A stretch of 64,000 bases of DNA from positions 2,592,001 to 2,656,000 of the forward strand of contig OZ241841.1 in the NCBI GenBank assembly GCA_965202665.1, in the 5' to 3' direction. This DNA is from Candidatus Spongiisociaceae bacterium (GTDB taxonomy: Bacteria > Actinomycetota > Acidimicrobiia > Spongiisociales > Spongiisociaceae). How positions within the stretch are numbered: position 1 is the first letter of the stretch; every line of letters begins with the position of its first letter. The position numbers and the translations under genes are program-made. This document shows, piece by piece, positions 1-64,000 of this stretch. The notes beneath the pieces were generated by a model, which worked only from the letters and a program-made list of their open reading frames with translations, was not told the DNA's origin and did not search any database.

Positions 1-1
1 G

Positions 2-3000
2 TCGGCGAGCGAAACGTTTACGGTGACGGTTTCTGATGATGGTACGAGCGAGTCGGGGGAGAAGTTGGTGGTGTCGGGGACGGCGTCGGTGGGCGGGTCG
101 GATGTGGCGGTGGAGTCGGCGGATCTGCCGATTATCGACGCGGGGACGCGGGTGGATTTGTCTTTGCATGAGGCGGCGAGCGGGGAGGCGGCGCTGGCGG
201 GGATAGCGGAGGATGGGGGGGCGCGGAGGGTGCGGGTGAAAGCCACCGCCGAAACCGCGGTGACTTCGCAGACGACCGTCGTCGTAAACGTGGGTGCTAT
301 GGGTGGGACGGCGACGGTGGGGGTGTGTTCGGGGAGCGGTCAGTCCCGGTCTTGTTCGAGCGGCGACTACGATCGGGGGGTGGCGACGGTGAACTTGACG
401 ATCCCGTCGGGCGGTACGTCGGGGACGGCGGATGTGACCATCACTCCTTTGTCGGATACGGTGGCGGAGGGGGAGGAAACGGTCCGGTTCGCCGGTTCCG
501 CTGCTGGGTTTACGGTGTTGCCCGCTGATTTGAAGATCACGGAGACGATTGAGTTGACGGTCAGCCAAACTTCGGTGGGTGAGGGAGCGACAAACGCGGG
601 GGCGGCGTCGGTGATGGCCGCGTTTGCGGGGGCGTCTACTTCGGAGCTGACCGGGGCCACGTCTGTTACGTTGTCGTTCAGCGAGGGTGAGAAAGCGGAA
701 GCGGCGGATTTCACCGCTCCGGGCACGGCGTTGACGTTGAGCATCCCGGCTGGTTCCATCTCCAGCTCGGCTACCGCTCTGACCGGTTTGTTGATTGACG
801 GGGATGCGATTGCGGAGGGAGCGGAGAGCATCGACATTGGGGGCAGTGCGACCGGGTTTTCGGTCAGCGGAACATCGTTGGTTATCGCCGATGATGATTT
901 GGGGGTGACTGTAAAAGCGGATACGGATGTGATGGTCGGGGAGCAGAAGACCCTGTCGGAGGGGGCAACGGCGGCGGTGCGGGTACAGGCCAGGTTCACA
1001 TCGGCTACTTCCAACGATTTAGGATCCGCTCTGCAGGTGCGGGTCACCGCCGGGGTTTCGTCGCCGCAGTCAGCTATGGGCGGTGGTGTTGATTTCACCG
1101 CTCCCGCTACGCCGGTCATGGTGTCCATCCCCGCTGGTCAAAGCAGTCTGGTAAGCCCGTGGGTGAACTTGTCGGGTTTGTCGGTTGCGGACGACGCGGA
1201 GACCGAGCCGGCGGAAACATTTGACATCACCGGAACCACGGGAACGGAGGGTGCGACGGTGGCTTCTGATACGTTGACTATCGGGGCCAGCGATACCGCT
1301 TTGGAGGTCACGGCGTCGCCGGGAACGGTGTATGAAAGCGGTTCCGCTCATACGATAAGGGTGACGGCCGGGTTCGCCGGAGCGACTTCGTCCGCTTTGA
1401 CCTCGGCCACTGATGTGACGGTAGCGGTGGCGGCCGGGGACAGCAACGGGGCGACGGTGGCCGCGACGTGTCCTCCCACTACTGAGGATGTTTGCACCGA
1501 TCAGACAAACAACTCGTTTACTATCCGCATCCCCGCCGGGCAATTCAGGCACTCCGGTTCGTTTCAGATGACCGCCCGGGAGGACGGATCTGCGGAACCC
1601 GGCGCGGAGACGGTGAAGATAACCGGGTCGGCCACCGTCGCCGGAGAATCAGAGTCGGATACGGACACTATCAACGTGGTGGACAGCGGCATCACCCTCG
1701 CTCTGGCTAAGTCCGGGAGTTCCGTGTCTGCGTTGGATGAGAACAGCGGATCCTCCACTATACGGGTTACCGCTACCCTGCCCACCGGGGTCACCGCCCC
1801 CGCCGGCGGAGCGGTGGTAGGTTTGAATGTGGCGGGTGAGGCGACTGTGGACTCCAACGGTGTCTGGGAGGTGGGGGAGGACTACAGGGTGACTTTGCCT
1901 TCTAAACCGGGGGCGACTCCCGCTGGGTACGCGACCGGCGTCACCATCGCGTCGGGAAGCGCCAGCGGTTTCGTTGATGTAACCATCGTTGTAAACGACG
2001 ACGGCGTCGCCGAACCGGCGAAACCCATAATCTTTGAAGGCAGCACAGTATCCATCAGCAGCGTCGACTACCGCACGGTAGACGCCAGTTTGACCCTAAA
2101 CGACAATGATTCTCCTCCTACCGTCATTGACGTCACTCTCCACGAAGATGACGGCGGCGACGTAGGGGCGGAACTGACACAAGTACCCGAAGGCGAAACG
2201 AACCGGGTGCATGTGCGGGTTACCTTTCAAGGAACCGCCACCCGCTCCGCCACTACTTCCGTACCGATTGTGGTCGGCAAACCTTCCGGGGAAGCCACTG
2301 AGGGAACCGACTACGAAATGGTAGGCGACTTTACTATTAACATTCCCGCTTACCAATCCAGCAGGACCGGCAGTTTTGATCTGAAAACCGATGGAACATA
2401 CAACGATGCGGCTTTTGAGGGGCCGGAAACGTTGACCGTCGCCGGGGGAACCCTCGCCGGTTTCACTATCGGGGAGGACACGCTGACCATCCTCGACGAT
2501 GACCTGACCGTCATTCTTGCCGTCACGCCAGACGAAGTGACCGAAGGGGACGCCAATGTCACTCTAAGCCTGCGGGCCGCTTATCCGGGTTCGGAAACTT
2601 TAGGCGCTTCCCAGACCGTCAACCTGTCCTACGGCGGGGCAGCTTCCTCGTCTGACTACACCGCTTCCGCGCTCACCGACCTGACCATCCCCGCCAACCA
2701 AAACAGCGCCACCCCCCAAACCATTACCCTGTCCGCCATCGCCGACGACAACATCGCCGAAGGAGACGAAACCCTGCAAATAACCGGAACAGTCACCGGA
2801 TTCACCGTCAAACCGGCTACCCTCACCATCAAAGACAACGACGACCCGCCCACCAGCATCACCCTAACCGTCAGCCCCTCCAGCATAAGCGAAGGGCAAA
2901 CCCGAAATGTCGTCGTCACCGCCCGGTTCGGTGGACCTAAAACCCGTTCCCAACCCACTCCCGTAACCATAACCATTCCGACTTCTTCCGACTACCGGAT

Positions 3001-3925
3001 CACCGCCCCTCTTACCACCCTTACCATCCCCGCTGAATCAGCCACCGGAACCGGGAATTTCACTATCGTCATCACCAACGACAGCCAACAAGAGTCAGCC
3101 GAGCGAATCAACATATCCGGAACCGCCGCCGGGTTCACCGTCAATTCCGCCATCATCACCATCCCCGCCAACGACGCCCCCGCCCCTGCCCCAGCTCCCA
3201 GCGGCGGAGGCGGAGGTGGCGGCGGTGGGGGAGGTAGTAGCGGTGGCGGAGGTGGCGGCGGAGGTGGCGGCGGCGCCCCACCGCCCGCCGCTCCGCCCCC
3301 GGCCGCGCCCCCGCCCGCTCCCGCTGAACCGGCATGCCAAGGAAGGTTCTGCGATGAGGACGGCAGCGTCCATGAAGCCAACATCGAACGGATAGCCGGA
3401 TGGAGAATCACCCTCGGCTGCGACGCCACCGACTCCACCAAATACTGCCCCGGAGCCCAAATCACCCGCAGGCAAATGGCCGCCTTCCTCCACCGCGCCG
3501 TCAGCCAACGCTGGACCATCCAAACCCCCGAGGACATAGAAATCGCCGACGTTCCAGCCGATGCTTGGTACCGCACCTACGCCGAATGGGGCGTCTCTGT
3601 AAACGCCTTCGCGCTCACCGATGGAAACTTCAACCCGGGCGGTGTGGTAACCCGGGCTGATATGGCCATCATGATGATCGCCGCTTTTCCCCATCTCCAG
3701 TCCGTGGAAGAGCCTCAAAATCTTTTCCAAGACGTAACAGGACTGGACCCGGCGGTGATACGGGCTATTGAAGGAATGTACGGCAGTGGCGTAACCAGAG
3801 GTTGCGCCACCACCCCCCTCAACTACTGCCCGGACAAACCGGTAACCCGGGCGCAGATGGCCTCTTTCTTCGTCCGCGCCGTCAACCTCGCCCCCGCCGC
3901 CACCAGCGGGGACGGAGGAACATAA
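2..3925 (+). CDS. Giant cell-surface protein (5'-truncated by window edge): tandem Calx-beta/Ig-like repeats, Gly/Pro linker, C-terminal SLH-type anchor
   Basis: Frame is open to the window edge. Repeated 'DD..AEG.ET..I.G...GFTV....LTI.DND' units, poly-Gly/Pro linker, SLH motifs 'ITRRQMAAFL', 'VTRADMA', 'YCPDKPVTRAQMASFFVRA'. Colinear with 28937-34462. Confidence 0.85.
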   Translation, partial: SASETFTVTVSDDGTSESGEKLVVSGTASVGGSDVAVESADLPIIDAGTRVDLSLHEAASGEAALAGIAEDGGARRVRVKATAETAVTSQTTVVVNVGAMGGTATVGVCSGSGQSRSCSSGDYDRGVATVNLTIPSGGTSGTADVTITPLSDTVAEGEETVRFAGSAAGFTVLPADLKITETIELTVSQTSVGEGATNAGAASVMAAFAGASTSELTGATSVTLSFSEGEKAEAADFTAPGTALTLSIPAGSISSSATALTGLLIDGDAIAEGAESIDIGGSATGFSVSGTSLVIADDDLGVTVKADTDVMVGEQKTLSEGATAAVRVQARFTSATSNDLGSALQVRVTAGVSSPQSAMGGGVDFTAPATPVMVSIPAGQSSLVSPWVNLSGLSVADDAETEPAETFDITGTTGTEGATVASDTLTIGASDTALEVTASPGTVYESGSAHTIRVTAGFAGATSSALTSATDVTVAVAAGDSNGATVAATCPPTTEDVCTDQTNNSFTIRIPAGQFRHSGSFQMTAREDGSAEPGAETVKITGSATVAGESESDTDTINVVDSGITLALAKSGSSVSALDENSGSSTIRVTATLPTGVTAPAGGAVVGLNVAGEATVDSNGVWEVGEDYRVTLPSKPGATPAGYATGVTIASGSASGFVDVTIVVNDDGVAEPAKPIIFEGSTVSISSVDYRTVDASLTLNDNDSPPTVIDVTLHEDDGGDVGAELTQVPEGETNRVHVRVTFQGTATRSATTSVPIVVGKPSGEATEGTDYEMVGDFTINIPAYQSSRTGSFDLKTDGTYNDAAFEGPETLTVAGGTLAGFTIGEDTLTILDDDLTVILAVTPDEVTEGDANVTLSLRAAYPGSETLGASQTVNLSYGGAASSSDYTASALTDLTIPANQNSATPQTITLSAIADDNIAEGDETLQITGTVTGFTVKPATLTIKDNDDPPTSITLTVSPSSISEGQTRNVVVTARFGGPKTRSQPTPVTITIPTSSDYRITAPLTTLTIPAESATGTGNFTIVITNDSQQESAERINISGTAAGFTVNSAIITIPANDAPAPAPAPSGGGGGGGGGGGSSGGGGGGGGGGGAPPPAAPPPAAPPPAPAEPACQGRFCDEDGSVHEANIERIAGWRITLGCDATDSTKYCPGAQITRRQMAAFLHRAVSQRWTIQTPEDIEIADVPADAWYRTYAEWGVSVNAFALTDGNFNPGGVVTRADMAIMMIAAFPHLQSVEEPQNLFQDVTGLDPAVIRAIEGMYGSGVTRGCATTPLNYCPDKPVTRAQMASFFVRAVNLAPAATSGDGGT
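3320..3900 (+). repeat. SLH-encoding block, near-identical inverted copy at ~28950-29533
   Basis: Long identical DNA stretches (e.g. CCCGCTGAACCGGCATGCCAAGGAAGGTTCTGCGATGAGGACGGCAGCGTCCATGAAGCC) occur as reverse complement near 29470-29533. Boundaries are approximate. Confidence 0.9.
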
Positions 3926-3988
3926 CCAATCTTTGTTACTTTCCACCTGTTAAAATACGCGGTTGCCGGGTTAGGCGTTTCCCGCCCG

Positions 3989-4069
3989 GTTCGGATTATG
4001 GTGTGCGGGGGGATCGGTTCCGGCAAGTCGTCGGCGGGCGGGAAGTGGATGGGTTGCCGTCCTGGCTGA
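3989..4069 (+). pseudogene. Short fragment resembling the dephospho-CoA kinase N-terminus
   Basis: Translates VRIMVCGGIGSGKSSAGGKW...stop. GGIGSGKS is the CoaE P-loop, and coaE usually precedes uvrB in actinobacteria. Confidence 0.45.
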
Positions 4070-4130
4070 ACACCCGCTCCGGTTGCAAGTCGCACGCGGC
4101 GGACGTTTGTCGTAGAAAGGCGGTAACGGG

Positions 4131-4139
4131 TGATAGAAT
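4131..4139 (+). promoter_or_regulatory. Extended -10 (TG-N-TAGAAT), probably leaderless transcript of the antitoxin
   Basis: TGATAGAAT ends 6 nt before ATG 4146, with no SD. Confidence 0.55.
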
Positions 4140-4145
4140 GATGGG

Positions 4146-4859
4146 ATGGCATCAAAGGTTAGGAGAGAGGTGCTGGCTTCCCCCAAGTTCAGCCAGCCTT
4201 TGTACACGATGGGGCAGGCGGCGAAGATCGTCGGCGTTGCGTACGGTACGTTGAGCAATTGGGCGAAACCATACAGTAACGGGCGACGTTTCCCCGGCCT
4301 GATCACCAAATTGGAACCTTGGAATCACCGTTCGGTGCCTTTCGTGGGATTGGCGGAGGCTATGGTTCTGAAAGAATTGCGCGATTATGCTTCTCTGCAG
4401 ACCCTTCGTAAGACTTTGGGCCGGATTTCGTCTAGCCCTGGACAGCCGCGCCATTTTCTGGCCAACAAACGATTCTACCGTTCGGGGGCGGACATTCTGT
4501 ACGACTTTTCTGACGAAGTCAATAATTTATCAGAGCTGGTAGTCGTTAACAAGCGACCGCCAGGTCAAGTAGTATTCATTGATGTCGTCCGGGATTATCT
4601 GGAACGTATCGAACCTGACTTTGACGAGAGCGGATACATCAAACTGATGAGACTGCCTTATTATAAGGTCGCGGAGGTGGTGGTGGATCCTCTACGGGGC
4701 GGCGGCGATCCCATATTCGCTCAAGGTGGTTGCCGCGTCCGCAATGTTCTACACAGATTCAGTTCGGGTGAAACACTAGAAAGATGTTCTGAGGAGTTTG
4801 GAGTTCCCGTATCTCATATTGAAGATGCCTTACGCGTTTTATCCCGACATGCTTCCTAA
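4146..4859 (+). CDS. VapB45/Rv2018-like antitoxin (MerR-like HTH + DUF433)
   Basis: N-terminal 'PLYTMGQAAKIVGVAYGTLSNW', 'VPFVGLAEA'. C-terminal DUF433 'VVDPLRGGGDPIF...ETLERCSEEFGV..IEDAL'. Confidence 0.85.
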   Translation: MASKVRREVLASPKFSQPLYTMGQAAKIVGVAYGTLSNWAKPYSNGRRFPGLITKLEPWNHRSVPFVGLAEAMVLKELRDYASLQTLRKTLGRISSSPGQPRHFLANKRFYRSGADILYDFSDEVNNLSELVVVNKRPPGQVVFIDVVRDYLERIEPDFDESGYIKLMRLPYYKVAEVVVDPLRGGGDPIFAQGGCRVRNVLHRFSSGETLERCSEEFGVPVSHIEDALRVLSRHAS

Positions 4860-5238
4860 GTTCTTTATTGACCGGGATTTGGGTTCTAAAGAGTTACCTC
4901 GAATTCTCCGAGAGGCGAAGTTAGAGATTGAAACTTCCCAAGGATACTATGGTATTCAAGGGTCACAAAATATACCGGATGAGGAGTGGATAAAGATGGT
5001 TGCCCACAATGGTTGGGTTGCTATGTCTGATGATAAATTCAATCAAAAACCCTCAGAACGTGATGTGATAATAAAGTATCAAGCAAGATGTTTTGTTATA
5101 GAGGATGGTACTATTACAGCAGAAGAAGCGGCGAATTTGATATTAGATAATCTAGTAGAAATTGCCAGAATGTGTGCGGAGATGGGTCCTCTACTTTGTA
5201 TATTGCGAATAAACGGAGGAGTTGAAAGGGTAATATGA
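4849..5238 (+). CDS. VapC45/Rv2019-like PIN-domain toxin
   Basis: 'FFIDRDLG', 'PDEEWI...NGWVAMSDD' PIN acidic residues. Overlaps the antitoxin end and is AT-rich. Confidence 0.8.
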   Translation: MLPKFFIDRDLGSKELPRILREAKLEIETSQGYYGIQGSQNIPDEEWIKMVAHNGWVAMSDDKFNQKPSERDVIIKYQARCFVIEDGTITAEEAANLILDNLVEIARMCAEMGPLLCILRINGGVERVI

Positions 5239-5280
5239 TAGTCGCTAGCACCGAAATGAGCAACACATTATATTTGGCAT

Positions 5281-5302
5281 TGTCGGTTGCTACAGTTAGC
5301 CT
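5281..5302 (+). promoter_or_regulatory. PafBC-type DNA-damage promoter upstream of uvrB
   Basis: TGTCGG-ttgctacagt-TA-gcc-T is an exact match to the mycobacterial TGTCGG-N10-TA-N3-T consensus, and pafBC is in this window. Confidence 0.75.
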
Positions 5303-5334
5303 GGCATGTTGTCAACTGCTAGCCGGGAGGGGTT

Positions 5335-7347
5335 TTGCCTGAGTTTCGGGTTCATTCCGATTTTCGCCCAGCGGGGGATCAGCCGCAGGCCGTGGACGCC
5401 CTGGTGGAGGGTTTGGAATCCGGGGAGCGGTTCCAGACGCTGTTGGGCATCACCGGTTCCGGCAAGTCGGCCACCGTGGCGTGGACCATCGAACGGGTGC
5501 AGCGCCCGGCCCTGGTGCTGGCCCCCAACAAGGCCCTGGCCGCCCAGTTGGCCTCCGAGTTCCGCGGATTCTTCCCCGAAAACCGGGTGGAGTATTTCGT
5601 GTCCTACTACGACTACTACCAGCCGGAGGCGTACCTGCCGCAGACCGACACCTATATCGAGAAGGACGCCACCGTCAACGATGAAATCGACCGCCTGCGC
5701 CATTCGGCCACAGCCTCCCTCCTTTACCGGGAGGATGTGGTGATCGTGGCCAGCGTGTCCTGCATCTACGGCCTGGGCAGCCCCGAGCAGTATTCGGGGC
5801 AGATGCTGCGGTTGGTGACGGGGGTGGAGTTTCCGCTGGCGGAGGCCATCCGCCGCCTGGTGGAAATCCAGTACGACCGCAACGAAGTGAACCTTATTCG
5901 GGGCCGGTTCCGGGTGCGGGGGGACACGTTGGAAGTGTTTCCCTCCTACGAGGAGACGGTGGTGCGGGTGGAGTATTTCGGGGACGAAGTGGATCGCATC
6001 GTGCGGGTGAATCCGGTCACCGGGGAGATTGTGGAGACGATGCCGGAGGCGTGGATTTTCCCGGCTTCCCATTACGCGGTGGAACGGGAGCGGATGGAGC
6101 GGGCCATGGCCGGCATCAGGGAGGAGTTGGCGGAGCGCCTGGCCGAGTTGGAGGGGCGGGGGAAACTGCTGGAGGCGCAACGGTTGCGGATGCGCACTAC
6201 CTACGATTTGGAGATGATGGCCGAGGTGGGGTTCTGCTCCGGAATTGAAAATTACAGCCGCCACATCGACGGACGCCTGCCGGGGGAGCCCCCCTACACC
6301 CTGCTGGACTATTTCCCCGATGATTACATAACTTTTTTGGACGAAAGCCATGTGGCGGCGCCCCAGCTGGGGGGGATGTACGAGGGGGACCGCAGTCGCA
6401 AAGACGTGCTGGTGGAGCACGGGTTCCGCTTGCCGTCGGCGGTGGACAACCGTCCGTTGCGCTTCGACGAGTGGCTGGATCGGGCCGGGCAGGTGGTGTT
6501 CGTGTCGGCCACTCCCGGCAGATACGAGCGGGAGCATTCCCAGCGGGTGGTGGAGCAGATAGTGCGACCCACCGGGCTGGTGGACCCGGAGGTGGCGGTG
6601 CGTCCCGCCCGCGGCCAGGTGGACGACCTGATTGAGGAAATCAGGGGGCGCGCCGCGCGGGGGGAGCGGGTGCTGGTCACCACTCTCACCAAGAAAATGT
6701 CCGAGGACCTGACCGACTATCTGCTGGAGATGGGAATACGGGCCCGATACCTGCATTCGGAGATCGATACCTTGGAGCGGGTGGCTCTGTTGCGGGATCT
6801 GCGGCTGGGGGAGTTCGACGTGCTGGTGGGGATCAACCTGTTGCGGGAAGGTTTGGACCTGCCGGAGGTGTCGCTGGTGGCCATCTTGGACGCCGACAAG
6901 GAGGGGTTTCTCCGTTCGGTGACCAGCCTCATCCAGATCATGGGGCGGGCGGCCCGCAACGTGGCGGGGACGGTGGTGATGTACGCCGACGAGGTGACCG
7001 ATTCCATGCGGTCGGCCATCAACGAAACCAACCGCCGCCGGGCCCGCCAGTTGGAGTACAACCGGGAGCACGGCATCGACCCGCAGACCATCCGCAAAAA
7101 AGTGTCCGACATCTTGGAGTTGGTGTCGTCCCGTTCCGCCTCCGCCGACCGCCCGGACCGGGAGCGCCCGGAGCCGAGGACCCCCATTGACTTGGAGGGG
7201 GAGGATCTGGGCAGGCTGATCCAAAGCCTGGAAGACGAGATGCGGGAGGCGGCCAAAGAGTTGCGCTTCGAATACGCCGCCCGCCTCCGCGACGAGGTAG
7301 CCGACCTGCGCAAAGAAATGAAAGCCCTGGCGGAAGCCGCCCTCTGA
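5335..7347 (+). CDS. uvrB: Excinuclease ABC subunit B
   Basis: 'GDQPQA', 'GITGSGKS', '[13 protein letters not shown]', 'DESH', C-terminal UVR domain. SD GGAGG before TTG. Confidence 0.98.
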
Positions 7348-7369
7348 CCGCCCCGAGGGCGGTAAAACT

Positions 7370-7391
7370 TGTCTCAGAGGCCTGGTATTCT
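7370..7391 (+). promoter_or_regulatory. PafBC-like promoter at the island's left edge
   Basis: TGTCTC-agaggcctgg-TA-ttc-T has the TGTC core and exact N10 spacing. Confidence 0.5.
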
Positions 7392-7595
7392 GCCGGGCTA
7401 TGACGACGCGTGGGATTCCTACAAGGCATCCGAGGGCGTCGTGTAGGTCGTAAAACCCGAATAGCGAATAGCGAGCCCGCCCCGTTCCCCGCAGATAGGA
7501 TTCGGGGAAGCAGGCGAGAAAGGGGAGGCGAGGCAATGAAAACCGGAGGGCAGAGGGCGGATGTTCAACAGGGTTTGCCAGCCCAGGAGGGCGGT

Positions 7596-7958
7596 ATGTT
7601 CGTTATTCGCCCCGCTAGCGTCTGGTTGGCGATCTGGGGGCAAAAGGGCTTTCAGGGCAACAAGAGCATCATCCCGGCGGATGTTTTCCCCGAATGGAAA
7701 CGCCCCAAGGTGACCGCCGCCTCCAATTTGGTGGAGGCCGCCAACCTGGTGATGTCCGGCGAGGTCAATGGTTTTCGCACCACGTTCGATAAGATGCTGG
7801 CCGAACCGATCTGGATACCGCGCTACGTGGACCCGCAGAATACCGCCTACTTGATCAGTTTCCATCCGCCCGAGGTGGTGAAGGCCGGCAATTTTTTCAC
7901 CATCAACGGCGGCGAAGCCTCGTTTCTAGCCGAGTGGGAGGTAGTAGCAACCGGCTGA
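7596..7958 (+). CDS. Hypothetical soluble protein, paralog of 9469-9852
   Basis: SD GGAGG before ATG 7596 (alternative start 7536). Shares W-x3-W-x4-F-x-GN, VMSG, Y-x-DP and HP-x-E motifs with 9469-9852. Confidence 0.7.
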   Translation: MFVIRPASVWLAIWGQKGFQGNKSIIPADVFPEWKRPKVTAASNLVEAANLVMSGEVNGFRTTFDKMLAEPIWIPRYVDPQNTAYLISFHPPEVVKAGNFFTINGGEASFLAEWEVVATG

Positions 7959-7983
7959 CCTGTTCCTACCGAACAGAGTCATT

Positions 7984-8571
7984 ATGGATGGCGGCAAGGC
8001 GTTGGAGCAGGTGCTCCAAACGTTGCAGCTTTTTATTCCGGCGACTGGTATCGGCGCGCCGGTGGTGTTGCTGATGGTCGGATGGTATTACTCTTTCCTC
8101 GACCGGGGTGGCCAAGCCCCAAGGATCGATTTCCGTAAGCTGGTTCGGCGAGGATTCGGGATGCTGGCCATCGGTGTTGTGTTTCCTATCGGCCTTTCCA
8201 GCGCCGAGTTCTGGCTAACAGGGCCCGCATCCCGGTATTCCCCAGCGACCTTGGCCGTTATCGGAAACTTTGCGGTGACGGCGATGTTGATTGGGATATT
8301 CGTGCTGATATTATCCGCCGTCAGGGTGTTCCGTGCGTCGCCGCCCGGGAAGAGTGCGCTTGAAGACGAGAAGGCGTTGGTGTTGTCGGATTACCAAGAA
8401 GGCCTCATCGCTAAATTTTCAGGCATTTCGCCAAAAGCTTCCAAACCCGAGGAATCCTCCGGCGGGGGGCAAGCTGTCAGCGTTGAGGATTTCAGAGCTT
8501 CGCAGATGTGGCCCGGTTCTCCAGATGCCGACGGATCGCCTGGGGACGGAGAGTCCGAATTTCACGACTAG
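7984..8571 (+). CDS. Hypothetical 3-TM membrane protein with acidic disordered tail
   Basis: Three hydrophobic segments, then a Ser/Asp/Glu/Gly-rich C-terminus. Starts 25 nt after the upstream gene. Confidence 0.65.
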   Translation: MDGGKALEQVLQTLQLFIPATGIGAPVVLLMVGWYYSFLDRGGQAPRIDFRKLVRRGFGMLAIGVVFPIGLSSAEFWLTGPASRYSPATLAVIGNFAVTAMLIGIFVLILSAVRVFRASPPGKSALEDEKALVLSDYQEGLIAKFSGISPKASKPEESSGGGQAVSVEDFRASQMWPGSPDADGSPGDGESEFHD

Positions 8572-8588
8572 CCAATACTGGGGTTTTA

Positions 8589-8882
8589 TTAAGTGGATTG
8601 CGTGAAGAGGGCATTTTCCACACGCACCGAGGCGGACACCTGTTCGGGTGCTCCGCCGGTGTCAATCACAAGATGCCAGCGGCCCGCGGACGGGATCGGT
8701 ATATGACAGGGCGAGGCGGTGACATGTCCGCCATAGTACCGGTGCCGCCGTCCCCGCCGATATTCATTTAGGTTGTGGTCATCCATCAGTCGAACGTTCG
8801 CCTCGCCAGAAAGGTCCACTACCACCATCCTCCCGGCCTCTTGATGTCCCAGATCGTAATGTGAAAACTTCATAATCCGCAT
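8589..8882 (-). CDS. DUF1883-domain protein
   Basis: 'HYDLG...ANVRLMD..N...YR.GRRHRYYGG.VT.SP..IPIPS.G.WHLVID' matches DUF1883 as I recall it. SD GGGGAGGG before ATG 8882. Confidence 0.75.
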   Translation of the reverse strand: MRIMKFSHYDLGHQEAGRMVVVDLSGEANVRLMDDHNLNEYRRGRRHRYYGGHVTASPCHIPIPSAGRWHLVIDTGGAPEQVSASVRVENALFTQST

Positions 8883-9001
8883 GGTACCCTCCCCGATGCC
8901 CGCCCGCGGGGGGATTGCGTTTTTTGGAAGTGCGTCTGACGCGGGCAAGCGGTTGCGGGTTGCTCCCCGGGGCTTCGCGCCGCACGGCTGGATCTGATGC
9001 G

Positions 9002-9244
9002 TTACGCCGGGTGTATGCGGGATTTGGGCGTTATCAAGCCCCCTTCTTCGTCGAAACTGTATCCGGGGGGCAGATTGTCCAGCAAGGCATCCATACGCTG
9101 GCTGCGTAGGTCGTCGAATTCGCCGGCCGCGAAACGGGCGGCCAGCTCTTCCAGGGACTCAAGCCCTTCGTAGATGCCGTCCAATTCCCCGGGCTGGTCT
9201 TGATGATGGGAGGTGACTGATTTCATGCGCATCACCCTAAACAC
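9002..9244 (-). CDS. Small acidic hypothetical protein
   Basis: 80-aa ORF with an AAGGA SD-like sequence and no recognisable motif. Confidence 0.4.
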   Translation of the reverse strand: MFRVMRMKSVTSHHQDQPGELDGIYEGLESLEELAARFAAGEFDDLRSQRMDALLDNLPPGYSFDEEGGLITPKSRIHPA

Positions 9245-9468
9245 TCATTCCTTCTGCTAGCCGTCGTTTTCAACATCGACGGCGGCGAACCCGCCTGAGA
9301 CGTCGGTGCTGGCCAGGGCAATGCGGCTTTGACCAGGCGAAATGCCCTTTGGAGTCCCGCACGATCAGCCCGCCGACCTTGGTCCAAGTATCTATGGAAC
9401 CGGTTTAGAGTAACAGGGCGATCGCCTGGCGGGGTAACCGTCGGGGTAGTCAGGGAAAGGAGGAACGG

Positions 9469-9852
9469 ATGGCCGTCGAACGGAAAAACCGCTTTCTTAT
9501 CACCTCTGAGGCGGCTTGGTTCACGTTGTGGACGGAAGGCGTGTTTCGGGGCAACGGGCAGTTGAACCCGTTGATAACGGGATGGGAGACCCCCCGTACT
9601 ATGGAAGCGGCCGATGTATACGCGGCCGCCGCGGACGTGATGAGCGGTCAGGCGGCGGGGAAGCCCACCGTGCTGGGCAAGGAAAAGTACGGGCAGGTGG
9701 AATGGTTCGCCCTGTATACCGACCCGAAGATGATCAGGCTGATCTGCCAACATCCATACGAACGCGTCCGGCACTTGCGGTTGCTGGACACCTCCAAAGG
9801 GAAACGTCCGAAACTCCTGTTGCAGTGGCAAGTCCAGGTCATAGACCGATAG
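9469..9852 (+). CDS. Hypothetical soluble protein, paralog of 7596-7958
   Basis: Strong SD AAGGAGG. Motifs are conserved with 7596-7958. Confidence 0.75.
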   Translation: MAVERKNRFLITSEAAWFTLWTEGVFRGNGQLNPLITGWETPRTMEAADVYAAAADVMSGQAAGKPTVLGKEKYGQVEWFALYTDPKMIRLICQHPYERVRHLRLLDTSKGKRPKLLLQWQVQVIDR

Positions 9853-9880
9853 CGGGCGGCGGGTACGGAGGGAGGCGGAT

Positions 9881-10375
9881 ATGACCGCGGGGGAGTATTT
9901 GACGTTGGCGATGCAAGGCTTGCTGACCGTGGACACCATCCTGGCAGTGGGGGTGGTGGCCTGGTTGCAGTTGGAGCAGATCAGGGTGGCGGCCGTCCAT
10001 CCATCGCGCCGCATCTGGGCGGAGGTGAAATGGTGCGTGCTATGGCTGATCGCGACGGCGGTCGGAGCGCCGTTGCTGGTGCTCATCGCCTGGAGGCCGG
10101 TGGAGGTCTTGTTTCTGGCGGCGGTTCCGGGCGGAATACCCGGATGGTTGTCATGGCTGTTGGTAGCCGCCATACCCTGCGCCGTAGTGGGCGGGGCCCT
10201 GCATAGGGGCGACCGTTTGTGGAGAGAGGTGCTACAGGTTCGGCACGAGGCGGGCTTCGGCGGAGTAATCACTGTCAACATCTCGTCGGGTGACGATGAT
10301 TCAAAAGTGGAATACCCTTCGTCGGATGATCCTCGGTCTTATAACTCCCCATCGTCTGCTAGCATGGAAAAATGA
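9881..10375 (+). CDS. Hypothetical 3-TM membrane protein with acidic tail
   Basis: SD GGAGG, three hydrophobic segments, 'SSGDDDSK...SSDD' tail. Same layout as 7984-8571. Confidence 0.65.
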   Translation: MTAGEYLTLAMQGLLTVDTILAVGVVAWLQLEQIRVAAVHPSRRIWAEVKWCVLWLIATAVGAPLLVLIAWRPVEVLFLAAVPGGIPGWLSWLLVAAIPCAVVGGALHRGDRLWREVLQVRHEAGFGGVITVNISSGDDDSKVEYPSSDDPRSYNSPSSASMEK

Positions 10376-10593
10376 TCGAAACGAAGGATAGGATTTTTTA
10401 TTTGACCGCCTGCACTAACTGCGGGGTGGCGGTTTCCCACGCACGGGTGCCGGACGACCCCGAGTGGGCCAACGCCAAGGCGTTCTGCCCCGAATGTAGT
10501 GCCGATCGCCGCCCCGTTCCCAGCGACGACGGGGCATCGAGCAACGGAATGCCCAAAAACCTCTCCGAACCAGAGCGGGTTCCCGTCGGGTAG
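10372..10593 (+). CDS. Small zinc-ribbon-like protein
   Basis: CTNC...CPEC pair. ATGA overlap with the upstream gene. Confidence 0.5.
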   Translation: MIETKDRIFYLTACTNCGVAVSHARVPDDPEWANAKAFCPECSADRRPVPSDDGASSNGMPKNLSEPERVPVG

Positions 10594-10643
10594 GTCCCGT
10601 ATCGCCCGGGGGACGTACATACGTGGGTTCTCCTTTCTAATTC

Positions 10644-10665
10644 TGTCGCACCGGTGTGGTAGAAA
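10644..10665 (+). promoter_or_regulatory. Imperfect PafBC-like promoter upstream of the SNF2 gene
   Basis: TGTCGC-accggtgtgg-TAGAAA has the TGTCG core, N10 spacing and TA. The final T is missing. Confidence 0.4.
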
Positions 10666-10685
10666 TATGGTTATGGGATGTTCCT

Positions 10686-13600
10686 ATGCTGCTTAGCGAG
10701 ATCAAGCCGGGTATGCGGTTGGCGGGGGTGCGGGCCGACGGGCCGGTGGAGGTGGTGGCCTTCGATTTGATCGACGACCGGATGGGGACGCTGGTTTACC
10801 GGGCCTTTGACGACGCATTGGGGCAACGGCTGGTGTCCGCTGAGGACGCCCTCCGGTTTTCAGAAGCCTCCGACCGGCGGTGGACGTTCGACGCCGACGG
10901 CGACCTGTTCCGGCTGGCCTCCGAGGCGCGGCGCATCGGGCTGGCCCACCTGTTCGACCCGTTCGCCGCCGTGGACGCCTCCGGCATCGACCCGTTGCCC
11001 CACCAGATCGAGGCCGTCTACCAGAAACTGCTGCCCCTCCAGCCTCTGGCTTTTCTGCTGGCCGACGATCCGGGGGCCGGCAAAACCATCATGTCCGGCC
11101 TTTACATCCGGGAGTTGATGTTGCGGGGCGCCCTGTTCCGTTGCCTGGTGGTGGCCCCCGGTTCGCTGGTGGAGCAGTGGCAGGAGGAGTTGCACGACAA
11201 GTTCAACCTGCGTTTTGAGATTTTCACCCGGGAGATGGTGGAGGCGACCCTCTCCGCCAACCCGTTCCTGGAAAAAGACCTGCTCATCGCCCGCTTGGAC
11301 CAGTTGGCCCGCAACGAGGACCTGCAGGCGAAACTGGAACAGGCCTCGCAGAGCAAAGAATGGGATCTGGTGATAGTGGACGAAGCCCACAAAATGTCCG
11401 CCCACCAGTACGGACCGGACCTGAGAAAGACCAAGCGGTTCCAGTTGGGGGAAAAACTGCGGGATCAGGCCCGCAACCTGCTGTTGCTCACCGCCACCCC
11501 CCACAACGGCAAAGACGAGGATTTCTTCGCTTTTATGACCTTGCTGGACCCGGACCGGTTCGCGGGCCGCCGCCGTCCCAACAGCCCCCCGCCGGAATAC
11601 GATGATCTTCTAAGCCGCAACAGCAAAGAGAAACTGCTCACCTTCGACGGGAAAAAGCTGTTCCCGGAGCGCCGGGCGGAAACCCTGGCCTACGACCTAA
11701 GCGACCCGGAGCAAAAACTTTACGAAGAGGTTACCGATTATGTCCGCCACGGAATGAACCGGGCCGACCAGCTCCGGGAGCAGAACGACCGCCGGGGGTT
11801 CGTCATCGGCTTCGCCCTGGTCGGCCTGCAACGGCGTCTGGCATCCTCCCCGGAGGCCATCTACCAGTCGCTTCGCAGGCGCCGGGAGCGCGTGGAGAAA
11901 AGGCTGGCGGAAATCCGCAACCCGTCCGTCCGGGAGGAGGCTCGTCCTCCCCAGCCCCGCCTCGGCCTGAACAGGTTGCCGGACAGCCTGGAAGAGTTCG
12001 ACCCGGACGAATTCGACGAGGACGACTTTGAGCGATGGGAGAACCAAGGGGTGGAGGAAGCGGCGGTCGATTTGGCCGACCCGGAAGAGCTGGAAAAAGA
12101 GATAAGGCAACTGAGAGGGTTGGAAGATATGGCCAACCGGGTGCGAAAATCGGGCAAGGACAGCAAATGGAACCAGCTGGCCGACTTTCTGGATTCGGAG
12201 GATTTCAAAGGCGGCGACCCGCCCCGCAAACTGATCGTGTTCACCGAACATAAAGACACCCTCCATTACCTGACCGCGAAAATTCAAACCAGGCTGGGCC
12301 GGACGGAGGCGGTGGAAAACATCCACGGCGGGATGAAACGGGAGGATCGCCGCCGCGTCCAAGACCGCTTCCGCAACGACCCGCGGGCGAGGGTGCTGGT
12401 GGCCACCGACGCCGCCGGGGAAGGCGTGAACCTGCAACGGGCCAACCTGATGGTCAACTACGACCTGCCTTGGAACCCGAACCGGATCGAGCAACGCTTC
12501 GGGCGCATCCACCGCATCGGCCAGACCGAAGTGTGCCATCTGTGGAACCTGGTGGCCCTTTCCACCCGGGAAGGCCAAGTGTTCGAACGGCTTTTGCAGA
12601 AGTTGGAGAACCAACGGGAGGCTTTGGGCGACGAAGTGTACGACGTGTTGGGCGACCCGCAGATCAACCAGTCCCTTCAAAAAGCCCTGTTGGATGCGAT
12701 ACGCTACGGCGCCCAACCGCATGTCAAGGCGCAAATCGAGATGGTGGTCGACGCCGAAATCGGGGACCGGGTTAAAGAACTGGTGCAACAGCGGGCGTTG
12801 GCGGGGGAGGTGATGTCGGCCGCCGAACTGGAGGAGATACGCCAGCAGATGGAACTGGCCAAAGCCCGCAAACTGTCCCCCGGCTTCGTGCAGTCGTTCT
12901 TCGCCGAAGGTTTGGATCGGATGAAGGGGAGAATGGCGGGCCGGGATCGGGGCCGGTTTGAAATCACTCGCGTTCCCGCCCGGTTGCGCCTCCAACATCA
13001 GGCGAAAGGCCCCATCCACGACCGCTACGAACGGGTGACTTTCGACAAGGATTTGGTGGAAGGCGAAGCCGGAAAACCGCGGGCCGAATTGATCGCCCCC
13101 GGCCATCCGTTGCTGGCCGCCCTGATGGAAGAAGTTTTGGGCGAGTACGGCCATATGCTGGCGGCGGGGGCGACGCTGGTGGACGAATCCGATCCCGGCG
13201 TCGAACCCCGGACGCTCATCTACCTGGATCATAAAATCACCGACGGGCGGTTCGACTCCCGCGGCCATCCGGAGACGGCTTCCCGCAAATTCCAATATGC
13301 GGAAGTGGACCGCAACGGGAATGTCAGCGACCCCACCGCCGAGCCCTATCTAAACTATCGGGCGCTGACCGGAGAGGAGCCGGAGCTGGTGGCGGCGCAA
13401 GTGGATCATTCCTGGGCGGATGCGGAGGTAGAACGGGTGGCCAAAAATTGGGCGATCGCCAACCTGGCTACACCGCATCTGAAGCAGACTTCGAAGTTGA
13501 CAAAGGCGCGGGTGGATCGGGTGCGGCGGGCGGTGAAGCAGCGGCTCAATTCGGAAATAAGATTCTGGGACCGCCAGGCCAGCAAATTTAAGGAGCAGGA

Positions 13601-14195
13601 ACTGCGGGGGAAGAAACCAAAACGCACTTCCGGCTACGCCCGGCAACGGGCCGACGAGTTGGCGGGCCGCCGGGACAACCGGTTGCGGGAACTGGAGGCG
13701 GAGGCCGAACTGGTCAATCATCCGCCGACGGTGGCAGCGGCAGCCCTGGTGATACCGCAGGGCCTGTTGGACGAGTTGAACGGGACGCAGCCGTCTTTGA
13801 CTCCGGGGGAGACGGAGGAAACCGACCGCCGGGCGGTGGCGGCGGTGCTGGCGGCGGAACGCCGGTTGGGGAGGGAGCCGCAGGAAATGGAGCACAACAA
13901 TCCGGGATTCGACATTATGTCCCGCGCTCCGGACGGGTTCTGCTTCTACATCGAGGTGAAAGGCCACAAACCGACCACCCCGGAAATCAAAGTAAGCAAA
14001 GTGCAGGTGCAACAAGGCCAGCACCACCCGGACCGGTTCCGCCTAGCGGTAGTGGAAGTGCCGGAGGACCCGGAGGGCGAACCGAAAGTGTCCTACCTGC
14101 TAAAGCCGTTCGACGGCTACGACCTCCATTTCGCCCAAGCCAGCCTCCCCCTGAAAGTATCCGACCTAATGACCCAAGCAGTAAACCCCCAATGA
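10686..14195 (+). CDS. SNF2-family helicase with C-terminal DUF3883 (PD-(D/E)xK) nuclease domain
   Basis: 'LLADDPGAGKT', 'DEAH', 'LTATPH', 'GEGVNLQ', 'WNPNRIEQRFGRIHRIGQ'. C-terminal 'NPGFDI...YIEVKG'. Confidence 0.93.
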   Translation: MLLSEIKPGMRLAGVRADGPVEVVAFDLIDDRMGTLVYRAFDDALGQRLVSAEDALRFSEASDRRWTFDADGDLFRLASEARRIGLAHLFDPFAAVDASGIDPLPHQIEAVYQKLLPLQPLAFLLADDPGAGKTIMSGLYIRELMLRGALFRCLVVAPGSLVEQWQEELHDKFNLRFEIFTREMVEATLSANPFLEKDLLIARLDQLARNEDLQAKLEQASQSKEWDLVIVDEAHKMSAHQYGPDLRKTKRFQLGEKLRDQARNLLLLTATPHNGKDEDFFAFMTLLDPDRFAGRRRPNSPPPEYDDLLSRNSKEKLLTFDGKKLFPERRAETLAYDLSDPEQKLYEEVTDYVRHGMNRADQLREQNDRRGFVIGFALVGLQRRLASSPEAIYQSLRRRRERVEKRLAEIRNPSVREEARPPQPRLGLNRLPDSLEEFDPDEFDEDDFERWENQGVEEAAVDLADPEELEKEIRQLRGLEDMANRVRKSGKDSKWNQLADFLDSEDFKGGDPPRKLIVFTEHKDTLHYLTAKIQTRLGRTEAVENIHGGMKREDRRRVQDRFRNDPRARVLVATDAAGEGVNLQRANLMVNYDLPWNPNRIEQRFGRIHRIGQTEVCHLWNLVALSTREGQVFERLLQKLENQREALGDEVYDVLGDPQINQSLQKALLDAIRYGAQPHVKAQIEMVVDAEIGDRVKELVQQRALAGEVMSAAELEEIRQQMELAKARKLSPGFVQSFFAEGLDRMKGRMAGRDRGRFEITRVPARLRLQHQAKGPIHDRYERVTFDKDLVEGEAGKPRAELIAPGHPLLAALMEEVLGEYGHMLAAGATLVDESDPGVEPRTLIYLDHKITDGRFDSRGHPETASRKFQYAEVDRNGNVSDPTAEPYLNYRALTGEEPELVAAQVDHSWADAEVERVAKNWAIANLATPHLKQTSKLTKARVDRVRRAVKQRLNSEIRFWDRQASKFKEQELRGKKPKRTSGYARQRADELAGRRDNRLRELEAEAELVNHPPTVAAAALVIPQGLLDELNGTQPSLTPGETEETDRRAVAAVLAAERRLGREPQEMEHNNPGFDIMSRAPDGFCFYIEVKGHKPTTPEIKVSKVQVQQGQHHPDRFRLAVVEVPEDPEGEPKVSYLLKPFDGYDLHFAQASLPLKVSDLMTQAVNPQ

Positions 14196-16938
14196 CCGCC
14201 CCCCCCCCCCATATCACCCCAAACTCATAGAGGTAGCACTCCCGTTGGATGTCATAAGCCGGGAGTCGGTTCGGGAGAAGAGGATACGGCATGGTCATCC
14301 ATCCACGTTGCATTTGTGGTGGGCGAGACGACCCTTAGCGGCTGCCCGTGCCGTTTTGTGGGCATCTCTAGTTGACGATCCCTCTGCCCACCTTGATATT
14401 TTCCCTACCGAAAAGGAACAGGCCAAAGAAAGGAAGCGGCTATTTGGTATATTAGAAAGGCTTGTTGTATGGGAAAACCTCCAAGACGAACAGTTGTTGT
14501 TTGAAGCGCGGGTCGAAATAGAGAGGTCGTGTAATGGCGATTTACCAAATGTATTAGATCCTTTTTGCGGAGGCGGTTCTATTCCTTTGGAGGCGAGTCG
14601 TTTGGGGTTACCTGCTTATGGGGGTGATTTGAATCCTGTACCCATTCTCATTACAAAAGCTTTAGTAGAAATACCTCCTCGGTTTGCAGGCAAACCACCA
14701 ATTAATCCTGAAAGTAGGATAGGCTCAAGTTTGAAGACTTGGAAAGGCTCGCAAGGATTAGCTGATGATATTCGGTTTTATGGTGATGTGCTTAAGAAAA
14801 AGGCATGGAAAATATTAGGAAAATTATATCCGAGTGTTGCGTTGCCAAAAGAAAAGGGAGGGGGACTAGTTGAACCTATTGCTTGGTTATGGGCTAGAAC
14901 AGTTGAATCTCCTGATCTATTTTGGAAAGGGTATATACCATTGTTAAAAAATGGCATACTTCGACAGGCTCGTAAAAATAAACCAGTAATTTGGGTAGAA
15001 CCAATCATCAATAACACTACTCAAACTGTGATATATAAAGTTAGAGAAGATGGAATACCTAATGAAGTAACCGTTAGGCGATGCATAGCCACTGGCGCAC
15101 CTCTTGAATTTAGGTATCTACGTCAGCAAGGTCAAAAAGGTCTAATAAAGCAGGCAATGATAGGGGTTGTTGCTAAACAAGGCAGAGGTCGTATTTATCT
15201 GGATCCTGTGGATTTACCTGATATTCCAGAACCAGTTTGGAAACCTGATTTTCCTCTCCCTCCCAAAGCATTGGGGTTTCGAGTTCAGGGTTATGGAATG
15301 AAAAAATGGAGTGATCTATTCACAAAACGCCAATTAAACGCTCTTTCTACCTTTTCTCATTGCTTGTCAAACATAAGAACAATGTTGGAACATGACGCTA
15401 TTGAGGCAGGATTATATGATGATAAGACCCGTCTAAGGGACGGCGGTTCAGGGGTTACTGCATATGCCGACGCGATCATTACTTACTTGGCTTTTGCTAT
15501 TGATAGATGTGTAGCTCGTGGATCCTCTCTATGTATATGGCAATCTGCGAATGAGTCAATTGGACAAGTATTTGGGCGACAAGCTCTTGCTATGGTTTGG
15601 GACTTTGCCGAGAGTAATCCTTTTTCGTCTTCAACCGGTAATTGGAGCAGTAATGTGGAGTGGGTAGCAAAAGCAGTAGCGCAAGTTCCATCTATACAGG
15701 AAGGTGTGATAACAAAAGGTAACGCATTGGAAAGATTGGGGGAGGTAGAGGCACCCTTGATATGTACGGACCCTCCATATTATGATAATGTTCCCTATGC
15801 AGATTTATCGGACTTTTTTTATGTGTGGTTGCGTCACAATTTATCAGATGTATGGCCGGAAGAATGTTCGACAATACTAACTCCAAAAAAGGAAGAGTTG
15901 ATAGCAGATCCAGATCGTGCAGGATCAAAGGATGCGGCCGAGGAACATTTTGAAATGGGAATGGCATCTGTCATGTCTGAAATATCTCGAGTACATAATC
16001 CTGATTTTCCTGCTACCATTTTTTATGCATTCAAACAACAAGAAACTAAAGAAGGTGCTACTGTATCAACCGGTTGGGAAACATTTTTACAAGGGTTAGT
16101 AGATGCACAATTACAGATAACAGCCACCTGGCCAATACGTACTGAAATGCAAGGACGTTTACGGGCTACTGAATCGGCGGCATTGGCATCTTCAGTTGTG
16201 ATCGCCTGTCGTCGTCGTCAAAAAGAGGTACCGATGGAAACACGGGGTGGGTTTATATCCGCTCTTCACAATGAACTTCCTAGTGCCATTCAACTGTTGC
16301 AGGAGCAGAATATTGCCCCGGTTGATATGGCACAGTCGGCTATCGGACCGGGGATGAGAATTTTCTCTCGGTATTCCAAAGTGGTGGAGGCTGACGGGTC
16401 GTCTATGTCGGTTCATGTTGCCCTGGCTCATATCAACGAGGTGTTGGGGGAAGTGTTGTCCGAGGAGGGGGCCGAGTTGGACGCCGACAGTCAGTTTGCT
16501 CTTACCTGGTATGAGCAGTTTGGATATGAACCGGCGCCTTTTGGCGACGCTGATGTGCTAGCCAGGGCTAAGGTGACGGCTGTGTCTGGTGTAGTAGAGG
16601 CGGGAATCGCCGAGTCGCGGGGCAACAAGGTGCGGCTTCTGCGACGGGAGGAACTGGAAGATGACTGGTCGCCGGTGGAGGACAAGCGACGCACCGACTG
16701 GGAGGCAGTGCAACACTTGGTTCGTCTGCTGGACCGTTCGGAGCCAGAAGCGGCCGGTCTGCTGAGGCAGTTGGGCGATTTGGCGGATCGGGCTCGGCAG
16801 TTAGCCTATTTGCTGTATGCGGTGTGCGATAAGAAGGGCTGGTCGGAGGAGGCAGTAGCATACAATGGCCTGATCGCCGTATGGCCGGAACTTGTACGTT
16901 TGTCGGGTACCTCTGCGGCTCGGCAACAAAAGCTATAG
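14192..16938 (+). CDS. DUF1156 adenine-specific DNA methyltransferase, frameshifted at a poly-C tract after codon 2
   Basis: 'LHLWWARRPLAAAR', 'DPFCGGGSIP', 'TDPPYY'. The conserved 'KLIEVALPL' at 14221 is out of frame with the coupled ATG 14192. Confidence 0.9.
14199..14210 (+). repeat. C12 homopolymer in the methyltransferase 5' end
   Basis: ATGACCG-C12-ATATCACCCCAAACTC. C13 or C10 restores the frame. Confidence 0.9.
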
Positions 16939-16960
16939 AACTAGAAAGGGAGTAAAGCCG

Positions 16961-19900
16961 ATGGCCATCGCCAATCATGAACGTTTGCAAACCTGCCTGG
17001 TGCTCCTGCGGGACGGCCTCCGTCCCTACTGTGAGCGCACTTGGGATGGGTTCTACGGGGAAAAATGGCTGTCGGTCGTCAACGACAAGCTGAGGCATCC
17101 CGATACCAGCCCCTCCCCGGAGGATCTGTCGTTCCTGCTGAAAGGCATCAATGCCACTTGGCACGATGTGTGGAAGCATCATTTCGGCCAGGGCGAGCGC
17201 AACTGGATTTCGGAGCTGACCAGGGTTCGCAACGACCATGCCCACAACAAAACCTTTTCGGTGGACGACACCTATCGGGCTTTGGACACGATGGAACGGC
17301 TACTGGAAGCCTTCGGTGCCAGCGAACAGCAACAGAAGGTCAAGTCGCAACGCAACGACCTGATGCGACAACGTTATGAAGGACAGGCTAGGCAGGAACG
17401 TTTCAAGATCGCCCACACAGCAGGCACGCCTAAGGAGGGGTTGACCCCCTGGCGGGAAATCATCCACCCTCACGATGATGTGGCCTCCGGCAGTTTTGAG
17501 CAAGCCGAATTCGCCGCCAACTTGCATGAAGTTTGGTCCGGTTCCGCCTCCGAAGAATATCAGGACGCGAAGGCCTTCTACCGTCGCACCTATCTGACGG
17601 AGGGATTGCGCGACTTGCTGACCGGAGCGGCACGTCGCCTGGCCGGGGCTGGGGGCGACCCGGTGGTGGAGTTGCAGACCAACTTCGGGGGCGGTAAAAC
17701 CCACAGCTTGATCGCCCTCTACCACCTGGCGGGGGAGGTCGCCCCGGCCGAGCTGGCAGGAGTGGGGGAAATGTTGGCTGATGAAGGCCTTGAACTGCCG
17801 GGGGGGATAAACCGGGCGGTGTTCGTCGGCCAGTGGGAGTCGCCCGCCGACCCTTCCGTCAAGCCGGACGGGACGACGGTCAACACCATCTGGGGGGAAA
17901 TCGCTTATCAGTTGGGCGGCGCCGACGGCTATGCAATGGTGGAGGCCGATGACCTGGCCGGAACCAATCCCGGCGGGGCGAAACTGCGGGAACTGCTCCG
18001 GCGATACGGACCGGCCATCATCCTCGTCGACGAATGGGTGGCCTACGCCCGCCAGCTGCCCCAGGATCAGCAACGGAAACAGGTGCCCGCCGGAGACTTC
18101 GACACGCAGTTTACGTTCGCGATGTCCCTCACCGAAGCGGCGGCCGCGGCGGACAATGTGGTGATTCTGATTGTTCTTCCCATATCGGATATTGAAATGG
18201 GCGGCGATATGGGCCGGGAAGCGTATGAAAGGTTGCGGCTCGTGGTCGGCCGCAACGCCGCCCATTGGCAACCCGCCACGCCCGATGAAAGCTTTGAAAT
18301 CGTCCGCCGTCGACTATTCGATCCGATCCCGAATGAAAACCACCGGGCCCGCGACCGGGTTTTGGAAGCCTTTTGGAAGTCCTACAAGGATTCCAACGAT
18401 TTTCCGTCCGAGACCAAAGAGAAAACTTATTTGGAGCGGATGCGCAAGTCCTATCCGATACATCCGGAACTGTTCGACCGGCTTTTCCAGGACTGGTCGG
18501 CTTTGGATAAGTTTCAGCGCACCAGGGGGGCGTTGCGGTTGATGGCGGAAGTCGTTTCCAACCTGTGGAAAAACCAAGACCGCAACCTGCTGATCATGCC
18601 CGGCACTTTGCCGATGGACTATGCGCCGTTGGTGGCCGAGCTGAAGAAATATTTGGAAGAAGGGTGGGATCCGGTCATCAAACGGGATGTGGACGGCCCC
18701 AACGCCCTGCCGGCCCGCATCGATTTGGATAATAAGCAACTGGGGGCGTATTCGGCGACTCGGCGGGTGGCCCGCACCATATACATGGGGTCGGCTCCCT
18801 TGCCTGACGCCAACCGGGGAGTGGATGTCAAGCGGGTGGTGCTGGGATGCGCCCAGCCGGGGGAGCAACCGGGCAAGTTCACGGACGCCCTCAAATATCT
18901 TTCTAACGAGGCCGCCCATTTATATGTGGACGGCTCCCAGTACTGGTATCAGTTGCAACCCAATGTGACCCGGGTGGCGGCGGAACGGGCCGAATCCGAT
19001 TTCGATATCTACGACGCCGATGAGGAGTTGCGGCGGCGCCTGTCGCAGTCAGCTGGCCATACCCGCCGGGACATTTTCCATTCGGTGTCCGTCTTCCCGG
19101 CCGGGCCGGGAGAAGTGGATGATTCGGATGACGGGGTCAGCCTGATTATCCTCCCGCCGGAAAAAGAACATGTTCGGGGCGCTGATAACAGTTCGGCGAT
19201 AGATGCGGCCCGGGAAATTTTGGAGCAACGTTCCGCCGGGCCGCGCCAGCACCGCAACCTGCTGGCGTTTCTGGCCGCCACCGGCAAGCGGGTGGAAGAG
19301 TTGCGTTCCGCCGCCCGGCTCTTTTTGGCTTGGCGCTCCATCGATTCTGACCGCGACTCCCTTAACCTGACCCCGCATCAGCAGAAGCAGGTGGACAGCA
19401 AACTGAAAGAGACCGATCAGACGGTGGACTCCCGCATCAACCTGGCTTTCGAGCACATCCTCACTCCCCGTCAGAAGGCGGGCACCTCCGAGATCGAATG
19501 GTTGGAAAGCAAAGTTGCCGTCGCTGGGAAAGGGTCGTTGCCGGAGCGGGCGGCGAACAAACTCATAGCGGAGGAGAAACTGATTGACTCGTACAGCGGA
19601 GTGCGGGTGCGGATGGATTTGGACGGAGCGTCGCACGCCGAAGTGCCGCTGTGGGGGGAGCGGGGCGACATAACGGTGGGGGAGTTGTGGGCGGCCTACG
19701 CCAACTTCCCCTACATGCCCCGGCTGGCCAATTTCAGCGTGCTGGCCACCGCCATCAGCAACGGAACCGCCAGCATGAGCTGGGAAACCGAAACTTTCGC
19801 CTACGCCGAAGCCCACGACGAAGAGTCTGAAAACTGGCGGGGAATAGTCCGAGGAGCCCAAGTGGACAACCCCGCCCGCAGCGGCGTACTGCTACGCCCC

Positions 19901-20227
19901 GATGTAGTCCCACCCCTGGCCCCCCCGCCGCCCCCACCCCCGCCAAACGGGAACGGCCCGGTCGGTCCCCCTCCGCCTCCGCCAAATGGGCCGGTCACCC
20001 CTGATACGAAACCCACCACTTTCTATGCCGTCTTCAACCTGGACCCGGTACGAGGCATCAGCCAACTAAGCGACATTATGGAAAACGTGTCCAGTCACTT
20101 AGACGGCAAAGTAACACTAACCTTGGAACTAAGAGCCGAAAACCCAAACGGCTTCGACGACCGCACCCGTCGCACAGTAGAAGAAAACACCCAACAACTA
20201 GGCTCTCCAGACTACGATTTCGAGTAA
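16961..20227 (+). CDS. DUF499 AAA+ ATPase with N-terminal Swt1-like HEPN domain
   Basis: 'RNDHAH' (Rx4H), 'PWRE..HPH.DV..G.F.QAEFAANL', 'TNFGGGKTHSL', 'ILVDEW', 'YPIHPELF'. Pro-rich linker near the C-terminus. Confidence 0.92.
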   Translation: MAIANHERLQTCLVLLRDGLRPYCERTWDGFYGEKWLSVVNDKLRHPDTSPSPEDLSFLLKGINATWHDVWKHHFGQGERNWISELTRVRNDHAHNKTFSVDDTYRALDTMERLLEAFGASEQQQKVKSQRNDLMRQRYEGQARQERFKIAHTAGTPKEGLTPWREIIHPHDDVASGSFEQAEFAANLHEVWSGSASEEYQDAKAFYRRTYLTEGLRDLLTGAARRLAGAGGDPVVELQTNFGGGKTHSLIALYHLAGEVAPAELAGVGEMLADEGLELPGGINRAVFVGQWESPADPSVKPDGTTVNTIWGEIAYQLGGADGYAMVEADDLAGTNPGGAKLRELLRRYGPAIILVDEWVAYARQLPQDQQRKQVPAGDFDTQFTFAMSLTEAAAAADNVVILIVLPISDIEMGGDMGREAYERLRLVVGRNAAHWQPATPDESFEIVRRRLFDPIPNENHRARDRVLEAFWKSYKDSNDFPSETKEKTYLERMRKSYPIHPELFDRLFQDWSALDKFQRTRGALRLMAEVVSNLWKNQDRNLLIMPGTLPMDYAPLVAELKKYLEEGWDPVIKRDVDGPNALPARIDLDNKQLGAYSATRRVARTIYMGSAPLPDANRGVDVKRVVLGCAQPGEQPGKFTDALKYLSNEAAHLYVDGSQYWYQLQPNVTRVAAERAESDFDIYDADEELRRRLSQSAGHTRRDIFHSVSVFPAGPGEVDDSDDGVSLIILPPEKEHVRGADNSSAIDAAREILEQRSAGPRQHRNLLAFLAATGKRVEELRSAARLFLAWRSIDSDRDSLNLTPHQQKQVDSKLKETDQTVDSRINLAFEHILTPRQKAGTSEIEWLESKVAVAGKGSLPERAANKLIAEEKLIDSYSGVRVRMDLDGASHAEVPLWGERGDITVGELWAAYANFPYMPRLANFSVLATAISNGTASMSWETETFAYAEAHDEESENWRGIVRGAQVDNPARSGVLLRPDVVPPLAPPPPPPPPNGNGPVGPPPPPPNGPVTPDTKPTTFYAVFNLDPVRGISQLSDIMENVSSHLDGKVTLTLELRAENPNGFDDRTRRTVEENTQQLGSPDYDFE

Positions 20228-20232
20228 CCTCT

Positions 20233-20943
20233 TTATTTGGAAGTATCTTTGCTATGACAGGTTTGTTTTCTATAATGGCAGTAGTCTTTTAAGAGAGAAT
20301 GGCCGATGCTAGTAACATCACGGAAACGTTGGGTCGCCTCTTCTTTGCTGGAATAGCCTGGATGGGATCCGTTGGTATTGAATTCACTAACCTTTTTACG
20401 TAGCCATTCCGTATCTACTTTAGATATTAGACCAATATTATGTAACAAACTTATGGCACTTTTTATACTTTTGGCCTTCCGGCTCTTGACGCGCATATAA
20501 ATTGTCTCCAATAATGACTGCAGAAAAGCACGTAGCATCGCATTACAAGCTTCATAATGACCGCATTCTAGGCAAGAGAGTGCTTCATTGTAGAAATGGA
20601 GTTCTTGGTCCAAATTTGCAGTTTCAAGATACTTGATCAGCAAGCCTGAGCTTTCCCAGTACGGATTTGCGTTCAGGTATTGTTGCATTGCCCTGCGCGC
20701 ATTTGCATGTGTAGGGTTGTCCCATAAGCGGGTAGGTGTTGGCGCCATCCGAGATCGTAGCTCTTCCGCTCTGCTGGATATCTCATGTAACCCTCGCGCA
20801 CCCCCAACCGAGTCCAGCAAATCTTGAGAATTACGAAGGATCGTTAGGTTTCTCGAAAAGTCGCCTTCAAGAAAGAATGGCATTGACATGGTCCTTACCT
20901 CCTTAGGTAATCTGTCCAGGTCGGTGATCTTATTCGTTTTCAT
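20233..20943 (-). CDS. Hypothetical AT-rich protein with a DUF4145/HEPN-like C-terminal domain
   Basis: 'EALSCL..G.YEACNAMLRAFLQ', 'FNTNGSHPG'. Own sigma-A promoter. Confidence 0.55.
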   Translation of the reverse strand: MKTNKITDLDRLPKEVRTMSMPFFLEGDFSRNLTILRNSQDLLDSVGGARGLHEISSRAEELRSRMAPTPTRLWDNPTHANARRAMQQYLNANPYWESSGLLIKYLETANLDQELHFYNEALSCLECGHYEACNAMLRAFLQSLLETIYMRVKSRKAKSIKSAISLLHNIGLISKVDTEWLRKKVSEFNTNGSHPGYSSKEEATQRFRDVTSIGHSLLKDYCHYRKQTCHSKDTSK

Positions 20944-20968
20944 CTAAGCACCGCCTGGCTGAGACGCC

Positions 20969-20997
20969 AGTTTAGGCAACCTCCTGGGATTTGTCAA
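20969..20997 (-). promoter_or_regulatory. Consensus sigma-A promoter TTGACA-N17-TAAACT
   Basis: Reverse complement of agttta(20969-74)...tgtcaa(20992-97), with a 17-nt spacer, 25 nt upstream of ATG 20943. Confidence 0.7.
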
Positions 20998-21245
20998 GCA
21001 CCCCAGCAGTGGTCGTCCTATCTACGGCAGATAGGCTAGCAAAAACATACTCTGTGCTGGGCTTTTAGGCATCTTCCCCGGTGGGTTCAACTAACTTTGC
21101 AACCGTGTTACCCTCCTTATCCGGGAAGCCCAGGGTCGTGCGCCCCGGCTCCGGCGACCGCTCTTGGATGGGAGCGGGGGATAGTCGGGTCAGGGGGTGC
21201 GCCTGGCTGCTGGTCATGTAACCGAACAACTAGAAGGTATAACAA

Positions 21246-21917
21246 ATGACAACTACGTTGCTGTCGCTGATAATCATCTGGCTGGCTGTCTTGCCGGGCG
21301 TCCTGTTCATCTGGGCGTTTGAGATGTTGGCTGGGAGATGGACCACAGGGATACGAGGTGGGCTCTTGCGGTCCGTTGGCTACTCGGCCGTGTTTCACAT
21401 TCTATTTCTTCCTTTAACCTATCATTTGCGGGTTTCCTACTGGGATCGGATATGGGAAGGCATGTATGTCAGTCTTTGGGTTTGGCTATACATGTCCTTA
21501 TATGTGGTTGTACCTATTACGTTGGGATTACTAGCAGCAGGATGGGTTATCAGTAGCGCAACATCCGCTACCTCCAAAAAGTATCGGTGGGCGGGGTTAT
21601 TTGTTGGCAGATCTCCCGCCCCTCGTGCTTGGGATTTCCTTTTTGGCTGGCAACGGGTTGCTGGGTGGGTACGTTTGCGCACCAAAACCGGGCTGTATAT
21701 GGGCGGGTACTATGGAGAAGGATCTTATGTAGCGGGATATCCTGATATACAAGACATTTATCTTACAAGAGCAATAGAGATTGATCCTGATTCCGGTGAA
21801 TTTGGTATAGATTCCGAGGGGAAGCCACTGTCACTGCCTTCTGGTTTGCTTATTCGTTGGGATGAGGTAGAATATTTGGAGTTCACGCCGGATGAAAGGG
21901 AGGATGGTAATGATTAA
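21246..21917 (+). CDS. DUF6338-family membrane protein (N-terminal TMs, C-terminal beta domain)
   Basis: 'LPG', three TMs, 'AWDFLF...WVRLRTK.G..GGYYG..S...YP..QDIYL', 'GLLIRWDEVEYLEF'. Confidence 0.7.
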   Translation: MTTTLLSLIIIWLAVLPGVLFIWAFEMLAGRWTTGIRGGLLRSVGYSAVFHILFLPLTYHLRVSYWDRIWEGMYVSLWVWLYMSLYVVVPITLGLLAAGWVISSATSATSKKYRWAGLFVGRSPAPRAWDFLFGWQRVAGWVRLRTKTGLYMGGYYGEGSYVAGYPDIQDIYLTRAIEIDPDSGEFGIDSEGKPLSLPSGLLIRWDEVEYLEFTPDEREDGND

Positions 21918-22110
21918 GAAAAGAAACCGGCGCCCTCGCTGGAAAAGAGGGTGGCGTTACATGGCCCCCGATGTACGGATAGAGGACGCGGGGCCTCCTC
22001 CTAAGGGGCCTATCATCGGCCGTCATAATCCAGTGAGGCGTGCTAAAATCCTTGGCGGAGCGGAAACCCCTCCCGACGCTGTGGCTACTCCGCCCAGTAG
22101 CGAAAACTAG
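21910..22110 (+). CDS. Micro-protein A (basic N-terminus, YMAxDV-x6-PPP, SSEN end)
   Basis: SD GGAGG, overlaps the DUF6338 stop, paralogous to 22199-22423. Confidence 0.55.
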   Translation: MIKKRNRRPRWKRGWRYMAPDVRIEDAGPPPKGPIIGRHNPVRRAKILGGAETPPDAVATPPSSEN

Positions 22111-22198
22111 CATCCCAGCAGGGGCGGATCCCACATCCCGTAATTAAGATGGAGGTGGGATATTTGGAATCCCTGCCGAGCAGAAAGGAGCATGGTGG

Positions 22199-22423
22199 AT
22201 GTTTATGAGAAGGAGGCGACCTATGAGGCATATGTGGGGTTATGCGACTGTATATGGGGGTTATATGGCAGCTGATGTGTCGCACACTGAGGTTGAGCCG
22301 CCACCGGCTGATTGGTTGGCCTCTATCAATCGGGGTGCCCGGCCTGAAAACCGCTGTTGCTGTAAAGCGAATTTTCATCCTGATGCCGATAGTGATAGGC
22401 TAAGTAGTGAAAACCAACCTTAA
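22199..22423 (+). CDS. Micro-protein B (paralog of 21910-22110)
   Basis: SD AAGGAG (alternative start 22223). 'RRRRP...YMAADVSHTEVEPPP...SSENQP'. Confidence 0.55.
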   Translation: MFMRRRRPMRHMWGYATVYGGYMAADVSHTEVEPPPADWLASINRGARPENRCCCKANFHPDADSDRLSSENQP

Positions 22424-22524
22424 CTAACAGATTGGGGAATCTAGGGGAGGAAGTAAGCGGCGGGTGTTTGGTTGGCTATTATGGGGGATTGCGCAATTGC
22501 CTTTCTTGAAACGGAACCGGGGAG

Positions 22525-25347
22525 ATGACGGCTGACAACCTGGTGGTGCGGGGAGCCCGCGAACACAACCTGCAGAATATTTCGGTGGAACTGCCCCGCG
22601 ATCGGCTGATCGTGTTCACCGGCCTGTCCGGGTCGGGCAAGTCCAGCCTGGCCTTCGACACCATCTACGCCGAAGGGCAGCGACGCTATGTGGAAAGCCT
22701 GTCCGCCTACGCCCGCCAGTTCCTCGGGCAGATGGACAAACCGGATGTGGATTTCATCGAAGGCCTGTCCCCGGCCATCTCCATCGACCAGAAAACGGCC
22801 AGCCGCAACCCCCGTTCCACGGTGGGCACCGTCACCGAAGTGCACGACTACCTGCGCCTGCTCTACGCCCGAATCGGCAAACCGCACTGCCCGCAGTGTC
22901 GCCGGCCGGTCACCCGCCAGACCCCCCAGCAGATCGTGGACCGCATCTCCGAACTGGAAGAAGGAACCCGCTTTCAGGTGCTGGCCCCGGTGGTGCGGGG
23001 GAGGAAAGGCGAATACGAGGAACTGTTCAACGACCTGTCCAAACAGGGGTTCAGCCGGGTGCGGGTGGATGGGGAAATAATGGACTTGGGAGGAAAAATA
23101 CGCCTCGACCGTTACTTTACCCACAACATTGAAGTTGTAGTTGACCGTTTGGTCGCCAAAAAATCGGGGGTGCGCCGCCTCACCGACTCCCTGGAAACCG
23201 CCCTGTCCCTCACCGACGGCATCGCGGTGGTGGACGTGATAGACGGCCCGGAACTGACTTTCAGCCAGCATTTGGCCTGCGACCACTGCGGCCTGTCGTT
23301 CGACGAACTCGAACCGCGTTCTTTTTCTTTCAACAGCCCTTACGGGGCCTGTCAGACCTGCTCCGGCATCGGCACCAGATACGAAGTGGATCCGCAACTG
23401 GTCATCCCCGACGACGACCTCACCATCGAAGAAGGGGCGGTGGCCCCCTGGTCCGCCAACCGCAACCTCTACTTTCGCAACCTTTTGGACGGCCTGGCCG
23501 AAGAACTCGGTTTCCGGATGGACGTCCCGTTCAAAAAACTGGCTAAAAAGCACCGGGACGCCATCCTTTACGGCACCGGCGACCTGCGCATCCCGGTGAC
23601 GATGACCTCCCGCCGGGGGCGCCAACGCCACTACCGGGTGCGCCACGAAGGGGTGATACCGCTCATCCGCCGCCGCCACGAGCAGACCGAAAGCGAAGCC
23701 TCCCGCTTCTACCACCAGGAATACATGCGGGAAGTTCCCTGCCAGGACTGCGACGGGGCCCGCCTCAACCCGGTGTCGCTGGCGGTGACGGTGGGGGATA
23801 TGGACATTTTCCAACTGTGCTCCCGTTCCATCCGGGGAACCCTGGACGCTTTGGACAAACTGGAACTGAACGAACGGGACGCGGCCATCGCCGCCGCGGT
23901 GCTGAAAGAAATCAAAGCCCGGCTGGCTTTCCTGCTGGATGTGGGATTGGACTACCTAACCTTGTACCGGGGGGCGGCCACCCTCTCCGGCGGGGAGGCG
24001 CAGCGCATCCGCCTGGCCACCCAGATCGGCTCCGGCCTGGTCGGGGTGCTGTACGTGTTGGACGAACCGTCCATCGGCCTGCACCAGCGGGACAACCGGC
24101 GGCTGATAGAAACCCTGCTCCGGCTGCGGGATTTGGGCAACACCCTCATCGTGGTGGAACACGACGAAGAAACCATCCGCTCCGCCGACTGCATCGTGGA
24201 TTTGGGGCCGGGGGCGGGGGAGAACGGGGGGCGGGTGGTGGCCGAAGGCGCCCTGCGGGACATCATCGCCGAACCGGAGTCGTTGACCGGCGACTATCTG
24301 GCCGGGAGGCGCTCCATCCCCGCCCCGGAGCGGCGCCGGCCGGGGGACGGGCGGGAAGTGGAAGTGATCGGAGCCTCCGCAAACAACCTGCGCGACTTGG
24401 ACGTCGCCTTCCCGCTGGGGACGTTCACCGCCGTCACCGGGGTGTCCGGCAGCGGCAAATCCTCCCTGGTTTTGGAAATACTTTCCAAAGGCTTGGAGCA
24501 GCGCCTGTACCGCTCCCGGGCGGTGCCCGGCCATCACCGCCGCATCCTGGGGGCGGAGGCGGTGGACAAGGTGATCAACATCGACCAGTCGCCCATCGGG
24601 CGCACCCCCCGCTCCAACCCCGCCACGTACACCAAAGTGTTCGACCGCATCCGCTCCCTGTTCGCCTCCGTCCCCGAATCCCGGGTCCGGGGCTATAAAC
24701 CGGGGCGTTTCTCGTTCAACGTGGCCGGGGGCCGGTGCGAAGCCTGCCGGGGGGACGGCACCATCCGCATCGAAATGCATTTCCTGCCCGACGTGTACGT
24801 GCCCTGCGAAGCGTGCCAGGGGCGCCGTTACAACCGGGACACGCTGGATGTTTCGTGGAAAGGCCGCTCCATCGCCGATGTGCTGGGAATGCCGGTGGAG
24901 CAGGCCCTGGAATTTTTCGAAGCCCAGCCCCCGATCGCCCGCACCATGCAGACCCTGTGGGACGTGGGACTGGGCTACATCCGCCTGGGGCAGCCCGCCC
25001 CCACCCTGTCCGGAGGGGAGGCGCAACGGGTGAAATTGGCCTCCGAGTTGGGCAAACGGGCCACCGGCGACACCGTCTACATCTTGGACGAACCCACCAC
25101 CGGCCTCCACTTCGAGGATGTCAAAAAACTGCTGGCGGTGCTGCACCGGCTGGTGGACGGGGGCAACACGGTGGTCATCATCGAACACAACCTGGACGTG
25201 ATCAAATCCGCCGACTGGATCATCGACATGGGCCCGGAAGGGGGGGACGAAGGGGGGCGGATAGTGGCGGAAGGAACCCCCGAACAGGTGGCGGAAGTAC
25301 CCGACTCCTACACCGGCAAGTTCCTGCGGGAACTGCTCGTCCCCTGA
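22525..25347 (+). CDS. uvrA: Excinuclease ABC subunit A
   Basis: 'GAREHNLQN', '[14 protein letters not shown]', two [11 protein letters not shown] signatures, zinc fingers. Confidence 0.98.
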
Positions 25348-25373
25348 CCGGGGCGGCCCGCCGCGCTTCGCTG

Positions 25374-26141
25374 ATGGAACGGCCCCCGCCCCGGGAAACG
25401 GACGAATGGGCGGAGTTGGCCGACTGGTGGCTGGCCGAATCGGCCTCCGAAGCCTACGCCGAAGAGGTGATTCCGTTGCTGTGCGAGGCCCTGCCGGACG
25501 TCGCCGGGCAAAAATGGCTGGACGCCGGATGCGGGGAGGGGGCGGTGGCCGACCGGGCGGCGGAGCGGGGAGCTTGGGTGGCGGGGGCCGACCTCAACCC
25601 GCGGTTGGCGGGACGGGCCGCCCGCCGCCATCCGGCGGTGCGTTGCCGCCTGCCCGACCTGGGATGCCTGCGGGATCGGTCGTTGGACGGGGCGTACGCG
25701 GTTCTGGTGCTGGAGCACATAGCCGACCGGGGGCGGTTTTTCGCCGAGACGGCCCGGGTGGTGCGGCCGGGAGGGGCTTTGGCGGCGGTGATCAACCATC
25801 CGGTGTACACCGCGCCCGGTTCGGGGCCGGTGCTGGACCCCAACGACGGGGAGATTTTCTGGCGGTTCGGGGACTATCTGACTCCCGGGGAAACCACCGA
25901 ACCGGCCGGGGAGGGAAAAGTGACCTTCCACCATTGGCCGCTGGGGATGCTGTTGACCGCGGCCGCCGCCGCCGGGTGGTCGCTGGAGCGGGTTTGGGAA
26001 CGGGGGGTGGGGGAGGGGGCCGCCGTCCGGAATCCGATATTGTCCCTGCACGGCCAAATTCCGCATTTGATGGCCCTGCGTTGGCGCCGGGGCGGGGCGG
26101 TCGCCGTTTCAACCGGGGGAGAGGGTAGCCTGCGGGCATGA
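25374..26141 (+). CDS. Class I SAM-dependent methyltransferase
   Basis: 'WLDAGCGEG', 'ARVVRPGG', 'NHP'. ATGA overlap with uvrC. Confidence 0.85.
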   Translation: MERPPPRETDEWAELADWWLAESASEAYAEEVIPLLCEALPDVAGQKWLDAGCGEGAVADRAAERGAWVAGADLNPRLAGRAARRHPAVRCRLPDLGCLRDRSLDGAYAVLVLEHIADRGRFFAETARVVRPGGALAAVINHPVYTAPGSGPVLDPNDGEIFWRFGDYLTPGETTEPAGEGKVTFHHWPLGMLLTAAAAAGWSLERVWERGVGEGAAVRNPILSLHGQIPHLMALRWRRGGAVAVSTGGEGSLRA

Positions 26142-27967
26142 AACGACCGGCCCGCGCCGAAGTGCCCGACGCCCCCGGGGCCTACCTGTTCCGGGACAGG
26201 CACGGGCAGGTCAACTACGTGGGCAAAGCCAAATCGTTGCGCAACCGGGTGGCTACCTACTTCAACCGGGACATCGGCCCCCGCACCCGGGCCATGGTGG
26301 AATCCTCGGAGCGGGTGGAATGGATCATGGTGGACAACGAAGTGGAAGCTTTGATGTTGGAATATTCCCTCATACAGGAGCACCTGCCCCGCTTCAACGT
26401 TCGCTTCAGGGACGACAAAAGCTACCCTTACCTGGCTATAACCCGCTCCGAAGAGTGGCCCCGGGTGCGGGTTATGAGAGGGGCTAAAAAGAAAGGAACC
26501 CAGTATTTCGGCCCTTATGCGCACGCCTACGCCATACGCAACACCCTCGACCTCTTGTTGAGGTCTCTGCCGGTGCGCACCTGTTCCCCAAACGTGTTCC
26601 GTAGACATCAACTTAAGGGTCGGCCCTGCATTGAATACGACATTGAACGTTGCTCGGCCCCCTGCGTCGGCTTCGTGGATGCGGAAACCTACGCCGAATA
26701 CGTGGACGGGATGGCGGAAGTGCTGACCGGTTCCGCCGAAGACCTGTTGGAAAGACTGCGAATTCGCATGCTGGGCGAAGCCGACTGCTTGGAATATGAA
26801 CGGGCGGCCCGCACCCGCGACCAGATGCGGGATGTGCGCAAAGCGGTGGCCCGTCAGGAAATGGTGTCCGACCGCCCCGAAAACTTCGACCTTATGGCAA
26901 TGGTTGACGACGACCTTGAAGCGTCGGTTCAGGTGTTCCGGGTGCGCAACGGCCGGATCGTGGGAAGGCTGGGTTCCGTTATTGACAAAGTGGAGGACCT
27001 CGACAAAGGGCGGATAACGGCCGCGGTGCTGCGCGACCTGTACGGGGAAACGGCTTCCCCGCCGCCCCCTTTGGTTTTGGTGGAGGAACTCCCCCCCGGC
27101 GACGAACCCTGGGAGGGCGCCCTGTCCCGGCGGCGGGGGTCGGGGGTGAAAATCAAAGTCCCCCAGCGGGGGGCCAAAAAACGGCTGATGGCCACCGCGC
27201 AGGCCAACGCCTCCGAGGCTTTCATGCGCCACCGGTTGCGGCGGCAGTCCGATCACAACGCCCGGGCCCGCGATTTGCGCAGCCTGCAGGAGGTTCTGTC
27301 CTTGCCGGAACCTCCGCTCCGCATTGAGGCTTACGACATTTCCACCATTCAGGGTCGGCACACGGTGGCCTCCATGGTGGTGTTGGAAGACGGGCTGGCC
27401 CGGCGGGGCCATTACCGGAGGTTCCGCATCCGCACCGTGCAGGGCCAGGACGACTTTGCGGCCATGGAGGAGGTCATCCTCCGCCGATTTACCGCCTATC
27501 TGGAAGAATTGGGGAAACCGGCGGCGGAGCGGGGCAAATTTTCCTATCCGCCGTCGCTGGTGCTGATCGACGGGGGGGTCGGGCAACTGGGTAGGGCGGC
27601 GGACGCCCTCCACCGGCTGGAAATGGACATCCCGGTGATCGGGTTGGCCAAAAAGATGGAGCATGTTTTCGTGCCCGGCCAGCCGGAGCCGATCGTCATC
27701 CCCCGCGATCAGCCCGCCCTGCATCTTCTGCAACGGGTGCGGGACGAGGCGCACCGGTTCGCGTTGATGTACCACCGGCAGGTGCGGGGCAAGCGCATGA
27801 TCGACTCCATCCTGGACGAAGTGGAGGGGATCGGGCCGGTGCGCAAAAAAGCCCTCATTCGGGAGTTCGGGTCGGTGAAACGGCTGCGGGCGGCGGAAGT
27901 GGGGCGACTGGCGGAGGTGGTTCCCCGAACCGTGGCCGAAAACCTCTACTCTGTGCTGCATGAGTAG
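26138..27967 (+). CDS. uvrC: Excinuclease ABC subunit C
   Basis: GIY-YIG 'PGAYLF...YVGKAKSLR', 'DDKSYPY', 'IEAYDIS', 'LIDGGVGQL', 'RDEAHRFA', HhH. Confidence 0.97.
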   Translation: MKRPARAEVPDAPGAYLFRDRHGQVNYVGKAKSLRNRVATYFNRDIGPRTRAMVESSERVEWIMVDNEVEALMLEYSLIQEHLPRFNVRFRDDKSYPYLAITRSEEWPRVRVMRGAKKKGTQYFGPYAHAYAIRNTLDLLLRSLPVRTCSPNVFRRHQLKGRPCIEYDIERCSAPCVGFVDAETYAEYVDGMAEVLTGSAEDLLERLRIRMLGEADCLEYERAARTRDQMRDVRKAVARQEMVSDRPENFDLMAMVDDDLEASVQVFRVRNGRIVGRLGSVIDKVEDLDKGRITAAVLRDLYGETASPPPPLVLVEELPPGDEPWEGALSRRRGSGVKIKVPQRGAKKRLMATAQANASEAFMRHRLRRQSDHNARARDLRSLQEVLSLPEPPLRIEAYDISTIQGRHTVASMVVLEDGLARRGHYRRFRIRTVQGQDDFAAMEEVILRRFTAYLEELGKPAAERGKFSYPPSLVLIDGGVGQLGRAADALHRLEMDIPVIGLAKKMEHVFVPGQPEPIVIPRDQPALHLLQRVRDEAHRFALMYHRQVRGKRMIDSILDEVEGIGPVRKKALIREFGSVKRLRAAEVGRLAEVVPRTVAENLYSVLHE

Positions 27968-28859
27968 CGGGAAGGCGCCGGAGGGAGGGCCGCGGGCCGC
28001 CGGGGAGGCCCCCCGCCTGCTGGTGCTGACCGGCCTGTCCGGGGCGGGCCGCTCCACCGGGGCCAAAGCGCTGGAGGATCTTGGTTTTTACGTGATCGAC
28101 AACCTTCCCCCCGGCCTGCTCCGGCAGGTGGTGGATTTGGGCGACCTGCGGAGCCGGGGGGAGCATCTGGCGGTGGCGCTGGGCAGCCGCAGCGGGTATC
28201 TCATAAACGAGTTGGACGAAGCCATCTCCGAGTTGGAATCTTCCGGCATCCGGGTGACGCTGGTGTTTTTGGATGCCACCGACGACACCCTCATTCGCCG
28301 TTACGAGGAGCACCGCCGCCCCCATCCGCTGGGTTTGGCCACCCTGCCCGAATCCATCGCCGCCGAACGGGAAATGATGGAGCCGCTCCGCTCCAAAGCC
28401 GATGTGTACGTGAACACCAGCGATTTCAACGTGCATGAGTTCCGCCGGTGGCTGTCGTCGCAGTTCGCCGATTTGGAGGAGGAGCCGTCGTTGCGGGTGG
28501 CGGTCACCTCCTTCGGCTTCAAAAACGGCACGCCCCGCGACTTGGATCTGATGTTCGATGTGCGGTTCCTGCCCAACCCGTACTGGGTTCCCGAACTGCG
28601 CAACCTGATCGGAACCGACCGGCGGGTGCGGGAGCACGTGATGTCCCTGGCGGACGCCCGGGGGTTTCTGGAGCGGTTGCGGGAAATGCTGGTTTTCCTG
28701 ATTCCCCGCTACCGGCAGGAAGGCAAATCCTATGTGAGCATCGGCATCGGCTGCACCGGCGGACGCCACCGTTCAGTGGCTTTGGCCGAAGAGCTGGGGG
28801 ATTGGCTGCGGGAGCAAAACCACCACCCGGCCGTACGCCACCGCGACGCCGGCAAATAG
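27960..28859 (+). CDS. rapZ: RNase adapter RapZ/YvcJ
   Basis: 'GLSGAGRS', 'IDNLP', 'SFGFKNG', 'DVRFLPNPYW', 'IGCTGGRHRSV'. Confidence 0.95.
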   Translation: MSSGKAPEGGPRAAGEAPRLLVLTGLSGAGRSTGAKALEDLGFYVIDNLPPGLLRQVVDLGDLRSRGEHLAVALGSRSGYLINELDEAISELESSGIRVTLVFLDATDDTLIRRYEEHRRPHPLGLATLPESIAAEREMMEPLRSKADVYVNTSDFNVHEFRRWLSSQFADLEEEPSLRVAVTSFGFKNGTPRDLDLMFDVRFLPNPYWVPELRNLIGTDRRVREHVMSLADARGFLERLREMLVFLIPRYRQEGKSYVSIGIGCTGGRHRSVALAEELGDWLREQNHHPAVRHRDAGK

Positions 28860-28936
28860 GCCAAACGCCCCCGCTACCGGGAAATGTCGCACCCCGGCCG
28901 CAAACTGGAGAGGGCGGAGGGTCGGGGAGCGGATTG

Positions 28937-31900
28937 TTATGAGTCTCCGCTGGCGGCGGGGGCGAGGTTGATGGCGCGGACGAAGAAGGAGGCCATCTGG
29001 GCGCGGGTTACCGGTTTGTTCGGGCAGTAGTTGAGGGGGGTGGTGGCGCAGCCTCTGGTTACGCCTCTGCCGTACATTCCTTCAATAGCCCGCACTATCG
29101 CCGGATCCAACCCCGTTGCGTCTTGGAATAGGTTTTTGGGTTCTTCCACGGATTGGAGGTGGGGGAAAGCGGCGATCATCATGATGGCCATGTCAGCCCG
29201 GGTTACCACACCGCCGGGGTTGAAGTTTCCGTCGGTGAGCGCGAAGGCGTTTACGGATACGCCCCATTCGGCGTAGGTGCGGTACCAGGCGTCGGCTGGA
29301 ACATCGCTGATTTCTATGGCCTCGGGGGTTTGGATGGTCCAGCGTTGGGAGACGGCGCGGTGGAGGAAGGCGGCCATTTGCCGTCGGGTGATTTGGGCTC
29401 CGGGGCAGTATTTGGTGGAGTCGGTGGCGTCGCAGCCCAAGGTGATTCTCCATCCGGCTATCCGTTCGATGTTGGCTTCATGGACGCTGCCGTCCTCATC
29501 GCAGAACCTTCCTTGGCATGCCGGTTCAGCGGGAGCGGGCGAGGGCGCGGCCGGGGGCGGAGCGGCAGGCGGTGGGGTGCCTCCGCCGCCGCCGCCTCCT
29601 CCTCCACCACCGCCTCCGCCGCCTCCACCTCCGCCTCCGCCCCCTCCACCGCTGGGGGCTGGGGCAGGCGCTGGGGTGGGGGTATCGTTGGCGGGGATGG
29701 TGAGTGTGAGGGTGGTGGGGGTGATGGTGAGGGTGGATGGGGTGGAGGGGGTGAGTGTGATTCGTTCAACTGGTTCTGTGGTGGTGTCGTTGAGGATGGT
29801 TATGGTGAGGTTGGGGGCTTGGGTTTGCCCGGCGGGAATGACGGCGGTCAGGCTGTTTATCCGGTAGTCGGAGTTGCGTTGGGCGTTTCCGCTGAGGCTG
29901 AAGTTGACGGTGGTATCGGTGGGGAGCGTGTTGGATCCGGCGGGTAAGCGGGTGGCGATGGTGGCGGTAGCGCCGGTGGTTTCGGCCAAGCTGTTTGCGG
30001 AGAGGCTGATTTGGATGCCGGTGGGCCGGTCGTCGTCGTCTTTGATGGTGAAGGAGGTTGGGGTGACGGTGTATCCGGCGGCGACCGTTCCGGTTATTTG
30101 CAGGGTTTCGTCTCCTTCGGCGATGTTGTCTTCGGTGGTTTGCAGGGTGAAGGTGGGGAGGGTGGCGCTGTTTTGATTGGCGGGGATGGTCAGAGAGGTG
30201 AGGGTGGGGGCGGTGTAGTCGGTTCCGGCGACGGCGTCTCCTCCGAGGGCCAGTGTTATGGTTTGGGAGGTGGTGAGGGCCGCGCCCGGGTAGGCGGCTC
30301 GCAGGGTTACGGCCGCTACTGCGTCTCCTTCGTTCACCTCGTCTGGGGTGAGGGTGAGGGTGATGGTTTCGTCGTCGATGATGGTGAGGGTGTCTTCCCT
30401 GATGGTGAAACTGGTGGGGGTTCCGCCGGCGACGGTCAACGTTTCGTTCCCTTCAAGGTTTTCGTCGTTGTACGTTCCGTCGGTTTTGAGAGTGAAGGTG
30501 CCGGTTCCGCTGGATTGGTAGGCGGGGATGTTTATGGTGAAGTCGCCCACCGTTTCGTAGTCGGTTCCCTCGGTGGCTTCCCCAGTGGCCTTACCGACCG
30601 TAATTGGCACGAGAGTGGGGGCGGAGCGGGTGACGGTTCCCTGGAAAGAAGCTTGCACCCGCACCGTGGTGTCCTCTCCGCCTTCGCGTACTTGGGTGAG
30701 CGTTGCCCCGGTGTCGTGGTTGAGGAGGGTGATGTCGATGTTAGGGGTGTCGTCGTTGTCGGTGATGGTCAGGGCGGCGTCTACGGTTGGGTAGTCGATG
30801 CTGTTGATGGTTACTTGGCTGCCGTTGATGGTTATGGTTTTGTTTGGTTCGTCTATGTTATCGTCGTTTACCGTGATAGTGATGTCAGCGTAGTTGCTGG
30901 TTTGTCCCTGGGCGATGGTGATGCCGGCGGCGTATCCGTCGGGGGTTGAGGCTGGTTTGGGGGGCAGGCTGATTCGGTAGTCTTCTTCTTCCGTCCAGGC
31001 GCTGTTGGTGTCAGCTATGGCGCTACCGGCTATGTTTAGGCCTATTACCGTTCCGCCGGTGGGGGCGTTCACCGGTAGGGTAGCGGTAACTCGTATGGTG
31101 GTGGACGCGCTGTTTTCGGCTAGCGCGGATATTGTGGAGCCGGATGCGGTTAGGGCGAGGGTGATGCCGCTGTCTACTACGTTGATGGTGTCGGTGTCGG
31201 ATTCTGATTCTCCGGCGACGGTGGCCGAGCCGGTTATTTTCACTGTTTCCACAGTTTCCGTTGTGCTGTCGTCCCGGGCGGTCAGCTGGAATGTTCCCGT
31301 ATGGCTAGTTTGCCCGCTGGGGATGGTGATAGTAAAGGAGTTCCCCGTCTGGTCGGTGCAAGCATCGTTCTGGCCGATCGCGGAGCACGACGCCGCCACC
31401 GACGCTCCGTCGGTGTCCCCGGCCGCCACTGCTACCGTCACAGCGGTGTTGGCCGCTAAAGCGGATGAGGTTGCTCCGGCGAACCCGGCGGTTACCGTAA
31501 TGTCTTGGGCAGAACCTTCCGCCACCGTCCCGGGATGGGTGGTGATTTCCAGGGCGGTGTCGCTGGCTCCGATGGTCAAAGTATCCGGAGTTACCGTCAC
31601 GTTGCTTCTTCCAGTGGCAGTGCCTGTGATGGCGAATGTTTCCGCTGGCTCGGTCACAGTGTCGTCCGTTACCGCAAGTCCTGTCAGGTTCGTCCAGGAG
31701 GCGCCCTGGGTTTGGCCGGTGGGGATGGACACCGTGACCGGCGTAGCGGGAGCGGTGAAATCTGTTCCCCCGCCTGCGGCTGATTGCGGCGATGAAACCC
31801 CGGCGGTAACGCGCACCTGCAGAGCGGATCCTAAATCGTTGGAGGTGGCGGTGGTGAACGCGGCCCGTACCCGCACCGCGGGGGTGGCTCCTTCCGACAG

Positions 31901-34462
31901 GTTTTTCTGCTCCCCGTTCATTCCGCTGTTGGTGTCCGCTGTTAACGTAACTCCCAGATCGTCGTCTGCTATCCCCAGCTCGGTTCCGCTCACTCGGAAC
32001 CCGTCCGCCGTTCCCCCGACGTCGATTTTCTCCGTCTCCTCCGCGATGTCATCCCCGGTAATCAACAACCCGGTCAGAGCGGCGGCCGGGCTGGAGGTGG
32101 AAGCGGCGGGGATACTCACCGTGATCGCGGTGCCGGGGGCGGTGAAATCCGCCGCTTCCGCTCCCTGGCCTGCGCTGAACGATAAAGTGACATCGGCAGC
32201 TCCGGTCAGATCCGAAGTAGACGCCCCCGCGAAAGAAGCGGTTACCGTGGCTGCTCCGGCGTTGGCCGCTCCCTCGTCTACCGATGTTTGGCTGACTGTT
32301 AGCTCGATTGTTTCGGTGATTTTCAAATCAGCGGGAATAACCGCGAGCCCGGTAGCGGAACCGGCGAACCGAACCATTTCCTCCTCCGCGGTTGTGTCCG
32401 ACAGGGGGGTGATGGTCACATCCGCCGTCCCCGACGTACCGCCCGATGAGATTGTCACGTCCACCGTTTCCGCTCCCCGGTCGTAGTCGCCGCTCGAGCA
32501 AGACCGGGACTGGCCGCTCCCCGAACACGTCCCCAATGTCGCCGTTCCCCCGGTTGCTCCCACGTTTACGTTGATGGTCGTCTCCGAAGTCACCGCGGCA
32601 GAGGCGGTGGCTTTCACCCGCACCGTCTGCGCTCCCCCGTCCTCCGCTATCCACGGCAGCGCAGCTTCCCCGCTGGTTGCCTCATGTAAAGACAAAACTA
32701 CGCTGTCGTTGATCGGCAAATCCGCCGAGTCCACCGTCACATCCGTCCCGCCCACCGACGCCGTCCCCGACAGCGTCAGCTTCTCCCCCGACTCGCTTGT
32801 ACTATCATCAGGAGCCGTCACCATAAACGTGCCGCTCCCCGACGTCGCACCCGCCGGAATAGAAACCGTCGTAGTATTACCCGTCAAACTTGTACAGGCA
32901 TCCTCTCCGCTAGAAGGCGGACACGACGACCCTAAGGAAGCCCCGCCCGCCGCCGCTACCGTCACCGCCACATCAGTCGCAGACGTCAAAATCGACGATG
33001 ACCCTTTAAACCGGGCCGTAACCGTTATCTGCTGCGCCCCCGCCTGCTCCCCGATCGACGACGGAGACACCTCCAGCTCAATATCAGCGTCATTGTCATA
33101 AATGGTCAACACAGACGCCCGAGCGGCCCCCAGCGCCGACGACCCGCCCACCTGGAAGGTTTCCGGCCCCTCCACAATCGTATCGTCGGTGATAGTCAAC
33201 CCCGCCAATGTTGCCGTACCTGAGGCAGTGATACTATTCGCCGGGAAAGAAATCGTATTTGGCGTAGACGGAGCATAAGAAAAATCGGCCGTCGTCGCTT
33301 TCCCCGCTCCCGCCGGGGTCTGCGCCGCCGCCGACAACGTCACCACCGTCTCGGAAGAAACCTGCGACGACGTCGCGTTCCAAAAACTAGCCGACACTGA
33401 CACCCCCGAACCGGAATCCCCCTCCGTTAACACATCCTGGTTTCCCGTAGATATACCATCGGTATCCACCGTAAAACCCGCCCGGTTACCATCCTTAATA
33501 GTTATCGGCGTACTAAATCGGGTCCAACCTGCTGGGGGGTCCACCCTAAGATAAAAAATCTCATCTGGCTCCACCTTCCTATCACTCACAATTCCCAAAG
33601 ACAAACGAGCATTTGGAGTATGCACGCCAGTGAAATCCCCGGAAAGAGCTCCGGCCGTTATCGTCGCATGCAGAGGATCATTATAATCAGAATTTTGCTC
33701 GTGAAAGACATCGTTATTAGTACTGAAAGTTTCAGATTGCGTAGCCGTCCCATCTACTATCCATAATCGCACATTCGACAAATTTTGGCTGTACGTCGAA
33801 GAAGTAGAAGCAGTGAACACACCATCCGTAACCCCACCCAAAACAGCCTTCCTTGAATTAGGCCAATAGATATGACGACCGTTTCGATTCGTAGATTCAC
33901 CTTCTCCTCTCTCCGGCATTACTAAAGAATCCGACGGCAACTCCACTTTTATCGCCCGGTCCTGATCGGTAATCGGCAGATTTGCCGCAGTTACCGTATA
34001 ACCAGAGGGGCCGGTACCGGTGAACCGAATATTCTCGTGCTCCTCCGTAATCGTGTCGCTGATGGTCGTAATAGTTAAAGAAGAGGAATAACCAACAGTC
34101 GCGCCCGACGCAATAGTCACCGTTACCGTAGTGCTTGACGGCGTAACATAATCACCCGTACACGTAGTCTCCCCCGCCTGAGTGGTACAAGAACCCGCAG
34201 TAGCCGGATTCGTCGCGCCCGATGCTCCCACCGTCACCGTCACCGCAACACTGCCCGACACCGCCGCCGGGGCGGTGGCTACCACCCGCACCGTTTGCTC
34301 ACCCCCGTCTTCCGCCAGAGCCGTTACCGCCGTCGGGGTCGACGCCCCATCGTCGAAGGAAAGCGCAATCGCAGTCGTCTGCGCCCTCACCCCGGCGGGC
34401 AAAGCGGGTAAAACCGACAGGACCAATCCCGCCGCCAACGCCAACAGCCCCAACCGTCGCAT
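28937..34462 (-). CDS. Giant secreted surface protein (signal peptide, Calx-beta/Ig-like repeats, poly-Gly linker, SLH anchor)
   Basis: Signal peptide 'MRRLGLLALAAGLVLSVLPALPAGVRA', SD GGAGG. Colinear paralog of 2-3925. Confidence 0.9.
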   Translation of the reverse strand: MRRLGLLALAAGLVLSVLPALPAGVRAQTTAIALSFDDGASTPTAVTALAEDGGEQTVRVVATAPAAVSGSVAVTVTVGASGATNPATAGSCTTQAGETTCTGDYVTPSSTTVTVTIASGATVGYSSSLTITTISDTITEEHENIRFTGTGPSGYTVTAANLPITDQDRAIKVELPSDSLVMPERGEGESTNRNGRHIYWPNSRKAVLGGVTDGVFTASTSSTYSQNLSNVRLWIVDGTATQSETFSTNNDVFHEQNSDYNDPLHATITAGALSGDFTGVHTPNARLSLGIVSDRKVEPDEIFYLRVDPPAGWTRFSTPITIKDGNRAGFTVDTDGISTGNQDVLTEGDSGSGVSVSASFWNATSSQVSSETVVTLSAAAQTPAGAGKATTADFSYAPSTPNTISFPANSITASGTATLAGLTITDDTIVEGPETFQVGGSSALGAARASVLTIYDNDADIELEVSPSSIGEQAGAQQITVTARFKGSSSILTSATDVAVTVAAAGGASLGSSCPPSSGEDACTSLTGNTTTVSIPAGATSGSGTFMVTAPDDSTSESGEKLTLSGTASVGGTDVTVDSADLPINDSVVLSLHEATSGEAALPWIAEDGGAQTVRVKATASAAVTSETTINVNVGATGGTATLGTCSGSGQSRSCSSGDYDRGAETVDVTISSGGTSGTADVTITPLSDTTAEEEMVRFAGSATGLAVIPADLKITETIELTVSQTSVDEGAANAGAATVTASFAGASTSDLTGAADVTLSFSAGQGAEAADFTAPGTAITVSIPAASTSSPAAALTGLLITGDDIAEETEKIDVGGTADGFRVSGTELGIADDDLGVTLTADTNSGMNGEQKNLSEGATPAVRVRAAFTTATSNDLGSALQVRVTAGVSSPQSAAGGGTDFTAPATPVTVSIPTGQTQGASWTNLTGLAVTDDTVTEPAETFAITGTATGRSNVTVTPDTLTIGASDTALEITTHPGTVAEGSAQDITVTAGFAGATSSALAANTAVTVAVAAGDTDGASVAASCSAIGQNDACTDQTGNSFTITIPSGQTSHTGTFQLTARDDSTTETVETVKITGSATVAGESESDTDTINVVDSGITLALTASGSTISALAENSASTTIRVTATLPVNAPTGGTVIGLNIAGSAIADTNSAWTEEEDYRISLPPKPASTPDGYAAGITIAQGQTSNYADITITVNDDNIDEPNKTITINGSQVTINSIDYPTVDAALTITDNDDTPNIDITLLNHDTGATLTQVREGGEDTTVRVQASFQGTVTRSAPTLVPITVGKATGEATEGTDYETVGDFTINIPAYQSSGTGTFTLKTDGTYNDENLEGNETLTVAGGTPTSFTIREDTLTIIDDETITLTLTPDEVNEGDAVAAVTLRAAYPGAALTTSQTITLALGGDAVAGTDYTAPTLTSLTIPANQNSATLPTFTLQTTEDNIAEGDETLQITGTVAAGYTVTPTSFTIKDDDDRPTGIQISLSANSLAETTGATATIATRLPAGSNTLPTDTTVNFSLSGNAQRNSDYRINSLTAVIPAGQTQAPNLTITILNDTTTEPVERITLTPSTPSTLTITPTTLTLTIPANDTPTPAPAPAPSGGGGGGGGGGGGGGGGGGGGGGGGTPPPAAPPPAAPSPAPAEPACQGRFCDEDGSVHEANIERIAGWRITLGCDATDSTKYCPGAQITRRQMAAFLHRAVSQRWTIQTPEAIEISDVPADAWYRTYAEWGVSVNAFALTDGNFNPGGVVTRADMAIMMIAAFPHLQSVEEPKNLFQDATGLDPAIVRAIEGMYGRGVTRGCATTPLNYCPNKPVTRAQMASFFVRAINLAPAASGDS

Positions 34463-34519
34463 CCTGCAACCTCCGTCCTTCGCTTCCGGTCCAACCTGTA
34501 ATCAGGACCGATGCGAAAG

Positions 34520-34546
34520 ACGCTACCCCCCCCCCCAATTTGTCAA
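34520..34546 (-). promoter_or_regulatory. Sigma-A promoter with a G11 tract in the spacer (TTGACA-AATT-G11-TAGCGT)
   Basis: Perfect -35 and TANNNT -10, spacer 15 nt, 57 nt upstream of the surface-protein ATG. Confidence 0.75.
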
Positions 34547-34717
34547 ATTAAGGCCCCGAACGCCCGCTACCGCGTGTTCAGACTGAGGCGATATTCGATT
34601 GTTTAGAGGAGAGCGGGGTTGAGAGCAGGCGGCGGCAGCGATAGTTTCCCCGCTGGCCGGTTTTGGAATCGGGCGGTTGCTCGACCACAATAAGATGGCG
34701 GCGGTGGAGGAAGAACG

Positions 34718-35899
34718 ATGGTTGCCTATCTGACAATGGACCAGCTTGAGTTGGCCGGACGGCGGGTTTTGTTGCGGTCCGATTTGAACGTTCCGTTAGC
34801 GGACGGGCGGGTGGCCGACGATTTCCGGGTGCGGGCCGCCCTGCCCGCCATCCGGCGGTTGCGGGAGGCGGGGGCCAAGGTGATCGTGTGCAGCCATCTG
34901 GGACGGCCCGGCGGGCGGCCCGCGCCCGAATTGCGCCTGGCCCCGGTGGCGGAGCGAATGGCGGAACTGGGCGGGTTCCCGGTGGCCGCCTCCCGCGATC
35001 TGGTCGGCGAAGACGCCCGCCGGTTGCTGCGGGAGACCGGGCCGGAGGAGGTGATCCTGCTGGAAAACACCCGCTTCCACCCGGGGGAGACCGCCAACCT
35101 TCCCGGCTTGGCCGCCGAACTGGCCGGGCTGGCCGACCTGTTCGTGTTGGACGCTTTCGGTTCCGCCCACCGGGCCCACGCCTCCACCACCGGGGCGGCG
35201 GACCGTCTGCGGTCGGCGGCCGGGCCCCTTTTGGAAACCGAACTGCGGGCCTTCGGAGCCCTGCGGGAAGACCCGCCCCGGCCTTTTACGGTTATCCTGG
35301 GCGGGGCCAAAATCGCCGACAAACTTCCGCTGTTGGAGGCGTTGCTCCCCCAAGTTGACGCTATGCTGGTCGGGGGCGGAATGTGCTTCAGCCTGTTGGC
35401 GGCGGAAGGATACGAAGTGGGGAAGTCGTTGGCGGAGCGCGAGCTCCTGGACCAGTTGCGGGACCTGATGGGCGGGGAGTACGGAGACAGGATCGTGTTG
35501 CCGGTGGACGTGATCGCAGCCGACCGCGCCGCCTCCGACGCGGCCGCCCGCGTCGCGGGCGTAGCGGAAATGGGGGACGAAGACACCGGTTTGGACATCG
35601 GCCCGGAAACCGCCCGCCGGTTCGCCGCCGCGGTGGCCGGGGCGGGCTCGGTGTTCTGGAACGGTCCGATGGGGGCCTTCGAATGGGAGCCGTTCCGGGC
35701 GGGCACGCAGGCCGTGGCCCGGGCCATGGCCGACTCCTACGCTTTCACCGTCGCCGGAGGCGGCGATTCGGCGGCCGCCCTGCGGATGATGGGCTTGGCC
35801 GGGGAGGTAAGCCATCTGTCCACCGGCGGCGGGGCCGGTTTGGAACTGCTGCAAGGCCGGGAACTGCCGGCGGTGGCCGCCTTGGGGAAATGGGCATGA
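34718..35899 (+). CDS. pgk: Phosphoglycerate kinase
   Basis: 'RSDLNVP', 'SHLGRP', 'LLENTRF', 'DAFGSAHRAHAS', 'WNGPMG', 'HLSTGGGA'. Confidence 0.97.
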   Translation: MVAYLTMDQLELAGRRVLLRSDLNVPLADGRVADDFRVRAALPAIRRLREAGAKVIVCSHLGRPGGRPAPELRLAPVAERMAELGGFPVAASRDLVGEDARRLLRETGPEEVILLENTRFHPGETANLPGLAAELAGLADLFVLDAFGSAHRAHASTTGAADRLRSAAGPLLETELRAFGALREDPPRPFTVILGGAKIADKLPLLEALLPQVDAMLVGGGMCFSLLAAEGYEVGKSLAERELLDQLRDLMGGEYGDRIVLPVDVIAADRAASDAAARVAGVAEMGDEDTGLDIGPETARRFAAAVAGAGSVFWNGPMGAFEWEPFRAGTQAVARAMADSYAFTVAGGGDSAAALRMMGLAGEVSHLSTGGGAGLELLQGRELPAVAALGKWA

Positions 35900-36672
35900 G
35901 CGCCTCCGAACGCAAGCCGTTGATGGTGGGCAACTGGAAGATGAACGGATCCCACTTGGAAGCCATCCAGCGGGTGCAGAAGCTTTCCTACCGGCTGGAC
36001 CCCGGCGACTACGACCGGGTGGAAGTGGCGGTCGGCCCGCCTTTCACCTCGTTGCGGTCGGTGCAGACGGTCGTGGAATTGGACAACCTGCCCATCGGGA
36101 TCGCAGCCCAAAACGTTTCCTGGGCGCCGGAGGGGGCTTTCACCGGCGAAATTTCGGCGGGGATGCTGGTCAAACTGTCGGTGCGCTACGTGATAGTGGG
36201 CCATTCCGAACGCCGCATCCACTTCGGGGAGGACGATGCGCTGGTCAACCGCAAAGCGAAAGCGACGCTGGCGGCGGGGATGATCCCGATTGTCGCGGTG
36301 GGGGAAACCTTGGAGGAACGGGAGGCGGGCCGCACCGGGGAGGTGGTGGCGGGGCAGGTTTCCGGGTCGTTGCGGGGAATAAAATCCGAGGACATCGCCC
36401 GGCTGGCGGTGGCTTACGAGCCGGTGTGGGCGATCGGCACCGGACGCACCGCCGACCCCGCCGACGCCCAGGAGGCGATAGCCGCCATCCGGGAGCAGGT
36501 GCGGGAGCGGCACGGGGAGGCGGCTGATTCCATGCGCATACTGTACGGAGGGTCGGTGAATCCGGGGAACGCGGCGGCTCTGATGGCCAAACGGGACATC
36601 GACGGCGGGCTGATCGGCGGGGCGTCGTTGGATACGGACGTGTTCGCGGCCTGCATCCGATACTGGAGGTGA
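35896..36672 (+). CDS. tpiA: Triosephosphate isomerase
   Basis: 'GNWKMN', 'GHSERR', '[11 protein letters not shown]', 'YGGSV', 'GGASL'. Confidence 0.97.
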
Positions 36673-37439
36673 AGATGGCGGATGTCGCAGGGGGCTCGGC
36701 GCCGGTGGTTCTGCTCCGGCACGGGGAGAGCGTTTGGAACCGGGAGAACCTTTTCACCGGTTGGACGGACGTGGGGCTCACCGAAACCGGGGCGGAGGAG
36801 GCCCGCACCGCCGGGCTGTTGATGGCCGAAGCCGGGATGGCCTTTGACATTGTTCACACCTCGGTGTTGCGCCGGGCCATCGACACCGCCCATTTGGCCT
36901 TGGACGCTATGGACCGGCATTGGATTCCGGTGCGCCGCGACTGGCGGCTCAACGAACGGCACTACGGGGCCTTGCAGGGTTTGGACAAGAAACAGACCGC
37001 GGCCCTGCACGGCCCGGACCAAGTGTTCGCCTGGCGGAGAAGTTACGATGTCCGCCCCCCGGGGTTGGAGCCGGACGATGAACGGCATCCCCGGCGCGAC
37101 CCCCGCTACGCCGGCCTGCCCCCGGAGGGAACTCCGGCCGCCGAATGCCTGGCGGACGTGGTGGAGCGGATGATCCCCTACTGGCGGGAGGCGGCCCTCC
37201 CCGACTTGCGGGCCGGGCGGCGTTTGCTGATCGCCGCCCACGGCAACAGCATCCGGGCCTTGCTCAAACACCTGAAAGGCATTCCCGACGGGGAAATCTC
37301 CGCCCTCAACATTCCCACCGGCATCCCGCTGGCGGTGGAACTGGACGAAAATCTGAAGTATCGGTCCGACCGTTATCTGGGCGATGCGGCGGCGGCGGAA
37401 GCGGCCGCGGCGGCGGTGGCCGCCCAGGCCGGATTGTAA
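36669..37439 (+). CDS. gpmA: 2,3-BPG-dependent phosphoglycerate mutase
   Basis: 'LRHGES.WN..N.FTGW.DV', '[11 protein letters not shown]', 'AHGNSIRAL'. Confidence 0.96.
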
Positions 37440-37449
37440 GGCCGGGCCG

Positions 37450-38535
37450 GTGCCGCGCGCGGTGCGGGGGGCGGTTTCCCGGACGGCGGGGGGGCCGGTG
37501 GAGGTTTTGCGGGTGACGGTTCCCGACCCCGGTCCGGGGGAGGCGGTGGTGGACGTTCAGGCGTGCGGGGTGTGCCGCACCGATCTGCATTATCACCGGG
37601 GGGAATGGAGCGGGGATTTTCCGTTTTTGCTGGGGCACGAAGCGGCGGGAGTGGTGGCGGCGGTGGGGGAGGGGGTGGACGAGGTGGCGCCCGGCGACTT
37701 CGTGATTCTGAACTGGCGGGCGGCCTGCGGGCGGTGCCGGTGGTGCCGACGGGGACGGCGCGAGTTCTGCTCGGATTCGCTTACCGCCTCCCGTCCGATG
37801 ACGTTGGCCGACGGGACGGCCCTCACCCCGGCGATGGGCATCGGCGGGCTGGCGGAGGCGACGCTGGTGGCGGCCGGGCAGTGCACTAAAGCGAATTCCG
37901 CCGTTCCCCCGGCGGCGGCGGGGCTTTTGGGATGCGGGGTGACCACCGGTTTCGGGGCGGCGGCGCACACCGGCGGGGCGGGCCGGGGCGATCGGGTGGC
38001 CGTGTTCGGGTGCGGCGGGGTGGGATGCGGCGCCGTCGCCGGCGCTTATTTGGCGGGGGCCACCGTCGTCATCGCGGTGGACATAGACGACCGGAAACTG
38101 GAATGGGCCCGGGGGTTCGGAGCCACCCACGTCGTCAACTCGGCCCGTACCGACCCGGTGGAGGCCGTCCGACGGGCCGCCGGCGGGCGGGGAGTGGAGG
38201 TGGCGATCGACGCGGTGGGGACGCCGGAAACCTTCCGTCAGGCGTTGGCGGTCCGGGAGGCGCGGGGGACGCTGGTGCTGGCGGGAGTCCCCGCCGCGGA
38301 CGCCGTTTTGGAGTTGCCGATGTTTGAGATGTTCGACGGGGGAGGCGCCATCAAAATGTGCTGGTACGGAGACTGCCTGCCCTCCCGTGATTTTCAGACG
38401 CTGAGCGACCTCTATCTGCAAGGGCGGTTTGATTTGGAAGGTTTCATTTCGGAGACCATTGGTTTGGACGAGGTGGGGGAAGCCTTTCAGAAAATGGAGC
38501 AGGGGGAGGTCCTGCGCTCGGTGGTGGTGTTCTGA
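37450..38535 (+). CDS. Divergent MscR-like zinc-dependent dehydrogenase (paralog of 39006-40091)
   Basis: 'CGVCRTD', 'GHEAAG', four-Cys structural zinc site, 'GCGGVG', '[11 protein letters not shown]', 'GEVLRSVV'. GTG start inferred by alignment to the paralog. Confidence 0.85.
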   Translation: MPRAVRGAVSRTAGGPVEVLRVTVPDPGPGEAVVDVQACGVCRTDLHYHRGEWSGDFPFLLGHEAAGVVAAVGEGVDEVAPGDFVILNWRAACGRCRWCRRGRREFCSDSLTASRPMTLADGTALTPAMGIGGLAEATLVAAGQCTKANSAVPPAAAGLLGCGVTTGFGAAAHTGGAGRGDRVAVFGCGGVGCGAVAGAYLAGATVVIAVDIDDRKLEWARGFGATHVVNSARTDPVEAVRRAAGGRGVEVAIDAVGTPETFRQALAVREARGTLVLAGVPAADAVLELPMFEMFDGGGAIKMCWYGDCLPSRDFQTLSDLYLQGRFDLEGFISETIGLDEVGEAFQKMEQGEVLRSVVVF

Positions 38536-38654
38536 AGTCGAACCTTTTGGCCGTTATGGTTGGAAAATTCTTGGACGGGTAGGCGCCGGCGCGCTATGCT
38601 GGGGTCTCCGGTCGGCGACGGCCGGTTCGCGCAGCAGGCAGAAAGGAACGTCCC

Positions 38655-38894
38655 ATGACCGTGGTTACCGCCGTCTTGACCGGGATTCATTTGGTTACGT
38701 CCCTGGCGTTGGTGTTTCTGATCCTGTTGCATTCCGGCAAAGGGGGTTTGGGCGATATGTTCGGGGGCGGGATGCAGTCCTCCAATTTGGCCGGTTCCAC
38801 CCTGGCGGAACGCAACCTGAGCCGCTTGACCGTGCTGGTGGCGCTGGTGTTCGCGGCCACCACCCTCACTTTGGTCATCCTGCTCGGGGCCTGA
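38655..38894 (+). CDS. secG: Preprotein translocase subunit SecG
   Basis: 'LILLHSGKGGLGDMFGGG...AERNLSRLT'. Usual position after tpiA. Confidence 0.92.
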   Translation: MTVVTAVLTGIHLVTSLALVFLILLHSGKGGLGDMFGGGMQSSNLAGSTLAERNLSRLTVLVALVFAATTLTLVILLGA

Positions 38895-39005
38895 CCGCCG
38901 GGGCGGTTGCGGGCCCTATTCACGCACTCTTTTCCCCCGATCGGCTATTCTCCGGTAGGCGCGCAACCGCAAGCCGCCCCTAGTTTTCGAGCAAGGAGGA
39001 AGGGA

Positions 39006-40091
39006 ATGCCGCAGACGGTACGAGGAGTGATCGCCCGTGCGGTGGGGGAGCCGGTGGAGATGGCGGAGGTGATAGTGCCCGATCCCGGCCCGGGGGAGGC
39101 GGTGGTGGACATTCAGGCGTGCGGGGTGTGCCACACCGACCTGCATTACCGGGAAGGGGGGATCAACGACGAGTTCCCGTTCCTGCTGGGGCACGAAGCG
39201 GCCGGGTCGGTGGCGGCGGTGGGAGAGGGGGTGGAGGATGTGTCTTCCGGCGACTTCGTAATTTTGAACTGGCGGGCGGTGTGCGGCCAGTGCCGTTCCT
39301 GCCGGCGGGGCAAGCCCCACATCTGTTTCGACACCCACAACGCGGCGCAGAAGATGACGCTGTCCGACGGAACGGTCCTTTCCCCGGCTTTGGGGATCGG
39401 GGCGTTCGCGGAGTCCACCCTGGTGGCGGCCGGGCAGTGCACCAAAGTGGATCCGGCGGCTTCCCCGGCCGCGGCCGGCCTGCTGGGATGCGGGGTGATG
39501 GCCGGAATCGGGGCGGCGGTAAACACCGGAGAGGTGGGACGGGGGGACAGCGTGGCCGTGTTCGGCTGCGGAGGGGTGGGGGACGGGGCCATCGCCGGGG
39601 CCAACCTGGCGGGGGCTTCGATCATCATCGCGGTGGACATAGACGACCGGAAACTGGAATGGGCCAAAGGGTTCGGGGCCACCCATGTTATAAACTCTTC
39701 GCAGACCGACCCGGTGCCGGCCATCCGGGAACTTACCGGCGGACACGGGGTGGATGTGGCTATTGAAGCGATCGGCCTGCCCGCCGCCTACCGGCAGGCG
39801 TTCGAGGCCCGGGATTTGGCGGGGACGGTGGTGCTGGTGGGGGTGCCCACCCCGGATATGACCATAGAACTGCCGTTCCTGGAAGTGTTCGGGCGGGGCG
39901 GGGCCCTCAAATCCAGTTGGTACGGGGACTGCCTGCCCTCCCGCGACTTCCCGATGCTGATCGACCTTTACATGCAGGGCCGGTTGGATTTGGACGGGTT
40001 CGTGTCGGAAACCATCGGGCTGGGGGACGTGGAGGAGGCTTTCCACAAGATGGAACGGGGCGAGGTGCTCCGTTCGGTGGTGATGTTCTGA
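39006..40091 (+). CDS. mscR: S-(hydroxymethyl)mycothiol dehydrogenase / S-nitrosomycothiol reductase
   Basis: '[11 protein letters not shown]', '[26 protein letters not shown]', '[14 protein letters not shown]'. Followed by the usual MBL hydrolase. Confidence 0.92.
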
Positions 40092-40113
40092 GTCGGGCGG
40101 GGAGGAGCGGGCG

Positions 40114-40742
40114 ATGGCTTTGGAACTGGTGACCACCGACGGCTTCTTCGCGTTGGACGGTGGCGAATGGGCGGTGACCAACAACATTTGGCTGGTCGGC
40201 GACGACCGGGAGGTTCTGGTGTTCGACGCCTCCCACGACCATAAGCCGATTGCGGAGGCGGTGGGGGGGCGGCGGGTGCGGGCCATAGTCCTCACCCACG
40301 GCCACAACGACCACATCAACGCGGCGGTCGCTTTGCGGGAAGCGGCGGATGCGCCGGTGCTGTTGCATCCCGCCGACCGCATGCTGTGGGACATGGTGTA
40401 TGAATCCGAGGAGCCGGACGGGGACTTGGAGCCGGGAGGCGAGTTGGAGGGGGGCGGCCACCGCTTGGGGATTATTTCTACTCCCGGCCACACCCCCGGT
40501 TCCTGCTGTTTTCGAGATGAAGCGGGCCGGTTCGTAGTGTCGGGCGATACCCTGTTCAACGGGGGGCCGGGGGCCACCAACCGCACCTTCAGTTCCGAAC
40601 CGGACATTCTGCGCAGCATCCGCGACCGGTTGCTGTTTTGCCGGATGAAACGGTGGTGCACACCGGCCACGGGGAGGCCACCACCATCGGGGCGGAGCGG
40701 GCCGGGGTGCTGGCCCGCATCTCCGAGTTGGAAATCGGCTAA
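40114..40742 (+). pseudogene. MBL-fold hydrolase (Rv2260-like mscR partner), one-base frameshift near 40635
   Basis: 'THGHNDH', 'TPGHTPG', 'SGDTLF'. The expected 'LPDETVVHTGHGEATTIGAER' continues in another frame to TAA 40740-42. May be a sequencing error. Confidence 0.75.
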
Positions 40743-40779
40743 CATCGACCTGGTGGGAGTGGTTGTGTGCGTGCGTCGG

Positions 40780-40863
40780 GTCGGAGTGGCGGAATTGGTA
40801 GACGCGCTAGGTTGAGGGCCTAGTGCCCGTCAGGGCGTGGAGGTTCGAGTCCTCTCTCCGACA
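40780..40863 (+). tRNA. tRNA-Leu(GAG)
   Basis: Acceptor GTCGGAG/CTCCGAC, D-loop GGAATTGGTAGAC, anticodon arm CTAGG-TTGAGGG-CCTAG, long variable arm, GGTTCGAGTCC. CCA not encoded. Confidence 0.95.
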
Positions 40864-40865
40864 CT

Positions 40866-41390
40866 ATGGAACCGTTGAATATTGATCTAGAGGCGCCCGA
40901 CATTGATCCGAGCGCCTTCGTAGCCCCCGGCACGCACCTTTACGGGCGGGTGCGGGTGGGGCCGCAGGCGGTGATAATGTTCGGGGCGTCGTTGCGCGCC
41001 GAATTGGATCGGATCGTCATCGGGCGGTGCAGCAACGTGCAGGACAATGTGGTGATGCACGCCGATGAAGGGTTGCCGTGCCTGGTGGGGGAGCGGGTGA
41101 CGGTGGGGCACAACGCCACCGTGCACGGGGCGGTGGTGGGGGACAACTGCCTGATCGGAATCGGGGCCCGGGCTTTGAACGGTTCGACGCTGGGGGAGGG
41201 GGCGTGGCTGGCGGCGGGAGCGGTGCTGCCCGAAGGCCGGGAAATACCGCCGTGGACTTTGGCGGTGGGCATCCCCGCCAAACCGGTGCGGGAACTGACC
41301 CCCGAAGAAAAAGCCCGCCAAGACGCAGGCGTAGACCACTACCAACAGTTCGCCGCCCTATACCGCCGCCACCTAGCACCCCCACAATAA
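40866..41390 (+). CDS. Gamma-carbonic-anhydrase-family hexapeptide-repeat protein
   Basis: 'SNVQDNVVMH', 'TVGHNATVHG', 'GIPAKPVREL'. Confidence 0.9.
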   Translation: MEPLNIDLEAPDIDPSAFVAPGTHLYGRVRVGPQAVIMFGASLRAELDRIVIGRCSNVQDNVVMHADEGLPCLVGERVTVGHNATVHGAVVGDNCLIGIGARALNGSTLGEGAWLAAGAVLPEGREIPPWTLAVGIPAKPVRELTPEEKARQDAGVDHYQQFAALYRRHLAPPQ

Positions 41391-41404
41391 CCGCCCCGGC
41401 CACT

Positions 41405-41427
41405 CCATCTAGCATCCGACTAGATGG
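41405..41427. terminator. Hairpin between convergent genes
   Basis: CCATCTAG...CTAGATGG inverted repeat, with the right arm duplicated in tandem. Confidence 0.4.
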
Positions 41428-41442
41428 CTAGATGGACGCGGT

Positions 41443-42627
41443 CTATTTACGGCGTCCCTGTTTTGTACGCCGGACTGTCCACCGATATGACGACCGCCCC
41501 ATGACAATCCAAGCGACGGGTTCCCACCAACGTTGCGCCCATCCCTCTAGCATACTAAGGTTGCTAATAACCTGGGTTGATCCTATAGCGGCTAATAATA
41601 CCAACAGTACTGTGATCCAATCTTGACCTAACTCTCGCCGGTAGTTGTGTTCTTGCTGTCGAAGCTCGCGTTTTCTTTCCACCGTGCGCTCTATGACGGG
41701 TAAAGAACTTTCCAAGTCACCTATCTCTTTATCGAGACGGCTGGTGGCAACCAACTGATTCAATACATTTACTTCTCGGGTAGAGGATGTGGGGGATGGC
41801 GAAGTCCGCTGTTTGTATGTTTGCAGAAAACGGGTTGCAGTAATCAAGTGCCCATCTTGATCAAAGTCTGTTCCTTCATCATCTAGGAGGGTGATTGCTG
41901 ATTTGTTGAGTTGATTGGAGTGGTTCCACACAGACTGTAATCTGAGTTCCATTTCTACTAACATTTGTTTAGTTATATTAGCATTTTCTTTGTCTCCCCA
42001 GGTTCCGGCTACTACTGCGGACCAGGTTGCGTAGATAGTCGTGTGTGGGTTGGGATCGATATCACTCAAATTCTGCAAGCGAGTAAGTTCCATAGAATCA
42101 AAGTCAAGTTGGTTGATTTCGCGTGCTGTCATTTTATCATTTATGCCAACAGTAGAGCGATCAGAGATTATCTTGAGTGCTTTATCAGCCTTTTCGGTTG
42201 GAGAACCGTCCATTTCTAGGATATAGAAGTTGAACACATAGCTAGCCTTGGTTTGTCGCCAGTTTCCCACCCCCAGATTTTCCAGTAATTCTGCCAGGAA
42301 GGGGTTACCCTCGTTACTGAGCAAATGGTTATTCAAACGGTTGCGTTCGATCAAGATATTCTTTGCCATATCGTATTCAGATTGGGTAGGCTGAGGTTCT
42401 ATGTTGTGAAGGAGGAAACAGGCTGAAGTGTCGATAAAAACCAGATCCACGTGATAGTCGGTTCCATCCGGCAACTGGATAGGATCTGGAAAATGATAGG
42501 CTAAGTAGTTGATTGTCCCCAGAGTATCGGAGCGCGACCAACCCATCTTTTGTGCCTGCTTGTGGGTATGTTCTGAACCCTCCCTACCGATCTCAAAGGG
42601 TAGGATGGCGTATTCGTGGCGAATCAT
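41443..42627 (-). CDS. Hypothetical membrane protein with CorA-like architecture (soluble domain, helical stalk, two C-terminal TMs)
   Basis: Lower GC. Start MIRHEY overlaps the isochorismatase stop (ATGA). Long helices precede 'WITVLLVLLAAIG' and 'WWEPVAWIVMG'. No GMN motif. Confidence 0.6.
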   Translation of the reverse strand: MIRHEYAILPFEIGREGSEHTHKQAQKMGWSRSDTLGTINYLAYHFPDPIQLPDGTDYHVDLVFIDTSACFLLHNIEPQPTQSEYDMAKNILIERNRLNNHLLSNEGNPFLAELLENLGVGNWRQTKASYVFNFYILEMDGSPTEKADKALKIISDRSTVGINDKMTAREINQLDFDSMELTRLQNLSDIDPNPHTTIYATWSAVVAGTWGDKENANITKQMLVEMELRLQSVWNHSNQLNKSAITLLDDEGTDFDQDGHLITATRFLQTYKQRTSPSPTSSTREVNVLNQLVATSRLDKEIGDLESSLPVIERTVERKRELRQQEHNYRRELGQDWITVLLVLLAAIGSTQVISNLSMLEGWAQRWWEPVAWIVMGRSSYRWTVRRTKQGRRK

Positions 42628-43139
42628 CGGATTTGACCGGAGCCGATTTGGCGACGGAGGATGAGTAGGGCGTTTTGATGATATTCTTCTCCGGCGTGGC
42701 TGGCTGATGCTTTGGAAAGCACCACTGGCCGGATGTCGTTTTCGAACAGGTCCACCGCGCATTTCATAACGCACACGTCGGTGTCTATGCCGCATACGTG
42801 CACTTTGGTGACTCTCCGTTGGCGGAGCGTGTCTAGGAAATCCGGGGTGACGCAGGTGTAGATGGTTTTGTCGATGATTTCCGCCTTGGGCGAAGGAGTG
42901 AACGCCAGTTCCGTGTCGCGCGAACCTTCCCCGAAACGATGCCAGTCGATCAGGTTGCGGTAGGGGGAACCGGTGCCGTTGATGAACCGGGTGGCGAAGA
43001 TGTGCGCGTAGCGGGCTTGCAGTTCTTCAACCAGCGGGATTACATGGCGGGTGGAATCGTTGATAAAACCGCGCTGGACATCCACGATCAGCAGGGCGGT
43101 ATCACGCGGCTCAAGTTTGGCGACGGGTTCCGGCGTCAT
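42624..43139 (-). CDS. Isochorismatase-family cysteine hydrolase
   Basis: 'LLIVDVQRGF', 'IIDKTIY', 'CGIDTDVCV' (D-K-C triad). Confidence 0.9.
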   Translation of the reverse strand: MTPEPVAKLEPRDTALLIVDVQRGFINDSTRHVIPLVEELQARYAHIFATRFINGTGSPYRNLIDWHRFGEGSRDTELAFTPSPKAEIIDKTIYTCVTPDFLDTLRQRRVTKVHVCGIDTDVCVMKCAVDLFENDIRPVVLSKASASHAGEEYHQNALLILRRQIGSGQIR

Positions 43140-43250
43140 CGGGTCATTATATCAGGCGGCGGGTTATGCGGAGCTCGGACGGTAACGGGACGCCCGCCGG
43201 AGGAGAGGAGGTAAAGGGGCGGGTTTGGGTTGGGCCGCGGGCGGGGTTGG

Positions 43251-45470
43251 CTACCCTTCTTCCGGTTCGGGGGTTTCCTGCGGCGCTTCGTCGTTATCGG
43301 CGGGGTCTTCGGTCCAGGTGGGTTCTTCGGCGGCTATGACCGTGCTTACCAAAGGCAGGATCACTTTGAACTCGGTGCTTTCGCCCGGTTCGGTTTTCAC
43401 CTTGATTTCGCCGCCGTGCTGGCGGATTATGTCGCTGGACAGGGCCAACCCCAGCCCGGTCCCCTTGTCGGTGGCTTTGGTAGTGAAAAACGGGTTGAAA
43501 ATCTTGTCCACGATCTCATCGGGTATGCCGCCCCCATTGTCCCGGACGCTGATCTCCGCCGTCTCCCGGGCCCGGCGGGTCGTTATCCACACCGTGGGCA
43601 TGTAGCCGGTTTCGCCGGCTTCCTGCAGTTTGTAGCGGCGTTCGTCGGTGGCCTGGCAGGCGTTGCCCACGATATTCAAAAACACCCGGCCCAGGTCCTG
43701 CGGGATCACGTCCAACGAACCCAACTCCGGGTCGTAGTCTTTCTCGATGGTCAGGTTGAAGTCCGGGTCCACCGCCCGGGCGCTGTGGTAGGCGAGCAGG
43801 GTGTGTTGATCCACCAAGCCGTTGATGTCGGTGGACTGGTGTTCGCCCCCTCCCCGGCCCATCCGCAACATGTCCTGCACGATCCGATTGGCGCGGTCGC
43901 CGTGGGAGCGGATGCGCTCCAAGTTGTCGGTCAGATCCTTGGCTATTTCCAGGAGCTCCTCCCGTTGTTCCGCCCGGTCCGTATCCTCTTCGGCCAGCAC
44001 CTCTTTCAACTCGACGATAAGTTCCGCCGAGGCTTCGGAGAAGTTCTTAACGAAGTTCAACGGGTTGCGTATCTCATGGGCCACCCCCGCCGTCACCTCC
44101 CCCAAAGCGGCCAGTTTCTCCCGCATCACGATCTGGTCTTGGGCTTGCTGCAGATCCTCTAGCACATCTTCCAACTGGGTGTTTTTGTCGCCCAGCTCCT
44201 GGGCCAACTGTTCCACCAGGTTCAAACGTTGCACCTCCAGGGCGTGGCGGCGGAACACTTCCAGGGCCTCCGCCATTTCCGCCAACTCCCCCCGTCCCTC
44301 CACCGTCACGCCCTCCTCCAAGTCGCCTTCCGCCATGCGGCGCATCCGGCCCGACAGGCGGTTGATGCGACGCAGCAGAATCCGCCCCACTATCACCCAG
44401 CTGATGAGCAAGGCCCCGACAATCCCCAATCCGCTGATGGTCAGCAGCAGGGTGCGCCCGGTGCGGATGGCCTGGGCGGACGCCTGGGTGGCCCGGTCGG
44501 CGCTTTCCTGGGCGGAAGCGACCACCTCGTTTACGGCCGCCACCAGGGAAAGCCCCAGATCCTGATTTTGGGACAGCAACTGCCGTTGCGTTTCTTCCAG
44601 GCGCAGGCGCTGGGCCAGCAGGGAAAAGCCGCTGTCTTCGCTGGCGCTTATTTCAAACAGCCGGTTGAGGAGGGGTTCCACTTCCGACCGCAGGGCCGAG
44701 TCGCCCAACCCGCCCAGGCTGGCCTCCAGATGGCTGCGGGTGGATTCGAAACTTTCCCGCAGGGGTTCCACCTGGGCGGCGTTGGAAACGCTGAAAGCGC
44801 TGGACAGCAACTGGACGGCCAGGGTGGAATCGGAGCGCAAAGCGGCCAAGTTGCGGTAAAAATTGAATTGGGTTTCGGAGAAATGAACTTCGCGGGAGAC
44901 AGGGTCTTCGCCCAGGCGCAGATAGCCGGTCAGCTGGTAGAACAGCTGGTCGTCGATCGCTGGAACCAGCAGGCCGTCCAACTGGTCGCGCAGGTTGTTG
45001 AGCTCCGAAAGCAAAGCGTCGCTTCGTTCGTTTAGGGCGAACTGGGTCGGTTTGTCCCCCTCGATGGTGTCCAGGTTGGAGAAAATAATCTGGGCGTCGG
45101 TGCGGATTCGGTCGAATGGGGAATCAGCCGTGTCCATCACCTCCAAGATGGATATTTGATCCTGGAAGGCGGTCCGCGCCAGTTCTATCTCCTCCGACGC
45201 CACCGCCAAATCCTCGGATGCGGCGGCGGCGGTCAGCCGGGGGGCGGCCGCGGCCAGGGTGCTGGCCGAATCGGCGATGCGGATGGCGGCGGCCATGGCC
45301 GGAATGCTCCCTTCGGCCACCCGGCTCTGGGCGTCGCTGACGCGGTTGAACGAAAACCAACCGACGATGGCGGCGGCGATGGTCAGCAGCACCGCCCCGC
45401 TGATCGCCATGTACATCTGAGTGGAAATGCGGAACCGGAGGTTCAGCATGCGTCGGAAAGCGCCCGCCAT
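43251..45470 (-). CDS. Sensor histidine kinase (TorS-like helical extracellular sensor, HAMP, HisKA, HATPase)
   Basis: Two TMs, HAMP 'GELAEMAEAL', 'AGVAHEIRNPL', 'DNGGGI', 'FFTTK', 'GTGLGL'. Confidence 0.93.
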   Translation of the reverse strand: MAGAFRRMLNLRFRISTQMYMAISGAVLLTIAAAIVGWFSFNRVSDAQSRVAEGSIPAMAAAIRIADSASTLAAAAPRLTAAAASEDLAVASEEIELARTAFQDQISILEVMDTADSPFDRIRTDAQIIFSNLDTIEGDKPTQFALNERSDALLSELNNLRDQLDGLLVPAIDDQLFYQLTGYLRLGEDPVSREVHFSETQFNFYRNLAALRSDSTLAVQLLSSAFSVSNAAQVEPLRESFESTRSHLEASLGGLGDSALRSEVEPLLNRLFEISASEDSGFSLLAQRLRLEETQRQLLSQNQDLGLSLVAAVNEVVASAQESADRATQASAQAIRTGRTLLLTISGLGIVGALLISWVIVGRILLRRINRLSGRMRRMAEGDLEEGVTVEGRGELAEMAEALEVFRRHALEVQRLNLVEQLAQELGDKNTQLEDVLEDLQQAQDQIVMREKLAALGEVTAGVAHEIRNPLNFVKNFSEASAELIVELKEVLAEEDTDRAEQREELLEIAKDLTDNLERIRSHGDRANRIVQDMLRMGRGGGEHQSTDINGLVDQHTLLAYHSARAVDPDFNLTIEKDYDPELGSLDVIPQDLGRVFLNIVGNACQATDERRYKLQEAGETGYMPTVWITTRRARETAEISVRDNGGGIPDEIVDKIFNPFFTTKATDKGTGLGLALSSDIIRQHGGEIKVKTEPGESTEFKVILPLVSTVIAAEEPTWTEDPADNDEAPQETPEPEEG

Positions 45471-45471
45471 C

Positions 45472-46737
45472 TCAGCCGCCTCCGTTCAAGCGCAAGTCGT
45501 CGGCGGGCTGATAGGCGCCGTCGGGTCCGATGACGGTCACGAACACCTGATCCGAACCCTGATTGTCGCCCGCCCCGTACGACAGGCGGAACCCGTCGAT
45601 GTCTATGACGTCGCCCCGCAGCAGGGAATCCAGGAAGCAGAGGCGGTCCACCGCCCGTCCGCACCGCTCCAAACCGGCGATGGCCAACCGCCCCGCCAGA
45701 TAACCTTCCAGCGAAACGAAGCCCGGTTCGGCGGAAGGATCCAAGTCGGACAGGGCCCGCTGATAGGCGGCCACCACCGGTTGGGAATCATCGGTGGGGA
45801 AAGGCACCACCTGGGTGACGAACACCCCCTCCCCGGTCGGGCCCAACTCTTGGGCCAGGGCGTTGCTGCCCACGAACGAAATGTTGATGAACACCGAATC
45901 CATTCCGATGTGCCGGGCCCAGGCGATAAGGGTCGCCACCGGACGGTAGGCCCCCACCACGATCACCCCCTGCGGGTCGCCCTGCATCAGGTCCAGCAGG
46001 CCGGTTTTGACGGCCGTGGTGTTGCGGGGGTAAAGCCCGATGGAAACCGGTTGCATGTTCCGCCGTTGCAGGGCGGCCAAAGCCCCCTGGTATCCGGCCC
46101 GTCCGAACGAATCGTCCTGGTACATGATGGCGATCCGGTCGAAACCCAAATCGGTGGTGAGGCGGGCCACCATCTCCTCGGTTTCCTGGGCGTAGGAGGC
46201 CCGCAGGTTGATGATGTTGCCCCAGCTTTCGTCCCGCAGGAAAGAGGCCCCGGTGAAAGGGGCTATGAACGGAATGGCCGCTTCGGAGGCCACCGGGGCC
46301 GCCGAGCGGGAAGTGGGGGTGCCCACCTCGCCGATCAGGGCGAACACCTCTTCTCTTTCGATCAGCTGCATGGTGTTGCTGATCGCCTGCGTCGGCTCGT
46401 AGCCGTCGTCCAAAGCCACCAGTTCCAACATGCGGCCGTGCACTCCGCCCCGCCGGTTGGCTTCGGCGAAAGCGGCTTCGATGCCCATCCGCACCCCGAT
46501 CCCCAGTTCTTGGGCGGGGCCGGTGAACGCCGCCGACTGACCGAACCGAACGCGGTCCGCGAAGACGCCGTTGGTCGCCCCGGTCCCGGCCGAGCCGATG
46601 GCCCGGGAAAGCGGGTTTTCCTCCGGAGCGGTGGTGGTGGACGGCGCTGGGGCTTCGGAGCCGCAGGCGGACATTAACAGGCCCGCCCCCAGCAAAACCG
46701 CCGCCAGCCCCAACCCGAGCCGGGCGCGGGGATTCAT
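45472..46737 (-). CDS. Lipoprotein substrate-binding protein (LivJ/Peripla_BP_6-like)
   Basis: Lipobox 'LLMSAC', 'FGQSAAFTGPA', 'ALDDGYEP', 'VGTPT', 'NLRASY', 'YQDDSFG'. Confidence 0.88.
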   Translation of the reverse strand: MNPRARLGLGLAAVLLGAGLLMSACGSEAPAPSTTTAPEENPLSRAIGSAGTGATNGVFADRVRFGQSAAFTGPAQELGIGVRMGIEAAFAEANRRGGVHGRMLELVALDDGYEPTQAISNTMQLIEREEVFALIGEVGTPTSRSAAPVASEAAIPFIAPFTGASFLRDESWGNIINLRASYAQETEEMVARLTTDLGFDRIAIMYQDDSFGRAGYQGALAALQRRNMQPVSIGLYPRNTTAVKTGLLDLMQGDPQGVIVVGAYRPVATLIAWARHIGMDSVFINISFVGSNALAQELGPTGEGVFVTQVVPFPTDDSQPVVAAYQRALSDLDPSAEPGFVSLEGYLAGRLAIAGLERCGRAVDRLCFLDSLLRGDVIDIDGFRLSYGAGDNQGSDQVFVTVIGPDGAYQPADDLRLNGGG

Positions 46738-46777
46738 CCGGGCGGATCTCCTGATAATCGGGTCATCCGACCCCGGT

Positions 46778-47230
46778 TCATCGATACCTGGGTTCATCGG
46801 CGGTGGAAACGGTCAGGGTGAGGTGGTTGCGCCCCTCCTCCCGCTGGTAGGTGGCGTCGTCCACGATGGTGCGCACCATGTGAACTCCCAGGCCGCCGAT
46901 GGGCCGGTCGTCCAAAGGCGCGTCCAGATCGGGGCGGGGGGCGTCTTTGATCGGATCAAAAGGGGTTCCGTTGTCGAACAGTTCTATGGTCAGGGCGTCC
47001 GGCCGGGAAACGAGCGTTATTTCCAGTTCGCTGTTTCCCTGTTGATTGCGTCCGTGGGTCAGGGAGTTGAGGCCCAGTTCCTCCAAAATCAGGTTGACTT
47101 TGAACACCAAACCGGACGGCCAGTTCTCCCGGCGCCCAAGTTCCTCCACCGCGTCCGTGATGTCAGTCAGGATGTCGGCGCTGGTTTTACCGCTCCCGGT
47201 GTCGAACTTGAGGGTGAGTTCGTTGCTCAA
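46778..47230 (-). CDS. RsbW-like anti-sigma factor/Ser-Thr kinase (HATPase_c_2)
   Basis: 'LILEELGLNSLTHG', 'DNGTPFDP', 'GGLGVHMVR', 'GRNHLTL'. Confidence 0.88.
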   Translation of the reverse strand: MSNELTLKFDTGSGKTSADILTDITDAVEELGRRENWPSGLVFKVNLILEELGLNSLTHGRNQQGNSELEITLVSRPDALTIELFDNGTPFDPIKDAPRPDLDAPLDDRPIGGLGVHMVRTIVDDATYQREEGRNHLTLTVSTADEPRYR

Positions 47231-47256
47231 TGGTCGTCCAGTCCCCGGTTGTGCTC

Positions 47257-48453
47257 CTAGTGTCGGCGCAGAACCAGGCAGGTGATGTCATCGGACTGGG
47301 GATGGTCACCGGCGAAGGCGTGCACCGCCTCGAAAATAGCCTGGTTGGCCTCCCGGGAATCCAAAGGGGCGCCGTCGGCGAACACCGCCTGCAACCGTTC
47401 CAACCCGAACTCTTCTTCGGCGGCGTTCATCGCTTCGGTCACCCCGTCCGTGTAGAAAATCACCGACTCGCCCGGGGCGAGGGTGATGGCGTTCTGTCCG
47501 AAGTCCATGTCCGGGGCCACTCCCAGGGCGATCCCCTGCACCGGGGGGAGCACCTCGGAGGAGCCGTCCTGTTTTACCAGAAGAGGCGGATTATGGCCGC
47601 CGTTGGCGTAGGTCAGTTCCCCGTTCCGCGGGTTGTAAATGGCGTAGAACAAGGTGACGAACATGGTCTGTTCGTTTTCCTCGTGCAACAGGTTGTTGAC
47701 CTCGTTCAGCACCTCGCCTGGGTTTTCCAGCCCGATGGCGCTGCCTTTCAGCCAGGTGCGGCTCGACATCATAAACAAGGCGGCCGGCACGCCCTTGTCG
47801 GAAACATCGGCGATGGCCAAGCCGACCCGTTCGTTTTCCAAAGAGACTATGTCGTAGAAGTCGCCCCCCACGTTGCGGGCCGGTTCCATGCTGGCGAACA
47901 CCTGATAGCCGTCGGTTTCGGGGAAATGGGTGGGCAGAATGGAAATCTGCATCTTGTTGGCCACGTCCAACTCGTTTTGGAGGGTCACCAGTTGGTCGCG
48001 GGAGGCGAGGGCTTCCCGCCATTCGGTGAGGTGCTTCAAGGTGCGGTCGATGGTCAGTTTCAGATCTTCGAAATCCACCGGTTTGGTTACGAAATCAAAA
48101 GCCCCCCGATTCATGGCGGTGCGGATGTTCTTCATGTCCCCGTAGGCGGAAATGATCACCGAGCGAATGTTGGGGTCCACTTTGGGGATCTGCTCCAACA
48201 GGGTCAGCCCGTCCATCTGCGGCATGTTGATGTCGGACAGCACCATGTCGATCTCGTCGTCTTCGCTCAGCCTCTCCAAGGCTTGGACGCCGTTGTTGGC
48301 GAAGACGAAGGTGTAGCGCCCGGAGCGAATGCTGCGCCGCATGCGCTGCAACATCAGCGGCTCCAAGTCCGGTTCGTCGTCGACCACCAGAATCTTGTAA
48401 GTGGTCTTGTCCTCGTCGGTTGTCCGTTTGGTGTCCGTGTCGGTCATGGTCAT
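47257..48453 (-). CDS. Receiver + SpoIIE/PP2C phosphatase (RsbU/RsbP-like)
   Basis: 'ILVVDDE', 'SDINMPQMDG', 'VGGDFYD', 'IADVSDKG', 'YTDGVTEA', 'DDIT'. Confidence 0.93.
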   Translation of the reverse strand: MTMTDTDTKRTTDEDKTTYKILVVDDEPDLEPLMLQRMRRSIRSGRYTFVFANNGVQALERLSEDDEIDMVLSDINMPQMDGLTLLEQIPKVDPNIRSVIISAYGDMKNIRTAMNRGAFDFVTKPVDFEDLKLTIDRTLKHLTEWREALASRDQLVTLQNELDVANKMQISILPTHFPETDGYQVFASMEPARNVGGDFYDIVSLENERVGLAIADVSDKGVPAALFMMSSRTWLKGSAIGLENPGEVLNEVNNLLHEENEQTMFVTLFYAIYNPRNGELTYANGGHNPPLLVKQDGSSEVLPPVQGIALGVAPDMDFGQNAITLAPGESVIFYTDGVTEAMNAAEEEFGLERLQAVFADGAPLDSREANQAIFEAVHAFAGDHPQSDDITCLVLRRH

Positions 48454-48519
48454 TGTTTTGATCCTAACGATGTCGGTGGAAGGTTAAGGTTTTGCCGTTC
48501 GACCGGGCCGGGCCCGCCC

Positions 48520-48855
48520 CTAGGACATGGCCGCGATGGCGGCGGCCGGAGAATCGTGGATGGTGATGATCTGGTTGAAACCGCTCATCGTGAAAATTTC
48601 CAGCACCGAATCCGAAAGCGAACATATCGCAAACTGCGACTGCTGTTGTTTCAAATCCTTGGCGATCAGCAGAATGATGCGCAGGCCGGCGCTGCTGATG
48701 TAGTCCAACTTTTCCAAGTCCAAGATGACCCTTTTGTCATCCGGGGCGATGGACGATTTGATGCCCTCCTGGAAGGAGGCGGCGGTGGAGCCGTCCACCC
48801 GTCCCTCGGTTTTAAGGACCAACGCCCCGCTTTCCCGCTCGCTGTTGATCTCCAT
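48520..48855 (-). CDS. STAS anti-anti-sigma factor (RsbV-like)
   Basis: 'GRVD', 'LDYISSAGLR', 'IFTMSGF'. SD AAGGAG before ATG 48855. Confidence 0.9.
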   Translation of the reverse strand: MEINSERESGALVLKTEGRVDGSTAASFQEGIKSSIAPDDKRVILDLEKLDYISSAGLRIILLIAKDLKQQQSQFAICSLSDSVLEIFTMSGFNQIITIHDSPAAAIAAMS

Positions 48856-49126
48856 GTTCTGGTTCTCCTTTACTCGGAATGGACCTGCGCGCGCCCCAAA
48901 TTCCAGGACGCCCATTGTAGCGGAGGCGGGGCGGGGGCGGGCGCGTCGGATGTCATCTCCGTCTCCTTAGTTCCCCGGCTCGCCGATTGGTCTGCGCCGC
49001 CGGCCCGGGGCCGCCGGGGCGCACCGCGCGCCGATATTACCACCTCGGCCTCCTTTCGCCGCGCTCAGCGGGAGGGATGCCTCAATGGGCTTTGGGTAAT
49101 GCCGCGCCATAGGCTAGCCTGCCGGT

Positions 49127-49435
49127 ATGAGCCGCGTCGCCGATATTCCGAAACTGGTCTCAGAACTGGCCGAGCTGACCAAAGCTTATCTGGCGGAGAA
49201 CACGGTGCAGCCGTTGCGCCGCATCGGCCGCTTCGCCGGTTTGAGCCTGCTGGGGGGAATTTTGATGGCGGTGGGATGGGTTCTGCTGTCGGTGGCCGGG
49301 TTGCGCCTGTTGCTGTCCGTTCTGCCCGACACCCCCTTGTGGAGCGCGCTGGCCTACGTCTTGGCCTCGTTGGCCGCCCTGATCGCCGCCTCGGCGCTCA
49401 TAATGGGGGCCTCCCGCAGCAAGGCCCGTCCCTGA
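49127..49435 (+). CDS. Actinobacterial holin-X-like two-TM protein
   Basis: 'LVSELAELTKAYL.E.TVQPLRRIGR' followed by two TMs. Upstream TAGCCT -10, probably leaderless. Confidence 0.6.
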   Translation: MSRVADIPKLVSELAELTKAYLAENTVQPLRRIGRFAGLSLLGGILMAVGWVLLSVAGLRLLLSVLPDTPLWSALAYVLASLAALIAASALIMGASRSKARP

Positions 49436-49460
49436 CCGGCCGGCGCGAGAGGCGAATGAC

Positions 49461-49724
49461 ATGACCGACCGGCCCCGCCCCTCCGCCGGAGCGGAACCGG
49501 AGCCCCGGGAGGGCGACGCCGCCGGACCCGATTCCCCCGATCTGCTGCGGCGGATAGAGGCCAAAGCCCGGGAGTTGGAGGAGGCGGTGGCGGGGGCCGG
49601 CGCCCAGGCCCGCAAAGGGGCCGGGTTGGCCGTCTTGGGGGCGGTCGCCTCGGCCGGGCTGGCCGTCTTCCGGTCCCGGCGCCGCAAACGGGGGGCGACC
49701 AGGATAGAAATTCACCGGCTTTAA
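49461..49724 (+). CDS. Small membrane-anchored hypothetical protein (DUF3618-like context)
   Basis: Coiled coil, one hydrophobic helix, basic tail. Confidence 0.5.
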   Translation: MTDRPRPSAGAEPEPREGDAAGPDSPDLLRRIEAKARELEEAVAGAGAQARKGAGLAVLGAVASAGLAVFRSRRRKRGATRIEIHRL

Positions 49725-49730
49725 AAAATC

Positions 49731-49745
49731 GGGGGGGGGGGGGGG
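49731..49745. repeat. G15 homopolymer between convergent stop codons
   Basis: Direct count: AAAAAATC-G15-CTA. Confidence 0.9.
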
Positions 49746-49940
49746 CTACCGGTCGTCGGGGATGCGGATCACCGCCGACTGGCCGGGCCGCAGGTACATG
49801 CTGGCCGCCGCCCGCCGCCGGGCGCGCCGCCGCCCCCGAACCTGCAACCAGACGCCGGCCGCCCCCGCCGCCAGCAACAGAACACGGCGTTCCCGTATTC
49901 CCCGCTCCAACAGGCGCACCGCCCAGTTTTTGGTTACCAT
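49746..49940 (-). CDS. Small hypothetical membrane protein
   Basis: 'LLERGIRE', one TM, 'LRPGQSAVI'. Confidence 0.45.
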   Translation of the reverse strand: MVTKNWAVRLLERGIRERRVLLLAAGAAGVWLQVRGRRRARRRAAASMYLRPGQSAVIRIPDDR

Positions 49941-50013
49941 TGCCGTAACAGGATAGGGATGGGAACGGGGATTAGGCAAAGCCGAGAGGGGGTCGGATGA
50001 CGGGAAAGGCGGT

Positions 50014-50820
50014 ATGTCGGATCGGGGAGAGGCGAGGCGCGCCAGGCTGAAGAAAAGCCTCTACGAGGCGGAGCTGGCCAAGATGCGCACCGAACTGGTC
50101 AAGCTGCAGGACTGGGTGCAAACTCAAAACCTGAAAGTGGTGGCCCTGTTCGAAGGGCGGGACGCGGCCGGCAAAGGGGGCGTGATCAAACGGATCGTGG
50201 AGCCGCTCAACCCCCGCATCGCCCGGGTGGTGGCGCTGGGCGTGCCCACCGAACGGGAACGCACCCAGTGGTATTTCCAACGCTACGTCCCGCACCTGCC
50301 GGCCGCCGGGGAAATCGCCCTGTTCGACCGCTCCTGGTACAACCGGGCCGGGGTGGAGCGGGTGATGGGATTCTGCTCCGACGAGGAGTACTGGGAGTTC
50401 CTGCATTCCGCCCCCGAGTTCGAACGGATGCTGATCAGGTCGGGAATCATCCTCATCAAATACTGGTTCTCGGTTTCCGATGAAGAACAGGAACGGCGGT
50501 TCCAAGCCCGCTTGGACAGCCGCAACAAGCGGTGGAAGATCAGTTCCATGGATCTGGCCTCCCGCTCCCACTGGGTGGATTACTCCAAGGCCAAGGACGT
50601 GATGTTCGAATACACCGATGCCTACGATTCGCCTTGGTGGGTGGTGGACGCCGACGACAAGCGCCGGGCCCGCCTGAACTGCATCGCCCATCTGCTGACC
50701 CGGATCGAGTACCGGGACGTGCGCCCTCCCGGCCTGGAACTCCCGCCCCGCCAGGAACCCGACTCGGAGTATTCCCGTCCCGCCAAAGGGGCCCAGCGGT
50801 GGGTGCCGGAGGTCTATTGA
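50014..50820 (+). CDS. ppk2: Polyphosphate kinase 2
   Basis: 'FEGRDAAGKGG', 'WYFQRY', 'FDRSWYNRAGVE', 'DDKRRARLN'. Confidence 0.96.
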   Translation: MSDRGEARRARLKKSLYEAELAKMRTELVKLQDWVQTQNLKVVALFEGRDAAGKGGVIKRIVEPLNPRIARVVALGVPTERERTQWYFQRYVPHLPAAGEIALFDRSWYNRAGVERVMGFCSDEEYWEFLHSAPEFERMLIRSGIILIKYWFSVSDEEQERRFQARLDSRNKRWKISSMDLASRSHWVDYSKAKDVMFEYTDAYDSPWWVVDADDKRRARLNCIAHLLTRIEYRDVRPPGLELPPRQEPDSEYSRPAKGAQRWVPEVY

Positions 50821-50863
50821 ACCCCCGTTCCCGGACGGGCGGCGATTGTGGGAAACTGGAGGC

Positions 50864-50962
50864 ATGAGACGATTTCCCAAATGGGTGACGGTGGTGGTGT
50901 GGATCACGGTGGCGGGCATGGTGCTCACCCTGCTGGGCTCCGCCGCCCTGTCCATTTTCTAG
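50864..50962 (+). CDS. 32-aa single-TM micro-protein (not in ORF track)
   Basis: SD GGAGG. MRRFPKWVTVVVWITVAGMVLTLLGSAALSIF, stop 2 nt before the trmI ATG. Confidence 0.6.
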   Translation: MRRFPKWVTVVVWITVAGMVLTLLGSAALSIF

Positions 50963-50964
50963 TC

Positions 50965-51789
50965 ATGGCGGCGGGCGACCCGTTCCGGGAGGGGGAGCCG
51001 GTTCTGCTGTTCGACGACCGGGACCGCCGTTATCTGCTCCACCTGCGGGCGGAGGGGAACTTTCAGTACCATTTCGGCTCCCTGCCCCACGCGGCCCTGA
51101 TCGGTTCCCCGGAGGGAAAGGTTTTCCGTTCCTCCAAAGGGGCCCCGCTGACGGCCTTGCGCCCCCGGTTGGGGGATTACATCCTCAAAATGCGACGCGG
51201 CCCGCAGGTGGTTTACCCCAAGGATCTGGGGGCGGTGCTGCTCTACGCCGACATTTACCCGGGCCTGACCGTGTTGGAAGCGGGCACCGGTTCCGGGGCT
51301 TTGGCCATGACGTTGACCCGGGCGGTGGGCCCCTCCGGGCGGGTGATTTCCTACGAAGTGCGGGAAGACCACGCCCGCCACGGACGGGCCGCCCTGCTCA
51401 AGCATTTCGGGGAACTGCCCGACTGGTTGGAACTGCGGACGGGGGATGTGGCCGACGGCTTCGGGGAGGCGGCGCCCGACCGCCTGGTGCTGGACATTCC
51501 CGAACCGTGGGCGGTGATGCCGCAGGCGGCGGCCGGGATGCGGCCGGGGGCGGTGGTCTGCTGCTACCTGCCCACCGTCCCACAAGTGGAACAGTTGCAC
51601 CGGGCGCTGGAGGAAACGGGACGCTTCATCGACGCCGAAACCTTCGAGATACTGCGGCGCACCTGGAACATCCGGGGCCGTTCGGTGCGCCCCGACCATG
51701 GGATGGTGGGGCACACCGGTTTCATCACCGCCGCCCGCCTCTGCGAGCCGGAGGAGGACCCGCCGACCCCGCCCGGGGAAAGCCCGTAG
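50965..51789 (+). CDS. trmI: tRNA (adenine58-N1)-methyltransferase
   Basis: 'MRRGPQVVYPKD', 'LEAGTGSGAL', 'LDIPEPW', 'VRPDHGMVGHTGF'. Usual position before arc. Confidence 0.93.
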   Translation: MAAGDPFREGEPVLLFDDRDRRYLLHLRAEGNFQYHFGSLPHAALIGSPEGKVFRSSKGAPLTALRPRLGDYILKMRRGPQVVYPKDLGAVLLYADIYPGLTVLEAGTGSGALAMTLTRAVGPSGRVISYEVREDHARHGRAALLKHFGELPDWLELRTGDVADGFGEAAPDRLVLDIPEPWAVMPQAAAGMRPGAVVCCYLPTVPQVEQLHRALEETGRFIDAETFEILRRTWNIRGRSVRPDHGMVGHTGFITAARLCEPEEDPPTPPGESP

Positions 51790-51852
51790 CCGGAATATCG
51801 CCGAAATCCGCCCCGCCCGGTATACTTGCCACCGCCAAGCCAGGATGAGGAC

Positions 51853-53592
51853 ATGAGCCAACAACCGGACCGAAACGAATACGAACGGCGCATCGCCGCC
51901 CTGCGGGGAACCGTTCAGTCGTTGGAGGACGAAGTTTCCCTGTTGCGCCGCCGCCTGCAGGACGCCCCCGGCAAAGTGCGGGTGCTGGAGGCCCGCTTGG
52001 CGGAAACCAAAGGCAACTTGGCGCAGGCCGTCGGGCAGAACGAGAAACTGGCGGCGGTGCTGGAGGAAGCCCGCGAACAGTTGGCGGTGTTGCGGGCCGA
52101 AATCGAAAGACTGACCGCCCCGCCCAACCAGTTCGGGGCCGTGATGGGGGTGAACAGCGACAGCACGGTGGATGTGATGACCGCCGGGCGCAAACTGCGG
52201 GTCAACGCCCAGCCTTCCATCGACATCAAACAACTGCAGCGGGGGCAGCAGGTGTTGCTGAACGACGCCATGAACATCATCGAAGCGCGGGATTTCATAC
52301 GGGGGGGCGAGGTGGTGTTGATCAAAGAGACGCTGGGGGACGACCGGCTGGTGGTGCTGGCCCACGCCGACGAGGATCGGGTGGTGGAGTTGGCCGAGCC
52401 TTTGATGGACACCCCGTTGCGGGCGGGGGATTACGTGCGCATCGAGTCCCGCACCGGATTGGCCTATGAGAAACTGATCCGCCCCGAGGTGGAAGAGCTG
52501 ATTTTGGAGGAGGTTCCGGAGGTGGGATACGAGCAGGTGGGCGGCCTGCGGGAGGAAATAGAGGCCATCCGGGACGCAGTGGAGTTGCCGTTCGTGCACC
52601 GGAGCGTGTTCGACGAGTACGGACTTGTGGCCCCCAAAGGGGTGTTGCTGTACGGGCCGCCCGGGTGCGGGAAAACCCTGATCGCCAAAGCGGTGGCCCA
52701 CAGCCTGGCCCAGGCGGCCGCCCAGCGTTCGGAAAGCGCCGACGTCCGCTCCTATTTCCTGAACATCAAAGGCCCGGAGTTGCTCAACAAGTACGTGGGG
52801 GAAACCGAGCGCCAGATACGGCTCATCTTTCAGCGGGCCAAGGAAAAAGCCGACGAAGGCGCGCCGGTGGTGGTGTTCTTCGACGAGATGGATTCCCTGT
52901 TCCGCACCCGCGGCACCGGCATATCCTCGGATGTGGAATCCACCATCGTCCCCCAGATCCTGTCCGAGCTGGACGGGGTGGAATCGTTGCGCAACGTGAT
53001 CGTAATCGGGGCCTCCAATCGGGAGGACCTGATCGATCCGGCCATTCTCCGCCCCGGCCGCCTGGATGTGAAAATCAAGATTTCCCGCCCCGACGAGACC
53101 GCCGCCCGCCAGATATTCGGGGTCTACATGAACCCGGATCTCCCGTTCGACGAGCGGGAGTTGGCCGCCTGCGGGGATGATCGGCGGAAGCTGGTGGACG
53201 GGCTGATCGAACAGGTTGTGGAGCGGATGTACTCCACCGAGGAGGGGAACCGTTTTTTGGAGGTCACCTATCAGAACGGCGACCGCGAGGTCCTTTATTT
53301 CCGGGACTTCGCCTCCGGGGCGATGATCGAGAACATCGTCCGCAGGGCCAAGACCGGGGCCGCCAAACGCCGTATCGAAGGCGGGCCGGGCGGCATCCGG
53401 GCCGACGACCTGCTGTCGGCCATCAAACAGGAGTTCCGCGAACACGAGGACCTGCCCAACACCACCAACCCGGATGACTGGGCGAAGATCTCGGGCAAGA
53501 AAGGCCAGCGAATCGTCTATGTGCGCACCCTGCTCAAAGGCGGCGGCCAGTCGAGAAGCATCGAGGCGGTGGGAAGCGGCCAGTACCTGTAA
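51853..53592 (+). CDS. arc: Proteasome ATPase ARC/Mpa
   Basis: Coiled coil, 'GPPGCGKT', 'FFDEMD', 'RPGRLD', C-terminal GQYL. Confidence 0.97.
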
Positions 53593-55067
53593 TGGCCCTG
53601 CCCGCGGTTATCGGCGCCGAAACCGAATTCGGGATCACCGGCCGCAATCAGCCGGACTGGAACCCCACTTTGGCCTCCTCGCAGGTGGTCAACGCCTATC
53701 AGGGGGGACGGGTGCGGGTGCAGTGGTCGTTCGACGAGGAGACCCCGGGCAACGACGCCCGCGGTTTCGGCTACGAGGGCTACGGAGCGGTGGAAGCCGA
53801 CACCGGTTTGATCAACGTGGTGCTGTCCAACGGGGCCCGTTTCTACGTGGATCACGCCCACCCCGAGTATTCCAGTCCGGAATGCGCCGACCCGCGCCAG
53901 GCCGCCCTGTACGACAAAGCGGGGGAGCGGGTGGCGGAGGAGGCGGCGGCGGCGGTGCGCCGCGTCCTGCCGGAGGGGGAGGACCTGCGCATCCACAAAA
54001 ACAACAGCGACGGCAAAGGCAACTCCTACGGCTATCACGAGAACTACCTGGTGTCCCGCGATTTGCCCTTCGCCGACCTGATCCGGTTCGCCACCACCTG
54101 GTTGGTCACCCGCCAGATTTTCACCGGTTCCGGCAAGGTCGGCTCGGAGAACGGCCGGCCGCCGGCGGAATACCAGTTGACGCAGCGGGCCGATTTCTTC
54201 GAAGAGGCGGTGGGGTTGGAAACCACTTTGAAGCGGCCCATCATCAACACCCGCGACGAACCGCACGCCGACGTCTCCAAATACCGCCGCTTTCATGTGA
54301 TCATCGGCGACGCCAACATGTCGGAGGTGCAGACTTTCATCAAGCTGGGGGCCACCGCCCTGTTGCTGTCGGCGGTGGAAGACGGCGCCGTCCCCGACGA
54401 TCTGGAGCTGGCCGACCCGGTGGAGGCGGCGTGGCTGGTCAGCCACGACCTGTCCCTGCGCCGCCCCCTGCGGCTGGCGGCTGGCGGCGGGGCTACCGCC
54501 TTGGAGATGCAACGGCAGTATTACGAATGGCTGTCCAAATATGCGGAACGGGAGTTGCCGGAACCGGTGTGGTCGGAGGTGTTGGAGGAGTGGGGGGCGG
54601 TGTTGGACGATCTGGAAACCGACCCGCACCGCACCGCCGACCGGCTGGACTGGGCGGCCAAATACCGGCTGGCGGAGGGCTACCGGGCGCGGGACGGCCT
54701 GTCATGGAACCATCCCCGCTTGGCGATGGCCGCCCTGCAGTACCACGACGTGGACCGGGGCAAAGGTTTGGCGTACCGTTTGGAGCAACGGGGGGATCTG
54801 CGGCGCCTGTTCACCGACGAGGAGGTGGAGCGGGCGGCCGCCCACCCGCCCGCCGAGACCCGGGCTTTTTTCCGGGGCAGTTGCGTGGACCGGTTCGCCG
54901 GCGCCTTGCTGGCGGCCAACTGGGACTCCTTGTTGTTCGACGTCGGGGAACCGAATTTGAAACGGGTGCCTATGATGGAGCCCCTGCGGGGGACACGGGA
55001 CCTGGTCGGCGGCTTGCTGGACTCCTGTCGGAGCCCGGCGGACCTGCTCAGGGCTCTGGGCGAGTAG
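53592..55067 (+). CDS. dop: Pup deamidase/depupylase
   Basis: 'GAETEFG', 'NGARFYVDHAHPEYSSPE', 'NTRDEPHAD', 'AANWDS'. Confidence 0.96.
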   Translation: MALPAVIGAETEFGITGRNQPDWNPTLASSQVVNAYQGGRVRVQWSFDEETPGNDARGFGYEGYGAVEADTGLINVVLSNGARFYVDHAHPEYSSPECADPRQAALYDKAGERVAEEAAAAVRRVLPEGEDLRIHKNNSDGKGNSYGYHENYLVSRDLPFADLIRFATTWLVTRQIFTGSGKVGSENGRPPAEYQLTQRADFFEEAVGLETTLKRPIINTRDEPHADVSKYRRFHVIIGDANMSEVQTFIKLGATALLLSAVEDGAVPDDLELADPVEAAWLVSHDLSLRRPLRLAAGGGATALEMQRQYYEWLSKYAERELPEPVWSEVLEEWGAVLDDLETDPHRTADRLDWAAKYRLAEGYRARDGLSWNHPRLAMAALQYHDVDRGKGLAYRLEQRGDLRRLFTDEEVERAAAHPPAETRAFFRGSCVDRFAGALLAANWDSLLFDVGEPNLKRVPMMEPLRGTRDLVGGLLDSCRSPADLLRALGE

Positions 55068-55118
55068 TTTTAGTCCGGATGGAAACCGGGCGACCCGGCG
55101 AGGAGAACAGGAGGCGCG

Positions 55119-55310
55119 ATGGCCCAGGAACGGAAAGGCAAACAGCCTGCGGGACGCGACCAACGCGAGGAGGCGGAGCGGATCGACGTGCGTAACACCG
55201 ACGAAAGCCAGATGGAGAAGATCGACGACCTGCTAGACGAGATCGACTCGGTGCTGGAGGAGAACGCCGAGGAGTTCGTGAAAAACTACGTCCAGAAGGG
55301 CGGGCAGTGA
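55119..55310 (+). CDS. pup: Prokaryotic ubiquitin-like protein
   Basis: 'DDLLDEIDSVLEENAEEFVKNYVQKGGQ'. Confidence 0.97.
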   Translation: MAQERKGKQPAGRDQREEAERIDVRNTDESQMEKIDDLLDEIDSVLEENAEEFVKNYVQKGGQ

Positions 55311-56104
55311 CCGATCCGGTTTGGCCGTTTCCCCCGCTGGCCCCCGCCGGGCCCGCGGCGGGTTTCACCGAACTGTTGCGCAACCTGGATCTGGCCCCCG
55401 ATTGGGAGGTGCGGGGGGCGGACCTGTCGGCGGTGGCCGCTCCCGAAGCCACCACCGTCCTGGCCTTGCGCTTCCGGGACGGGGTGGCGATGGTGGGCGA
55501 CCGGCAGGCCACCGCCGGATACGACGTAGCCCACCGCCGCGTTCAGAAAGTGTTTCCCGCCGACGGGTTGTCGGCGGTGGCCGTTTCCGGCACGGCCGGG
55601 CTGGCCGCCGAGCTGGTGCGTCTCTTTCAGACCGAACTGGAACACTATGAGAAACTGGAGGGGGTGCGGTTGAGCTTGGACGGGAAAGCCACCTATTTGG
55701 CCCGGATGGTGCGCATGCAACTACCTTTGGCCATGCAGGGGCTGGCGGTGGTGCCCCTGTTTTGCGGTTACGAGCCGTCGGACGGGGCCGGACATGTTTT
55801 CACCTTCGACGTGGTGGGGGGGCGGTACGAGGAACGGGATTTCGGAGCGGCCGGTTCGGGGAGCCGGGAGGCGCGATCTTTTCTGCGGGGGGTCTATCGG
55901 CCGGACTCCGATCAGCGGACGGCGGTGGATCACGGGCTGGGGGCGTTGGTGGCCGCCGCCGGGCAGGATCTGGCCACCGGCGGCCCCGACCTCCGCCGGG
56001 GCATCTATCCCAATGTGGCGATCGTCACCGAAGACGGTTTCTCCGAAATGGACGAGGAGACGGTGGCGGAGGCCGCGCAACGGGCCTTGGAGTCGGCGGC
56101 GTGA
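55307..56104 (+). CDS. prcB: Proteasome beta subunit
   Basis: Propeptide, then 'TTVLAL', 'GDRQAT', 'LEHYEKLEG', 'GSGS'. Confidence 0.95.
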   Translation: MTDPVWPFPPLAPAGPAAGFTELLRNLDLAPDWEVRGADLSAVAAPEATTVLALRFRDGVAMVGDRQATAGYDVAHRRVQKVFPADGLSAVAVSGTAGLAAELVRLFQTELEHYEKLEGVRLSLDGKATYLARMVRMQLPLAMQGLAVVPLFCGYEPSDGAGHVFTFDVVGGRYEERDFGAAGSGSREARSFLRGVYRPDSDQRTAVDHGLGALVAAAGQDLATGGPDLRRGIYPNVAIVTEDGFSEMDEETVAEAAQRALESAA

Positions 56105-56769
56105 CGTTTCCCTTCTACGTACCGCCCGAACAGCTGGTCAAAGACCGGGCCGAGTACGCCCGCAAAGGCATCGCCCGGGGCCGCTCCATCGCCGCCTTGC
56201 AAGTGGAGGAGGGGGTGGTCGTCCTGGCCGAAAACCCGTCCCGCACCCTCACCAAAATTTCCGAAATCTACGACCGGATCGCTTTCGCCGGGGTGGGCAA
56301 GTACAACGAGTTTGAGTCGTTGCGGGTGGCGGGGATCCGCTACGCCGATGTGAAAGGCTACCAGTACGGGCGGGCGGACGTGACCGCCAAAAGCCTGGCC
56401 TCGGCTTTCTCCCAGACCTTGGGGAACATTTTCGTGCAGGGGGTGAAGCCGTACGAGGTGGAGATACTGATCGCCGAAGTGGGGTTGTCCGCGGAGCGGG
56501 ACGGCCTGTACCGGGTGACCTACGACGGAACGTTGTACGACGATCAGGGGGTGGCGGCCATCGGCGGGCAGGCGGAGGCGCTGTTGGAAAAACTGGGGGA
56601 AGGCTATCAGCCGGGAATGCCGATGACCGAAGCTTTGAGCATGGCCGCCGCCGCCTTCCGGGAGGTGCAGGAACGGGAAGCGGAAGGTTGGGAGGGGGCC
56701 CTGCTGGACCGTGGGGGATCCCACCGGCGGTTCCGCCGTCTCGCCGCCGAAGAACTTTCCAAAATCTGA
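56101..56769 (+). CDS. prcA: Proteasome alpha subunit
   Basis: 'PFYVPPEQLVKDRAEYARKGIARGRS', 'KISEIYDRIAF'. Confidence 0.95.
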   Translation: MTFPFYVPPEQLVKDRAEYARKGIARGRSIAALQVEEGVVVLAENPSRTLTKISEIYDRIAFAGVGKYNEFESLRVAGIRYADVKGYQYGRADVTAKSLASAFSQTLGNIFVQGVKPYEVEILIAEVGLSAERDGLYRVTYDGTLYDDQGVAAIGGQAEALLEKLGEGYQPGMPMTEALSMAAAAFREVQEREAEGWEGALLDRGGSHRRFRRLAAEELSKI

Positions 56770-56811
56770 CCGCGCCCCCGATGCGGGTACGGGCGGGTAG
56801 CCTGGGGAAAT

Positions 56812-58167
56812 ATGCAACGGCGCATCTTCGGGTTGGAAAGCGAGTTCGGGGTTACTTGCACTTTGCGGGGCCAGCGGAGGCTCAGCCCGGACGAGGCGGC
56901 CCGGTACCTGTTCCGCAGCGTTGTTTCCTGGGGGCGCTCCTCCAACGTTTTTCTGGAAAACGGGGCCCGGCTGTATCTGGACGTGGGCAGCCATCCCGAA
57001 TACGCCACCCCCGAATGCGACGACATTTTGGATTTGGTGGCCCACGACAAGGCGGGGGAGCGGTTGCTGGAAGGGTTGCGCCGCACCGCCGAACGCAAAC
57101 TGGCCGAAGAGGGCATCAAAGGCGAAATTTTCCTTTACAAGAACAACACCGACTCGGTGGGCAACTCCTACGGATGCCACGAGAACTACCTGGTGGGGAG
57201 GCAGGACGACTTTCAGCGCGTGCTAGACACGCTCATTCCGTTTTTGGTGACCCGCCAGATTTTCTGCGGGGCGGGGAAACTGCTGCACACCCCCCGGGGG
57301 ACGGTGATGTCCATCGCGCAACGGGCCGAGCACATCTGGGAGGGGGTGTCGTCGGCCACCACCCGCTCGCGCCCGTTGATCAACACCCGCGACGAACCGC
57401 ACGCCGACGCGGAACGGTTCCGGCGCCTGCACGTCATCGCCGGCGACTCCAATATGAGCGAATACGCCACCTATGTGAAAGTGGGCGTCACCATCGCCAT
57501 CTTGGAAATGCTGGAGGATAGGGTGGCTTTCCGCGATATGACCATGGCCAACCCGATTCGGGCCATTCGGGAAATCAGCCACGACATCACCTGCCGCCGG
57601 ACGGTGCGCCTCAGCAACGGGCGGGAACTGTCGGCCTTGGACCTCCAGTGGGAATATTTGGACCGGGTGATGCGCTATGCCCGCAACCCGGGCTTTTCCC
57701 CGCCGGTGGCCAAAGCGGTGGAAATGTGGGAGTTTTTGCTCACCGGCTTGGAAAAAGACCCGCTGTCGCTGGGCCGGGAAGTGGACTGGGTGATCAAATA
57801 CCATCTGCTGGAGCATTACCGGCAACGGCACGGCTTGAAGTTGTCCGACCCCCGGCTGTCGCTGTTGGATTTGAGTTACCACGACATCAACCTGGACCGG
57901 GGGCTGTATTACATACTGGCCGGCAAAGGGTTGCTGGATCGGATGGTCACCGAAACGGCGGTGCGCGCCGCCGTCTCCTCCCCTCCGCAGACCACCCGCG
58001 CCCGGTTGCGGGGCGAGTTCATCGCCGCCGCCAAAGCCAAAAAACGGGATTACACGGTGGACTGGGTGCACCTGAAACTCAACGATCAGGCGCAACGAAC
58101 GGTGCTGTGCAAAGACCCTTTCATAGCGGTGGACGAACGGGTGGAGCGCCTAATCGCAGGCCTCTGA
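56812..58167 (+). CDS. pafA: Pup-protein ligase
   Basis: '[11 protein letters not shown]', '[15 protein letters not shown]', '[23 protein letters not shown]'. Confidence 0.97.
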
Positions 58168-58295
58168 TCCCGTCCTCCGGAGCCCTCCTCGGCCCGGTCG
58201 CATAACTTTCCAACCCTCCTATGCTGGCGCGCTTGGAGGCCTCCCCCGAACGGCGGCGGAAAAATAGCGGCCATGCCCGAAAGGAGATCCGGCGG

Positions 58296-58826
58296 ATGCG
58301 CCCTGGCAAAAATTACGACGAAGCGGCCTTGCTGGAAGAAGCCCGCCGCGAGTTGGAGCGGGAGGAATGCCGCTTCCAGGATTCGATGCGAACCATCCGC
58401 TGGTGGTCGGCGGGTTGCCTGGCGGTCACCACCCTGCACGGCGCCCTTCCCTACGGGCTGCTGGAGGGACTGGACAGCGGGGCGGCGCGGGGAGTGACGG
58501 CCTGCGTGATCGTCTCCCTGTGCGGATGGGCCTGGGCGGCGTGGGGGTCGGTTCGCAGGTTGCGACCGCCTACCCGCCCCGCCCGGTCGGATAGTTTGCA
58601 ACAAGCCTATCTGCAAGGCAACTCGGTTGACGCCAGACCGGCGTTGCATGAAATATGGGGCGACCCGGATAATGCCGACCCCGACGAGGGAGTAATACAG
58701 GCGCTCGCCAAGCAATTGAATTCCATGGACAAGAATGCCGTAGAAGTATATAACCTTGTCAGAAGGGCGTGCGTTGTCACCGGTTTGGCCGCTATCACCG
58801 CTTTTTTCGTTGTTGTGCTAGGGTAG
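58296..58826 (+). CDS. Hypothetical 3-TM protein with Pycsar-effector-like topology
   Basis: SD AAGGAG. N-terminal helix, TM-TM-P-loop-helix-TM layout. Confidence 0.55.
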   Translation: MRPGKNYDEAALLEEARRELEREECRFQDSMRTIRWWSAGCLAVTTLHGALPYGLLEGLDSGAARGVTACVIVSLCGWAWAAWGSVRRLRPPTRPARSDSLQQAYLQGNSVDARPALHEIWGDPDNADPDEGVIQALAKQLNSMDKNAVEVYNLVRRACVVTGLAAITAFFVVVLG

Positions 58827-58831
58827 CCGCC

Positions 58832-59653
58832 ATGACTACTGTATCGCCCATTTCGACTCGGATCCCCACCTACGACGAGATGGGGGTTCGCGACACCATT
58901 CTCAAGCATCGGGCTGCCATAACCGCCATAGTAGAAGTCGAACACCACCTGAGTTCCATTAAGGTTTTGCCGCAGTTCAGGGTTAAGGTCACGGACGGGG
59001 ATCCGGGCGCGGTGGAAACCGCCGTGCGCCTGCCGCCGGGTTTCCGCGATCCGGAGATTGAGATGAAAGCAAAGCAAGCTGGTGAATATGAATGGCGTTT
59101 CCCCGGCTGGACGCGACGGCGGCTAAACGAGGTTCCCGCCCTGTGGCCTGCGGTCAAAGTGTTTACCGGCCGGGTCGAGGAGAGATGGCCGGATGATCCG
59201 AAGCCCGGAGTTTGCCGGATCGAGGATATGAGGTGGGGCGGCGAATTTGCTAAGCGGGTCGAGCAACAGATTGCGGATAACATCCTGTCGTCCCTGTACG
59301 GCCATCTTCGAGATGACCTCGGTCGGGAGGTTTCCCCCCTTCCGTCGGATGCGATACCGCGGGCTGGGTTGCGCCGCGGCGCTGCTTCGCTGATCATTCG
59401 TCATCCGTCCACCCCCCACGTCGGCTTGTCCGCGGCCCCCGACGACGGCCGCCCTCGTCCCCACTCCGACCTGGTTTCCGACTTGATTCCGCCGGGGGCG
59501 ATGATCGTGTGCGAGGAGGCGCAAGCAGGATTGGGGGTGGGAGCGCGGGTTACATATCCCTGGTTTTATTACCGCTGGCGCCTCAAGGTGATTATCCACT
59601 ACCGCTGGGCGGTCACCGCGCCGGAGGCCTTTCGCCTGTTCGCCGTCGCTTAG
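58832..59653 (+). CDS. Hypothetical 273-aa protein, possible remote HK97-fold (encapsulin/capsid-like)
   Basis: Starts 5 nt after the upstream stop. C-terminal 'LKVIIHYRWAVTAPEAFRLF' and central helix 'FAKRVEQQIADNIL'. Fold call is tentative. Confidence 0.45.
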   Translation: MTTVSPISTRIPTYDEMGVRDTILKHRAAITAIVEVEHHLSSIKVLPQFRVKVTDGDPGAVETAVRLPPGFRDPEIEMKAKQAGEYEWRFPGWTRRRLNEVPALWPAVKVFTGRVEERWPDDPKPGVCRIEDMRWGGEFAKRVEQQIADNILSSLYGHLRDDLGREVSPLPSDAIPRAGLRRGAASLIIRHPSTPHVGLSAAPDDGRPRPHSDLVSDLIPPGAMIVCEEAQAGLGVGARVTYPWFYYRWRLKVIIHYRWAVTAPEAFRLFAVA

Positions 59654-59739
59654 CCCGGCGGACCGCTGCCCGCCGCCGGATTAGGATTACGCCAGGGGTT
59701 GCGGCGACGGAGGGGCTCATCCGTAAAATCATCAAAACC

Positions 59740-61731
59740 GTGCTGGTTCCCGGCAGCGCCACCGCGTTGCTGACCCTGTCGGTGGCGGTGGGCATGGCGG
59801 TGGGGGTGGCCGCCTCGGCCCTCATTTTCGTGTTGGAAACGATGTCCGATTGGCTGGGTTCCCTCACCGAAACCCAACGGCTGGTTCCGTTGGCCCTCAC
59901 CCCGCTGGGTTTGACTACGGCCTGGTTGATAACCCGCCGTTTGGCCCCGGAAGCGGCCGGGGACGGAGTGCCGGAAACCCTGGTGGCCCTAGGTACGGAC
60001 CGGGGGCGCATACGGGGACGGGTGGCCCCCATCAAAGGAGCGGCCACCGCCCTCACCGTCGGGTTGGGGGGCAGCGCCGGCCGGGAAGGGCCGATGGTGC
60101 ACATCGGCGGTTCGCTGGGGTCGCTGGCCGCCCGTTGGTTCGGGTTGGGGGAGGATCAGGTGCGCAGCCTGGTGGCGGCCGGGGCGGGGGCGGGGATCGG
60201 GGCTTCCTTCAACGCCCCCATCGCCGGAATGTTGTTCGCCATCGAAATCCTGTTGCGCAACTTCTCCATCCGCCACATTTCCTCCGTGGTGGTGTGTTCG
60301 GTGGCCGCCGCGGTCACCACCCGCTCCATCGTGGGGGAGGAGCTGATTCTGCGGGCCTTCCCCTTCCGGATGGAGGAGCCCCGGGAGCTGGTTTTGTACG
60401 CGGCGCTGGGCGTGCTGGCGGTGGGCGCCGGCTGGCTGTTGCTCAAACTCACCTCCTGGTTGGAGGACCGGAGAATATTCCACTCCGCCCGCTGGACCAC
60501 CCCGGCGCTGGCCGGGCTGATCGTGGGCGGGCTGGGCGCGGCGGATCCCCGCCTCCTGTCCAGTGGCGGGGAACTGGTGGCCGGCCTGGTGCGGTTCGAA
60601 CCGGAGATAGGGCTATGGTGGGTGCTGGGCCTGCTGGCGGCCGGCAAAATATTAGCTTCCTCGGTTACCTTCGCGGGCCGCGGTTCGGGCGGGGCTTTCA
60701 TGCCCAGCCTGTTCATCGGGGCCGCCTTGGGGGCCTCCTTCGCCCACCTGGCGGACGGGTTCTGGAACCTGTCCGTCCTGCAACCGGGCGCTTTCGCGGT
60801 GGTGGGCATGGCGGCCTCCTTCTCCGCCCTGGCCCGGGCTCCCCTGACCGCCATCATCATCGTGTTTGAAATAACCGGCGACTACGGCCTGGTCCTGCCC
60901 CTGATGCTGGCCTCCACTTTGGCCACCCTGCTGGGCGACCGGATCCACAAAGACGGGATTTACACCTACGGCCTGGTCAAAAAAGGCATCCGCCTGGCCC
61001 GTCGTCCGGAGGTGGACATCCTGGACACGATTACGGTCGGCGAGGTGATGAGCGCCGACCACCCCGCGGTCGGCCCGGAAATGACCACCGCCGAACTGCA
61101 GGGCATTTTCGACCGGCGGCGCATCCATGGGGCGGGTGTGGTGGAGGACGGGCGGCTGGTGGGGATCGTGACCGTCACCGACATTATCCGGGCGCAAGGC
61201 CCCAGCGACTCCGTTTCGGCGGCGGATGCCATGACCCGCAACCCGGTCACCGTCTCCACCGGGGCCGCCGTATCGCAGGCTATGGAAAGAATGGCCCGGC
61301 TGGGGGTGGGACGGTTGCCGGTGATGGCCGAGGACGACCCGGAGCGGCTGGCGGGGATGTTCCGCCGGGAGGACGCGGTGACCGCCTACCAGCGGGCTTT
61401 GGCGTCCGAGGTGAGCGGACAGCGGCAGGCGCAACGGCTGCGGGCCCGGATGCTGCCCGGGGCCGACTTCTTTGAATACCTGGTGGGGGAGGGGACGGCC
61501 CTGGCGGGCAAAAAGGTGCGGGAAGCGTCCTGGCCGGAAGGCTGCACGTTGGTTTCCATCCAACGGGGAGCGGACGTGTTCGTGCCCACCGGCGAGACCG
61601 GCTTGGCCGGGGGCGACGTGCTGACCATCTACGGAACCACCGGCGGCCGCCGCCGTTTGGAGGAACGGGCGGGGGCCGAACCCGCCGCTTCCCCGGAGGC
61701 TGATCAGCCGCTGTCGGAACCCTCCCGGTGA
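59740..61731 (+). CDS. CLC-family chloride channel with CBS pair and TrkA-C domain (start uncertain)
   Basis: 'GDGVP', 'GREGP', 'FNAPIAG', 'GGAFMP', 'APLTA..I.FEIT', two CBS domains, C-terminal RCK_C. Confidence 0.92.
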   Translation: MLVPGSATALLTLSVAVGMAVGVAASALIFVLETMSDWLGSLTETQRLVPLALTPLGLTTAWLITRRLAPEAAGDGVPETLVALGTDRGRIRGRVAPIKGAATALTVGLGGSAGREGPMVHIGGSLGSLAARWFGLGEDQVRSLVAAGAGAGIGASFNAPIAGMLFAIEILLRNFSIRHISSVVVCSVAAAVTTRSIVGEELILRAFPFRMEEPRELVLYAALGVLAVGAGWLLLKLTSWLEDRRIFHSARWTTPALAGLIVGGLGAADPRLLSSGGELVAGLVRFEPEIGLWWVLGLLAAGKILASSVTFAGRGSGGAFMPSLFIGAALGASFAHLADGFWNLSVLQPGAFAVVGMAASFSALARAPLTAIIIVFEITGDYGLVLPLMLASTLATLLGDRIHKDGIYTYGLVKKGIRLARRPEVDILDTITVGEVMSADHPAVGPEMTTAELQGIFDRRRIHGAGVVEDGRLVGIVTVTDIIRAQGPSDSVSAADAMTRNPVTVSTGAAVSQAMERMARLGVGRLPVMAEDDPERLAGMFRREDAVTAYQRALASEVSGQRQAQRLRARMLPGADFFEYLVGEGTALAGKKVREASWPEGCTLVSIQRGADVFVPTGETGLAGGDVLTIYGTTGGRRRLEERAGAEPAASPEADQPLSEPSR

Positions 61732-61772
61732 GCGGTTCCGATTAGCCGCCGGGCGTCGTAAAATGCCTTGAT

Positions 61773-62696
61773 ATGTCGCGGGCAATCGAGCGTTACATTA
61801 ACTTGCTGTCGTGCCTGGCCGCGGCCCGCAAGCCCCTCCTCATTGAGGAAATCCGCCAACAGGTGGCGGACTACGATCAAGAATCCTACGAGACTTTCCG
61901 GCGGATGTTTGAACGGGACAAGGACACCCTGCGCAACATGGGGGTGTCTTTGGAGATGCGGCCCATCGACGGCTGGGGGTTCGACGAGGGCTACGTGCTG
62001 GTGGAGGACTCGCAGTTGGTGGACGCCGGGCTGACCAGCGAAGAGCACGCCGCTTTGGCGGTGGCCATGCAAATGGTGCATGTGGCGGGCGGACAGGTGG
62101 GGGAGGACGGGCTGTTCAAACTGGGCGGAATGCCGATGCTGGACGCCGCCCCGCCGCAGGTGGCCGACCTGGGGCTGGACCCGGAGGTGCTGGGCGACGT
62201 GTTGCGGGCGGTGCGGGAACGGCGGCGCCTTACCTTCGACTACCGGGGGGTGCGGCGCATCACCGAACCGTACGGCCTGGCCTTTCTGCGGGGCGGCTGC
62301 TACCTGGTGGCGGTGGAGGCGGAGCAGGAGCGTCCCAAAAATTTCCGCATCTCCCGCATTCAGGAAGCGGAGGTGGGAACCAAACCGGAGGCTTTCACCC
62401 GTTCGCCCGGGGTTTCCCTGCGGAACGTGGAAAGGTTCGGGCGGTGGGAGGAGGGACCCGGCAAAATTCAGGCCCGGGTGCGCTGGAACCCGGAAGCGGT
62501 GTGGCTGGCCGCCCGGCGCCTGCCCGCCGGCGCCGAAGTGATCGAAATGCCGGACGGCGGGGCGGTGACGGAAATGACGGTGGGCGACACCGGGCATTTC
62601 CTGAACTGGATTCTCGGGTTCGGCCCGCTGGCGGAAATCCTGGAGCCCGCGGAACTGCGGGCCGACTTCATAGCCATGGTGCGGGGCGGACAATGA
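61773..62696 (+). CDS. pafB: WYL transcriptional regulator PafB
   Basis: 'FRRMFERDKDTLR.MG', WYL domain 'EPYGL...YLVA...NFRISRI', WCX domain. Confidence 0.9.
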   Translation: MSRAIERYINLLSCLAAARKPLLIEEIRQQVADYDQESYETFRRMFERDKDTLRNMGVSLEMRPIDGWGFDEGYVLVEDSQLVDAGLTSEEHAALAVAMQMVHVAGGQVGEDGLFKLGGMPMLDAAPPQVADLGLDPEVLGDVLRAVRERRRLTFDYRGVRRITEPYGLAFLRGGCYLVAVEAEQERPKNFRISRIQEAEVGTKPEAFTRSPGVSLRNVERFGRWEEGPGKIQARVRWNPEAVWLAARRLPAGAEVIEMPDGGAVTEMTVGDTGHFLNWILGFGPLAEILEPAELRADFIAMVRGGQ

Positions 62697-63625
62697 TCGC
62701 CGACCGCACCGAGCGCCGCCTGAGGCGCATCCTGTCCCTGCTTCCCTGGTTGAACGCCAACCCCTATTCGGAGGTGGGGGAGGTGGTGCGCCGCTTCGGT
62801 TACCGGAACGAAGGGGAACTGGTGCGGGACCTGTGGCTTCTGACCATGTGCGGTCCGCCCGGCCATTACCCGCACGAGATGATATGGGCCCAGTCCGAAG
62901 ACGGGATGGTGGTTTTGGAACAGGCTGAGCAGTTCGCAAGCCCCCTGCACCTGCGCCACATCGAGGCCCTGGTCCTGTTGGCGGCCGGCAAGTCGGTTAC
63001 GGGGGCGCAGGCGTCGTCCCCCGCCTTGGAGCGGGCGGTGGGCAAACTGGCCCGGGCCCTGCCCGGTTTGGACGAGATTCTGGTGGCGGAACTGCCCCCG
63101 GCCCCGGATACGGCCCTCCTTTTGCAACAGGCAGCCGCCGAACGGCGGGTGGCGGAAATAACCTATCTGTCGTTGCACGGCAATCGGGAAACCGTCCGCT
63201 TGGTGGAACCGTGGGCGGTGACCTCGCACGGCGAACACTGGTATCTGACCGCTTTCTGCCGCATGGCGCAGGACCGGCGGGTGTTCCGAGCGGACCGCAT
63301 CCGGGAGGCGGCGGTCACCGAAGAGGAGTTCGTGCCCCCCGACCCGGTTCCCCCGGCGGGGCCGCAGTTCGCCCCCGACGAGGACGGCCCCTATGCGGTG
63401 ATCGGCTTGCGTCCCGCCGCCCGGTGGGTGGCCGATTACTACCCGGCGGAGGTGATGTCCGAGGAGGCCGGGGAGACGGTGATCCGGTTTCCCTACTCCC
63501 ACCCCCGGGTTCCCACCCGTTTGCTGATGGGCCTGGGATCCTCCGCCCGGCTGATCGAAGGCGACGAGGTGCGGGAGGAGATGGGACGGTTGAGGTCGGA
63601 AATTCTGGCCCGCTACGGGGAGTAG
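62693..63625 (+). CDS. pafC: WYL transcriptional regulator PafC
   Basis: 'RLRRILSLLPWL', 'MCGPPG.YP', 'VEPW...HWYL...RVFRADRI', 'ARWVADYYP'. Confidence 0.9.
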   Translation: MIADRTERRLRRILSLLPWLNANPYSEVGEVVRRFGYRNEGELVRDLWLLTMCGPPGHYPHEMIWAQSEDGMVVLEQAEQFASPLHLRHIEALVLLAAGKSVTGAQASSPALERAVGKLARALPGLDEILVAELPPAPDTALLLQQAAAERRVAEITYLSLHGNRETVRLVEPWAVTSHGEHWYLTAFCRMAQDRRVFRADRIREAAVTEEEFVPPDPVPPAGPQFAPDEDGPYAVIGLRPAARWVADYYPAEVMSEEAGETVIRFPYSHPRVPTRLLMGLGSSARLIEGDEVREEMGRLRSEILARYGE

Positions 63626-63695
63626 GCCGGGCGGCGGGGCGGCGGGTTGGGGCGGAACGGCGGTTTTGCCCGGGCGAGGCTGTACCATTCCCCCT

Positions 63696-64000
63696 ATGTT
63701 TCAATCCCTGAGCGCCACCGAGATTCTCACCATCGCGGTGCTGGCCCTGATCGTGATCGGGCCCCGCCAACTGCCGGGCATCGCCCGTCGCATAGGGCGC
63801 TATCTGGGGGAGATCAAACGGGTGGCGGCCGGATTTCGGGAGGATTTGGAACGGGAGGTGGGTCCCATCAAGGAACCGTTGCAGGATTTGAAAGATACAG
63901 GCCGGGAGGTTTCCCGTCCGTTGGGGGACGTGCGGAAAAGCTTGGACGATGCGGCCGTCGCCGCCAAACGCCCCGCGGACAAGGGGGGAAGCGGGGAAGG
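63696..64000 (+). CDS. tatB: Twin-arginine translocase TatB/TatA-family subunit (3'-truncated)
   Basis: MFQSLSATEILTIAVLALIVIGPRQLPGIARRIGRYL. Upstream TACCAT -10. tat genes normally follow pafC. Confidence 0.85.
   Translation, partial: MFQSLSATEILTIAVLALIVIGPRQLPGIARRIGRYLGEIKRVAAGFREDLEREVGPIKEPLQDLKDTGREVSRPLGDVRKSLDDAAVAAKRPADKGGSGE

Follow-up and report, generated by a model that had tools for sequence, protein, structure and literature searches.

Why should a gene for a small membrane protein and a gene for a predicted capsid-fold protein sit together in a proteasome locus, and what might they do there? The window that raises this question, a 64,000-nt stretch of DNA, comes from the genome (G000) of a sponge-associated member of its family and covers a standard actinobacterial Pup-proteasome region, with the order pafA, ORF A, ORF B, CLC-CBS-TrkA_C gene and pafBC-like genes. 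A sequence-only reading had described ORF A and ORF B as a two-gene insert with a 5-nt gap, placed right after pafA. This description holds: both ORFs and the gap are found on the sequence, all four motifs quoted from the second protein are present in ORF B, and the adjacent genes include none for a cyclase, a portal, a terminase or a cargo protein. The features are as follows.

56812..58167, + strand: pafA, Pup ligase, left flank, context only (PF03136, E 5e-160)
58278..58295, + strand: GGAG (ribosome-binding-like) and spacer, upstream of the start at 58296
58296..58826, + strand: ORF A, putative effector of no known family; 176 aa, predicted three-TM (helix-TM1, TM2, soluble loop with two short helices, helix-TM3)
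58827..58831, + strand: 5-nt gap from ORF A to ORF B (TAG CCGCC ATG)
58832..59653, + strand: ORF B, 273 aa, predicted HK97-fold (capsid/encapsulin-like) protein
59686..61731, + strand: CLC-CBS-TrkA_C gene, right flank, context only

ORF A lies on the same strand as pafA, 128 nt downstream of it. An ATG at 58221 offers an alternative start that would give 201 aa; the start at 58296 is favoured because of the GGAG 9 nt upstream and because most homologues start there. No sigma-70 promoter or terminator pattern was found, and the interval from pafA to ORF A contains no terminator-like site.

ORF A and ORF B are real genes, as their homologues and dN/dS values of 0.21–0.39 indicate. For ORF B there are 16 homologues at 42–98% identity (among 1,643 candidates); 15 of them are 255–275 aa long, and the remaining one is a truncated form of 163 aa. 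For ORF A, 24 homologues were recognized among the 7,999 candidates scored; they fall into two clades, and none has a Pfam domain. Full-length proteins are encoded by 21, while the other three are frameshifted, ending in the +1 frame with the loss of TM3. One of the three apparently shares a contig with an intact ORF B homologue. Such frameshifts are as expected of a costly gene and may be assembly errors. Searches with the two sequences against Pfam, PHROGs, NCBIfam, PADLOC and PDB sequences returned nothing significant; that is, the pair is invisible to the first four of these resources.

A second genome of the same genus (G001) allows the evolution of the pair to be followed. Between the two genomes, dN/dS is 0.21 for A and 0.34–0.39 for B, compared with 0.08–0.34 for the flanks, and both genes are under purifying selection. 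Amino-acid identity is 56% for A and 44–49% for B, versus 77–92% for the flanks. The four-fold-site distance of the pair is 0.87–1.1 (54–83 sites, se 0.23–0.33) versus 0.22–0.34 in six flanking genes. Silent sites of the pair have thus diverged about three times as far as those of the flanks, and the alleles of the pair are older than the split of G000 and G001. The four-fold-site excess points to cassette exchange, hidden paralogy or balancing selection, which a comparison of two genomes cannot separate.

Could the pair simply be a neutral relic of an old prophage, a capsid gene left behind with a holin-like or moron membrane gene? A capsid origin would suit this explanation, as would the GC3 of 0.72 for ORF A and 0.70 for ORF B (0.81–0.87 in nine flanking genes) and the facts that some alleles are broken and that G001 retains a tail remnant of 24 residues. 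However, dN/dS well below 1 over saturating silent divergence is the mark of purifying selection and largely refutes it, and most homologues of both genes are full length. Furthermore, neither the portal family PF04860, the terminase families PF03354 and PF03237 nor PF25209 was found in any of five genomes (G000, G001, G004, G009 and G013), and PF05065 and PF04454 were not matched over cut-off in any of five (G000, G001, G002, G004 and G007). Controls were positive in both searches, which highly diverged versions could escape. A weak PF04454 match in G000 (E 0.068) is an unrelated gene elsewhere and was set aside. With portal, terminase and head genes found neither nearby nor in five genomes, a prophage, GTA or satellite capsid gene was also rejected as an identity for ORF B. 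No relatives were found in the viral contigs and GenBank phages searched, and we consider a relic very improbable.

How widely is the pair distributed? ORF B is present in two of 61 relatives, G000 and G001. Class-wide, with 5–7 candidates per genome scored, a B-type profile is matched in one of 401 genomes (the window's own) and the profile of a related type, P0032, in none of the 401. Among 1.84 billion representative proteins, the ORF B profile has four real matches; the other two of the six returned by this 1.8-billion-protein search (P0026 and P0027) are repeat proteins and were dropped. Immediately downstream of pafA, 28 family genomes show A and B in 2 cases, the CLC gene in 3, pafB in 21, another gene in 1 and a contig end in 1 (103 nt after pafA). 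Given its presence in 2 of the 28, the pair entered the interval from pafA to CLC in this genus alone; it is a genus-specific, selectively maintained insert. At the pafA site of G001, A is followed by two tandem B copies that are 53% identical to each other, and A overlaps the first B by 4 nt (ATGA), versus the 5-nt gap in the window. The locus sequence L001 encodes the same two B proteins and was counted once with G001. The expectation that A and B keep company elsewhere is borne out, by this pair at the same site and by a second, divergent pair in the same genome. Three contigs besides G001, sized 134173, 9123 and 18081, apparently also carry homologues of both genes. The 18081 contig apparently carries a full-length A together with the truncated B of 163 aa, an arrangement unexpected under a strict toxin-antitoxin relation.

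Near-identical DNA occurs in sponge and marine metagenomes. In contigs from four runs (three studies), long pieces differ at 0–2% of letters, no indels are listed within A or B, and the module is unbroken, which would suit a core function as well as a role in defence. None of the datasets listed as matching is an RNA dataset. A search of metagenome contigs for relatives found none; the nearest records possibly lie outside the searched set. The surroundings of pafA vary in other ways too: the CLC-CBS-TrkA_C gene lies between pafA and pafBC in genera g1, g3, g5 and g6 and not in g2, g4 or g7, and in G001 prcA and pafA are separated by a two-TM gene of 91 aa (L001 6844–7119) that is absent from the window.

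An accessory role in the Pup-proteasome or the PafBC DNA-damage response, for example as a shell storing pupylated proteins, would fit the strand shared with pafA, the 128-nt spacing and the interval free of terminator-like sites. Nevertheless, none of the 26 other family genomes shows the pair after pafA (in one of them the contig ends there), and the paralogues described below lie at unrelated sites, far from paf genes. The proteasome setting thus appears incidental, and an accessory role is extremely improbable.

The central structural claim of the sequence-only reading was that ORF B has an HK97-like fold. We modeled it with AlphaFold2 on a 16-sequence alignment, leaving out the 98%-identical P0003. 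The model is weak (mean pLDDT 49.6, pTM 0.50, residues 1–70 unresolved; 33–36 for the other four models) and contains a strand at 109–118, a helix at 130–162, a mixed domain at 174–228 and terminal strands at 252–271. From HK97 anatomy together with the model, we take residues ~130–162 to be the spine helix, ~165–232 the A-domain, 252–271 the terminal P-domain strands and 71–92 the tip of the E-loop. A Foldseek search of the PDB gave a best E of 5.5e-4 (Pyrococcus encapsulin 2e0z) and three matches at E<=0.001, and all 38 rows listed are capsid or encapsulin entries. A VIA search of 48,161 chains likewise has capsid or encapsulin entries in each of its best 50 rows, with Z from 7.8 to 4.9 and none reaching 8; 2e0z has Z 7.5 (rmsd 5.3, 197 aligned), and the Ccm structure 7rwz is fifth. 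The VIA alignment spans model residues 25–273, the full fold length. In BFVD the best E is 1.5e-5, with 19 matches at E<=0.001; the best 50 rows comprise 28 with capsid or head protein names, 6 with other names and 16 unnamed. ESM Atlas scores for ORF B were only 0.75–0.76 and uninformative. The predicted fold is therefore HK97-like in Foldseek, VIA and BFVD alike. Membership of ORF B in the HK97-fold superfamily is supported, on a low-confidence model, by the uniformity of these match lists; none of the scores is strong by itself.

Encapsulins and phage capsids are tied in the structure matches, so structure gives no choice between them. Of the two earlier suggestions, a domesticated capsid-like protein or a new encapsulin-like family, it is the first that gains support: the origin of ORF B is likely a phage major capsid gene that was domesticated. 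The second fares less well, since PF04454 is not matched, cargo is absent and a related clade looks nearer to PF05065 phage capsids. A new encapsulin-like compartment, in which B would form shells (two-component in G001), A would tether or gate them at the membrane and cargo would be encoded elsewhere, is unlikely. Neither cargo nor a biosynthetic cluster is nearby, PF04454 and PF05065 are not matched over cut-off, and the related P0032 clade is shortened to 226–239 aa. In the ORF B alignment conservation is lowest at the assigned E-loop tip, with a majority of 0.42 and 18% gaps; the majority is 0.63–0.76 elsewhere and 0.74–0.76 in the spine and terminal strands. This, too, speaks against a compartment. 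Described encapsulins are not known to diverge this fast or to have such scattered paralogues. On the other side, B is encapsulin-sized with the full fold length, and encapsulins are among its top PDB matches. In addition, the tandem B copies of G001 recall the two-component operons of Family 2B, and a fused domain of 4–5 TM helices is described for one type of Family 3 (PMC8346489).

Evidence of another kind comes from the paralogues. G001 has six capsid-like paralogues, four of them (P0019, P0020, P0032 and P0033) besides the two at the pafA site; no further one was found in the window's genome. P0019 (298 aa, 23% identical to ORF B) belongs to the second, very divergent pair, in which the three-TM protein P0021 (178 aa, 34% identical to ORF A) is encoded 27 nt upstream. 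P0021 alone finds the window's genome at E 0.066 only. With the B profile, homologues of P0019 give E 8e-7 and those of P0020 give 1e-8 (whole library). P0020 (296 aa) has no TM neighbour and is accompanied by the 24-residue tail remnant. P0032 (226 aa) lies 750 nt from P0019, and P0033 (~297 aa) directly follows uvrB, with an unrelated TM gene 2 nt further on. The P0032/P0033 clade has a weaker link to B (hhalign probability 67%, E 5e-5) and is present in four of the 29 family genomes, namely all three of genus g4 and G001. In ESM Atlas features, the P0032 clade scores 0.94 with phage capsid clusters in which 40–48% of members have PF05065, a lead with only 114–120 of 256 features in common. 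P0034, a member of the P0032/P0033 clade in G013, overlaps another TM gene and adjoins a YgjP-like peptidase.

Altogether, nine loci were seen: a TM gene is coupled in five, three times homologous to A and twice (at P0033 and P0034) unrelated to it, and no adjacent TM gene is visible in four (P0020, P0032, P0035 and P0036). In two g4 genomes, G004 and G009, the clade gene is directly followed by a low-GC soluble gene of ~390–410 aa (L021 197–1363, − strand; L022 3–1226, − strand). The L021 copy has no Pfam, NCBIfam or PADLOC match and is a candidate alternative partner. P0020 is followed by a locally decaying duplication (L006 1818–3127; G001 ~2,189.5–2,190.9 kb), in which alanine-rich ORFs of low complexity are duplicated and a capsid-tail remnant is repeated; L023 has a comparable alanine-rich stretch near 2770–3240.

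The neighbours of P0019 and P0032 include a PDC-S01 gene and a type IIG-like R-M gene, and the site after uvrB, occupied by P0033 in G001, carries HmaABC in the window (10656–20227). This three-gene Hma system fills the uvrB–uvrA gap (PADLOC HmaA E 0, HmaB 2.5e-294, HmaC 4e-269); hmaB has a GC3 of 0.39. Its flanks in the window include DUF1883 (8589–8948, − strand), a weak DUF4145 match (20233–20943, − strand) and DUF6338 (21246–21917, + strand). The same hotspot contains two pairs of a small soluble gene and a membrane gene (7410–8571 and 9469–10375). They belong to no known family (weak DUF4013 match only), are unrelated to ORF A by HMM and are possible further two-gene defence modules.

For ORF A, the model (pLDDT 70.6) is a three-helix membrane bundle with a long helix at 9–50, a helix at 61–87, two short helices and a helix at 133–175, in agreement with the topology given in the sequence-only reading. 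Three hydrophobic helices are found in the homologues P0022, P0021 and P0053; in the window's own ORF A the first is below the hydropathy threshold of 1.2. Fold searches returned BAR-like and other generic helical bundles, with no PycTM chain among the matches listed. PycTM proteins (PF18967) are available from class relatives, six from 6 of 251 genomes and none from the window's genome. Local hhalign of ORF A with PycTM gave a probability of 0.9% and E 0.062, above 30 column shuffles, and the global score of 7.2 is below 12 of 25 block shuffles. The likeness to Pycsar effectors that had been noticed is therefore one of topology (TM-TM-loop-helix-TM in the model); as a claim of homology it finds no significant PycTM match.

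What, then, might the pair do? Our tentative proposal is an anti-phage module in which a domesticated capsid protein may act as decoy or sensor for a membrane effector. A and B would be co-translated from the pafA transcript, and B, as monomer or capsomer, would hold A quiet. Infection would draw B into phage head assembly through contacts with capsid, scaffold, portal or prohead protease, and A, released or clustered, would oligomerise in the membrane and arrest the cell. We propose this because there is no cargo, the E-loop tip is variable, the paralogues are many and diverged, neighbours include defence hotspots, and coupling to small TM genes recurs (in the window, in G001 and in the second divergent pair). 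The diverged alleles, such as exchanged or long-polymorphic cassettes would show, and the PycTM-like size and colinear topology of A also count in its favour. Counting against it are the low confidence of the ORF B model, with Z below 8; the lack of significant PycTM homology for A and of a PADLOC match for A or B; the four loci without a TM gene and the unrelated TM neighbours of P0033 and P0034; and the pafA–CLC site, which is not itself a defence island.

The blocking of a phage by the satellite protein Ccm supports the decoy proposal and also another one, in which B alone would poison phage head assembly in a dominant-negative, Ccm-like manner (PMC5052747) and A would be a membrane anchor or an independent passenger. 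The four loci with no TM neighbour suit this second explanation, and the six paralogues of G001 would cover several phage types. We think it quite unlikely, since A has kept its place ahead of B through a deep duplication, dN/dS is lower in A than in B, and satellite genes are absent around the pair. Other roles, such as host interaction, have a slight chance of being correct. Somewhat more doubtful than the decoy module itself is its extension to a new immunity class in sponge-symbiont Acidimicrobiia, in which capsid decoys, up to six per genome and with interchangeable membrane partners, would read phage head assembly and fire a cognate three-TM effector.

If true, the sensor–effector reading would be categorically new among domesticated capsid genes and would add a principle of self-mimic (decoy) sensing to phage defence; if B instead forms shells, the pair would be a fifth, membrane-linked type of encapsulin. 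On either reading the two-gene, 1.36-kb cassette is directly testable and bears on how capsids become cellular proteins, with a reach limited by its narrow range in uncultured symbionts. A chromosomal defence pair of an HK97-fold and a TM protein was not found in the literature searched (main texts, mostly outside subscription journals).

Among known systems, encapsulins are the first to compare, with family definitions taken from the available parts of PMC8346489 and PMC11664910. Like encapsulins of families 1–4 as defined there, ORF B is a stand-alone chromosomal HK97-fold gene of about 270-aa size without phage packaging genes, occasionally in tandem. Unlike them, it has no PF04454, PF05065 or PF08967 match, no cargo enzyme and no biosynthetic cluster; it is coupled to a separate three-TM gene, diverges fast, has up to six paralogues and belongs to a family restricted to two genera of one family. 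Thus, family 1 was rejected for want of a PF04454 Linocin_M18 match, and families 1 and 2 for want of an operon cargo enzyme (the neighbours are pafA, the TM gene and CLC). Family 3 was rejected because there is no PF05065-type shell in a natural-product gene cluster, and family 4 (A-domain only, ~100 aa) because ORF B has 273 aa and is aligned over 25–273.

ORF A shares with PycTM a length in the 170–190 aa range, the order TM-TM-loop-helices-TM and an end-to-end colinear alignment of 155 columns. It differs in having no PF18967 match, no cyclase and a score not above block-shuffled controls, and the words conserved in six PycTM members (AD.KA, LFFG and KY..LR) are absent from it; with no adjacent pyrimidine cyclase and no PycTM domain, a Pycsar system was rejected. 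The available text of PMC13069673, in treating PycTM, does not mention a capsid partner. HK97-family phage major capsid proteins (PF05065) resemble ORF B in predicted fold; unlike them, ORF B has no HMM match, no portal, terminase or protease neighbours and no relatives found in viral contigs.

The closest functional parallel is Ccm of SaPIbov5, which according to the available part of PMC5052747 has an HK97 fold, is 19% identical to the helper capsid, cannot replace it and blocks the phage; expressed alone, it lowers phage titre 10^3–10^4-fold. Both Ccm and ORF B are diverged HK97-fold capsid homologues outside a virion of their own, in the case of Ccm in conflict with phages. Ccm, however, is encoded on a mobile satellite and carries a delta-like domain at its N-terminus (PMC5052747), whereas ORF B belongs to the core chromosome, is paired with a membrane protein and has no satellite genes in its vicinity. 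In the available part of a review of domesticated mobile genes, encapsulins are the case of stand-alone HK97 genes (PMC8987985); the family described here looks like an independent domestication of a capsid gene, without cargo and with a membrane partner.
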